Shown here piece by piece: positions 1 to 64,000 of a stretch of 64,000 bases of DNA. Positions within the stretch are counted from its first letter, which is position 1; the number at the start of each line of letters is the position of its first letter. The stretch is from Lytechinus pictus (taxonomy: Eukaryota). The translations under genes and the position numbers were made by a program. The stretch spans positions 9,240,001 to 9,304,000 of the forward strand of contig NC_087251.1 in assembly GCF_037042905.1 (NCBI RefSeq). The letters run 5' to 3'. Under the pieces are notes generated by a model. That model was given only the letters and a program-made list of their open reading frames with translations. It searched no databases and was not told the DNA's origin.

Positions 1-166
1 AAGGATGGGTAACTGGGTATCTTCCTCCATTAATGTTAATAATGCGAGCAGAAGTTTTTTGATATCCTGATCTGAAACTGCAAAATTCAAGCACGTTATG
101 AATATAGAATAAGCTGCGTATCTCAATAAACTTGCGTGCGCGTTTTTTTTTTAGATTTAGACCTAG

Positions 167-425
167 ATTTGAAACAGAGGGTCGTGGGTTCGAATCCCAG
201 CCATGGCGTAATTTCCTTCGGCAAGAAACTGATCCACAATGTGCTGCACTCAACCCAGGTGAGGTAAATGGGTACCGGTAGGAAGTAATTCCTTAAAAAG
301 CTGTGTGCGCTATGAACGCCTAGCTTTGCCGGGTAATATAGGAGCGCCTTGAGCACCTAACAAGGTGGACATGTGCGCAATATAAATACCCTATATTATT
401 ATATATATTATATTATTATCATTAT
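167..425 (+). mobile_element. tRNA-derived SINE, 5'-truncated, with L2-type tail
   Basis: B-box GGTTCGAATCC at 187-197, core ...ctcaacccaggtgaggtaaatgggtacc, tail gcgccttgagcacc...gcgcaatataaat + (tat)n. The same tail recurs at 33856-33894. Confidence 0.8.
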
Positions 426-799
426 TAGATTTTAGGCATTTTAAATACATGTTTTGATCATTTCATTTATGTACTGTTTTCCGTTTCACAATGTTGTATA
501 TGATATAATAAACATAGCATAAAAATAAAGAATATAACAAAACAAAAAATCATATGAAACATAATTAGGCCTATATATTTGATAAACACAGTTAATAACA
601 TTAAGCTGCCTTAAATGAGTTTTTTTTAGAGTAAAACGGAGGGAGCTTGCCGAAAAAAAACAAAGCTTGAATGAGAGTCCAGCACCTAAGCTTAGTTTCA
701 TTACCTTATTTCACACACATGCATAAATATAACTTCGTAACAATAATGATAATAGGAATAGTAATAATTATCGATGTACACTTTGCAAAACAATCATAA

Positions 800-1357
800 C
801 TGAAAATATAAAGCGAGAGGGAAGCGCGAGCTAAAAATACTTGATATTCCAGTCAGAAAAGGGGTAAATTTAAGCACTTTTTCAAGCACTATGTATGAAA
901 ATTGTGAAGTAGATGTGGATGCGAGCGCGAAGCGCGAGCGAAAATTCTAGCCAATATAGTACATGGTACATGGTGATTTTTTACCCGATTGCTAAGAAAG
1001 CATGAATGCTTGTAAGCAAGCAACAAGAGGAACCACTGCTTAAGGTCCTCTCCGAGGGACCTGGTAGGTGTAATGACTATTTAAATGCCTTACCAAAGGG
1101 CACTAACGCACCCCGGGTCACCGGAATCAGAAACCCCCGCTCTACTGACTGAGCTATCGCGCCTCCTTGTGACATGAAACATTTACAAAAAATATTTTTC
1201 AAGTCTTATTTCATTCACTCGTCTGTCTCCTCTTATTCTTCCTCTTAATTCTTTTTTCCTCCTCTCTTTCCCCTTCTTTTCCTTTTTCTTTCTTTCTCCC
1301 CCTTTTTTCATGCGCCAGTAAGGAGAGGGGGACGGGCCTTTCCCTGGATCCGCCTAT
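800..1357. mobile_element. Partial relative of the 46088-47159 element, interrupted by a SINE
   Basis: gcgagcgcgaagcgcgagc at about 921-939 and a related motif at about 813-831; terminus cctggatccgcctatg at about 1343-1358. Confidence 0.6.
975..1166 (-). mobile_element. tRNA-derived SINE with the B-box region deleted
   Basis: The minus strand begins GGAGGCGCGATAGCTCAGTCAGTAGAGCG (tRNA D-arm/A-box). No intact T-arm, so it is not a tRNA gene. 3' end approximate. Confidence 0.65.
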
Positions 1358-1519
1358 GCCCTGTCGGCGGATGGAAGAGGGTTTTTTTCACGCGAGCTGA
1401 TATGAACCACAAATCAGGAGTAGTATACTACAACAAGTCGGTAATGATACATAGAGTCACTGTCGGGGCCTCGTGCCAGTAGACCATTATGGTTATAAGA
1501 TGAAATGAATATGCCTATA

Positions 1520-1840
1520 TTGGACGAAATGATGACTGGACGAGATGATGATTGGACCTATTGGTGATTGGACAAAATAATGGCAATGATATATACCAAC
1601 ATAATGATTATTAGCCGAAATGGGTTTAGACAAAGTGTAGTGGACCAACTGCAGTTAGACCAAATGGAACATGGACGAAATGAAAGTAGACCAATTGGCT
1701 ATTAGACCAAAAGGTAATAGACGTAATGAAATTGGACAAAATGGTTATTGGACTATGTTGATAGTTGACTAACTAATGGTAGACGAAATGATATTAGGCC
1801 ATGTGATAGTGGGCAAAATGGCAGTAGACGAAATGGCAAT
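1520..1840. repeat. Degenerate 15-bp minisatellite (t(a/g)gac(c/g)aaatgnnan)
   Basis: GAC recurs about every 15 nt for roughly 20 units. Confidence 0.85.
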
Positions 1841-1962
1841 AAACTGATAAATATACATTCAAAGAGTAATCCTGATTTCCATATCACTTTCTCGTGTCTC
1901 AAAATACTTAGTGAAAGCATATGTTACATCTTATCTTTAACTCGAGTCCTGAAGAATATACC

Positions 1963-2150
1963 GCTGCGACAATATGCGTTGCGACGTGTGACGTTATGCG
2001 TTAGAAATTTGCTGCGACATTATGCGTTGCGACATGTGACGTTATGCGTTAGAAAAGTTACGACATTATGCGTTGGACGCTCTTGGCATAATGTCGCATC
2101 TGCGACATTATGCGTTGGTGTGACATTATGCGTTGCTGCGACATTATCGG
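1963..2150. repeat. Short tandem (gcgacattatgcgtt)n cluster
   Basis: Seven or more copies of acattatgcgtt/acgttatgcgtt. Confidence 0.8.
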
Positions 2151-2524
2151 TTTGTAACAGGCCTACTATAGGGTCTTCGAATCCTTCAATAACCATTTGC
2201 AAATAACCCTCAAATTTAGCTCGGACTCACTTGTCACACAGGGGATAGAGCAAGCCAGGGAAGGGTGACCATATGAAGATATGAGGTAATATGACTATCT
2301 CATCATCCATGAATAATCTCTTCTTTTAACGTACCTTCTCACGAAATATAATAAATGACAATAAAATCAAAACGCGCGTCTTACCAAAAATCAACAAAGT
2401 AGAATATGGATCAATAACATGATTGGAAGTGTTGCATAGCGTCTAAGAGCAAATTATGTGAGTAAAAAAATAGACACCTTACAAATCCCTAATTTAAGGA
2501 AATAACACGTCATGAACGCATGAT

Positions 2525-3003
2525 CATATATGGCTGTAAAGAGTATCTCCTCCCAAATAATTTGATACCATATTTTATAAATGTAGTATGTATTCACGCT
2601 TGCATGGATAATCAATAGGTTTTCTTTGCAGTGATGTAAGTTTTGATTTGCGCCAAAGTAAGTGACTGCAATGAATGAATCCAGATGTCAGTGATGCCAT
2701 AATCCTACACGAGTTAGTAAACACATTTGCGAATCCGTTTTCAATTAAATTTACTCGAAAATTGATACTAAAAAGTGTTTATTAAACAATATTAAAATGT
2801 AACTTATCAAAAATGTGTTTTGAAATGGATTTTAATGCAACCCTTGTAGGATTATATATTGATAGCTGGATTCATTCATTGCAGTCATGCTTTACTTTGG
2901 CGCAAATCAAAATTTATATCACTGCAAAAAATACCTCCTGATACCCCATAAATAATATGGTATCAAATTATTTGAGAGAACATACTCTTTCAGACCATAT
3001 ATA
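2525..3003. mobile_element. Long-arm foldback/MITE
   Basis: caaataatttgataccatatt...ttttgatttgcgccaaagtaa...tgactgcaatgaatgaatccag is mirrored at about 2866-3002. Confidence 0.75.
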
Positions 3004-4697
3004 CTAATTATATGTCAAAGACATATTTTTGACAATTTGTAAATGAAGGAATGTTGAACGTGAGTATTAAAGCGTCGATTCATTAATTGCCTATATTACT
3101 CCACACACCCTTCCCAACAGCATCATTGATTAATATTTATCATTCAAGTTTTTAAGAAGCTTTATTTGTTCATCTGAAAACGTATTGCTTTAATGAATTG
3201 CGATTTCTGTTACAGAATTCGTTTGTAAGGCCATTCAGAATTGCTTCTTGGATTTTTTATTTTCTCTCCACCCCCACCCCCTCCCCCTCTTTTCATTTCT
3301 CTTTATCCCCCCCCCCCCTCTCTCTCTCTCACTCTCTTATATAATTTGCTCGTGGTTGGCCACGTGCATGGATCGGCAACACGTGCTGTACGCCATCATC
3401 AACATGATTGTCATGATCACCATCAAGAGGTCCAATTGTTGAAGTGAATACATCCATCCTATAGAACGACTCCTTAAAGTGATAATCCCCGATTTCGAGA
3501 AGTCGTTAATCGATCCCTATTGTCTGATGTCATGAGATGTAATAATAGCCCTGATAGGGGGTCTATTGTGTGGCCGATTAGTACCCAGCATCGTCTTTTC
3601 CGATAATTTTACGTAAAGATTTCATAAAATGTTCCTCTCTGACATCTCGTTTTATAATTCGCCATCTGAACTTATTACGTCATTTTCAAAAGTATCTATT
3701 GCCCTATCTATTTTCGTTATTATTGCTTTTGAAGTTTCGAGTAAAACATCACAACCTTATGTAAGCTGGTCCTTCCTGAACTTAAAGTTCCATTGAATAT
3801 ATATATATATATTGGAGTATAGAAAATTAATGAACTGGTTGATTTATTGATTGATTTATTTATTTATTAATTAATTAAGAAATATGTGTGTTGTACAAGA
3901 ATCAATATTTATGTTCCCGATATGATATTTTTAATGCGAGCGCCGTTAACAACCAATCAACAACAACATTTTTAAATTTCTTTTCGATGCTTTTCCGATC
4001 GAGAAAATTAAAATTCTTTAATTTTACATGTTCGAAAATGAATAATTCAGTATTTGTTTTTAAACATGTATTAATATAGAATTCCCACAATTATCCTTCC
4101 CTACTTTCCTAGGATAGAAGATTATTGAAAGGCCAATGTTGTCTGCTCACATGCATCAAATTTTCTGAATTGTATAATTTGCTTGTAGATTTATACATAT
4201 ACAATTTTTGTTACCGAATTGGAAATCTTTCAGATATTCAAAATTAAATGAATGAATGAACGAAATGGATCATTAATTCCATTGATGACTGAACCGAACT
4301 GTAATTGCATTTTCACCGGTAGTGGTTGGATTTTTAAGAGCTGTTTGCTTGGTATAAAACAAAATTACAAAGGATATCATGAATACAAACTCATTATAGA
4401 ATTAACGCACATATCTATTCAAATTCAATTGTTACATAAATCTATTTATGAGATTTTTGTGAATCTTCGATCTTTATAGGTTCGAGTTATGCAAGGCTGC
4501 ACCAGTGGATATAGTGTTGTATAGAAATTCATTGAAACCGCATACGAGCGTCAGCCCGGGCTTTGTTTGATATGGATGCTTGTTATCAACAATATTGTTA
4601 AATTAAATTGAATCGAACAAACCATTAGATTTTATGAAAAATATGCTCACAGCAAATCAACTGAATACCAACAATGCTTGTAACGTTAGGACCTTCT

Positions 4698-4886
4698 TCT
4701 ACTACTACTACTACTACTAATACTACTACTAATACTACTACCACTACTACTGCTGCTGCTGTTACTACTACTACTGCTACTACTACTGCTGCTGCTGCTA
4801 CTACTACTAATACTACTGTGACTACTACTACTACTACTACTGCTGCTGCTGCTACTACTACTTCTACTACTTCTACTACTGCTACT
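4698..4886. repeat. (CTA/CTG)n microsatellite
   Basis: Direct inspection. Confidence 0.95.
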
Positions 4887-5777
4887 TAAATCTGTGAGGT
4901 ACAGAACATATTGGAAAACTTTCTATGAAGTTGCTTTTGAGCGAAAGTGTTGACCCTTATAAACGTGAAAATCAAATTTTGTGATACAGATTTTGGCATA
5001 GTATTTAGATTTTCGAAGTAACATCATATTTCATCGTTTTCGCTTGCTCTTCTCCCCTTTTGCTTGGTCGAGGAACCTGTTTAGTATTTATTTATTTTTT
5101 TAATATCTATAGTAGATGTTTGGATCATATTTAATGGTTTCATTTTTTTTCAATTCTTTCATCATCTTAATATTATTAAGTTTTCGGGGAAGGGGGCACA
5201 TGGGCCCACTCAAACATCATCATCATTTGGCGGGTTATCTGGGACACGCCCCCAACCCCCCCCCCCCCCACGAACAAACACGCACACATAGATATTCGAA
5301 AAATGACCCCATGATTTACAAGAAAAGACGGGTGACGACCAGGAAAGAAGAGAAGCAGGAAAGAAAATAAGAGGAGAATGTATTTATTTTCTCTTTCTAC
5401 ATTTCTGTTTTCTCTCTTCTTTCTTCTCTCATCCCATTAGTTGTTTTTGGGGGTTGATCTTTCTTCTCTCTCTGTTTTCCATGTACGTTTATCCCAACGG
5501 TGGTGTAATCTTAAAAAAAAATGATTTACAAAGAATGCACTCGCAGCGCTAGCTGGCATCGTTTCCAAACCATGTTAACCATTGCCGATATTATTGATTA
5601 CTACCTTTCTTCAAACTTATTTATTCTATGAGCGAGATGCCTAAATATCCTTTTTCTTTTTAATCATGCAGTGTCTTTGAATAACATCAAGGAGTTTTAA
5701 GATATGGAGAACCATCAAACACTTTTTCTTTATAGCCACTTTGATGCCGCAATGATATAAGTTACTAATGTGTTTAA

Positions 5778-5949
5778 CAGGGGCCGCGGAAGCGGGGGGG
5801 GGCTGGGGGGGGGGGGGGGGGGGGCTTCAGCCCCCCTACTTTTTTCCAAAACCGTGTACAAAAACGTAAAAATGACCATATGATTGTGATTTTTTGCATG
5901 GTCAGCCCCCCCCCCCCCCCCCACTTTGAAATCCGTTCCGCGGCCCCTG
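5778..5949. mobile_element. Short MITE with CAGGGG termini and 5-bp TSD (TTTAA)
   Basis: tttaa|caggggccgcggaa...ttccgcggcccctg|tttaa with internal poly-G/poly-C tracts. Confidence 0.85.
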
Positions 5950-7022
5950 TTTAATTGCATATTTCTTGCAGATTGTAAACAACAGATTCTTGCCTAACTA
6001 CATACAGGCGAATTACAAGAGGAAGCATGCTTTTGTAATGATAATCATACTTTACGATGCCTCTGGTTAGATCATAATGAGCAGACACATTGCTCACTTT
6101 TACAGGGGACAGCATAGTGCAATATTTCTTGAAATATGATTTGAAATTACTCGACTGACCGCATTTCTGACACATAGCATCAGAAATTTATGTATTCTAA
6201 CAAACTAATCATAATATCTTTATAGTTTGGAAGTTTGTAGGATTTTGTAAAATGTTGATTTAAAAAATGTCATATTATTAGGTTTTATCACATTTAAAAA
6301 CTGATTATCATTAAATATTTCGCCCAATTTTATGACACATTATGCATATTTCGACTCATATTGTGTTCAATATCTGTTTTGTGCTCAAATAAAAATGGGT
6401 ATATCACAATTGCCTATTTTCAATACAAATCACTTTTCAGTTTGACCATGAAACTGGCGGCATCATAAGTCGCCACCAAAGGCTACAGTGCACATGTGTA
6501 TTCTTTTGTATTTCTTTAGAAATTGGAAGCTATTTGCATGTCGTTGTCTCTCCATTCTTTTTACCTCCATGATATCATTTATTTCTTCACGAACTACATA
6601 GGCCTACAATATATATGAAATGAAGTTTGTCTTTGTCATTCACTTCGCTCGTTTAAACAAAATGGGTTCGGATGGCAGGCAATCTTACCAAACGGTGTCA
6701 CTTTTTGGCATGTGATATAAAATGTTTAATTTCGACTTCTAAGTCATAGGTCATTTGCGTATTAGTGAATGTCAAACGCAATCACATGATATTTGTGGTT
6801 GTCAATTTTTTTCGGCACCATGCCAAAAACGTGTTCGACCCTCTTCTGATTTTACGCCTCGGTGATCCAGGCATAGACAACATGTGGAAGAAGACACTGT
6901 ACTGCTCATTTCAATACTGAGTCTTGTCGAGTGAACACGTCAATAAAATCTACTCGTAAAATCCAAATTATATACTTTTATTCCTATTAGTCTCTGTCAA
7001 GTTTACTGACAGGTTGAGGACA

Positions 7023-8168
7023 ATGAGAGTCGTGCAGAACAAGGAATTACCTTTCTTTGGGAAAATGATCAAGAATAACGGAGAAGACTTTTTGAAAGGT
7101 GATAAATCTGGAGAGATAACTCTCGTCAAACCTACGGTGGTGAAACCGGCGGCCGTGCCTGAAATTTCTTTTAGCTTGTTCGCCAGTCCCGAAGCGCAGA
7201 AGGCCCTCAAGTTCGTTAATGGCGAGGAAAACGAAGAAGAGAACAGAAATGAAGATGACAGTAGTGAAAAAGAGGTTGAGAATGCGAAGGAAGTTGAAAC
7301 AAAATCGAAAGAGGGTGAAGAGGGCATAAAGAGCACGTACAGATGGAGAGTGGTTGCAAGAACTGTTTCTGCTTGTCCTCGAGCCGGTACAAAGACACAA
7401 CCAAATACAAACAAGAAATCGACAAGTCCTTGTAGATCTGTGAAAACAGCGGAAGAGGTTGCTCCAAGAATGGGAAGGAGAGCAAGCCTTGCTCCAGATC
7501 ACCGATGTTTAAGTCCCACACCACCAAAGTTTAACCGATCACGGAGAATGTCACTCTCCCCAAGCCGCCATCCACTCCTTCCTAACAGACCCATCTCCCC
7601 TACTCCTCTGGCCAATATTGGAAAGACTTCTTCAGATTCCAACTTAGAGATGACAAATAGAACATCATCCCAAGAAATAAAAATTGAATCGGAGACCTCT
7701 CCACCTAGGGATAAGCCCGATGTAACTGGTGGAAACCCGGCAATTGCCCGTGCTATATCTAGACGTCGTTTTTCTTTACCAATAACTCCCAGTTCACAAT
7801 CTATGATTCCCCATCCTCCATCGCCATCTCCACGAAGAAGCTTTCCTCCACCCAATTCATCTGACCCATCTTCACCTACGCCGAGTAGAGGCAACAGGAA
7901 AACATCAGTGACAAATACTCTACAAGCCAATCGACATAAACTTGAAGCTCTGATGAAAGAACGATCAAGGGCCATCGCCAACTTAACAATCGGTGGGAGC
8001 AGAGAAAGCATCCCATCACCATCATCAGTAAAGTCAAAGCAAGATAGCCCGGTGATGTCCCCTGCACCTATCAGAGCGAATCATAAATTGCTTCGGCCAT
8101 CGCTATCTAGAAGATCATCGATTACGTCAGAAACAGAGTCAGATGCATCACACACAGATTCATTTGAG
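7023..8168 (+). CDS. Exon A of the uncharacterised S/P/R-rich gene
   Basis: Open frame of more than 1.1 kb; first ATG at 7023; composition shifts to AT-rich and microsatellite sequence right after the GT donor at 8169. Confidence 0.82.
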
Positions 8169-11100
8169 GTAAATATGAATACATCTATTTATGTGAAAGT
8201 AGAGTTAAGATTGGTCTCACAGGTACATGTATATATGCTGTGCAAAATTATTCTAAAAACCTGTTACCTCCAGAAGAAGAAGGAGAAAAAGAAGAGGAGG
8301 AGGAGGAGGAAGAAGAAAAAAAAGAGGGGGAGGAGGAGGAAGAAGAAGAGGCGGAGGAGGAAGAAGAAAAAAAATGAGGAGGAGAAGAAGAGGAAGAAGA
8401 AGAGGAGGAGGAGGAGGAAGAAGAAGAAAATTATTAGATTTTCTATTAATTTTACACTTTAACTACATGTGATCAGAATTATGAATGTCATAAAGTATTA
8501 AAGGGGTCTTTTATAACGTATAACAGTGAGCATAAAAAGAATCACATGATCAGTACATTGTTTACGTAAAAATACTTTACACGGTTTTTTTTATGCAAGA
8601 AACATTTACATATATTTTTAAAAACAATTTGTTAATTGTAGGGTATACATGTATGTAAATATGTATTCATTCATATTCATGCGAATAATAGACGCAGTGG
8701 AATTAAACTTCCTAAAAGTGAAAATTTAAATTCTTGGAAAAGGAATTTTCTAACTTGTTAGGCCCTGTAGTTTACCATCGGCAATAAAATAAATAAATAG
8801 ATAAATAAATAAATAAATAATCTGCTCTGGAGAATATAGTGCTAAATATTCCGATTTTAAGTCAGTCAAATAATCATTCTACCGTCTAGGTTAATATTCA
8901 TATTTAATGTTTAGCTTTGCTATGAGTTATGATTCTGATTGATTTTAGAAAATTTCGTTCAGATCAAAACAAAATATGAGAGAATTTTTAAATTGCCAAT
9001 ATACTTTGTTTTCTTCCCGGCAATCTTCTTCACTGCAACATTTACACGTCTCTATTTCATTGATAAAATTATTCTGTTTAATGTGTTTTGTGCGGCTCTC
9101 TCATCATTCATTATGCATGATTACATACAACACTCATGTAATCTGTATGTAATTATAAAGTCCATGTGACTGAAAAGTAAGTTTAAATGTGAGCAGAATG
9201 AATTTCTACAGTGTGGATGAAAAATCAAATCGAATTAATTGAATTCAATTTAATTTTACTTTGAAGAAAAGTATAAGACATTTGTTCATAAGTTCCTTAA
9301 CATGATTAATTCAAATTCAATCCAATTCTGTTCAATTATACACAATGTGGAAATTCGTTTTTGCTAATGTTTTAAAATAAACATTTGTTTTTATCTAAAT
9401 TACATAGATTATATTAGACTGTACGCAATAATACAAAATGACATAAAGACAGTGACAAAGTAGATTATCCAGGATAACTCTATCAATAAAATATAGACTA
9501 TTAAATGTAAATGATTGCCGGGTAGAACAGAAATATGAGTAAGATTAGAATTATGTAATGATATATTAGGCTAAAATGTTCATTGTAATTCCAAAAGTGA
9601 AAACTGAGACATCTTTTAAGAAGGTTTTGAAATTTCTACGTCATGAAACTTGGATATTATTTTTGAAAGATGTAGAAAAAGTTGATTTAAATTGCAAGGT
9701 TAGCTGCTTTAATATCCTGCGCAGGAAAGTTCTTTAGTAAATTTATAATGATGAATATAAAATATCACAGTCATTTTTTTATTCTTATTGCATAAAGGAT
9801 GTACTTATAGTGATAGTCTGTGCCACTTTGAAATAAATAGAGATTTTCGTGCATTCGTTTTATAGTGTTTAGTGGACAACGAGTTCATATTTTCAAGTTT
9901 CTATCCGAAGTTAATCACATTGGTATTTCACGCCCTAAACTAACGACTGTTCATTTTTAACATATGCTTTTGTTGTTAACTCCAACATGCATTCGTACAA
10001 TATACACGTCAGAGAAATCTTATCCATCAACCATTTGCAAGAACAAAAACTGCTTTGAATTCATTTCTGATAGCTTGTGTCAAAGAATGGAATAGATTAC
10101 CGCAAAGCATAAGATCCAGTCCAACACTGCCAATATTCAAAAAAGCATGTCGACAATTCTTATTTGAGAGCTTGCAAAATGTCTTAAATTAATCTTTTGT
10201 TTACTTTCTAGTTTATCATTGTAAATATATTTGTATTATTTTTTTTTGTATGTTTGTTTTTATCATCAATATTTTCGCTACAATGTTTTATCATTTTATA
10301 TCTTATCTTATATTTTTTCTTTTGTCTGTATGTTTGTTTTATCATCAATATTTTGCTATAATATTTTTTATATATCTTCCTCTGTTTTTTTATGTTCTTA
10401 TATCAATTTCATAAAGGGGCCCCTTTCACAAGCTCTGCTTCTATGGGGTCCCAAACCTTTCATGTTATATTCTCTTTGCCAACCTTTGTACTAAATATTT
10501 TTTTATATCACTTGATTGGTTTGAATAAACTTATATCACTTATATCACATCTGTTTTGCCTAACTACACTAGCCATCCCCCCCCCCCCCCCTTACGGGTT
10601 TGGTTTCGTTGGCGACTTAACAAGCATTAAAAAGTACAATAAAACTTATTTTCTTCGGTCTTTAAATCGGTTACCTTTCATTGTCTAGTATCCTCAATAA
10701 AGAAAACGTTTAACTCACTCGCACGTTGGAAGGGAAGAGGATTATAGTTCTGAAATGACAGCGATGATCGAACAATCACATTTTCCATGAAAGTACATTG
10801 GCAATGACTACAACAATTAGGGACCTTCAGCTATTGTGAAGTGTTGTTTGTAAGGGAATAAGACGGACCTCGTGGGTGGGTTTCAATGTTAAAACGCACT
10901 CTGCTCGTAAAACGCTTGGCTAATGACGTTATCACTTGTACAGAATAACATTAATTCATAATAATCATAAACATCATAATGTTCAGTCATCTATGCAGAA
11001 GGGCTGATGAAGAATTAAGGTCCATAAAATTAACGAGCATGTCTGAAAGCCAGGACTTCTTTCGCTTTATTCCAGAGGTATAAAGATGTGTGCCATAAAA

Positions 11101-12269
11101 AAAGACGAACCATGAAATTATAATTCAAATTGAGTAGTTTCATTAATTTCATTGCTATATTCTTTAATGGTAATCTGGTGTTGACTTTGTAGGCATGGTA
11201 ATTATATAATGATACCATGTCTTTCTCAATGTTTGATTAATCTTGGTTAACGCGATGGAAATATCTCTCATTGATTAGAGAAGAAAATTGATTACTTCAG
11301 TCATTTATTGTGATGGGGTCATTCAATCCATCCGTAGAAAACAAAAATCAATAATTGCAATCCTTACCCTTCTTGGTATACAACAATAGATCAACTGGAC
11401 TGTTGTGTCGATAATGGAGCTCCAACGAGGTCCGAAAAATTCAAAGGTGTGTTGAACAATACTGACAATAACTGTTTTCGTTTGGTTTTGATTTTTTTTT
11501 AATCCAGACAATAAGTTTATTAGACGGTGGTGAAGCAGCCAACCTGGATGATATGATGGCAGATGTCATCGACATGGGATCGTCGCCACCCACTGACGTC
11601 ACGTCAAGGAAGAACGATTCACCCGCCTCTTTCTCTCCAAGAAATTTGACAGCGTCCCCTCTTCCTCCAAGAAATCTGACACAATCCCCTCATCGATTGG
11701 CTGGCGGACGCCCTATCTTTAAACGACGGGGCTTCAGCTCATTAGATTCGGGAATTTCATTCAGCGACACAGCGTCTGTCGCGTCCGAACGGGAGTCGAC
11801 GACATCGACCACCAACCCAGCTGAGGATGAGTTACCAAGGATGTCTCGATTACGTAATCGTCGGGGCACTATTTGCATGGGGTCGTTGAGTGCGTTGGTA
11901 GACTTAGAATCAAGACGTTCATCATCATCCAGTCCATGTCCTTCCCAAACGACCTCGAGCCAGCGATCAAATGATGAAATCGAAGAGGAAGTCGAAGATG
12001 AGATTCAGAAGAGGATCTTACAGAGAAAGAGTCAGTTGGTGATGCAGGCTGCACCAGGGAGCGTGACAGTATCATCCGCCGTGTCAAGGCTTGAAGCTCG
12101 GGCTATCTCAAAGACAACCAACGGAAGATTGAAGAAAATCATGGGTAATCTAACATTAGAAAGAACAACATCTGAACTATTGAGCATGAAAGCAGCCATG
12201 AACGCCGCAGCAAAGAGAATGCAGTTTGATAATAGCAAAAAATCAAAATCATTAGACAGCAGTGATTAA
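7023..12269 (+). CDS. Uncharacterised Ser/Pro/Arg-rich protein, two exons (7023-8168, 11508-12269), about 635 aa
   Basis: Two long ORFs with higher GC than their surroundings. Donor GAG|gtaaat at 8168 and acceptor ttttttttaatccag|ACA at 11507 are both phase 0 and join in frame (HTDSFE|TISLLDGG). Stop at 12267-12269; AATAAA at 12349 and 12356. A possible acceptor at 7011-7012 means upstream exons may exist. Confidence 0.8.
8271..8430. repeat. (AAG/AGG)n purine microsatellite in intron
   Basis: Direct inspection. Confidence 0.95.
9960..10548 (+). mobile_element. 3' fragment of an L2/CR1-group LINE inside the intron of the + strand gene
   Basis: Translates to ...FARTKTALNSF...KEWNRLPQSIRSSPTLPIFKK; 3' UTR stem-loop ggggcccc...ggggtccc, then AATAAA and (cttatatca)2. 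Confidence 0.7.
11508..12269 (+). CDS. Exon B (last coding exon) of the uncharacterised S/P/R-rich gene
   Basis: Polypyrimidine+CAG acceptor, open to TAA at 12269, polyA signals downstream. Confidence 0.82.
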   Translation, partial: TISLLDGGEAANLDDMMADVIDMGSSPPTDVTSRKNDSPASFSPRNLTASPLPPRNLTQSPHRLAGGRPIFKRRGFSSLDSGISFSDTASVASERESTTSTTNPAEDELPRMSRLRNRRGTICMGSLSALVDLESRRSSSSSPCPSQTTSSQRSNDEIEEEVEDEIQKRILQRKSQLVMQAAPGSVTVSSAVSRLEARAISKTTNGRLKKIMGNLTLERTTSELLSMKAAMNAAAKRMQFDNSKKSKSLDSSD

Positions 12270-12948
12270 ACACAAAGAAACAAAAATATGAATAGAGTAT
12301 GTTTATCGACTCTGATAATGATAGATTATGTGATAAATTATAAAATATAATAAAAAATAAATTTCAATCGTTGCTGATCTTATTAAATCGAGAGTAACAG
12401 GACGAAAAACGTAGACCCCAATCAATTGCACAAACAGAAAAAAGAGTGGACACTTTTATGTTCTTGCAAAATTTGTAAATATTTGCTCAATGCAAATTGT
12501 GAAAACTGGTTATTATCAAAGTAAAAAATTATTATCATAATGGATTGAGTTTGACTGATGAGATACAATCATGTAATTAGTCGTGAGCAACAAACGTATA
12601 TGTATCATAAACAAAATCCACTGTGAGCTGAAGTGATTCAAGGAATATTGCATTCTGAATATTTTACGAAGTTTTGTCGCAAACATGTAAATACGATGTA
12701 CCTATGTCATGTTTTCCATTTGACTTTCTTTCACAATGTAACTCCGATAATGGTTTGTTATACATGATACCCAAGAAAAACAGTGATGGAATGAAAATCG
12801 TCCCTCATCTTTTATTTAGAGCAGTTCCTGTACCTTATCCCTTATTACCATTGCCACTTTTCATTCCCCTTCCCTCCCTCTCCCTTCCCACCCCTCTCTC
12901 TCGAGACTACACACACACACCCACGCCCCCACACACGTACCCTCTATA

Positions 12949-13261
12949 TGGCCCATATCCTGAAGTCAGGTTTAACTTTAGACCATGGTCTAACTCTGTG
13001 CTAAAATTATGGGAAGCCAAAAGTGTCAACATTTTTATCAAGTTGTATGTTTCTTATGTTTACTGTGCTCTTTTCTGATTCATCGACGGTGAAGACAATC
13101 ATCTATTTGTTACTTAGACAATTATGAACGATTTGAGAGCCAAATGAGCTGAAAATATGATATCTCTACTGTTAGTGATTTATGTAACAATTGGCTATCC
13201 ATACTTAAACCACAACTTCAAACCTGAGTTTAAGTTAAACCCGACTTCAGAATACGGGCCA
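12949..13261. mobile_element. MITE (TA-flanked)
   Basis: tggcccatatcctgaagtcaggtttaactt / aagttaaacccgacttcagaatacgggcca terminal inverted repeats. Confidence 0.8.
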
Positions 13262-13657
13262 TATAATTATCTGTATCGTACCCTCTCTCTCTCTCTTTCT
13301 ATCTCTCTCTGTCCTTTCAATTGCATCACGACTATTTAATTCACTCATTTACGTTTTATATTCGCTTATTCACCCAAGTAGCTAGCAAGCAATATTTTGT
13401 GTATAAATTGTACATCCACCTCTTAACTTGTTATATTATGATATCCTTTGTTTTAATGTGCAATAATTATTTGGTCAAGATATTACTGAAATGGTTTTGA
13501 TTTTACTCTTTCTGTTTTTAAAGATATTACTGTTGTAATTTGACATTTGACATTGGCACACACTCAGTGGCATAAGAATAAACTGCAAGATGCGAAACAT
13601 TGTAACATTTATGCCGGGGTTAGCGTTGGATGGTTCCGCTTCTAACTTTTCATATTG

Positions 13658-13798
13658 GTATAGCTTCTTTGATTTTTCTCGGGATTAAATTTCGTTGTTT
13701 TTATTTTTTCATTGCGTACCTAGGGAATAAAGGGCAAATGACAAAATGAAAAAAAAAAACCGAAATTTTAATCCCGAGAAAAATCAAAGAAGCTATAC
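13658..13798. repeat. Hairpin-type inverted repeat or very small MITE
   Basis: gtatagcttctttgatttttctcgggattaaa pairs perfectly with tttaatcccgagaaaaatcaaagaagctatac; the arms extend imperfectly inward. Confidence 0.85.
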
Positions 13799-14454
13799 AC
13801 GCTGCAGTGACTTTTTTTTAAATAAATGAGTTCTTATGTTTATGCTTATGGAAGTATATGGGTTTTAAAAAGAACTATTCTATGTACGCACATTATGTTG
13901 TTCTGATTGAATCATTCAATAGTGTGAATTAAATTATTCAATAATATCGCTTTGTATTGATTGTTTTTATTTCTAGTAATAACCAAGTCTTAAATTATCT
14001 TATTGTTTGCAAGGAAAGATTTCCTCACTTATTCCCAAATGTATTTCAATACTTGTGAATTAAACAATGTTTCGCGATTTCAAGAATTTTTTGGCCAATC
14101 GTTTAATTTGAATAATATTTGGATGCGTATCCAACCCATTCTCTTATTAAGCGCAACAATAATTAATGCATAAAATTATCATCTTATGTAAAAGGGAAAT
14201 ATACAGAATATAGTGAAATATAAAATGTAGCATCAATAATTTATAAAACAATGGAAAGATATGAGAGAAGAAGGATAGAAAGGAGATAAGAGAATGGGGG
14301 TTCTGTGGAATTAAAGGAGAGAGGGAATGAAAAAAAAAAGGTGCAAAGAGAGAAGAAAAGAAAGAGAAAACGCGAAATGGAGTGGTGTGAGGGCGTGTGC
14401 ACGTGTGTGCGAATTATCATCATAATCAAATTATGTTTCTTCCCTGATGACAGT

Positions 14455-16323
14455 CCCAAAAGACGTTTTTAAGGAAATAGAAAAAATTTCTTTTAATTTT
14501 ATTTGGGGATGAAGAGATAGAATAAAACACAAGGTTCTATATCAAGACTATTCTGTTGGAGGACTGAGAGCTCCAAATTTTGAGGTCTTTGTTAAGACCC
14601 AACGAATAATGTGGATTAAACGTTTGCTAGACGGAGGGAAAAGTTCGGGTTGGAAAGCAACCTTCGAATATTTTTTAGCTCTTTAGGTGGTCGAATCATA
14701 TTTCTGTGTGATTATGATACGAGTAAAATGAATTTGAAAGGTATACCATTATTTTACATAGATATGCTGAAGGCATGGCACGAATTGGATAAGTGTAGAC
14801 ATTTTGGAGGGAGACATTTTTGAAATAACAAGCGTATATGCCTCAATAATAAGACCTTTTTTTATATTGAATTATTTCATAAAGGTATAGTTAAGGTCTC
14901 GGATATAATAGTTGGAGGTCAATTAAGACCAGTTTCATACTGGTATAATCTGAAATTTTCATCTGAAAACTTGCTCAAAATTCAAAAGATATTTTCAGTA
15001 ATAACAGAAGAGTGGATACAAGGTGATTTTATGGAAATGGATACCGACAATTTTGAAATTCAATTGATGATATGTGGGCATGTTCAGAAACTATGTGATT
15101 TAAAATCTAGACGAATGTATGACCACTTAATCATTGAAAATTTTCAAATTGATTATGTATTTCATGTTACAGATGGGCAATCCGAATATGATTTGGGAAT
15201 GTGGGAACTGAAAGAAGTATTTCTGAGACTGAAATGTGCAATGCTATGCAATAAACAGAGAATGTCAATACAAACAATTACAAGGGGCTGTGTACACGAA
15301 AATGGAACTTTTTAAATTTGGTTTTGAGACATATAATTTGTGTTCCTTTTGTAAAAAAGAAGTTGAGTCTTACCAACATTTATTTTTTTATTGTCCTGAA
15401 GTTAAGCGATTATGGGAAGAGATGAGTAAAATATTTCAACTGAATGAACTTGGCAGTGACAGTTGGAAAACAATTTTCATGGGGATATCTGGAAATACGA
15501 CAATAGTAACTTTAATAAACTGTATCATATTCTTAATTAAATATATTATTTTTAGTTCAAGAAAACAGGGAATATTGACAACCGTACAGAAAGTGACACA
15601 TTTGGAGATATAGAGATACGAAATATCAAATAGCGTTTAAAAAGGGGAAGCTGGGGTGCACTTAAGGAAATGGGAACAAATCAATGCATACCTTTCTTAA
15701 TACTATGGATGTATTGGTTGCTTCATTTTGTTTGTTTTGTTTTTGTTTATTTGTTCAAATACAGATAGTTGTACCAGAGCAGGATGCATCGTGTGTGGGT
15801 GTACGTGTGTAGATGGATGTGTGAGTTTTGTGACGGGGAAGAAGGGGGAGCTGTGGGTGGAGCTGTGGGTGGTGGTGAGTTGAAGTGAGCTTGTGGGAGT
15901 GTCTGGGGAGAGAGATGAGGGGGTATGGGGGTAAGGTAGGGACGTTTTAGGATAATAACCTTCCTCTAATTAACCTTTAAAATAATCTTTTATCCTTTTT
16001 TTATTCTTGTACAATTAATGTGTGCAAAAAAGATTATTTCTATTCTATTCAGGGAAAAAAGTCATCTTTTACAATTTTTTTCTTTTTTTGCCGATTGATA
16101 TGGGTTTTCCCCCTTTGCTTTCACATTGTTATAGAAGAGAAATTTGGCAGTTTAACTTCATTTGTAATCATTTAAAAAATATTTGTAATCTCATTGATAT
16201 TGATATATTCAATTGTTTGTTTATTTATTGTATACATGCAAAGAATCTTTATTTATATGAATTGTGATTGTAAACTTATTGATTTGAAAGAGGAAGAAAA
16301 TAAAATATTATTCAAAAAAAAAA
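14455..16323 (+). mobile_element. 5'-truncated, decayed L1/Tx1-clade LINE (ORF2 C-terminus, 3' UTR, polyA)
   Basis: Broken frames give FNFIW..RDRI, GGLRAPNF, WIKRLL and the cysteine motif CSFC...ESYQHLFFYC..VKRLW. Ends in AATAAA and an A-tract at about 16299-16323. Confidence 0.85.
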
Positions 16324-18105
16324 TCAATGTGTGTTCATGATTAAAAATAAAATGTTAAACTATTACTTTGTCTACTTTACCATAGGCTCATAGTAAAACA
16401 GAATGATGTATAACTTGTGTAGGGTGTGTGTGCGTGTGAGTCCGAGAGAGGGAGGATTCATTGTGAGTAAAGAATCATCATCAAACAATATCACGTGATG
16501 TATGGCTGTAGAGGAGAGAGAGAGAGAGAGAGGAAGATCGTAGAACGGGTTTTCAGCTTTACCATAAAACGATGGATTTTAATTCGCTTGCTTTTTGGGT
16601 GTGAAATAGTTCAACTTAATCCATGTACATAAAAATACGATAAGAATATATATAAAATTTCAAATTATTCCGACATTTATTGACTAAAGAATGCAATGAT
16701 TACATTTTGTGTCATTGGTGATGTGCGATGTAGTGATAAATATATAATTCATATAAAAAGGCCACAACCCACTACACATTATTTATTTACACGTTTTCTC
16801 TAATCAAAATAACTTTATATGATACATACAAAATATGATTTCAAATTAATTTGTATTACATAGCCTATATACTGAAACATCATTGCACAAGTCAAATAAT
16901 TTGAATTCTAGTTAAAACTATTGTGTACATCCTATACACTTAATAAGATAGAGATACGCACAATAAAATAAGGTATCAATAATTGTAACATGACAACATT
17001 TTTCATACATCCCCATTCCTAATAAAAAGGCAATTTATTTGTAATTCTGTGGGATGCAGAGAAGCTTAGATCAAATCTTGCCATTTGTATTTTGTACTTT
17101 CTGTGGGTGTACTCATTTTGGGCGAACCCCAATTATGATTTTAGAATATCTTCAGGCAAGTATATCTGCCATCCAAGTGCAGTTCAGTCGGGTTTATATT
17201 AATAGGATGAGCAATCATTACAAGTATAGTTTATATAATTATTACAAGCGTTTGTTAATTAGTTTCAACTGACAAGGAATTGGACTCCATGCATTGGCAC
17301 TACAGTATACGTTCTTGATAGACCCATAACACTCTAGAGACAAACTACTCGAGTACATCACATTATAACGAATGATAATCCTGAATGATGATGATGCTCA
17401 AATTTTTATGTTCTGCTTTTAAATGTATCAACAGATCATCACGAAGGCAGGGGGCACCAAAACAAATATTTGCTTAAAACGAATGAATGGAACCCCGGGA
17501 GAAATATTATCCACTCAAATAAATCTATTTATATACCTCTAATCATGACAATTTCAAAGCAACCAGATCCACCATATACACAGTAATACAAATAACCGTT
17601 AATCCCTCTTCATTTATTGTTACTAGATAGCACAGTTCGTTGGTTTCTATCTCTCTGTGACTTTTGTCCCAATAATCAAGCTTAGATAATCCACATTGAC
17701 TCCGTTAATCAAGCCTATCCTACAATCACAACAATTGGCAGTAATTGACCATTTACTTACCTTCAAATTTTAAAACATTTTGTGTGTAACATTAATGTAT
17801 GTACATTGTGGGTGTTGTTCTTCAAACCAGAATTCTGTTGTTGGTGGGTGTGTTTGTATGTGTTTTTTTTTTGCTTTTGCTTTTTAATGGGGGTGAAAAA
17901 TAACAACGAGGGGGGCAAGCATTAATGGAGAAGTTGGATTTTGATATCATGCCAATACCCACCTCAGGATAGGCACTGGTCTCATGTTGGTATGACTCCC
18001 CTTGGTATCGGCTATGTCAGTAGGATGGCATTATCAATGCCACCCGAGTCTCGCAGTTGATCATGTTGACATGGGCTATTTATGTGTCGACAATAAAATG
18101 ACACC

Positions 18106-19530
18106 TCTATTTCTTCTTCTTCTTCTTCTTTTCCTTCTTCTTCTTCTTCTTCCTCGTCTTCCTCGTCTTCTGATTTAAATAATCCTAATGCATCTTTAAA
18201 AACATTCAATTCTCCGATTCATTTTGTTTTATCCTCAGTTACTGAGTTATAAAGACCAGTACTATGAAGCCTGGCTAAACTTTTCTTCTTCGTCGTCGTC
18301 GTACTTGTCTTCTTCTTCTTCTTCTCCCCCTCCTCCTATTTCTTCTTCTTCTTCTTCTTCCTCGTCTCCCTCGTCTTCTGTTTTAAATAATCCTAATGCA
18401 TCTTTAAAAACATTCAATTCTCCGATTCATTTTGTTTTATCCTCAGTTACTGAGTTATAAAGACCAGTACTATGAAGCCTGGCTAAACTTTTCTTCTTCG
18501 TCGTCGTCGTACTTGTCTTCTTCTTCTTCTTCTCCCCCTCCTCCTATTTCTTCTTCTTCTTCTTCTTCCTCGTCTCCCTCGTCTTCTGTTTTAAATAATC
18601 CTAATGCATCTTTAAAAACATTCAATTCTCCGATTCATTTTGTTTTATCCTCAGTTACTGAGTTATAAAGACCAGTACTATGAAGCCTGGCTAAACTTTT
18701 CTTCTTCGTCGTCGTCGTACTTGTCTTCTTCTTCTTCTTCTCCCCCTCCTCCTATTTCTTCTTCTTCTTCTTCTTCCTCGTCTCCCTCGTCTTCTGTTTT
18801 AAATAATCCTAATGCATCTTTAAAAACATTCAATTCTCCGATTCATTTTGTTTTATCCTCAGTTACTGAGTTATAAAGACCAGTACTATGAAGCCTGGCT
18901 AAACTTTTCTTCTTCGTCGTCGTCGTACTTGTCTTCTTCTTCTTCTTCTCCCCCTCCTCCTATTTTTTCTTCTTCTTCTTCTTCCTCGTCTCCCTCGTCT
19001 TCTGTTTTAAATAATCCTAATGCATCTTTAAAAACATTCAATTCTCCGATTCATTTTGTTTTATCCTCAGTTACTGAGTTATAAAGACCAGTACTATGAA
19101 GCCTGGCTAAACTTTTCTTCTTCGTCGTCGTCGTACTTGTCTTCTTCTTCTTCTTCTCCCCCTCCTCCTATTTCTTCTTCTTCTTCTTCTTCCTCGTCTC
19201 CCTCGTCTTCTGTTTTAAATAATCCTAATGCATCTTTAAAAACATTCAATTCTCCGATTCATTTTGTTTTATCCTCAGTTACTGAGTTATAAAGACCAGT
19301 ACTATGAAGCCTGGCTAAACTTTTCTTCTTCGTCGTCGTCGTACTTGTCTTCTTCTTCTTCTTCTCCCCCTCCTCCTATTTCTTCTTCTTCTTCTTCTTC
19401 CTCGTCTCCCTCGTCTTCTGTTTTAAATAATCCTAATGCATCTTTAAAAACATTCAATTCTCCGATTCATTTTGTTTTATCCTCAGTTACTGAGTTATAC
19501 AGACCAGTACTATGAAGCATGGCTAAACTC
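18106..19530. repeat. 208-bp tandem repeat, about 6.8 near-identical copies
   Basis: The same short ORF recurs at 18224, 18432, 18640, 18848, 19056, 19264 and 19472 (spacing 208); the unit contains (TCT)n/(TCG)n tracts. Confidence 0.97.
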
Positions 19531-22059
19531 TTCTTCGTCGTCGTCGTCGTCGTCTTATTGTTCTTCCTCGTCTTCCTATTCTTCTTCTTCCTCGTCTTCC
19601 TCTTTCTCGTCTTCTTCTTCTGCATCTTCTTCTTTTCTTTTCTTTTCTTTTCTTTTCATTTTAACCCTCCTAAAAATCCTTCACATGAATGCATCACGTT
19701 TGCGCACCATTCTGTTGCTTAGTTCTGATACTAGATGGAACAAATAAACACCCCTTTCTAAATCAGGGTAATAAACATTAACAAAAGCTCCATCACTGAT
19801 TCGCTTAGGATCGTTAGGTTTTGTGAAATAACGCGCCAGAGAACAGGGGTTAACCTTTTTAAAAGTGTCGCCTTTGAGAACTCTTGGTGATTAGTTTGGA
19901 TGTTTCATTCACTGTTGTGAGCACCAAAAACCCATTTAAAGCACTTTCCCCGTTATTCCACAATCAAAGAGATGATACGTTTTTTTAATCATCATAGCAT
20001 TTTTGTTTTTCAGCAACGTATATCAACAATGCATAAAAAGGCTCTTCATTTCTATATTCTGTTTTACACAATCTTATCTATAACACTATTATGAGATACT
20101 AACTTCATTTTGTCTCAAGTATAAACCCAATTAATTCAGAGTTATATGAAAATTATTATTAACATTAATGTAACAATACATTTTCACGAAAAGACCAGAT
20201 ATCATGAAAGTGATCTCAATTTGGCTTGAATTTACATTATAAGATTACAACAACGTGAACTACAGTAGTAAGTCTTGGACCTGCCAACAAATGGGATTGA
20301 TGGGTACTTTTTAAAGAATAGTGACAGCATAATCCGGGAGCGTAATGTTGTACACCACCATGTCATGCACAGTTCTGTTTCCTTTCATCGTTCATACACC
20401 TATAGGCCTACATGACTGTAAAGCGCCACAAATTTTTAACTGTCCTCTGGTAGAATGGCGGGCTCACCCAAGCGCCATAAAAAGGCAGACAAATTATCAT
20501 CTCCGAAAAATACATGTAAAAAGGTTCCGTATGTCGGGCACAAGGCGTACATATGGGGGGGGGGGGGCTTAGGGACATGGACATGAACCCCCTAAGATTT
20601 TCAACACCAAGCAAATAAAAAGAGAGAAAAGAACAGAAAAGGAAAGGCGAAATATGGTATTATCCTCTGAATATTATGTGAAAATCTATCACACAATTAG
20701 GTTTTAATAGGTCGAAAATTTTGCTCACTTGCTGCTTGTTGTAATTTTTTCCTCATACTCCATACCTGGCCCCTTAAAAATATTGGCTCATTGCGCCACT
20801 TACTTACACGTATATAGGGTACAGTAGCTAACCCAAGTTGCCCATAACTTCTCATAGAGTTTTCGCCCTGCTACGATGGTTTGCAATGAATATATAAGAT
20901 CTATAAAAAATTCTCTATTCTACCAGATAATGTTTAGAAATTGCCCGAGGAACAGTAAAAGATTTGGAGCCACCCATTTCATGGTATGAATCTGATGTAT
21001 TTTTCTTAAAAAGAATGCGTGTATTTTCACTCACTTTTCACTCCACAGTAGTGATGTCAAGAATCACTCAAATTAGAATAAATTCAGAGTAAATAATTCA
21101 AGAACGAACGTTTTTTTTTTAATTCTTTAAATGGTGAAATTCCGTCAAGAACAAGACAGTGAAAGTCTTTTTTAGGGGGTTATGTACAAGTTATAACTTA
21201 TAAATGCCAAAGACTTTGACCGAATTGTGTGATCTCACCCATCTTCAAAAATGTACATCCATGCAGAGTCCTTTTCATTTCAAGTTTGGTTGTCATCTGA
21301 TCAATAATTGAGAGGTTAGTTGTCACAAGAAAATTGTAAATGAATGTTAACATTTATGCAGGATGACGGACGCGTGACGGATGAATGACGGACTGAGATG
21401 ACTCATGATGGTAATGAAGGGGACAAGATAATTTTGTATTCAGCTATGTTACGATCTTTTAACCAAGGTTGGACATCATGATGTCATTTTCAACATTGTA
21501 CTCTCTGTAAGATCTCTCTTTTCCACTGCGCAATAACCCCAGAAATGAAGTGCACGTTTTTCTTTCAAAAATTAAATATTATTATTTTTTCAAACAACAC
21601 CAATTTTGATAAATTGTTCATGTTTGAGTTATATCCGACTATATGTTTTTTTTTTCATACTTTATCCACTTCTGATCCTGTTTGTGTAATATTAGATAAT
21701 AATGTATGTACAAAAAACAAGACATCATAAAAGGAAACAAGTTAATGTTTACAACATGGCGAACAATAATGATTTCGTCATTCAATGTGTTTTTTCAATA
21801 CGTCGATGGACCTACTTGTATCAATGTGAACCACAATGTATCGTGAATTATTGGCCATGGCATGTGGTTGGTCTTGCGTGGTGGGAGGCTTGGTGTTGAA
21901 ACAAACCATTGTCAAGGCAAATGTACCCCTCTGTAGTTCTGAAATGCATGTCTATATTCAGAAATCAAGATTCAGAACCATCGTTTATGTTATTCAATCA
22001 AGAAAAAACTAACCAGCTTTGTGTGATTTTGAATGAAGTCATTTTAAGGCATATATCTT

Positions 22060-22488
22060 TCAGTTATCAACAGGCGGTAAATACCCAACTTGGTTCTTCA
22101 TAGCTCTCCTTGTAGGCTTCATTACGCCCGACGATGATGGTGCCCCTGACGCATCTTGGGAACACGATGCATTCATTTTCTCGGATATTTCAAACTTTTG
22201 AATTTTAGACGAAATTTCGAAAACCCTATCGTCCTTGGTCGTCGAGGCGCCACCCTGTTCTAGGTTATGTTTGTTCTGTAACGCAGAGGTTGAGGCCGCC
22301 TGTGGGATGTCAAGCATGGATGTAGCAGTCGGTAAGCTTGACGCTCGACCTCGTCCACCTTGAGGATTCGTTCCCGAAGCTCCAGTTCGACCACCAAGTG
22401 GTCGATGTCGACGTTCTCCTTGGTCAGACTCATCACGATCAAATGGGTTTTCACCACAACAAAGGAATTGTATGAGAGCATCCTTGAA
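22060..22488 (-). CDS. Opsin1: Opsin coding exon 5 (helix 8 and long C-tail)
   Basis: Acceptor catttactacag|TTC; FKDALIQFLCCGENPF... reads in frame into ORF 22060..22317 and ends NQVGYLPPVDN*. Confidence 0.92.
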   Translation of the reverse strand, partial: FKDALIQFLCCGENPFDRDESDQGERRHRPLGGRTGASGTNPQGGRGRASSLPTATSMLDIPQAASTSALQNKHNLEQGGASTTKDDRVFEISSKIQKFEISEKMNASCSQDASGAPSSSGVMKPTRRAMKNQVGYLPPVDN

Positions 22489-25400
22489 CTGTAGTAAATG
22501 AAAACAAAAGGAATAGAAATTTAGTCGATTGGTCGATAATGCATTGTTAGGTCACGTGGACTAAACATGACAGTTGATTAATCTCCGACTGATCAATTTA
22601 TGTCATCAAGTATATTTTAACACATTCCCTCACATCATTCTGTTTCTTTTTGCCATTAATATAATTTTTGTCATTAAAGATGAATCCAATGACCAAAATG
22701 ATTAATTATATTTTATTACAATGATTTAATAAAGCACCGGTATCAATTATTTAACTAAATAAAAAAGAACTCCCAAAGACAATCACAGAGCATGGTAATC
22801 ATTTTCAAAATCTCACCTGTTTATTTAGGAGGAAATAGATGATTGGATTATGAATGGTACACAGCTTGGCGAAAAAAGGCGGAAAGGTACCGGCCAGGGG
22901 AGTAATAACAACATTTTCCCCAAAGGCAACGTAAAGAGAGAAACCAGAATAGGGTGCCCATGTAATGAGGAAGAAGGTGATCATGATGAAGATCATCTTA
23001 GTAACTTTACGGTCTGCCTTAGCTTCTGACGACATAGCAGCTTGAGTCTGTGATATCTATATCGCAATGAAAAGGACGAATCCGTTAATGAAAATGGTGA
23101 GAGAGATTGATAACCTGGGTAACGAGATATTTTTGTTTAATGGTGGGTTTGATTTTTTAAATAAATGATGTAATTTTCACATTGTTAATTCATTCTACAC
23201 TTAATAATATTATATTGCATTTTGAAAGGGCTACGTAACTTTGTTTAGTAGCCATTCACAAAGTTTCTTATAATTTTCACCTTTTTTTGGGGGGGGGGCT
23301 AGGAGAGACCTATCATATTCTCACACAGGAATGTGATCAATTCATGTAACCCAATGCATTAAGCGTGATATAACACAGTATCTCTGTACATCTATCAATT
23401 CAATTTTAACCATTCATCAAAATCATTTCTTTATTAACATAGTAGCAATGCAACGACGGCAAAATGAATAAATTACTTTTTTGACTGCGTAGACAAGGAG
23501 TCCATAAGAGAAGATGATGATGGTAAATGGGATAACGAGAACCATGACAAAGATGAAGATGATGTAACTAGAATCACCGGGTAAGTTGGAGTTCCAAGCA
23601 ATAGAGCAAGCTAGATGAGATGAAAGAATAAACATAGAGATAAGTTCACTAAAGTTAATGGCATGGTATGTGACAACATGGAAGATAAGAGAAGGATGCG
23701 AGGTTCGCAGGTCAGGAGTTTAAAGAGGGAAAACTAAAAACATCAAAGACAATTATTTTGAAAGGGAGCAGGGAAGATGATAGGAGAATGTGCATGATGG
23801 TAAAGAAGTGGATGATGGAGAGGGAATAGGATGAGAATGCAAAAGACAAAGAATAAATAGATAAGAAGTTGAAAGACGTGATCGGCGGTTATAGCAAATC
23901 TAACGAACGACAATATATGGATGGAAATATTGATCATGCAACCCATTGCAACCTAATTTTGTTTACAATGTATCGCTAACCGAAATATTGTGAAAGTCTC
24001 TTCAAGCAAATAGAAGTATACTGTCGTAGATGGGGCTCTGTAAAATACCTGAATTTATTGCATTGATAAATCAAATTACTGGTAATTTTCGCTCAAATCA
24101 ATGCAGCAACAGATCGATGCAGATGAAAATTTCAAAGAGGTCTGAATGCCAAACAGCATGAAGAATTATGTCAATATCATACCAAAGATATTGGATTTCT
24201 TAAAGACTATAGAATTTATCCCGATGTCTCCAATATTTACTGATTGATTCTCAACATTATAGATCCAACGTTTAATCATATTTAAGGAAAAAATATCTTA
24301 AACATCGATCAATTCGATGAATGTTGTAACTTCAAATTCATATACCTCTTCACTATGTCATTAATTCAGTTATTAAGTTTTCATTGTTTGAATGCAAATA
24401 TTTTGGATTTTTGTTTTATCGTGAGAAATAAATCACTCAATCAATTCCACGCTCGAATTTTATGTGCTAGAAACCTAGAACAGCCGATCAAGTAAAGTCA
24501 ATGTTTTACCTTCTAAATAAGTGTTATCTTCAAAATTTTGATTTAGCACACGTTAGTGCATGTGTACATGGAAAATGAAACATCAGCTAAATTGAGGCAG
24601 TACTTGCTTATAGACATTACTTTTAGACTTGACGTTACTTTGATCCCTTGTTCTTGGCTTCACCTTCGGTAAGCAAAACAAACAGGACAGTTTTAAGTTT
24701 TACACTTTATCATGAGCTAGATGCACTTGACGTGTTGTTTTAGCACTTCAGGTCTTAGAGTGGCAGTGATATGTGTGTGGTTCAGGTTGTTGAAGGAAAA
24801 TGAGAAGTGCATAAACGGCTACAATATGTTTTAAAGAACAATATACGAATGACCTAAATGCCACGTCCACCACCACGACAAGTTGATTTACATTAAAAAA
24901 AACATAACCCTGAAAATTTCTTTATAATCAGATGTAAAATAAAGTTGTTTCATTGTTGTTTGCATATTTTTACCAAACAGTTATGAACAAAAGTATTGAT
25001 TCTTTTAATCATAATTGAAATATGAAAAAATACTCATATAATTCTAAATCATGATTTGACTCAATAAAAACTTTCTTTATTATCAATTCTAAAATATAAT
25101 AATATTTTCTGAAAATACAAACGTAACAATGAAAGTGTGACATTATTGGCTCTCTCATTAATTTTGCATATACCATCTGTGTGTGCATTATGTGTTGTGA
25201 AATTATAAGCAATATTAAAGAATGAAGTATCTTTTTTTATTTCATATCCCATTTCGATGAAATGTTCAGTGTTGTACTGTACATATATTATTTCCTTTAT
25301 CTCTAATGGTATTCTGATGATCGTTTTTGACAGGATGGACTTGAGCCTTAAATAGATTACCCGTTCCTGGTCCTTCATAAGTGTAGCTATTCCATCCGAA

Positions 25401-27495
25401 AAGAGGTGGTAAACAGATGATAAGTGAGTAGATCCATGTGAGAGCAATAAAAAATACAGCCCAGTTATGGGTCATCTTCTGAGCAGTGAATGGTCTTACA
25501 ACCAGCATACATCGTTGAATTGAAAGGGCTGCCAGAATAACAATCTGCTCCGTCCCTACGTGGAAATTAGGATTATAATGAATATTTGTTATCTGGTTAT
25601 TGGCAATAGGAGGCATATCGACCTTTTTTAATGGATAACGACTTTACATATCTCAAACTGATATGGGAGTAAACTGTTAGTTGCCATGGTAAAGACTAAA
25701 ACGGGGGAATAACGATTCAATTTACGTCTCCAAGGCACTCACTCGGTGACTGCGTTGAAGAAATTGATTTTAATGACTCTTTAAAAAATATTATTCTCAA
25801 AGTTCTTAATTTCGAACAATATAACCCAAAGTTCCAAATTCAAGAATACATGCTGTGAAATTTCATTTGTATAAAAGTCTCCAAATAGACACAAAATCAT
25901 ACAAGCTTTAAAAGTAATCCCATAATGGAATATCAATAAGTTGTTTCAAGCCTGTTCTAAAATAAACATAATAAAAGAAACATACCAGGGGAAAAAAACG
26001 TAACTTGATAGATTTACTTGTTATTTCACGTTTTCATGGAAAATTAATACAAAGATATAAGCTTTCTGAGAGTATATCAGATTATTATGTCTTGATTTGC
26101 ATCGACGATATTTATAAATCTCGCGTATAGAAAATAAATTTAAAAAAAATCTGTCACTGATAATGCAAGTTTTTTAAAGAAAAGCTGCCAGTATAAAATA
26201 AGGGAACTTTTGTATTATAAGATAAAGGAATTTTTTATCTTTCAACCCTGACAGTAATGGAATAGGGATACGATACTACGAAATTTTCAGAATTATGAAA
26301 TTCTGATATTTCATATTCAATACTTAAAAATTATCAGAAATAGGAACACACGTTTCAAAATGATAATATTTTTCTTTCTCCAAAATGAATAGGAATATTC
26401 CTATTTAAAAGTCAGGTCCACCTCAAAAACTTTTAATTTAAATCAATAGAAAAAATTCAGACAAGCATAATGCTGAAAATTTCATCAAAATCGGATGTAA
26501 AATAAAAAAAAGTTATGACATTTTATAGTTTTGCTTATTTTTAACAAAATAGTCATACGCACAATTTAGTCACATGCAAATGAAAGAATCGATGATGTCC
26601 CTCACTCAATTTTTCTTTTGTTTTTTATTGTTTGAATTATAGGATACTTGGTATTTCAATTTTCACAGATTTGACAGTAAGGATCAACTTGACAGAACCA
26701 TAAATGTAAACAATAGTAATTCCACATGTTCAGGGAGAAATAAAACTTTGTTTCACAGGAAAATGAGGAGAAAATAAGAATTTTCATTCTTCATATAATA
26801 AAGTACAAAAAAGTGAGTGAGTGATGTCATCAGTTCCCTCACTTGCATACCGACCGGGATGTACATAACTATTTTGTGAAATTGAGCGAAACTTAAAAAT
26901 GTCATAATTTTCTTAGTTTACATCCAATTTTGATTAAATTTTCATTGTTATGCTTGTTGAGTTTTTTTCTTTTTATTCAAATAAACTTTTTGTTGGAGTG
27001 GACTTGTCCTTTAATAGGAATAACTGGACTGAACTTACCAGCAACAAAAACTAAGAATGCATAAAGGGTACATCCCAAATCTCCAAAGAGCCATCGACCT
27101 GCAAAGTTTGAGGCGAAAGTGAAGGGTGAGGCCAGGCACGAGATTATGAGATCACTTAAACTGACATTAAAGAGAAAGCTATTGATAGGATGCCGTAATG
27201 ATGGATATCTAGCAAAGAGAACCATCACCAAGCCGTTGTTGAGTATCCCGAAGATGGTTAGAAAACCTGTGTAGACTGTGAGGTAGTTATACGTTGACCT
27301 TGAAACAGGCACCACCAGGCTGCTTGGACCAAACGTAGAGGGCGGCGTCGCGTTTCCTATGCCGCTGAAAGCGTTGACGGTTGTCAATACATCTGTCATA
27401 AAATTCGACATTGAAGTCGATTTAAGCGTTGAAGTCCACGGTGATGATCCAGGAAAGGATGGTGTCGAGTTCATATTTGGGGTTGAATGATTCAT
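22060..27495 (-). CDS. Opsin1: Ciliary-type opsin (echinoderm Opsin1-like, encephalopsin/TMT/c-opsin group); 5 coding exons: 27495-27039, 25555-25361, 23610-23477, 23056-22817, 22488-22060; 484 aa
   Basis: The exons join in frame through GT-AG introns (phases 1,1,0,0; 457+195+134+240+429=1455 nt). 7TM class-A GPCR with TM1 GILNN, TM2 LSD, C110 in GCTLY, GWNSYTYEGPGTAC (E181/C187), TM6 WAPY, TM7 FFAKLCTIHNPIIY (K296-equivalent Lys), then the c-opsin NKQF and a CC pair at the rhodopsin palmitoylation position. Confidence 0.95.
22817..23056 (-). CDS. Opsin1: Opsin coding exon 4 (IL3-TM6-TM7, retinal-binding Lys)
   Basis: Acceptor gcgatatag|ATA, donor CAG|gtgaga; encodes ISQTQAAMSSEAKADRKVTKM...FFAKLCTIHNPIIYFLLNKQ. 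Confidence 0.95.
23477..23610 (-). CDS. Opsin1: Opsin coding exon 3 (EL2-TM5)
   Basis: Acceptor tctcatctag|CT, donor AAAAAA|gtaatt; encodes ACSIAW...IPFTIIIFSYGLLVYAVKK. Confidence 0.93.
25361..25555 (-). CDS. Opsin1: Opsin coding exon 2 (TM3-TM4-EL2)
   Basis: Acceptor tttccacgtag|GG, donor ACGG|gtaatc; encodes GTEQIVILAALSIQRC...PPLFGWNSYTYEGPGT. Confidence 0.93.
26409..27010. mobile_element. Long-TIR MITE with TTAA flanks (Kolobok-like), copy 1, in opsin intron 1
   Basis: TTAA|aagtcaggtccac...gtggacttgtcct|TTAA; largely palindromic; homologous to copies at 52529 and 53210. Confidence 0.85.
27039..27495 (-). CDS. Opsin1: Opsin coding exon 1 (N-terminus to TM3)
   Basis: ATG at 27495 (MNHSTPNMNST..., several N-x-S/T sequons); donor GCTG|GTAAGT after 27039. 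The start codon is uncertain because an in-frame ATG also lies at 27603. Confidence 0.9.
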
Positions 27496-27554
27496 CACAA
27501 TAGATCCAATGATATTAGACTGCAAAAAAAAGCAGGGTTGCAACAATGTAAAAG

Positions 27555-27712
27555 TCTTTGGAATTAAGAGAAACGCTATATTGGTTGTCAAAACTGTCCC
27601 CATTGGCTCTTAACCCCCAACCACAACGCACAATGCTCGTACAAGGACTATCAAAATGGACCCCAAATAAGTAATCATCCTGATAATCTTAGAGTCCCAC
27701 TAAGAGGGGTTC
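27555..27712 (-). promoter_or_regulatory. Candidate opsin proximal promoter with clustered K50-homeodomain (Otx/Crx-type) sites
   Basis: TAATCA (27672), TAATCT (27684), TAACCC (27611), TAAGAG (27701 and others) and a minus-strand CCAAT (27602-27606) lie within about 220 bp of the ATG. Confidence 0.35.
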
Positions 27713-29006
27713 ACAGAGTATTTTAACTATACTAAAAATCATTACTAAAATACAATGGTTACTTTCATGCTACAATATGTGATTGGCAAACTTGCATCTT
27801 CCAGGAGAGCCTACCGAATACAATGACCAGTCTGCGATCTTATTGCTAAAATGGTCATAGAAGGTCATTTTTACACAGTAAAACGCTATTCAAATTTTTA
27901 TACAACGTTGTTTACTCTCTGCACCTTTCAGAAGTTGTTCAAAAGTTCAAACAACCATGCCTAATTCATTGAGAATTAAAATCATTGTTGTTTATGATTT
28001 TCTACACAATAGTTTTAACTGTTTAAACTACTGTAAGGTTCATAGTAAAGAGCATTGCATAAACATTTCAAACAACGTTTTTGTTATGAACAATATGAAA
28101 AAATCTTTTGATTTTTGTTTTTGCAAATACTTAAAAAACACATTCTTATAAGCAGTTAAGAACTTTCTCATAGTTATATGAGCGAAATTATCAATCATTT
28201 AATTTGATTCTGACATCTGAACAGTTTAGCGCGATCGATTTTGCCTTTCATTCAAATTGAAACGTGTTATCTAGCATCTGTTCAACATCCTGAACGGATC
28301 ATATCTCTTAACTCGTGATATATTTTTAGCAAATGTTATTCATAGATTATGGTTTCCCTTCATTCTGCTTTTTATGAAAAAGCATTATTTTGACGATGGA
28401 ATACACTAACGTTATTATGCAGACGAACGGAAGAGAGATAGGTGGAATATGAGAGATTGCCATTCAATTTCTGGGACACGATAGTTTCAACGTCTTGAGC
28501 ATTTGGCTTCGGCCAGAATTTTGCCCGAAGAGATGCTTATCTGCGTTACCTCTTATATCAAGTAACACTCGAGTTGGTATCCATCATATCCAAAATAAAT
28601 GTTCATTTGAATGAACAAATTAATTAATAAATATCACTGTTTTGCAATACTTAAGGGCTTTTATTGTCATTATCCATCCATATCTGCTTTACATATTATG
28701 AAATTAATAAATTTTATTGAATGAATACTATACATCTCTCGTTTATTGACAGCAGAGAGGTATTTTAATGCTGGTATCTACTTTATAGAGGAAACGGGAC
28801 AGAAAATCGTTCTACTTTCTTTTATTTGCCTATAGATGAGTTCGACTTCAGATTATGGCGGCCATAACGGGGTGGGGGTGGGGGAGGGAGGAGGAGAATA
28901 AAAGCACTTTCAATGTATTACGCAATGAACCAGGAGCGTTGCTATGTCAGTGCATGTCATTATCTTTCGTAAGGTATACTTGAATTACCCCAGTTAGAAA
29001 TTACCA

Positions 29007-29712
29007 TAAGTGGAGCGACTCTGGCAGTCTCGCCTGCATTACGCAATTCAATATAGCAGCAGTGCTGACATTGAAATGACTACAGAATAATAATTCACAA
29101 AAACACCATTCATGATGAAAAAATAGACTATGTTCACTGATCCTAAATGACATTTGACCTTGAGCATGTGACCAAAGACTTGTGCAAAACGATCAATTCA
29201 CATTTCATGAACTACATCCATAAACTTTCAAAGTTATGATGGAAATTCAACAAATACCCCAACACGGCCAAAGTTCGTTGACCTTGGTCATGTGACCTGG
29301 AACTCACTCAGGATGGTCACGGATGCTTGATTACTCTAGGTTTCATGAAAGTTATATCTATATACTTTTAGAGTTATATACAAGTATATTAAAAAACTTA
29401 ATATCTAAGTTCATTGACCCTAAATGACATTTGACCTTGGTCATGTAACCTGAAACTCAGGCAGGGAGTTCAGTAATACCTGATTACTATTATGTCCAAG
29501 TACACTGAACCAGATTAAAAAACTTTAAAAGTTTTGATGGAAATTAACGGATACCCCCAACATGGCCAAAGTTCATTGAACCTATATGACCTTTGACCTC
29601 GGTCATGTGACCTAAAACTCAGGTAGGGTGTTCAGTAATACTTGATTACCCTTATGGTTAAGTTTCATGAACTAGGCCCATATACTTTTGAAGATGATGA
29701 CATTTCAAAAAC
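29007..29712 (+). repeat. Interspersed repeat with internal degenerate tandem units rich in TGACCT
   Basis: Begins ataagtggagcgactctggcagtctcgcctgc; four units of gttcattgaccctaaatgac(c/a)tttgaccttggtcatgtgacctgaaactc. It ends just before the 3' tail of the LINE at 29725. Confidence 0.7.
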
Positions 29713-29724
29713 GATAAAATCTAC

Positions 29725-32700
29725 ATAATAATAATAATAATAGGCATTTATATAGCGCCATCTATCTAGAAGTATTCAATTCCGAGGCGCATAATACAAA
29801 AAAGTATAAGAGAGTTCGGAAGAGTGTCAAAGTGCCAATAACTAATACGGTTAGAAAAGATAAGACTTCAGTTTAGATTTGAAGCTATCTAGTGATGGTA
29901 TAATTCTTAAATTCAACGGCAAATTATTCCAGAGAAGGTGCTGAGGGAAAGAAAGCTCGCACATTATGCTACACTTGTCTTGGGAGTCTTAAGAAGTTGC
30001 TGGTGTGATGATCTTATAGGCAATGAGCTGGTGTATAAGGCATGACAAGGTCTTGTAGATATTTTGGTGCCATACCATTTAACACTTTCCAAGTGATAAG
30101 AAGTATTCTAAATTCTATTCGCTTCCGGATTGGCAACCAATGTAACTTTTTTAGAATTGGTGAAATGTTTTGATATTTTGAAAACCCTGGCAGCTGTATT
30201 CTGATCATACTGAAGTTTATTGACATTGTGTGAGGTTATATTAGAAAGAAGAGCGTTTCCAACATCTAATGGAGTTAGTACAAATGAGTGTATAAGAATA
30301 GCAGCAGACTTATGGTCAAGAACTTTCCTAATGCTGTTAACATTATATGAATATTATACTGTAGTATACTGATTGACATTATTTTCTTTTCATGTTCATC
30401 CATGGACATATTTTCATCATATACAACACCGATTTCGAACTGATGACAAAGCTTTACTCAAGGAGTCCCCGACCTGTATAGTGCGGTCCTTAATCAAATG
30501 ACTTTGTGATTTAGAACTAATAATCAATAAATCTGTTTTACTTTCATTTAATTTCAACTTACTATTTAACATCCATGACCGCATATCATCTATCGTATTT
30601 TGTAAATGAAACCTGGCAGACAACTCACTAGCAGGGTCAGTTGGATCAGGGACGTCCCTGGTTGGATCAAACGAAACATACAATTGTGTATCGTCCGCAT
30701 ACATGAATGTTTACGCCATGTTTATATGTGCAATTTTTGCCAGAGGACTAGAATAATGGCAAAAAACAACGGCCCGAGGACTGAACCTTGGGGCACTCGG
30801 AAAAGATGTTTAATAGGAAATGACACATTTTCACCGATCTTGACAACCTGTGACCTTTCATGAAGATAAGATGAAAACCAATCAAGTACAGCTCCTCCTT
30901 TGCCACAACATTTCAAACGATCCAATAGCAAGTCATGCATTGTCAACAGTATTAATGCTGACGGCAGATCAAGCAGGATGAAAACAGCCTCCTTGTCATC
31001 AACAGCACGAAAAATATCATTTGATACACGAACCAAAGCAGTTTCTACCCCATGACATTTCCTATATGCAGATTGAAAAGGTTCAAACAATTATTCATTG
31101 TCAAAAAATGGTCAGTAAAACGCACAGCCACAACCTTTCCAATATCTTTGACACAAACTTTAAATTAGAGACAGGTCTATCGTTTTTTAATTTCTCCGAG
31201 TCAAACGATGGTTTTTCAAGAGAGGAGTGACAAGTGTCTGCTTGAAATCATGAGGAAAATTACCAGTCTCAAGAGAAATGTTGACAATTTTTGTGATAAC
31301 TGGAAGCAACAGATTCATATGTTTCTTAAAGACCCAGATTGGAATTGGATCTAATGAGCATGATTTTGCAGGGTAAGAGGACATAATTGTCTTAACTTCT
31401 TTATCAGTTGTCATTTCAAATGTTTTCATTATAGGAGTGGCTGTATGTGAGGAGTCACTTTCTTCAACACTATGAGATGGGGTACCCTGCATTGAGTCTA
31501 AATTATCCCGGATAGTGGATATTTTTTATACAAAGAAATGACTGAAACGTTCTGCTATGTCTAATTGTGATATATTTTCCGGCAATTTTGGGTTGTTCTT
31601 TTGATGGAGAGCACTATCAATAACTCTGAAAAACTGTCCACTATCTTTACAATTTGACAGCTGTTCCTTCAAGTACTTTGCTTTGGCATCTTTTATCATA
31701 TGCCAAACTAAGAGGCGCTGTTTAGTAAAATTTTCTCTACTTATGTCTCTTCTCTCAGCTCGCCAACGCCTCTCAAGTCGTTTGCGCAAGCGTTATGCTT
31801 CCGCTATGTCAGATGAATACCAGACATTCCTCGGTCGGATTGTTACTTTACTTTTTGTTAATGGAGCATGTTTGTCCAAGATAGACTGAAGACTAGCATC
31901 ATATTGATGGACAAGAGTATTAACATCAGAAGTAGGATGTAAGAGAAGATGATGCAAGAATATCAAGAGCCAACTTTTCATGATTAATGGCCTTGAGCTT
32001 CGTGTATGAAATAACCTTTCTGTTTAGTTAAGTTAAGGTTTAATTAATTTCAAATTACAGTGTATTGCAGCATGGTCAGTGAGAAAAGATGACACCTCCA
32101 GAGCTCATCATCGGTACGCGTAATCCCAAAATCTATAATGTGACCAGTTTTATGAGTAGATTCATTTACGTGCTGTTTTAGGTTGAAAGACTCAAGTAAT
32201 CAAATAATTTTGTGTTCTCTTGATTAGCAGGATTATCCCAGTGAATATTAAAATCACAAACAGCAATCAACTTACTTGAAGTTGACATTAAGGATATTAG
32301 AAAATTAGAAAATTCATCAAATAAGACATTAAAACCTACTCTATTCTTTTGACTATACGGTGGTGTATAGATAACTACAAGCATAATATGAAATTTTGTT
32401 CCATCAAACTTCATAGAAACACTCATACTCTCAAAACTGGATGCAGTATCTTCCATTTGAATATATGTACTCTTGATTGAAGAATGGTGTATAATGGCAA
32501 CTCCTCCACCGCTACCAATGGAGCGAGGTACATGAATTAGATTAAATCCAGGTCAGTGGTGTTAATTCACCAATTCTGATAACCACGTTTCTGTTAAACA
32601 TATAAAGTCGATATATGTTTAGTTAGGTGATCAATAACAATATCTGTCTTGTTACACACTGATCTTTAAAGAAACCAGTGTCTACAACCCCTAAGGTTGA

Positions 32701-33310
32701 AGCTTCTCTTTTCTTTTTTGCCTTGGTTCCATCCACCTTTTCTTTAACGCCTTGTAAAGTTAAGAGCACCCCAAACCAAGGGAACGAATGTTTGCCCAGA
32801 CATCATTGGGGAGTTGATGTGCACAATTCAACTCTAAAAGATTGTCCCTAGAATACACATACTGACACTTATTAGGAATCAAATTTATATTTATTTCTGT
32901 GTTATTTTCACCACCCTTGTGACTACTGGAAAGAGGATCTGGGCCTGGGTTAGGGTGAATATCACCTGCAAGGAGCAATAGGGATATTCTCAAAGTAGCA
33001 CAAGAATAACTATAGTAGATAATAAACTTTCCAATATACTTGCACTCCACATGCCCTCCTGACAACCATTCAGTCCTCCCACAAAGACTGAACCTTATCT
33101 CTTTAGAATTAGGATCTGGTGGACAGACACTGAATGACAAAATAACCAACAATAGAAGACTTTGCAGCTTCATCCGATAAAAAGAAATATAGTAAAATTC
33201 AGATGAATTCAGAGAAGGTTGTGCAAGCTGCCTCTCAGCGCTAAGTCTATATCTATATCCACACAATAAGAGCAATTTCTCTATGTAATCAGCAAGATGT
33301 GTTCTCATCT
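29725..33310 (-). mobile_element. Decayed near-full-length L2/CR1-group LINE (frameshifted EN+RT) with a 2A-like N-terminus
   Basis: Collinear fragments: N-terminal ORF with GDIHPNPGP; RSVCNKTD and CLTETW (EN); DFNIHWD; LDKHAPL; KSCSLDPIP; FQSAYRKCHGVETAL; VPQGSVLGP; YADDTQLY; LHWLPIRKRIEF. The 3' end gcgcctcgg...tggcgctatataaatgcc(tat)n at 29725-29790 is an L2-type tail. Confidence 0.92.
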
Positions 33311-33855
33311 TTCATATCGGTGTGATAAAAATTGATTTCAATTTTGATTTAGATTATTTTCTTGTCAAATGTGAAATGTAATTGTTTACATGTTACTGAA
33401 CTATGATGCGAGGGTTGGTATAGTTTCCTTGTATTTTCGGCCAATCATAATGACCTTTGCTTAATGCCGAAAGCGTGTAGCCTCTTATGGTTATACTATA
33501 TTATCTACTATGCAATTTATAGTACATGTACTTTTTTTTACTATATTATCCGCCTCCCATAGGGTTCTTAATTTATCTTTCCAGACAAGTTAATCATATT
33601 CCGTCACTGTATTTTCCTGTCCATAAACACAATTTTTCTAAGTCTAAATCAAACTTACAAATTAATTTATTATCATAACACCCTTTCTTTCTCAATCTCT
33701 TAAACCTTGTTATATATCACATTTATTATCATCATTATTTTCATTTTAATTGATTGTTTCTGCAGCTTTTCATAAATTATACAAAGTAACAACGACAATA
33801 AATGATACATATATAATACATACATACATATACACATATATACATGTATATATAT

Positions 33856-33894
33856 AGCACCTAACAAGGTGGATACGTGCGTTATATCATTATT
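33856..33894 (+). mobile_element. Isolated 3' tail of the SINE family seen at 167-425
   Basis: agcacctaacaaggtgga matches 352-369 and is followed by a similar A/T tail. Confidence 0.65.
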
Positions 33895-34443
33895 TTTTAT
33901 ATATCGCATCTTCGTGTATTATATATATATTGGCAATGTTTGAACTAAACGACAAAAATAAGCGTGACTCTGTCTTCAAACTTTGGATAAAATGCAAGTT
34001 ATTATGACATTATTTATTTGAGGCAATATTTGAGGCGCCATTGTATCTCGTGGCAATACAATCTGTTTAGTGACAAATATATATTACTGAACGGTCGACC
34101 TTCGTCATTTGAGCGGATGAACTATTGATAATTATTCGAAGTACTATTACCATCGTAAATCCTATAAAGAAAGTGACTCCTTAAACTATTTTCCTAATGA
34201 ACCATAATGATACTCAATACTGATAAATCATTTGAATTATTCAGGCAGAACTGTTTTGCATTCAAACTCTTTTACCCCAGTGTCATCTTTCTACCAATAA
34301 TGAAATCTATCAGACGTCTTGTGGGGCATCTTGTGCTTTCCGTTTGCCATTATGCATGGTCGTGCATAATAGAGAGTTATTATATTACAGGACAGGAACG
34401 TTCCTGAGGTTTTAATTACTTGGTCTTGGTCTATAACTGTTCA

Positions 34444-34851
34444 GATAATGCCACATGGGCTAAACATATTTGGTCTACTATTAATTTGCTCTAATTGCCG
34501 TTGGGTTTCCACTTCGTCTACTAAATGAGACTTTGATATATTAAACTTTGATTCATTCATGTAATCTAAATGGTGTAAGACCAAATGGATATTAAATAAA
34601 ATAGGTATAGTCTAACTGGATATTAGACGATGCGGTAAATTGTCTGATTGATAATGCCACATGGGCTAAACATATTTGGTCTACTATTAATTTGCTCTAA
34701 TTTCCGTTTGGTTTCCACTTCGTCTACTAAATGAGACTTTGACATATTAAACTTTGATTCATTCATGTAATCTAAATGGTGTAAGACCAAATGGATATTA
34801 AATAAAATAGGTATAGTCTAACTGGATATTAGACGATACGGTAAATTGTCT
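34444..34851. repeat. 206-bp tandem duplication (2 copies)
   Basis: gataatgccacatgggctaaacatatttgg... starts at both 34444 and 34650, with few mismatches. Confidence 0.9.
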
Positions 34852-34982
34852 AAATAGCCATTAGGATAAACGGTTACGAGACGAATCTGCCATAGACGTA
34901 TACTAGGATTGGACCATGTGGGATGAGAATACATGGAAAATAGACCAAGCGAGTATTGTAGAGCAGCAACAAAATGAGAAAA

Positions 34983-35017
34983 AGTAGAAGTAGTAGTATA
35001 GTAGTAGTAGTAGTAGC

Positions 35018-35070
<53 letters not shown>

Positions 35071-35110
35071 AAGTAGAAGAAGAAGAAGTAGTAATAGTAG
35101 TAGTAGCAGT
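34983..35110. repeat. (TAG)n microsatellite
   Basis: Direct inspection. Confidence 0.95.
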
Positions 35111-35111
35111 A

Positions 35112-35335
35112 TACTGCAAAACTTTGGTGTTGATTTAACACCAGCTCGGAATTTATATATGTCCACACCAGAGAAGTATTGAAATAACACCAGTTTGGAA
35201 TCAAACCGATGCTGTTTTAATACTAATTGGTGTTGTATAAATACCTATCTGGTGTTAGACCAAAAGGAAACAAACTGGTGTGGACATATGTAGATTCCGG
35301 GCTGGTGTTAAATCAACACCAGAGTTTTTGCAGTG
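35112..35335. mobile_element. MITE with CACTGC-type termini and 2-bp TSD (EnSpm/CACTA-like), copy 1
   Basis: ta|tactgcaaaactttggtgttgatttaacaccagc...gctggtgttaaatcaacaccagagtttttgcagtg|ta. Confidence 0.8.
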
Positions 35336-35457
35336 TAGTAATAGAGGTAGTCTGAATAGAAGTCATTGATTCAACCTGACTAGAATGTTTTCAGATGATT
35401 AATGGTTTGATTAATCCAAGGACATTGTATCATCATGGCTTAGTAGAGTATATCAAT

Positions 35458-35747
35458 CAGTGGTGTAAGATAGAGGGCTTGGGGCGCTTGCCCCCCCCCC
35501 CCCGAATTTTTCAAGACCAAGAAAATAAAAGAGAAGAGGAAAGAGAGATAAGGGTGACAAAATATATCATTTTCTGAATATTATGTCATAATCTATAACA
35601 AAACTGGATATTGTTGACAATTTTCCTGCTCGCTTCGCTCGCTCGCAACTTTTTAAAAAAATTTTGCCCGATGCGCCATATCTGCCCCTCATTTTTTTAT
35701 TTTATTATTATTTTTTTTTTTTTTGGGGGGGTGTCATTACACCACTG
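35458..35747. mobile_element. MITE with CAGTGGTGTAA termini
   Basis: cagtggtgtaa...ttacaccactg; a degenerate relative is visible at about 20540-20800. Confidence 0.7.
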
Positions 35748-37765
35748 CTAATAGCAATGAAAGTAGCAAGTTAAGAAGGATACCCAATACAGATTGAGAG
35801 CTTCTTTCCAAGAAACAACTGCGATTAATGCATAATGACACAGTCAGTTTATGAGAATGCAATGAGATGTGAGTGTTCCCTCAACGAAAGTTTGAGTAAA
35901 GTTACACCATCTCTCCGATTGCGGCGCCAACGAGGGTAACATAAACAAAACAACGTTAAGGATTTATTAGCAGTTGGGGTATTTGTATGGGAGATCCATT
36001 CCACTCTTGAGACTAGATCAGAGTAGGGTGAAAATAAGAGGAATCGGTTGGTCAAAATACCCCCATTTCTCCTCTTCGTTGCTGACACTGTCTATTCACA
36101 GGAAATTAAAAGGCGCTTTTAGCAGTTTCCCGCTTTTACATGATGATTACTAATAATGATTTAATTTTTTTCTCAATGGTAATGATACAGAGAGTCTTAC
36201 TCGACTGCGATATAATGCAACTAAGCTCCCATAATATCGCTCGTGAAAAATGCAACCTTTGTCAGTTCGTCAGGCAATTAAATCCTATATTCAGATAGTG
36301 TTTGAGCTGCACCACTGTACTAAAGCACAATCACAAAGACTGGCAAAGAGTAACTTTGTTTTTAAGATGCGATTGTTTAAAAGACGGTCCTGTTTACTTC
36401 GTAAGTTAAATATTGGTGTGATTTGAATAAAATTAATTCAGTCAGAATTCCAAATTCGTTAAAACTAAAAAAAAACATAATCCTATTCCCAATATATGAC
36501 TACCCGTTACTTTCGAAGCATTTTCTTTCCCTCAGATTGTACGGTGTCCATTTTCGATGCATCGTTATATACGTTCAACATGATTTTTGTTTAATAAAAG
36601 AAATAAAGATCGCTTTACATTTCTTATATCATTTAGCGCTTAGACACGTCGTTCTGATGTATTAAGCGCTATATATCAACGGAATATCATTATTATATTA
36701 TTACGGTTACCTTGATTACCAGTGAGTGTATTGATAAGGAAGGATGATTTGATACATCCGTTTTGCAAGATATTTGCAAAATCTGTGATCAACGCCAATC
36801 TTTTCAGGCGCCAAAATAGTCCTTTATTAAGGGGTGGGGTTTTCAAGATTCAAGAAATTTAAGGCTTTATGAAAACAATTTCTTGTAGACATTTACGATA
36901 AGTCATTATAATTAATTTCTGAGTTTTGTTTTTTGCTTTCCGTTAATTCATCCTTGCAATATTATTTTCGATACATATTTAATGTCATTTCATGACGACA
37001 TTCAAAATCGTGTTTGGGGCATCTCAATTTTCTTTTGCTCTTCAATGATAAGCCGGCGGTCTTCATGGTCTTTGTCCCAGCTGTTTTTCCCCTTCTATTT
37101 ATTTTATTTGTTTGTATTTTGAGTTATGACTGTCCATGTTCTGATTTTCATCCCATGTTTACTCCCCATCTCTTTCTCTCTCTCTCTCTCTCTTCCTATA
37201 TAAAGGGACTTCTGCTCCGTTTAGTTTATATAAATGTCCTTGCAAGATCTGCCAATTATTGATCGATGTTATCCCAAGATATTAAGTGACAAGAATTCAC
37301 ATGGCATTGTGGGACATATCACCTTAAGATGGATTAATAATTTAACGGTATTATGTAGAAAAATGATGTAAGGAAACGTCAGTTTCAGGTGATGAAGATG
37401 GGTTCTGATATCATATCGCAGTATCTCTGTATCTCTATCATATTGCTAATAGTATAACACGATCATAAAAGTATTCTGTTAATGTTTTATCCGTCCTAAC
37501 GTTTTCAGTGTCGCAAGTAATCACGGGCACCGAATCTACTTGAATGTGGTCAATGCGCATTTTGTAGATGAAGACACACATGATTCTGTGCCTAATCGAT
37601 GACGTAAAATGGGCAAATGGAATAGCTCTTCTTATTCAAGTCATCTGGGACTCGTATAGCAGGAGTATACCTAAATGGAATAAAGACCTGTGCATTCCAT
37701 GATTAAGAACAATTGACGAGTCATCTCTGATATCTTAGGAATGGCTGTTCTCACTGGACAAAAAT

Positions 37766-40700
37766 AAGGTAGTATTTATTGTCCAGATAAATAAATAAGT
37801 GGAAATTTGCATTTTTACATGGTATTGAACATACATAACATAGCATAGAAAATGAACATATTTACAGAAAATCAAACAATCACATATAGTCAATTATGAT
37901 ATACACGTGCAAATGCTACCCACTGGGTAGCATTTGAAAAAAATACTGTTATTGACATTAAAATTAAGATTGAAATGGAAATCTGAACTGAAAGTTAGAT
38001 ATCGGATATTGAATTGAAATTACTTTAGAATTGTAATAAATCAGTACTATAAATCTTCACAGCATTGTCCACTTGTAATTGTTATTGTTATCAGTATTTA
38101 CATATTATTTTTATTTTCAATATTGTTGTTTTAAAGAATTAACATCAACTACCCGACAAGGTAAATTTACATTATTAGGCATATCATTATTCTTATACAA
38201 TCCCTTCCTCATTCAGCATTCGGATTGAGCTTGGCACGAATGAGTTTAAGAACCTATTTGTTCGACAACGTGCTGACCGTAGTCTATTACCAGATCTCAT
38301 CCTTTCGTAGTTTACATTCAATGGGTGATCATTATTGTATAGTATCTCTTTTGCCTTTTCAAGTATTCTGTTTCGACATACATCAGTGAGGTTTAGGTCG
38401 TGTCCTGTTATTTTTTCTGCTTGTCTGACCATTCTACTTAGTATATTCAGATCTTTTTTGCGACAGCTTGTGAACCAAACCACACAATCAAACATGATGA
38501 TGCTTTCAATAAGTGATCTATAGAATAAAACCATTATGGTGCGGTCAACATGGAATGACTTCAATTTTCTTATGAAATACATCCGTTGTATTGCCTTCTT
38601 GTAAATTGAATTGCATTGATCTCCCCATTTTAATCCATCGTCAATAATGGTACCTAAGTATTTGAACTTATGAACTATTTCAATTTCCTCTTCATTGATT
38701 CTAACACGACAATCACTTGGTTCTACTTGTTTATTATTTCTAAAGTCAAATATCATTTCTTTGGTTTTTGTTGCATTGAGATCTAAGAAATTGTCATTAC
38801 ACCAGTCGGTAAACCATTTTACACAGTTTAGATACTCAAGTTCACATTCCTTAATTAGACCAACTATAACTGTGTCATCTGCGTATTTGAGAATAGAGAC
38901 ATTTTGAGAAAGGTAACGACAGTCATTGGTATATAGAACAAATAGGATTGCAGAGAGCACACAGCCCTGGGGTGAACCTGTATTTGTTACCATGGGATTG
39001 CTCAAAGCATCTTGGACGCGCACGCGCTGGATTCTATTCCGAAGAAAGTCAGTTAGCCATAAAATTAGGGACGGTTTCACATCCAGACATTTCAGCTTCT
39101 CGACAAGTCGATGGGGTTGAATAGTGTTAAATGCGGACGAAAAGTCAACAAACAAAGTGCGAGCGTACGATTTCTTTTCATCTGTGTGCTTGCAGAGAAG
39201 ATGTGTCAAATAAAGGATCGCATCTTGAACGGACTTCTTTGGCTGATAGGCGTACTGATGGGGGTCAACCAGGTGCTTTATGGGTTGGAGAATATACTTC
39301 AGTATAATTCGTTCTAGGCACTTCATCGCTATTGAAGTCAATGCTACTGGACGATAGTCGTTATGTTCAGAGGGGCGGGGCTTTTTGGCTACAGGGATAA
39401 CAATAGAAGACTTCCAGCAAAGGGGTATCACTTGTTTATCTAACGACATTTGGAACAAAACGCAAAACGGCAATGCCAGTTCTCTCGAGCAATTACGTAG
39501 TACCTTTCCGGTAATTAGATCGGGCCCGGATGCCTTCCTTGGATTGATTCTATTGAATTGGGCTAATACATCTCTTTCTTTAATCTTAATAGTATCATCT
39601 CGAGAGTCAGTTAATTCAGCTATCTGTCCGTCTATTATATCACTGAAGTCATGGGTATCAAACCGTCCGTAGAACCTATTAAGTTCATTTGCAATCTTAA
39701 AAGGGTCATCAACATTCGCGAGTGATTGATCTCTTTTGGGAACATAGTCGGTCATTGATTGCAAACACTGCCACGCTGCTCGCGGATTATTATTTTGAAA
39801 GTGATTTTCGAGCTTTCTTCGGTAGTCTCGTTTCGCTCTGTTTATTTCCTGACGCAGTCTTGTGTGAAACGACTTTACGGTTAGTCGATCACCGGCATCG
39901 AATGCTTCCTTTCTTGCTTTGATGATTCCTTTAATATCTTTAGTAATCCAGGGTTTAATATTTGGGTACACCTTAATCGTTTTACTTTGTATATGTAAAT
40001 CCTGACAAAAGACGATGTAATCATTAACTGCACTTGTAATTTCGTTTATGTCGTCCGAAGCTTCAAAGAACACATTCCAATCAGTTATTTGAAAGCATGT
40101 TTTGAGGTTGTCAATTGTTTCATTATTCCACACTTGTACCACTCGTTTCTGTACTTTTTGCGTTTTAAGTTTCTGCCGATATTTTGGTAGCAAGTGTATT
40201 ACGCTATGATCCGAAAGTCCTATTCCAGGTCGAATTACGGTCTTATAGGAATCTTTAACAGAACAATAACATCTATCCAATATATTCCCTTCTCGTGTCG
40301 GCTTGTCAATTACTTGACAATAGTTCGGCAACATAGCTTCCAGTCTACAGTTATTAAAATCACCGAGTACAATTTTGGGGGAGTCCGGTGATTCAGCTTC
40401 CATCTCCCTAACTTTATTTTGAATAAGCTGTTCTGCTTCATTTTGATTAGCATCGGGAGCAATGTAGACCAGAAATAAATGAACTTGGGGAAATTCTCTG
40501 GGCAAGTAGAACGGGCGAAGTGACACACATAGCATTTCCAGATTTTCGTTGCATGTAGAATTTTTAATTGTAAAGTTCGTACACCATCTATCATTTACAT
40601 AGAGACATATCCCACCACCGCGTCTTTTCTTGGTTTGTTGAAATGAACGATCCAATCTCGCTACATTAAAACCATCTATTCGTATACAATCGTCATTAAT

Positions 40701-41232
40701 GTCAGGGTTTAGCCATGTCTCTGTAAAACATATTATACTCGAATTCCGGAAATCATTAATGTACCTTGTTAGAGCTTGAATCTCATCCAGTTTATTGTAC
40801 AGTGAACGAACATTGCTTAGTGTAATTGCAGGTAATGGGGGTCTGTTTCCCCTTTTCCGAACTCTGTTGCGGATCCCTCCGCGTTTCCCTCTCCGCTTTT
40901 GCTGAGGTATGCCATTATCATCCTCGCGGGTCGGTGTCCACTCTGGGAGATTCAATGGGCTAGACTTGGACGTTGTGTAGTCGGCTAGGTAATATAAGTA
41001 TTCTCGCGAATACTTGATAGTAGTAGTTTGTCCGGGTGATGCATATACATGACTATTTTGTGGTAGAACGATTACGAAAAGTAGCACAAAACATACCCAG
41101 ATGCACGAGATGGATTTGACGAACATGATGACATAAACATAACTTCAAAGACAAATCACAAAATCCGGAAAATAAGCGACAAAAACAGAGACAAAATACC
41201 ATGTAACAGGTCGCCGTAGTACAGCGCCCTCA
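37766..41232 (-). mobile_element. Probably full-length Rex1/Babar-like non-LTR retrotransposon (single ORF)
   Basis: Uninterrupted ORF, about 100-nt 5' leader, about 430-nt AT-rich 3' UTR ending ...ctggacaataaatactacctta. Ends are approximate and no clear target-site duplication was seen. Confidence 0.85.
38193..41126 (-). CDS. Intact LINE ORF: APE-type endonuclease plus reverse transcriptase, 977 aa
   Basis: EN motifs NVRSL, CFTETWL, RRGGGICLYV, LGDFN, LDRCY, SDH; RT motifs KASGPD, YRPVALTS, DFSSAFNTI, GSPQGCVLS, YADD, YLG. C-terminal HPL...RSGNRLRS...RTNRFLNSFVPSSIRMLN resembles Rex1/Babar elements. Confidence 0.95.
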   Translation of the reverse strand: MFVKSISCIWVCFVLLFVIVLPQNSHVYASPGQTTTIKYSREYLYYLADYTTSKSSPLNLPEWTPTREDDNGIPQQKRRGKRGGIRNRVRKRGNRPPLPAITLSNVRSLYNKLDEIQALTRYINDFRNSSIICFTETWLNPDINDDCIRIDGFNVARLDRSFQQTKKRRGGGICLYVNDRWCTNFTIKNSTCNENLEMLCVSLRPFYLPREFPQVHLFLVYIAPDANQNEAEQLIQNKVREMEAESPDSPKIVLGDFNNCRLEAMLPNYCQVIDKPTREGNILDRCYCSVKDSYKTVIRPGIGLSDHSVIHLLPKYRQKLKTQKVQKRVVQVWNNETIDNLKTCFQITDWNVFFEASDDINEITSAVNDYIVFCQDLHIQSKTIKVYPNIKPWITKDIKGIIKARKEAFDAGDRLTVKSFHTRLRQEINRAKRDYRRKLENHFQNNNPRAAWQCLQSMTDYVPKRDQSLANVDDPFKIANELNRFYGRFDTHDFSDIIDGQIAELTDSRDDTIKIKERDVLAQFNRINPRKASGPDLITGKVLRNCSRELALPFCVLFQMSLDKQVIPLCWKSSIVIPVAKKPRPSEHNDYRPVALTSIAMKCLERIILKYILQPIKHLVDPHQYAYQPKKSVQDAILYLTHLLCKHTDEKKSYARTLFVDFSSAFNTIQPHRLVEKLKCLDVKPSLILWLTDFLRNRIQRVRVQDALSNPMVTNTGSPQGCVLSAILFVLYTNDCRYLSQNVSILKYADDTVIVGLIKECELEYLNCVKWFTDWCNDNFLDLNATKTKEMIFDFRNNKQVEPSDCRVRINEEEIEIVHKFKYLGTIIDDGLKWGDQCNSIYKKAIQRMYFIRKLKSFHVDRTIMVLFYRSLIESIIMFDCVVWFTSCRKKDLNILSRMVRQAEKITGHDLNLTDVCRNRILEKAKEILYNNDHPLNVNYERMRSGNRLRSARCRTNRFLNSFVPSSIRMLNEEGIV

Positions 41233-44200
41233 TGCATTCTCCATGGTTTTTTTATGAGCCATATAATCATGATTTGGAACAGTGTTCTACTATCTAAAAC
41301 ATTTTGTAAGGGTTTTTCTGCAATATCAATAACCTATCTGAATTAGTTTTAAGCGTTTCTGATTTAAGAAGAATTAGGTATTGATAAAAATATAAATGAA
41401 AGGGTCAATTTATTTCATTACTTTTTGACAATCACCACGTCATTAAGAAAAATCCAAAGTACATCCCGAAAAAAATACAAGAAACAATAAAAACGATATT
41501 AAAGTTATCTTTTTTAATCTAAAAAAAGTGATAGCTAGAATAGAATGCAAATGACAAGATGGCATTAGTGGAACACAATCATTCTGCCAATTTGTTCGCA
41601 CCTATATAGTGTTGAGTAAAGAAATTGAATAAAAAAATTACTTGAGTAAAAGCAGCGAAATATAATCTGAAGTGCATGGCGCAAATACACTAAGACAACA
41701 TGATCGCAAAAAGAGCACTGAAATGGTTAAGTGCAAACCGACTTGACAGGGATGAATAATGGATAGTTTTTATGAAAGGGGCGCTATTGATTTGCTTGAA
41801 GATGAAGATAAGTATGATTCGGTGGGGTTAAGTTTCATCGCAAATCTTTATGCAACGGACCCCTGGATAAGGAGTTTGAAGCCTCAGGCTCATAATGCTG
41901 CGTCAGACGAAGACACTTTTAGAAGAGAATGACTGTAGAATACACTAGAATGATAGCGCTTTAGCAATAATTAAAAATGTTGTTGTTTTTCTAAATATAA
42001 AATCTATATGACCATAACAGAACGAGAACGTGGGTATATAGTTGAAGTATTGATGAATTAGCGGGAATAGCATGATCATGGCAAAGAGTAACCATATGGG
42101 TGTTTTATGTGTTTTATTGTGTTTACCTGCATTGATCAATTCAGTTACTATGTATTTTGCTTCTTTTATATCGTTTTGTAATTCACTCAAAATTCGAAGC
42201 AAGTTTAAATACCAGGATTATGTGCAATTCACGCTTATACTATGTAAACTCAATAAGATAAAATCCTCATTTCTAAATAGCTAAATATTTAGCGCGAAAG
42301 GTTTGAGTGAATTAATTTGGAGCGATTTTTTTAAACATTAATTGACTACCTTCTCATTGAAAATAAAAATGCATACCTCAAGTAATAAGTATGCTGCATT
42401 GTGTATGAAAAATTGTTACCTTTCAAAATATAGGAACATAATCGTAACTATTATACATGAAGATTACTTAAAATGAATGCCATGGAAAAATATCTTTTCA
42501 ATTGAAATCAATGCACAATGATGCATGCAAAGAAGACCGTACTGTGTTAAGTATTCATTAACCAAAGTAGTACAGTTTTTATCTGCAGTTTCTTTTTTTT
42601 ACTCGAAGGATCTTTGAAATTCGTGGTATTAATGAGCTAAATTGGTGAACAGACTGAGTTTGGAGACAGTATTCAATTTAAAAAAAGGTACAAGGTGAAA
42701 CTAATCATCATTAAAAAAGAATAATTAATGGGCTAAGATTTTATCATATATTTTGCAATTAAAGAATTCTCATACACATTAGCTGAAAACTTAATGAATT
42801 TCCCGTGAAAATACCTTTATGTAATATATTAGGGATAAGTCCGACCCCAAGTGCGCCAGCAGTTTATGGGTGATTGTGGGAAAGGCGCAGAACACAAACA
42901 ACAATGTTAACAATAATTGGAATATCTGATTTGGAATATCTGAAATACAGCTTATGTAACTCGGGTAAATTGTTTTGATTAACTCACACTATAAAATGTG
43001 CTTGCATTAGCCACCTATTATTAATGTACAACTGAGGTATGGATTTAATTCCTGACAATTCCACATCTACCCTTGATGTGAATTTTTGAACTTAGTCTGG
43101 TTGTTGTATCAAAATGTAAATACCAGAAAAGGGGCAGAGAAAACATAAGCAGTAGCTAGAGAGATACCGACTATTCCTAAATCACATTAGTTCATCTTAC
43201 CAAGGTAGCAACTATATCATGTTGATACTCCTCTATAATGATGCTTGAAGTAATCACTTAAATCCCATGAAATCTATCCCCATCAATTCCCTATACATTA
43301 TAGGTTGCATTAATTTCTACCCCAAAAGGAAATTGCAATTAGATCATGAAAAACACTTCGCTGTGAACACTGACTTCTGGATTTTTATTGGAAGATAATT
43401 TGTTTTTAAACATTATTTCATAAATTTAATTTTCGAAATAATATTTTATTTCAAATATATATAAACAAATAATGAATACATAAATAGATAAATTGATAAT
43501 TAATGAGAAAAATAGATAATTTTTGTGCCTCGCACAAAATGCCTCGCACAAAATCTTTGATTATTTTATCAAAAGCCCCTACATTTATTTTTCCCTAACT
43601 CTTAAAGGGAATTTCTATGTTCGTTTAGGTTTTGTTTTCCCCAAAGTAATGATGATTAATTAGAATCGTAAATAATGATCTCTGTCGTTGTTTTATCATC
43701 ATCGTTATTTGTGTTTTATTTATTGTGAAACTTTTACGAAATGAAAAGTATTTTAATTTAATAGAAAACTAAGAACCTGCAAGAACATTAATGAAAAGTA
43801 GAGAACATTGAAAAGTAAGAAGACACAACCTGAGGTGAGAATTAACCATTACACAAGGTGTAAGATAACAATGTGTATGTACTTCTAAAATTAATGAAGG
43901 AACGAACGATCCAACAAATTAATTAAGGTAATTTTGTAAATTACCCCCTCCCCGAAATTATTCGAAAGGTCTAATATAGCATAATAAACATTATTTATTT
44001 TATTTTTCATTTAAGTTTTATTTCCCAAATTCTGTAACGTTGAAAAACATTGATATGATATTAATTTTGAACAGAATTTACAAACATGATAAATATGAAA
44101 TATAAGTAACAAGCATTAAAAATTGATAAGCTATGCATGAAGTGCATGAAATGGAAAATTGGAAGAAACCCTTAGAAGCAAAGTGTTCGTAGATAATAGA

Positions 44201-46087
44201 TAATGTTTCATTTTAGGTACATATCACACAAATATATAATAAACATGATGGAGACAATATCATTAAGCCTTGCATAGATGAGCCTGCTGATAAGCTTATA
44301 ACAACAATGATACTTCAATGTATTGTTAACGAATCTGCCTTATTATTTGGATAAGGTCCAAGCATTTTCTTCTATATTACCTGTTTAATTAGTGTTTACA
44401 AATAAAGCCGAATTTACACATTCATGATTAGCATGATGACGTAAGTGTGCAGAGGTCAGGGGATAAATGACAAAGAACACAAGAAATGGTTTTGCTTAAT
44501 ATGATATGTTAAACAATATGCTTTATATCCGACATGTATTTATGATGGAATAGAACCAGATGAAAACTATAAGAGTTTGCGAGCTCACGTCCTGCTTTTT
44601 GTCAGGTAATCACTCTGAATATGATAACATTTCAGAGGCATGATTGGCTGTAATGTAATTCCATGTTGATATTGATGAATTTTTATGCATGACGAGTTGG
44701 AAAAGCGAAATCCATACAATAAGACATAACTACGTAAGTTGTCTTTTAATACGCAAAGATTCATACTTCCATCAAAATGCAATTTTATTGGAAAATTGAT
44801 GAAATGTAACTTTGGATAGTTGGGCTTGATTTAAAACAATGCATGTGCAGAATTGATTGAAATGATTTGTAGGTATTTTAATCAAGCATATTTCTTTGTA
44901 TTATCTATTTCTTTTATTCTGTTTTCGTTTCTGATATGTCACATATTTATTTGTATGTGATTGGGTTGCTATATCGACATAGAAATATTGAATTCCTACA
45001 AGCACGCAATATTTTTATTTGCCCTTATTTGTCACAAAAACGGAAAGCAACAAACATGAAACACTTAAGTTAGTTGTTGTATAGTTTTATCAGAAAACAA
45101 GTACAGGCTCGTGTAATGCATAAAATAAAATGTCAATTATTTATGTTTTAATATACTTTATTACATTATCATATCAATAATGCAACAGAGATTATTTTTA
45201 TAATCATAATTTTCATAAATAATGATATAGATTCTCTTAGTACTAATTAATTGTGAAATATGATCAATTTTTTTGCTTTTATTATAACAAAATAATTCCA
45301 CATGAAATAGCGGTATCATAATTTCTTCAGGAAATCAACCATCCCCTATAGTGTACCCCCCTACCCCAGAAAATAATGGGAAACGCGACAAAATTGAAGT
45401 ATCCTTTATTGTAGGGAATAACTCCAGAACAATTTCACTTTTACAAGTTATAATTTGACACTCTTTTTTTTCAGAATGGGAAGTACCAGTCAGTCGAATT
45501 AAAACTATACTGTAGGGAATACAGTGAAACAAATCTTGATGTAAGTTCTTATCTTTTTTCATTAAACATTGTATTTTGCCATATATTTTGGAGAATGTAT
45601 TTTTTATAACAATAGTAGGCATTTGTATCACAATGCTTAAACTTTGTGTCATGGCATGAACTGCGTACCTCCCGGGAGAAGGGGGAAAACATACTCCAGT
45701 GCCAAGCGTAATGGTCTGGCAAATTATATCGCCTTTTTTAGAATAAACTTATTAATATATTAGTACTATTTCCATTTCAATGAATAATCATCTGTAAATA
45801 TTTCGATATTGATAACCTAAATATTAGTGAAATTATCAATCAATCGATAAATCAATCAATCAATCAATCAATGACCCGATCAGACCATCAATTAAGATGG
45901 GGCGTTAGACAAAAATATAGATTGCGTTATGTATCGAGTATGAATGGAAAAAAATGTTTATATTTATCCAAAGGATGTCATGTACACAATTTCATCTTAA
46001 AAAGATTTTATGTCAACGCTAGCGCCAAACCAAACAATGCCACCGGCAAACGAAACAAGGGTTGATGCAAACTCATCAAGATGTACT

Positions 46088-47159
46088 CAGGGGCGGATCC
46101 AGCTTTCGCCAATAGGGGGGGCCGAAAAAATATTTTCATCAACATTTTTCTCGATTGGCCGCTATAATGTGATTTTTTTTGTTTTTCGGGGGGTAGTCCT
46201 AACTAAAGACTGAAGTTTTAAGTATATATTTGTTTTAATTGTTATAAACAAGATAAGGTATCTCATGTGGGCTTTATATAATGCGAGCGCGAAGCGCGAG
46301 CTCAAATTCTTTGATATTTTATGTCCTTAGACCTGAAAATTCTGAGGAGATTGTATAATCATGAAAAAAAAATAAGTATCCAACTAAACAATGCGAGCGC
46401 GAAGCTCGAGCCGAAATTATATTATAGTAACGTGAAAAGGGACTCAATTAGGACTGTTTTTTTAGTGATTAATGAAGAGGATACAAGTATCACCCATTAA
46501 ATAATGAGAGTGCGAAGCGCGAGCTCAATATTCTGATATTCCGACCTGAAAACTGGACAGTCTAAGCGCGTTTTTATTTAAATAAAGAACAAGCTGTGTG
46601 TCTCAAACAAAAATGCGAGTTCGAAGCACGAGCTTAATTTTTTGATATACTGACATGATAAAGAAGCATTTTGACAAATTTTGGTAAGAATTTCCAAAGA
46701 GGATAGGTAGCTCACAAATCAAACAATGCGAGCGCGCAGCGCGAGCTGAACATTTTGATATATATAAACAATTTGTGTAAATCAAACAAAATAATGAAAG
46801 CTTGATGTGCGAGCTAAAATATTGTTTGCAAATTGATTTCAGAACTGGATATATAAGTGCCATTTAATCCTCTTGAATGGGATTCATTACACAGGCAATG
46901 CGAGCGCGAAGCGCGAGCGAAAATTTGTATATAAAGTCTATTTTCCCATTCTTCCCCTCACCTTTTTTTTGGTTTCCTTTCGGGGTCGGGCCGGCCGTTA
47001 CGAGGCTGTAAATTACACATCATGGGTATGATACCTCTTTCTTACTTTTCTTTCTGTTTTTCATAGTTTCTATCAAGTTAAAGAGTACACTTTTTTTGCA
47101 GGTTGTCAAAAAATAGGGGGGGCCGGGGCCGGCTCGGCCCCCTCCTGGATCCGCGCCTG
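46088..47159. mobile_element. Non-autonomous DNA element with CAGG termini, 5-bp TSD (GTACT) and internal gcgagcgcgaagcgcgagc repeats
   Basis: gtact|caggggcggatccag...ctggatccgcgcctg|gtact; six or more internal copies of the near-palindromic motif. Confidence 0.85.
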
Positions 47160-50100
47160 GTACTCTAACACTCTTGAATTCGCGCTCTTCCGGAATCAAC
47201 TTAATTCGAATTCGGATTCTTTGTATAAACAACTGATATTGAGTTTAATTTTTTACTAGCACTTGATTTGACACAAGCAACAGTACTCCCGGCTGTCAAG
47301 TGAAAATACAACTTTTGACTTGCTTTTAGCAAGGTACTTACCAAAACAGAACAGCGTTGATTCCAGAGTAAATGACGAATGTGTATTCTAGCGAAGATTG
47401 TGATAACAAGAAAGTGGGCTAGTGATGACTCTTTGGTGAAAGGTACCGGTAGATAAAGCTTTCAAGTTGGATTCAGTTTCACTTTATATCGGGCAGATGT
47501 TTGTGTTGTGCAAGTTCATGGTAAAAGAGTACGCCTGTGTTAAACCATGGTAAGATATAATCACGAAGGCTAATGGAGAGCCAAAATACATCATGATGAT
47601 CTCCGAAGAAGAATTCAGGGATTTTATATTACTTTGAAGAAAACAACATCTTAGGTCAAAGCATCTGATCGATCAGCAAACCATGTGCATTATGACTGCC
47701 CTCGAAGCACAGAATGAGTGTGTAAGTGAGTGTGTGAGCTAAGCCGTGATAAGCGAGATGCGACGATCTGTTGCTATATTAAATGACTGTGTTGTCGCTT
47801 AGGGGCAAAGCATCGACAGTCACATCACTTTGCACCCATTTCACTTCAATCAAGAACTAAATCCACATGGGACTGATCTTGTTATCGGTTTGCTGTTTTG
47901 TGATTGATTTTTTTTTATATCCAAGACAGTAAATATCGCCTCTATTTTTTGTTCTTTCTCTCCCCCTTTCTTTTCTCTATCTATCTTCCTCTGTGTTCGC
48001 CATTCTCCCATTGCTTTGATATTGGAACCATAATACGGCCCCTCCCTCTTTCCCACGTTTCTCACTCTTCTTTGCAGGTATTGTTGGTGAGTATTGGTGA
48101 TTGGCTGTTTGCTTCTCTAACCGACTGCCCTATAATCATGCTTAATTAAGAATACTTCAAATTAGAAGTCTTTTAGGAGGCTTGAAGACGTAGCATTAAA
48201 ACATGCAAATAGGGATTTTTACGAGCGAAATGATGGGAGTAAAAGGTAGATAGTGAAAAGGGGAATAATTATTTGAGTATTGATAGAGCTCATGTTGATT
48301 TGATTATAGTTTAACATCATTGTGCATGCTCAATTATTTGGAACCATGTTTGGGAAAAAACACATTGATGACAACCAAACCAAAGAGATAAACTTGTAAC
48401 ATGAAATAAATAAATTATAATCTTAGAATTAACATTCACTCAATGATGAGACAGAATGATGATCGCTTTAAAAAAAGCTTAATATTCAAAGGATTTCAGG
48501 CAACCTTTTTCACGACTTTCTCACGTGATTTCTTGGAAGCACTGAATAACGACACACCATTACTTTGTGTACAGGGGCGGCATCAGCATATTTAGAAAGA
48601 GGGAGGCAAGATGACGAACAGATGAAGGCATTTTTCTGTTTAGAAAAATGCCAAGAAATATATGTTTTGCAATTATATGATTTCTTTCCGCCCCCCCCCC
48701 CTCCTCAGTATTCAAATGTTTCACACCCTCGTCCCACGTAGCCCCAACCGTATTTGGATAGTCTAGAGTCTCTTAATTTTACTTAAAAATAAATTAGATA
48801 TTTTATTATTGTACAATTAAATAAACAGAAATATGCAGCAACTCGGAGAATTCTTAATTTCTAATTGTTTATCGATAAACGTGAAGAACGAACAAACAAT
48901 TAAGATTTCTAACCAGGGTTATCACCGCCCAAGGAGTAATATTTGTGATGATAATTTAAAGAGTGTAATTTAAATTTAAGACTACGTAGTTTTCAGAAGG
49001 AACAAAAGTGGATTGACGCTTGTTTATCGTAAACGGAGAGTTTTGGTTAAATGTTCACATCTACGACAGATCAAAGATTAAATCTCTGGTATAGCGCATA
49101 GAGATTCTGGCGAATATTATGCCCTAAATAAGCATCTATTATTGGATTACACTGTCCTTGGCCTAGATGGTTCCTCAGAGATATTATAAGGGAGTGGATT
49201 TAACAGGATGAGAGGTGTGGGTGTGGATCCTCTGGGGAGTGTTTCATGAAAGGACTTTACCCGACAGTTACCATAGTAACAGTGCTTCTCAGCCAATCAA
49301 AACAAAGAAAAGTTGTCAGACAAAATGTTGATGAAATGCTTCTCTGGTCTGCAATCATCGCCATTATAGAGTAAAAATTAAGTTTCAAACAAATTAACGC
49401 ACGCGTGTGGGGTGCCTGTGCACGTTTGAAGGAGAGAGTGGTAAGCTAGCTTTATTTATTTATTCATTTATTTATTTATTTATTTATTTATGCATTTATT
49501 TATTTATCTATCTATTTATTCATTTATTGCAAATCTTTATCCAGAGTAGCATGTTCAGTTCAATACAAAAAATAGATATATTGCGTAAATATGTACAATC
49601 AAAATGTTGATTAAAAAATAATTGGTCTTCCACAGGGCTCTGCATTATTATCTCCATACACAATATATTAAAGATATGATTTATAACACGAAGAAAGAAA
49701 AAATTATTAGAAGAATCATCACAACAAAACAAAAGAATACACTCAGTATCAATATAATACTCAGAATGAGAAAGCAAAAGAAAAATGGTAGGGGAGAGAG
49801 AAAGAGGGAGGGAGATTGGGGAGGCAGAGAGAGGGGCAGAGAGAATGGGAGAGAGAGAGAGACAGTTGAGGAGTGAAGGAAAATTATAGCTGTAAAGATG
49901 AGGATGCGAGTTTGTACGTACATGCGTGTTTAAAGATGAGCCATTATCGAAGTTTCTTGTTCTTTAATTAATACTTTTGTTTCTTTATCGTTTTAAACTT
50001 GCTCCAAGAAAACAGAAATCTTTGTGTAAAAGGGAATAGCATAATAGCTGAGCAAAATTTGAACTACGTCCTTACAACTCCTTTCTATCCCTTTCAACTA

Positions 50101-50669
50101 CCAAATAACAGATTAATAAAAACTTTATTTAGCAGGGGTTATCTTTCGCGAATTTGTTTAAAATTATCGGAGGTGAAACAATTATTTTATAATCATCGCC
50201 CTTTCTTCAATAGGATCACAGTGAATCGCTTTGATGACGTCTTCTTGGCAATTGTCGTCTCAGGGATATGTATTTGTTGTCCAAGGATTCGTTGAACCCA
50301 TGTACGGTGAAGCGAAATCCTTCATCGAAAAACTGTGTAGGAGTGTATCTCATAATCGCTATGAATATAAACAGACCATAATATTTTGCGAAATCGTAAT
50401 CCCTTCAAAAGCTAAGATTGTGAAATGAGAACAAGATCCACGTGTCACATCTGCGTGAATTACCTTTCTCATGGGTTGGTGCTTTGTCGTATGAGGGTGT
50501 TCTAACTCACCGCTCAATGTCTGTCTAGATTGTGTCGATTCGTATTGAAGTCAAGAATTATAAACTTATTATCGTTCACTTTTATCGTCCTACCCTACAC
50601 TTTTCACATAATTTTATGTATGTCCTGTGCACCCCTTTCTTTTTCCTACCACTCTATTATCATGATTAC

Positions 50670-50748
50670 CACGACTGCTGCTACAACTACACGTACTACT
50701 ATTATTATAGACTAGGCCTACTAATATACTACTATACTACTACTACTA

Positions 50749-50783
<35 letters not shown>

Positions 50784-50825
50784 ACACTACTACCACCACT
50801 ACTACCACTACTACTACTACTACTA

Positions 50826-50857
<32 letters not shown>

Positions 50858-51045
50858 ACACTACTACCACCACTACTACCACTACTACTACTACTACTAC
50901 TGCTTTTACTACTGCTACTACTAACACTACTACCACCACTACTTCTACTACTACTACTACTATTGCAGCTGCTGCTTCTGCTACTACTGTAATGCTGCTG
51001 CTGCTATACTACTCCTATGCTGCTGCTGCTATTTCTACTTCTATC
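50670..51045. repeat. (CTA)n/(CTG)n compound microsatellite
   Basis: Direct inspection. Confidence 0.95.
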
Positions 51046-52528
51046 CCTGCTCCTGTCGGGTGAGATGACATAAATTAGTTTATCGATTAGTTTATAAATC
51101 AGTTTAAGCAAGTTAGATATATATAAAAAAAAAAGGATGAATAACGAAATGGTGTACGCTTTAATTACATGATGCACCCTCTTTTCATAATCCCCGTTTT
51201 TCCTTTTTTAACACACTCTCTCTCTCTCATCTGTTTGTCTTTTTTTTTTCATCTCTTGAAAGATATCATACAGGGATCTGAAAATTTCAGGATATAATAT
51301 TTGTTTGTAGCTTGGATATCCAATCCCTAAAATTGTAGGATAAATGTTCTAGGGAATAAGGGCCCTTTTCAAACGCTAATATAAAAATCCCCGATAGCCT
51401 GGGGCACTAAATAATTCTGTTTGATTCGAATATTATTATTTTTAAAGAATCGGTGGTTCAAAAGAAAAGGATTAAAAGGCAACTAACAGTTTTTCAGATT
51501 GAAATTTTAGATAATCGATTATAATTCGCATTATTCATCCTTTACCAAAGTTAAAGACAAGCTAATTCAGGCTAATTCAGTTAATTCGGGCTGAAAATAA
51601 TAGGACTTGAGAAAAATCAAACAAACAAATCTAAAAAAATTGATCAAAATCGTACAATGAATAAAGAAGTAATTACTTTATAAATTTTATGTCATTTCGG
51701 TGAAAAAATGTATGCATGTGTCCATGGATATTCAATGAGCAATTAATGATGTCATATCCCCACTTGTTCTTCTTTATTTTCTTATAAGAAATTATGTTTA
51801 CTCAAATTTTGTCCTTCAAGAATTAATCAACCTCGGCCCCCAAAATTGATTTTATTTAACGCATTTATTAAAATATAACTGTTCTAAGGCACGATTTATG
51901 ACAGGTTCAGCATGATAAACGGTTTCCAGTTGTAGGACACCCCTTGTATCATTATCATTTATCTCTCTTTCAAGCATTCATGATGAATAATGCATGATTG
52001 ATGAATGCCCGGATGAAGGCCGTTGTCAGTGGTGTATGTCTGTGTCGCGTGACTGTGTGTACCCATTCGCGGCCAAACTTTGCCACCGAGAGGCGTTTAC
52101 TCTCGTGTTGAAGGATTCCAATATCTAACGTGGAGTAATAATGACGACGTGAAACTTCTTCTGCCGGGATTACCGAAAATGGATTACCGATAGAATAGAG
52201 GAGATTGGATTTACAAGAAAATAATAAAAGGAAATAATTAATTTGATGACGGGGGTTGCGATTTATATCATTAAAAATACTTCAAATAAATATCAATGCA
52301 TGCAGCATCTATAGCTATAGGGATTTAGTCTTTTTGTTTGTGAAAGGGTGTATTCGTGCTTATGGTAAATTGAAGGTTTCATCCGATTGACAAATCTTTA
52401 TAATTGATGTCTTTGCATCATCCTAGAGACATTGGTAGTTCAAACACGATTTCAATGACTCTCAAGATTACTTTGCTCTCATTAGTTTTCTTGTGATATT
52501 GCTTAGCAGTTGAGGTTTCTTTATTTAA

Positions 52529-53126
52529 AGGTCAAGTCCACTCCAACAAAGAGTTGATTTGAATAAAAAGAGAAAAATCCAACAAGCATTATGCTGAAAA
52601 TTTCATCAAAATCGGATGTAAAATAAGGAAGTTATGACATTTTAAAGTTTCGCTTATTTTTCACAAAACAGTGATATTCACAACTCAGTGACATGCAAAT
52701 GAGACAGTCGATGATATCCCTCACTCACTATTTCTTTTGTTTTTTATTGTTTGAATTATACAATATTTAATTTTTTTTACAGATTTTACAATGAGGACCA
52801 ACTTGATTGAACCATATAGTATTAAACAATACTCATTTACATGTCCAGGGAGGAATTAATCGTTGTTTCATAAAACAACAGGAAGAAATTTGGAATATTT
52901 CATAGTTCACATAATAAAATACAAAATAAAGATAGTGAGTGATGTCATCAGTCTCCTCATTTGCATACCGACAAGGATGTGAAACTGTTTTGTGAAATTA
53001 AGCGAAACTTTAAAATGTCATAACTTTCTTATTTTACATCCGGTTTTGATGAAATTTTCAGTGTTATGCTATTTGGATTTTTCTCTTTTTATTCGACTCA
53101 ACTTTTTGTTGGGGTGGACTTGTCCT
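52529..53126. mobile_element. Kolobok-like MITE, copy 2
   Basis: TTAA|aggtcaagtccac...gtggacttgtcct|TTAA with long inverted arms (catcaaaatcggatgtaaaataag / cttattttacatccggttttgatg). Confidence 0.88.
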
Positions 53127-53209
53127 TTAATCAACGAAGGACTTTGGTGGTAATGCAGGTGGCCAAATGTCCTTCAACGGCAAGATCTCTTTTCTACTAT
53201 CTAACTTAA

Positions 53210-53786
53210 AGGTAAAGTCCACCCCAGCACAATGTTGATTTTAATAAAATAGAGAAAATCAAACTAGCCTAGTGCTGAAAAATCATCAAAATCGGATGTA
53301 AAATAAGAAAGTTGTGACATTTTAAATTCTCGTTTATTTATCACAAAACAGTGATATGCACAACTCAGTAACATGCAAATGAGACAGACGATGATGTCCC
53401 TCACTCACCATTTCTTTTGTTTTTCGTTTTTCTTTTTTTTACAAATTTTACAATAAGGACCAAGTTGAGTGAACAATATAAACAATGCTAATTCCACATG
53501 TTCAGGGTGGAATTAATTGTTTCACTTGAAAATTACGAGAAAATGAGAATGTTTCATATTTCATATAATAAAATACAAAAGAAATAGTAAGTGGATGACG
53601 TCATCAGTCTCCTCGTTTGCATACCGACCAGGATGTGCATATAACTGTTTTGTGAAATTAAGTGAGACTTTAAAATGTCATAACTGTCTTATTTTACATC
53701 CGATTATAATAAAATTTTTAGTGTTATGCTTATTGGATTTTTTTTTTATTATTCAAATCAACATTTCGTTGGGGTGGACTCGCCCT
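53210..53786. mobile_element. Kolobok-like MITE, copy 3
   Basis: TTAA|aggtaaagtccacccca...tggggtggactcgccct|TTAA. Confidence 0.88.
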
Positions 53787-54689
53787 TTAACAATGAATGC
53801 AAACGCGAGTCGAAAATTTCAATATAGTGACATGAAAAGGGACATTTGTAGGAAATCATGAAAACGATATCTTTAATGAAATAAGCCTATATAAGAATGG
53901 AAGATTTTGAAATTCAGACCTACAAACGAGATATTTCAAGCACTTTTTATAGTCACGAACAGGATCCCTTTTCACTAAATACTGAAAGGTCAAAAGTCAA
54001 GCAGAAATATATATTGTCAACAAAACAGGATATTTTAAGCGCCATTTCATCTTCTTGAAAATGACATGCATGTATCTCATTGTGCCATTGGCGAGCTCGT
54101 TTATGATTACAGCGCGTTCTTTACTAAATTCCTTATGGTCATTATTTATGGAAATGGTAAAACATGGGCAAAAATCAATTTGTCGAACGAGTTTCTGTTG
54201 AAGTGACTAAGGAGATCAGGAGGATAATTTTTTCGGTTTAAAACTTTATTGTTTAAGTAAAAGGAGCGTCAAAATTTCGGAACTCACAGTTTATAAACGT
54301 GTGTTAAAATAGGGATGGGTGGTGTATTCAAACTTTTTTCAAAGACGGCCCGAAAGCCCCCGGATTGTTCCTTTTAATCATTTTCTTTAATTACTTGCAG
54401 CTTGCCTGTCGTAGCCAATCATGTGCAACCTTTCCCTTTCCATTTTAACAGATTTTTTCCTCTTTTATTGACCCAATGAGGCAAAATTGTCATGGAAGCA
54501 GCCAGGGATTTAGATCGATGAGAGCTATATTTCTGACATGAAAATTTATATATAGACCACTGAGTGAACGGAAGAAAAGCTACCGCATGACAATTAAAAC
54601 ATTTTTTGGTTGCTTTCCTCACATATCAGCAAATAATTATTCTCATATTTGCAAAATTCAAACCACTGCAAGATCCCCACTTCCCACTT

Positions 54690-54919
54690 CACTGCAAAAA
54701 CTCCGGTGTTGATTTACCACTAGCCCGGAATGTATTATGTCCACACCAGAGAAGTGTTAAACACCAGTTTGGTTTGGTCTAACACCAGATAGGTATTTAT
54801 ACAACACCAATTAGTATTAAAATAGCATCGGTTTGATTCCAAACTGGTGTTGTTTCAGTAATTCTCTGGTGTGGACATAGATTCCGGGCTGGTAAATCAA
54901 CACTGGATTTTTTGCAGTG
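54690..54919. mobile_element. Same CACTGC MITE family, copy 2, in opposite orientation
   Basis: tt|cactgcaaaaa...ttttttgcagtg|tt; the core is the reverse complement of about 35190-35265. Confidence 0.82.
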
Positions 54920-57900
54920 TTCATAAGACATGCGATAATAATATATACACTGTACACACATTATTCAACCCAAAATGAACTAAAAAACAGACCAATAATA
55001 AATTAACTAAGTTTTGTATTAACATTTAATGTATACACATATTAAGCCACAGCTGTCTTTAAATGTGCATGAGAAAATCTTCAGAATACACACAATTTGA
55101 CATAACTTTTACGTGATATTCTGACAATTAAAATATAGACATTTAAAAATAACAAAATTATAATACTAGGATTTTAATTTAATGACCTCAATATTCATTT
55201 TTCTTTTCAATCGTAAAAGAAATGATAGCAAATCCAATGATTATTAAGACAACCGTCTCGTTCAGACATGGGTTCTTGGTCAGAGTAAAATTTTATTTCA
55301 TATACATTATCATTTTTTTTACATGTCGGAGTTTGTCTTGTGATTGCTTGGGTCGTGATAAGATGAATATCATTGGAATTCCAATCCATGCTCAATAGAA
55401 TTTTACTCCGACTACGAACCCACGTCTGAACAGGTTTCCAACACGGGCACTGCCCCGACCTTTCCACCGACCAAAACGGCCTACGTCTGAACGAGGCTGA
55501 TCTTTTGAGAAGACTTATGAAAAAAGGGTGTATTTTATTTTGTTTTCATTCTCAATGTATGAACGTATTTGCTGATTTAATAAAACAAGACTTGATTATA
55601 GGATGAACCACCACATTTCGCTCTTTTATGCAGCTTCTTGCTATTATAAAAAACATTTTATAATCCCTGTTTTTCCTTCACATATAGTATTGTTGAAAAA
55701 AACAGTGCAACAAACAAACTCAACATCTTAATCTCAAGATTTTCAAGGCAAAGATATTTTTTAAATAAAAAACTGCAATTACAACAGACAATCCCCCTAA
55801 ACTTTAAGATTTTTAATTTTAGGTTTTAATCAAAATGTATTTTAGTGATTAATTTTTAATGGGTCCTTCTCTAATACAATAATAAAAACTTTGAAAGACA
55901 AAGTATTGGATTTTATAGGGATGAATTATATCAAGTTGTACTTGTAAACCTACTTGACTCTCTTAAGGGGGAGGGGGATATAGAATATTTTGTATGGAAA
56001 TGGAGTCTCAAAGCACTTGATTGAAGACAGTATAGTAAATCATCCAAGACTACCAGACTAAGGATTGCGTTTTCTTGATGAGATTGAAGGGTCACTTCTT
56101 TTTATTCTTTATGAAATTATAAAATCCTAAAGCACAGTCTGGAAAATTCACAAAGACTGTTACCTCATATTTCATGCTTCGCATCTTGTACCTATTAGTT
56201 TGACCCAATAAACACAAATTAATTATTTACTTCATAAAATTGAGAGTTCAATTTTCTGCTAGACACATGTCTATATCTTTTTGAATAAGAATGTAACCAC
56301 AATATTACTGACCTCAGTTACTTGATTTTTTTTTACTCATTTTTTGTGGTAAAAAGAGGATGTCCGACTCTTAGTAAGTTTCTCACTGTCACTCAAAAAC
56401 ATTTAACAGAAAAGAACCATTATGGTTATTTTGAAAGTGAAATGAAACATCTCATAGGCCTCAATATACATTAAAGAGAAATTTAGAGGCATTTTTTTGT
56501 GAAAATGATGAGTTTGGTGTATTTGAGGTAATATTACAACATTTGAAATCTCCAAGAAGCTCTTTAAGCAGGAAAAAATATGTTTGAGAGAACCAGAAGA
56601 GAAATTAAACACCAGCCAGAGCCAACACTCTGATGGCATGGTAAACTCCACAAGCATTTATTCAATTAGTAATTAAGTCAGACACAACTTTCTAAATTGA
56701 TTCCTCACCACGTCTGGAATATAAATTCACCTTCATCCTAACTCTGCCTGAGCTGCTGAATATCAAACAAAAATTTAAGCTGGGAAAATTGTGAAAGGAC
56801 CTTGCACAAAAAGGTGCTGAATTTTCTAACCTTGGCACAATCAATGAATTAAAGTGTTGAATTCAACGCTCAGAATATATAAAAGTGTTTTGCTTGGCAG
56901 AGAATTTCATTTATCAATTCTATACTCCACTTTCATACCATCTCAGCAAGTCAAAATCAAGCCAAAATCCTTACACTTACATGTTAAATTTCAATTGAAA
57001 CATAACATTCAATAGGTTGCAGTAAAAGTGCTCTCTGCAAACTTCAGGGTAGCATCTTTGATAACATTTATCTGCTAATCAAAACTTCTAATACATTTAC
57101 CTTTAAAACCCTCAGGCAAATTCATGAAAATATATGACCCAAGGATAGGGAATTGAAGAATCGTCCAGACAGGTTACAACAGTAGGTATTATTCATTTGA
57201 ATGATTTCTCACAGTGAGTCAAACAGTTTACTTTCAACAAAAATTTGAGTTGAAAATTTAAAGATTATGGTACTTTAAAGTTCTGCATACATTAGAATAA
57301 ACTTTTTTTTTCTATTAAAGAAACCAATTATTATTATCAAATCTGGAGAGAAAAATCATCAATCAGTATGTAAATCTAACTTTGAATATTTTAGCGAGCA
57401 TGGAAATCATAAGGACCGTGGTATTGTTTCAAATCTCTGATATTTTCCAGTCAAATGTAATTCTTGTTATTCTTCAACTACTTAAAACAACATCGTATTA
57501 AGATTTATCTCTTCAAATACATTAATATTCCAGGTATCAAAATATCATTGATATGGGAACCAATTTTCCTTCATATAGAAATCATAAATACCTTCCCAAG
57601 ATGTTCCAAAATAATATCAAAGATGAAGAAAAAGTACATCCATAAATAATGGTGAGAAGAAAACTGTTGATTTGTGCACTTTGTGGGAGGGTAGGATAAT
57701 TTGATTTAAAATAGAAATCATTGGTATGTATGGCTGAAGGTTGCTAGATTTCTTCTGTTCAAATTCTATTAGAACATTACATATATTCCCATTTGATGTG
57801 GAGATCAATTGCCTGATTCCATTTGATATCCGGGTCGTTACATGATCATGGTATGGTTGCTTAAGAAAGGAGACACAATGTTGAAGTTTGATACAAATTC

Positions 57901-58200
57901 TAGGTCTGGTCGACAGAGAAGACATAAATTTTAAGAGGAAAAAAATGACATGAATCTTTTACAGCTCATGTGCTCTCCTAAGAATAGCAATTTAAGGTTT
58001 GAAGAGCAGCATCACAACATCTTTCCATTTATAAATTGATCCCGACACTTAAGCCCCCATCCTCTATTTAATATATTGCATGCAAAGGCATGTGATGTTG
58101 CACATATCCAATGCCAAGGGATAAGACTGCTAGCTTTGTATTTGCCTAAGCCATGGCTTCCATCACATCTTGACTCATGTACAAAAACAGAAATCCTTAA

Positions 58201-58615
58201 AGGCCACCGCACACCTTACGACTGGTCGGCGACTCGATTTCAGAATAAAATGTAGTAGCATTTGATGCCAATATTGAGACTTGGAATATCTTACTGTGTA
58301 ATGTTCTAAATCATCGTACGAATACCTATGTTCAAATCTGTGACTATGCTATCATCCTCCTTAGAATAAAAGCGAATTCAATATCTAGTCGTAATTACGT
58401 CATAGAAGTCGTACGATTGACTTCGATTTGAAACTAATTTGGCCTTTACTAAAAAATAAAAGCTTGCAATCTTTCAAAATGGTTATATTAGTATTCTTTC
58501 AATTGATTTCAACCTCAAATAAAATGATATGTTCCATTCACATTTTCAGAAAATAAGCAAAATGCGATTTGTTCCAAAATCGGGTCGCGAACAGTCGTAA
58601 GGTGTGCGGTGGCCT
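58201..58615. mobile_element. MITE with perfect 23-bp TIR (PIF/Harbinger- or Kolobok-like)
   Basis: aggccaccgcacaccttacgact ... agtcgtaaggtgtgcggtggcct; flanks TTAA / TTAG. Confidence 0.85.
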
Positions 58616-59339
58616 TTAGACGTTGGCTAGAGATTGGCAATGTCACAGGTGAGTTTGCAATATATGTCATGTACTGCTTCAGAACATTACCCTATTACAG
58701 CAATCAGAAATTGAGAACTGTGCCCTTGAGATAAGTTGATTATGATGACATTGATCACTGAATCATGAAGGTAGGCTTGATGAGGCTGGTAACTTGCTGG
58801 CAAACTTTCTTTCACTGTTAAAAAAAAAAGAAATATCAAACATAATTGACAGTCTTTATCAACATCAAGCAATTGTACCAAAAAACTCACATGGAACTTT
58901 GTTGTATGTAATTCTTGATTGTAACAAATACCCTGGGAATTCAATTAAAAAAAAAACACTCTTTGTATTTCAGGCCTTGTTTTATCATAATTTTGACAAG
59001 GTCTTGTATAGAGAGTCATTTTACAAAGGCTTTGTAATAAGTGCATTTCATAATACATGTGATACCAACGTTTCCTCTAGTCCTAAAGCAAACGCAGTGA
59101 GTGAGACTTGTATAAAATAAGAAACATTTCACTGAATGATGAACTTTAAATGCAAGGAAGAAAGATTAATCAGTAGTACTACTTGTAAGTGAGATTCCAG
59201 GAAAGTGGTTTGTAATCACTTTGGAAGTGAAACATTGAGATTAATGTATGGTGTTGAGTACACTGTATTAATTAGACCAATCTCTCAGGATTAACACAAA
59301 AGAGTGCATGAATTGCAAATTCAAATATTGTATCCCAAA

Positions 59340-61080
59340 TACTCTTAGTTTTTATTAGTCAAGCGGGGGCAAAGATTTGTCAGTAATTTGGCAGTAAAAA
59401 TTCGTCACGCCATTATGACGATCACTTTATGCCAATTGACAAATCATTTTATAGTTTGACAAATTAAAAAATCAGGAAACACTAATTTACGTCTCTACGT
59501 TACGAATGTAAATCCTGCTTTGACAAACTACTTTAACTGACGAATCCAACAAGCACGAATTGACAAATGGATATTGTCAGTCCGATTGTACACGACAAAT
59601 CTTATCAGACTTGACAAATTGAGGGACGAATTTAGACATACAATACGAATTTTGGAAGGAAAGTTTTTGACAAATTTAAAACGGGTTTCCTTATCTTAAA
59701 AGATTTGTCAAAATTCACATCGTGCGCATGCGCCCTGGAGATCGAGAGCAATTTTTTTGGTATCGCCATTCGATCGCAAACTCTCGCTTCCCTCACTGCA
59801 CAGTCTCCAGGCCCGGCACTTCAGATCCTACCTGCAGTGACATCGACGTAGAACATCTGTGTGCACAACTTAATTTTTAATTGTCACACAAATACAGAGC
59901 TGTATAGACCTAACTGTTGCACATGTAGACTGTACTAGGCTGTAAGTTCTCTATCGCCTGGCGCTGGCCGCTTACGGTCTGTAGCCAGGCCGGCATATAG
60001 CCATAGCATAGGCCTACCGGTACCGGTAGCACTAACGTTAGGCTCTAACCACTGTATGCAATAGCAATACACACAGGTTTTTTTTTTAATTGTAAATAGG
60101 CCTAGCTCTAGATCTAACGTTAGTATGCAAGGAAGTTTGATGTTCTGAGTCTGACCCCTTTCTATCGTGGTCTGATGCCGTCAGACTAACAACAGTTAGG
60201 CCTAGTCTAGCTTCATCTTTTTCTATGTAGACTAGATCTAACGTTAGACTCCTATCTAACATTTTAGATCTATATCTAACTTTAGGTCTAGCGTTAGACT
60301 AGTCTACATAATTAGAACTCTAACTTAGTGATGTAGATCTACTAGATCTAACGTTAGACCTAACATTAAAATCTAACTTAGATCTAATAGAATCTAACGT
60401 AGATCTACTAGTTAAAACTTAAAGTTCCACTTCATTAGTTACCCACTCGTATTCGTAACTAGAGGTCTATACCTAAGACTAGAGTTAGGCTAGGTCCTAG
60501 TCTGTGTGGAGTGTAGGCCTAGATCTAGATCTAGATCTCTATCTTTTTTTTTTTTTTGATAGAGTCTAGAATTCTAGGTTAGATCTAGATAAGTTAGAAT
60601 CTAGTCTTGCATTTCGGATCACACACATTATTAAGTAATCTAGATCTAGAGTTCTAACTTACATATGCAACAGTTAGGTTTATACAGCTCTAGTGTAACT
60701 GTCAATATTTGTGTGACAATAAGTTGTGCATGCCATGACAACTCTGTTGTCAGCGACATGAACGATTCGTCATGCAGTGGTTTTCCGTGCAGTGCTACAT
60801 GACAAATTAATTTTCATACATTACAAATTAATTTCCATGCATGACAAACTGATATTTTAGCATGACGAATCAAAATGAAAATTCGTCAAATAAGACCACT
60901 TTTCATTACGAATTCAAATTTGTCTAATGACAAATCTTTTTCCATAAATGCTTGACGAATTCAATTTGTCAAGGAAATCTGCTTGCATGACAAATTTATT
61001 TGACAAATTCAAAGTTTGTCAAATAAGACCATGTTTTGACGATTTTTTTTTGGTCAATTGACTAGGTATTTTTAAGAGTG
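59340..61080. mobile_element. Non-autonomous CACT-terminus (EnSpm/CACTA-like) element with subterminal GAC(A/G)AAT repeats
   Basis: Ends (t)actctta...tagtcaa and ttgactag...taagagtg; many gacaaat/gacgaat/atttgtc motifs in both arms; inner inverted pair at 59881-59927 and 60660-60719. Confidence 0.7.
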
Positions 61081-61571
61081 CTCAATTGGTAGAATACTAA
61101 ATAGTGCTCATCTCCTTCTGGTCAATGTAGTGATATACAGAACATCACCCAAGCTGTCAAGGTCAAAGACTTCAAAGTTGTTATCTTAACTTCTATCCAG
61201 AGTTTCAAAATATCACACAATTAGGTTATACTCAGTATTCACAATTGATAATGAGTTTATTATTAAGGATCATGACTCCTATACTTGGACCAAGTTTGAA
61301 GTTGAATTACTTCATGGTTTTTAAGTTCTCATAAGAACAAAAGAAAATCTGGGATGACCCCAATCATAATGCCTCCAGCAAACTTTGACAGTGAACGGAA
61401 CCATAAAACCATAAATATCAATTACTCTAAAAGGTTTAATAGGATTAGGCGGCATTTAGGCCTATACAGTAATTTGAAGTATGGATTACAATTTAATTAC
61501 TATATACATATAAAAAATGATGGGGCAAGTCAAGCAAGTCATACTTGCGACAGTAAAAAAGTTACATTATA

Positions 61572-62438
61572 TTGTCGCCTTCCCACAGAAAGGCTGTTAA
61601 CGCGCACATGCGCAAAAAGTATATTTTCGAGAAAATGCAGATTATCTTTTGACCTTATTTTTGTGCTTTTAGCAGCTAGTGTATTATTTTCTGTCCTAAT
61701 TCTCATACTTTCTGAGAAAGCAAGATGTTTTCCTTCATTGATATTTTGTTTGTTTTATTCAAAACACTCTAAACGCTTTCTAATCTTAAGGAGAAATACC
61801 CCAGACTAAGGACGCGTCTATGTGCTAAAGCATGTGGGAATGTTTTTGCTTATTATGTCATTATAATGACATCACATTTAGGTTCGAGAATGGTACCAGA
61901 AGAAAGTTCATGACTTGCTTTCAGAAAGGCCGTTAACGTGCACATGCGCAAAACATATATTTTTGAGAAAACACAAATGATGTTTTGACCTTATTTTTGT
62001 GCTTTTAGCAGCTAGTGTATTATTTTCTGTCCGAATTCTCATACTTTCTGACAAAGCAAGATGTTTTTTTCATTGATATTTTGTTTTTTTAATTTAAACA
62101 CTCTAAATGCTTTCTAATCTTAAGAAGGAATACCTAACGCCCTTTTCCGGGAAGAAAAATACGCAATCCGCTGATCCAATGACCGCTAGCGCGAATCGGT
62201 CTATGCGCACACGCACGTTAAACGAGAAGCGTCTTGTTCCCTGACTAAGGACTCATCTATGTGCTAAAGCATGTGGGAATGTTCTTGCTTATTATGTCAT
62301 AATGACGTCACATTTAGGTTTGAGAATGGTACCAGAAGAAAGTTCATGATATGCTTTTTCCATTTCAGCAATAAAACAAAATTCGATTTTTTTTTGGCGC
62401 CAAAATACGTTAATGGCCTTTCTGCGGGAAGGCGACGA
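61572..62438. mobile_element. TA(TA)-flanked MITE with an internal tandem duplication
   Basis: TIRs ttgtcgccttcccacagaaaggctgttaacg / cgttaatggcctttctgcgggaaggcgacga; direct repeat 61586-61921 vs 61922-62357. Confidence 0.8.
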
Positions 62439-64000
62439 TATACAGCCTCGTTCAATGTTTATGTTCAGGAAATCCACAGAATTCTGCAAACACAATATAA
62501 CAGTGAATGTGAGCAGGTATCAATATCCATTATTTCTATGAGTGATCATAAGACCTACGTAAATTATAGAAGATAATTACTATCAATCATAATTTCCATG
62601 AACTCTCTATTTTAACAAAGTGCTTAAAAAATAAAAACTTTGTAAAGTTGCATTCTCTAAAGTGACAAGGTGTTGACTGAAATCTCTTTACAATAATTCA
62701 TACTATCTACACATTTAACAGTCCTCTTACCCTCTTAAGCATTTTATTTTGGAAGTGGCTTCTCTATCACAACTAAGACCCTGTTCACTCTTGTGAACCA
62801 GCTTTAAGAAACGGTTCAGCTTGATTGTGAATGCTCAAAGTTTTCAAGCAAATAGACAAACTTGGTCTCTGGTTACCAAACTACTTTGTCATGTAGTTTC
62901 AAGATTGCATTGCTTCATAAACTGGGGCACAAATGACTGTGAATGGCACTAATCAAGGAGAATAGCTTCACCTTGAAGAATTATTTTGTAGGAAATATCC
63001 ATGACAGAGATATGCTTTCTAATCATGAACATATGTCTGAACCCATCATGGCCTGGTAGGAAGGTGTTTATCGAGCATGCTGATGGAGTGACTGGGGATG
63101 CTAAAAAAAGCCTCATCTAACTTGTTCGCTGAATCAATTCAGTAGGAAGCAGTTCATAAAAGCAAATGTGAACAGGGTATGTCAGTTGAGACCTACACTT
63201 TGAAAAGGATTAGATGATTGGATCATGGATCCTACTTGGGTCCATGATTGGATGCAGCCCTAGATCATTCCTTGCTGAACATTGCACAATCTCATCAGCC
63301 TTTCACTGAAGACCCTTGATTAATACAGTTAAATATTCATAGGGGATTTGAGGCTGTCAAAGCAATCTTCTGAGGTTGTTAACTCAAAATGTTAGTACTA
63401 CAAGTAGGGCACATATTTAAAACCAAACCATAATACTCTTTGAAGTAAAAGCTTGTCCAAAGCTTTGAATAATGACAAAACAATCATTCCAAATGTTCCA
63501 ATCCTATTAGATGTTAAATTATACTGAACATTTTCATTCAATGGTTCTTTTTGAAAATCTGATTTTTGCTGTTATTCAGATTTAGTGGCCTCTCTCAGAA
63601 TTGTTACAATTTTTTGTCTAAATAAAGGCTTTTTGAATACTTCTTTTTTTACATTTAGGTAGAATATTTGAAAAAGCTGTATAAAATAGTAAATTTTAAA
63701 TTTTCTCCCATTCCATGCTTGAAAAAGAATAAAATTTAGATTAAACAAAACTCGATACAGGCTTTAAGGATACACAGATTAAGTTTCATGTTATCAATCC
63801 ACTTGAGATCTGCCAAAGATCATTCAATGATGTGGAAAACATTCATATTTCTGAACTGAGCATGTGTTTCTAAGAAAGGTGAGATCCAATGCTCATACTG
63901 CAGGTAAAAAAGATAAACAAATTCTCAATTATAAAAATAGACAGTCATAATACATCAACAATTTTTTTTCTTCATGATACATTAGCCACATTCCCTAATC

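What the first reader, a model, noticed from the sequence alone, without database searches (positions are those of the whole stretch)
32700..41126. Two different LINE families share an N-terminal cassette containing an eIF4E/4EHP-binding-like motif
Seen: before the EN domain both elements show the order hydrophobic leader -> YSRxxL-phi -> basic RRGxxGG. In the decayed element this is YVYSRDNLLEL (32835-32861) and a decayed TRR*RKGG (about 32732-32755). In the intact element it is IKYSREYLYYL (about 40986-41018) and KRRGKRGG. Established: YxxxxL-phi is the canonical eIF4E-binding motif (eIF4G YDREFLL, 4E-BP YDRKFL), and YxYxxxxL-phi is the 4EHP-binding form found in GIGYF proteins; YVYSRDNLL fits the latter exactly. 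Inference: the new EN-RT protein might bind the cap-binding protein on its own mRNA while the RGG tract binds RNA, stopping translation and enforcing cis-preference in elements that show no ORF1 here. I know of no description of this, but I cannot search the literature.
Basis: partly seen in the sequence, partly recalled or inferred. Interest (0 to 1): 0.75.

Follow-up and report, generated by a model that had tools for sequence, protein, structure and literature searches.

The report
Retrotransposons carrying an eIF4E-binding-like motif
Two groups of animal jumping genes (Rex1-type and L2-type LINEs) begin their single protein with a conserved peptide that closely resembles the cell's own translation brakes (4E-BPs); they may use it to grab the cap-binding factor on their own RNA, though binding is predicted here, not measured.

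Summary
Confirmed and extended. The intact element (window 37764-41231, minus) is a Rex1-type LINE with one long ORF and a 105-nt 5' UTR; the decayed one is L2-type with a 2A-like site. Upstream of the endonuclease, YxxxxL[LMFIV] occurs in 41 of 54 Rex1-type relatives (shuffles 3.5). YxxxxL[LMFIVY] occurs in 42 of 70 L2-type relatives found with a motif-free profile (shuffles 3.6). Separate profiles of each family rank eIF4E ligands first among PDB sequences (E 0.04-1.4). A predicted complex with urchin eIF4E1 scores 0.85 (best control 0.24) and uses both 4E-BP surfaces (possibly memorised). The 4EHP form is not conserved (0 of 70). New: in L2-type elements a 2A site or a second Met separates the motif from a signal-like leader, almost never both (Met in 1 of 24 with 2A, 21 of 29 without). 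Best reading: a cis-acting 4E-BP mimic standing in for ORF1p. Against: no binding data; this copy's phi is Tyr; Rex1 has no visible escape from its leader. The scan noted the L2 module before in this genome (e1-7787769). No paper found.

The parts
37764..41231 (-). Full-length Rex1-type LINE with one long ORF, young family
   Evidence: Copies L001-L005 (about 99% identical) share the 5' end at 41230-41231 (L016 is the same place as L005). 3' end 37764 from L006 and from a contig of run X5 that continues in a 9-bp tandem tail.
41127..41231 (-). 105-nt 5' UTR with three out-of-frame ATGs (41202, 41140, 41134); no room for an ORF1
38193..41126 (-). Long ORF, 977 aa from Met: leader, cassette, APE endonuclease, RT, PF09004
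   Evidence: AF2 model mean pLDDT 86
41064..41105 (-). Hydrophobic core of a signal-peptide-like leader
   Evidence: KD12 3.38 versus 1.79 in the rest of the frame held; A at -3 of the ATG. No signal-peptide predictor was available.
40992..41012 (-). Canonical 4E-binding-like motif YSREYLY (phi = Tyr in this copy)
   Evidence: lies in the low-confidence region outside the EN fold
40932..40949 (-). Putative non-canonical (lateral) motif LPEWTP
   Evidence: In the predicted complex, partner residues 69-73 touch eIF4E (closest pairs 70-72 with 89-90), and eIF4E 57, 73 and 89 are in the interface. In paralog L008 the stretch aligns to the 4E-BP1 linker.
40875..40898 (-). Basic KRRGKRGG tract; RNA binding or nuclear import inferred
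   Evidence: R85, G86, R88, G90 invariant or nearly so in the 34 chosen relatives of A3
33126..33173 (-). Decayed L2-type element: Met and hydrophobic leader
32940..32966 (-). 2A-like GDIHPNPGP (His in place of the canonical Glu)
   Evidence: an E-to-H 2A had very low skipping in PMC3708506 (section read)
32835..32855 (-). Canonical 4E-binding-like motif YSRDNLL
32772..32798 (-). Second helix WANIRSLGL (family pattern W..I..LGI), putative non-canonical motif
   Evidence: helix in the AF2 model of relative L044
32732..32755 (-). Decayed basic tract TRR*RKGG, out of frame with the motif
30722..32591 (-). Broken EN and RT remnants of the L2-type element
   Evidence: resembles STR-51/133/142_SP by eye

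Best explanation
The N-terminal cassette of ORF1-less Rex1-type and L2-type LINEs is a bipartite eIF4E1-binding module that works like a 4E-BP. The Y-x-R-x-x-L-phi helix docks on the dorsal face of eIF4E, and a second hydrophobic patch 19-30 residues after the Tyr docks on the lateral face (predicted, not shown). Inferred steps: the newly made EN-RT protein stays on its own mRNA through the RG-rich tract and the RT, takes eIF4E on that mRNA's cap from eIF4G, stops further ribosome loading and holds the 5' end. A translated mRNA thereby becomes a retrotransposition RNP, a job ORF1p helps with in two-ORF LINEs. The signal-like leader sends the unseparated product to the ER; in L2-type elements the cytosolic form is freed by 2A skipping or by starting at a second AUG just before the motif. 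Shown: conservation, pattern, position, no ORF1 in the window's family, 2A/Met complementarity. Odds: binding to an eIF4E-family protein about 0.75; cis repression given binding about 0.6.
For: Rex1-type: 41 of 54 relatives (80% de-duplication) and 28 of 34 (65%), against shuffle means 3.5 and 2.8; Y0 48, R+2 48, L+5 49, L+6 42 of 54. L2-type, motif-free query: 42 of 70; Y0 62, L+5 64, R/K+2 42 of 69. PDB profile searches over 177,635 sequences: joint profile, 8 of 12 hits are eIF4E ligands; L2-only, the top 7 of 12; Rex1-only without its best member, 10 of 11. Paralog L008 alone ranks 4E-BP1 first, aligned beyond the motif (E 0.1). Predicted complex: ipSAE 0.85, best of 3 controls 0.24, runs agree in at least 75% of contacts, partner pLDDT 63-64; the mark was reached by 51 of 78 solved and 2 of 108 mismatched microbial pairs, and by 39 of 65 and 2 of 126 eukaryotic pairs. 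A generic helix cap in the same proteins uses I14/V9/L5/F3, where the motif has Y32/F2 (34 chosen rows). The motif lies outside the EN fold. Lateral binding is what lets 4E-BPs displace eIF4G (PMC4164784, abstract and passages); such motifs lie 12-30 residues downstream (PMC5538437, passages). 2A versus internal Met: 1 of 24 against 21 of 29, Fisher p 2e-7 before any correction for relatedness; a weak tree forces at least 4-6 switches.
Against: No binding or translation experiment. The complex may be memorised from solved 4E-BP structures; the tool's calibration does not cover peptides or disordered chains, and my alignments were not used. All PDB E-values for natural chains are weak (0.013-1.4), and many top hits are short chains of the same few proteins. 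The window copy's own 48-mer finds no eIF4E ligand among 5 hits, and its phi is Tyr. 28 of 70 L2-type relatives fail YxxxxL[LMFIVY], mostly at phi; in-genome L059 and L063 have a degenerate or missing motif. Only 1 of 18 motif peptides reached each of two Pfam 4E-binding families, weakly (E 0.021, 0.085). In Rex1-type proteins a Met within 10 residues of the Tyr is at background (10 of 73) and the window copy has no 2A, so a cleaved signal peptide would put the motif in the ER lumen, away from eIF4E: unexplained. The link to ORF1 loss rests on 16 hand-picked loci and is confounded with clade. PMC5538437 says dorsal-plus-lateral binding also holds for eIF4G, so bipartite binding does not prove repression.
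Confidence: 0.45

Rival explanations
1. The motif binds eIF4E, but not to repress in cis: it gives the RNP a ride (nuclear import, P-body or germ-granule targeting), protects the cap so that full-length copies insert, or dampens host translation in trans.
For: The same sequence and model evidence. The adjacent basic tract could be an NLS (inference). Several families here have more than one copy reaching the same 5' end.
Against: No localisation data. The 5'-complete copies were found with an N-terminal query, so they are selected. Action in trans would need abundant protein.
Confidence: 0.22
2. It is an eIF4G- or Mextli-like activator that recruits eIF4E to raise translation of a short-UTR mRNA carrying upstream ATGs.
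For: eIF4G peptides are among the PDB hits; three out-of-frame ATGs precede the start.
Against: No eIF4A- or eIF3-binding domain was found in the ORF (Pfam); the cassette is about 55 residues; 4E-BPs outrank eIF4G in the profiles.
Confidence: 0.08
3. Structural look-alike: a helix N-cap (hydrophobic staple plus capping box, recalled) opening a small two-helix domain that binds RNA, membrane or the element's own protein, with no role for eIF4E.
For: S/T/D at +1 and E at +3/+4 fit a capping box; designed helical repeats are the top 3 hits of the joint profile; AF2 gives L044's two helices pLDDT 75-91 without a partner; phi is loose in L2-type elements.
Against: A generic cap in the same proteins tolerates I/V/L/F, whereas this one is nearly all Tyr followed by Arg. 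In the Rex1 model the region has pLDDT about 50 or lower. The family-only profiles put eIF4E ligands first.
Confidence: 0.2
4. The partner is 4EHP (GIGYF-like).
For: The decayed copy reads YVYSRDNLL; a 4EHP-like gene seems to be in the genome (exons at C16; class judged by eye).
Against: YxYxxxxL-phi in 0 of 70 and Tyr at -2 in 5 of 54; no chain named GIGYF among the hits; 4EHP was not modelled.
Confidence: 0.05

Closest known systems
4E-binding proteins (4E-BP1/2, Thor, Cup, 4E-T, yeast Caf20, Leishmania 4E-IP1)
   Same: Y(X)4L-phi helix, a downstream hydrophobic patch, unfolded context; they are the top PDB hits (5WB5 identified through PMC5909430 passages).
   Different: Here the module is fused to a retrotransposon EN-RT, follows a signal-like leader and precedes an RG tract; binding is unmeasured and no regulation is known.
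2A-bearing, ORF1-less APE-type non-LTR retrotransposons (Odon et al. 2013, PMC3708506; Luke et al., PMC3894237)
   Same: Single ORF with an N-terminal 2A-like site in sea urchin L2 elements. [quoted passage not shown]
   Different: Main texts have no 'eIF4' and no signal peptide. The cassette also occurs without 2A, and 2A without the cassette (P0134; P0135-P0138).
Rex1/Babar clade LINEs
   Same: RT resembles REX-11_DR by eye; PF09004 at the C-terminus; fish, lamprey and hemichordate relatives.
   Different: No description of the N-terminal leader or motif was found.
2A-like signal sequences of sea urchin NLR proteins (Roulston et al. 2016, PMC4981915)
   Same: Signal plus skipping gives ER and cytosolic forms from one ORF (abstract start and passages).
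   Different: There 2A is itself the signal, in host immune genes; here leader and 2A are about 50 residues apart and a second Met can replace 2A.

Membership tests
eIF4E-binding proteins (4E-BP-like) | Canonical Y(X)4L-phi motif, conserved | tested here: met
   41 of 54 and 42 of 70 against shuffle means 3.5 and 3.6; the intact window copy has Tyr at phi
eIF4E-binding proteins (4E-BP-like) | Non-canonical hydrophobic motif 12-30 residues downstream that contacts the lateral surface | tested here: inconclusive
   Conserved patch at that distance; modelled on the lateral pocket for one copy only
eIF4E-binding proteins (4E-BP-like) | Motif accessible, not buried in a domain | tested here: met
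   AF2 pLDDT under 50 for residues 29-45 and 55-88 around helix 47-55
eIF4E-binding proteins (4E-BP-like) | Measured binding to eIF4E and competition with eIF4G | not testable with these tools
   Prediction only
GIGYF-type 4EHP binders | YxYxxxxL-phi conserved | tested here: not met
   0 of 70; Tyr at -2 in 5 of 54
GIGYF-type 4EHP binders | Auxiliary 4EHP-specific sequences and GYF domain | not tested
   No GYF domain in the Pfam scan of the ORF; auxiliary motifs not searched; 4EHP not modelled
Rex1/Babar LINE (intact element) | APE endonuclease plus RT in one ORF | tested here: met
Rex1/Babar LINE (intact element) | RT groups with Rex1 references in a tree | tested here: inconclusive
   Compared by eye with REX-11_DR and REX-15_XT in a supplement; no tree with references
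L2 clade LINE (decayed element) | RT groups with L2 references in a tree | tested here: inconclusive
   By-eye likeness to STR-51/133/142_SP, STR-51_SP being L2 in the paper; no tree
Active 2A/StopGo peptide (decayed element) | D(V/I)ExNPGP with a suitable upstream tract | tested here: not met
   GDIHPNPGP has His for Glu; of the in-genome relatives shown, L058 and L074 have Glu; activity not testable here
Cleavable signal peptide (leader) | N-terminal hydrophobic core after a good start codon | tested here: met
   22 of 22 hand-picked in-genome leaders exceed the rest of their frame; A at -3 in 18 of 22; 33 of 40 chosen relatives have KD12 above 2.2
Cleavable signal peptide (leader) | SRP targeting, cleavage and topology | not testable with these tools
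   No predictor available; a reverse signal-anchor is not excluded

The most novel reading that the evidence does not exclude
A widespread class of animal LINEs has replaced ORF1p with a captured host function. The EN-RT protein carries its own 4E-BP, clamps the cap of the mRNA that made it, switches that mRNA from translation to reverse transcription and holds both ends of the template. An ER-targeting leader, bypassed by 2A skipping or a second AUG, sets how much cytosolic protein is made.
Probability: 0.35. Interest if true: 0.9.

Novelty: new variant of a known kind. Interest (0 to 1): 0.78.

Why it matters
How LINEs without ORF1 form an RNP, choose their own RNA and limit their protein output is open; the 2013 study that found their 2A sites saw no motif in this tract. 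A conserved eIF4E-binding module gives a point-mutation test in existing assays, and would be, in the literature I could search, the first 4E-BP mimic encoded by a retrotransposon. It spans at least two LINE groups, from sea urchins to fish, and the 2A-or-second-AUG pattern offers a purpose for retrotransposon 2A peptides.

Tried and rejected
Chance match: rejected. 4EHP-specific form: rejected as a family feature. Leader as a by-product of a T-rich UTR: unlikely, since T by codon position is 0.40/0.70/0.39 in the core against 0.37/0.37/0.39 upstream, but choosing the most hydrophobic window inflates position 2; the start-codon context is the better evidence. A first L2 count with a strict Trp anchor kept only 21 of 150 rows (13 with the motif) and was replaced by HMM anchoring (70 of 150; 39 dropped because the helix was not matched, 41 for fewer than 32 residues upstream). 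A homologue search with the L2-type cassette gave only 6 proteins. The ESM Atlas gave unnamed clusters at 0.88, a lead only. Expression: no RNA holder listed; three RNA runs gave 3, 0 and 5 reads from about 6% of each run, no test of expression or start site. A larger in-genome survey of ORF1 against motif could not be made; 16 loci of 1.8 kb were examined. Literature: no paper held the term sets; one search listed 4 papers, off-topic by title and abstract start, not read. Subscription journals, Repbase/Dfam notes and supplement file 1 of PMC3708506 were not visible and could mention the motif. Look-ups of earlier scan notes gave nothing.
Full report
Setting. The window lies in an 812-Mb animal genome. 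Its eIF4E1 exon is 98% identical to a Lytechinus pictus protein, so it is that sea urchin or a close relative. Two LINEs lie on the minus strand upstream of rhodopsin-family receptor exons.

Observation. The intact element has a 983-codon frame with endonuclease, RT and PF09004. Five copies about 99% identical share one 5' end at 41230-41231 with different flanks, and a contig of another run ends there too. The Met at 41126 is 105 nt from that end, so this family has no ORF1. Its RT resembles Rex1 references by eye (passages of supplement file 2 of PMC3708506). The decayed element resembles that paper's L2-type urchin elements by eye. It reads Met, hydrophobic leader, GDIHPNPGP, YVYSRDNLLEL, WANIRSLGL and, in another frame, TRR*RKGG.

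Is the motif selected? Rex1 type: of 121 proteins (query plus 120 hits), 117 could be anchored at the EN start, 95 had 80 or more residues upstream, and 54 remained at 80% identity. YxxxxL[LMFIV] lies in the 60-residue upstream window in 41 of 54, against 19 of 655 downstream tiles and a shuffle mean of 3.5, max 9. That query contained the motif, though most local alignments covered only about 50-60% of it. L2 type: the profile left the motif out (A4) and found 16,940 representatives at E up to 0.001 among 1.84 billion, many surely on the EN alone. Of the best 150, 70 could be examined; 42 have YxxxxL[LMFIVY] (5 of 493 tiles; shuffles 3.6, max 9) and 58 have YxxxxL (shuffles 10.6). Tyr (62 of 69) and Leu+5 (64 of 69) are nearly fixed and phi is looser. 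The 4EHP form is not conserved: 0 of 70, and Tyr at -2 in 5 of 54.

What does it resemble? A 26-column profile of 18 in-genome motifs, chosen by eye with degenerate L059 and L063 left out, gave 12 PDB hits at E up to 10: 3 designed repeats ranked first, 8 eIF4E ligands and 1 other. An L2-only profile that includes L059 ranks Caf20, 4E-BP1, 4E-BP2 and the 5WB5 chain (Leishmania 4E-IP1 complex, PMC5909430) as its top 7 of 12. A Rex1-only profile without the best-matching member gives 10 eIF4E ligands in 11 hits. E-values are weak and the hits are redundant, but the ranking repeats in both families. Paralog L008 aligns to 4E-BP1 through motif and linker (E 0.1); the window's own peptide finds no such hit. 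ESMFold2 on urchin eIF4E1 (38-227) with residues 34-84 of the window protein scored 0.85, best control 0.24, with contact agreement of at least 75% and partner pLDDT 63-64 (mark reached by 51 of 78 solved and 2 of 108 mismatched pairs). Y45, L50 and L53 sit on residues 47, 79, 83, 145 and 148-150; residues 70-72 sit on 89-90, with 57 and 73 also in the interface. With an offset of 10 inferred from the dorsal Trp, these match human W73 and the lateral pocket F47/I63/I79 named in PMC5538437 (passages). Like complexes are solved, so the pass may show likeness only. AF2 leaves the motif outside the EN fold. A helix-cap explanation remains, but a cap next to the RT in the same proteins takes I, V, L or F where the motif takes Tyr then Arg (on 34 rows that I chose).

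The leader. In 22 of 22 hand-picked in-genome elements the most hydrophobic 12-mer of the frame held lies just after a Met, with A at -3 in 18 of 22; 33 of 40 chosen relatives from other genomes have such a core, while a subgroup (P0003, P0062, P0091, P0096, P0107) keeps the motif without it. In L2-type relatives with 25 or more residues upstream, an internal Met within 10 residues of the Tyr is found in 1 of 24 with a 2A-like site and 21 of 29 without (Met frequency 1.6%; Fisher p 2e-7). A quick, weakly supported tree shows clustering but forces at least 4-6 switches. So two interchangeable devices seem to put the motif near a free N-terminus, as a cytosolic ligand would need (inference). Rex1-type proteins show no such Met excess (10 of 73) and the window copy has no 2A. 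Their leader must be a reverse anchor, be inefficient or be bypassed in a way I did not see; otherwise the motif would be luminal. This is the main unexplained point.

ORF1. Among 16 loci picked by hand from 150 EN hits, 8 have a long upstream frame, only 5-37 codons before the EN, and no motif (L067-L071, L075, L076, L081; that these frames are ORF1 is judged by position and recall, and L071 is doubtful). Three have the cassette (L072, L074, L078; L072 has upstream frames of 132 and 148 codons that I did not test), 2 keep only its tail (L073, L079), and 3 have other extensions without it (L077, L080, L082). This fits the idea but is confounded with clade. Further families also share 5' ends about 120-340 nt before the Met (estimated).

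Mechanism. Shown: a conserved, exposed, ordered cassette that ranks eIF4E ligands first. Predicted: bipartite binding to eIF4E1. Inferred: competition with eIF4G (lateral binding enables it, PMC4164784, abstract and passages, though eIF4G also binds laterally per PMC5538437), action in cis, and RNP formation in place of ORF1p. Rivals are transport or cap protection, activation, a structural look-alike and 4EHP.

What is known. PMC3708506 (abstract, parts 2 and 3 of 5 of the body, term searches, supplement passages) reports 2A in Rex1, L2, Crack and CR1 elements, links it with ORF1 absence and finds no motif in the 90-115-residue tract; 'eIF4', 'signal' and 'transmembrane' are absent from its main text. 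PMC3894237, PMC4981915 and bioRxiv 10.64898/2026.06.17.732966 (passages only) have no 'eIF4'. Five targeted searches returned nothing. The library omits most subscription journals, so novelty is probable, not proven.

Verdict. The feature is real and widespread, it works like a 4E-BP on present evidence, and it is not shown to be one. New variant of a known kind; interest 0.78.

Noticed in passing
window 25266-27609 (-): Exons of a rhodopsin-family (7tm_1) receptor, opsin-like by recall; both LINEs lie upstream of its first coding exon seen here.
   Followed up: no
L044, L053, L060, L072, L074 and others, the 50 residues before the 2A-like site: The peptide released upstream of 2A has its own conserved pattern (roughly KY.G..I.YY.NS...F...LL); a possible small secreted or luminal product of unknown role.
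   Followed up: no
P0019, P0022, P0028, P0033, P0038, P0044, P0047, P0080 N-termini: Many Rex1-type proteins start Met-Ala-Pro, consistent with an ATGGCG start of the YY1/TISU type (recalled); DNA not available to check.
   Followed up: no
L005/L016 (G000:C6:25563025-25568045): A copy of the window's Rex1 family lies next to a second Rex1-type family copy (L015-like) and a third EN on the other strand; this copy has a stop inside the motif.
   Followed up: no
L050/L053: L2-type family with a Cys-rich, PHD-like segment between the cassette and the EN (PMC3708506 notes PHD domains there).
   Followed up: no
window 37764, run X5: Another copy ends in a 9-bp tandem repeat tail; 3' parts of the family are about ten times deeper than 5' parts in that run, as expected for 5'-truncated copies.
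   Followed up: partly
window 14824-15613 (+): 3' fragment of a third LINE (zf-RVT).
   Followed up: no
window 6960-8462 and 11472-12269 (+): Long Ser/Pro/Arg-rich open frames without a Pfam family over cut-off, probably exons of a host gene.
   Followed up: no
L077, L080: EN-bearing elements with acidic 190-230 residue N-terminal extensions and no motif; G000:C6:7038838 has a 2026-codon EN-bearing frame.
   Followed up: no
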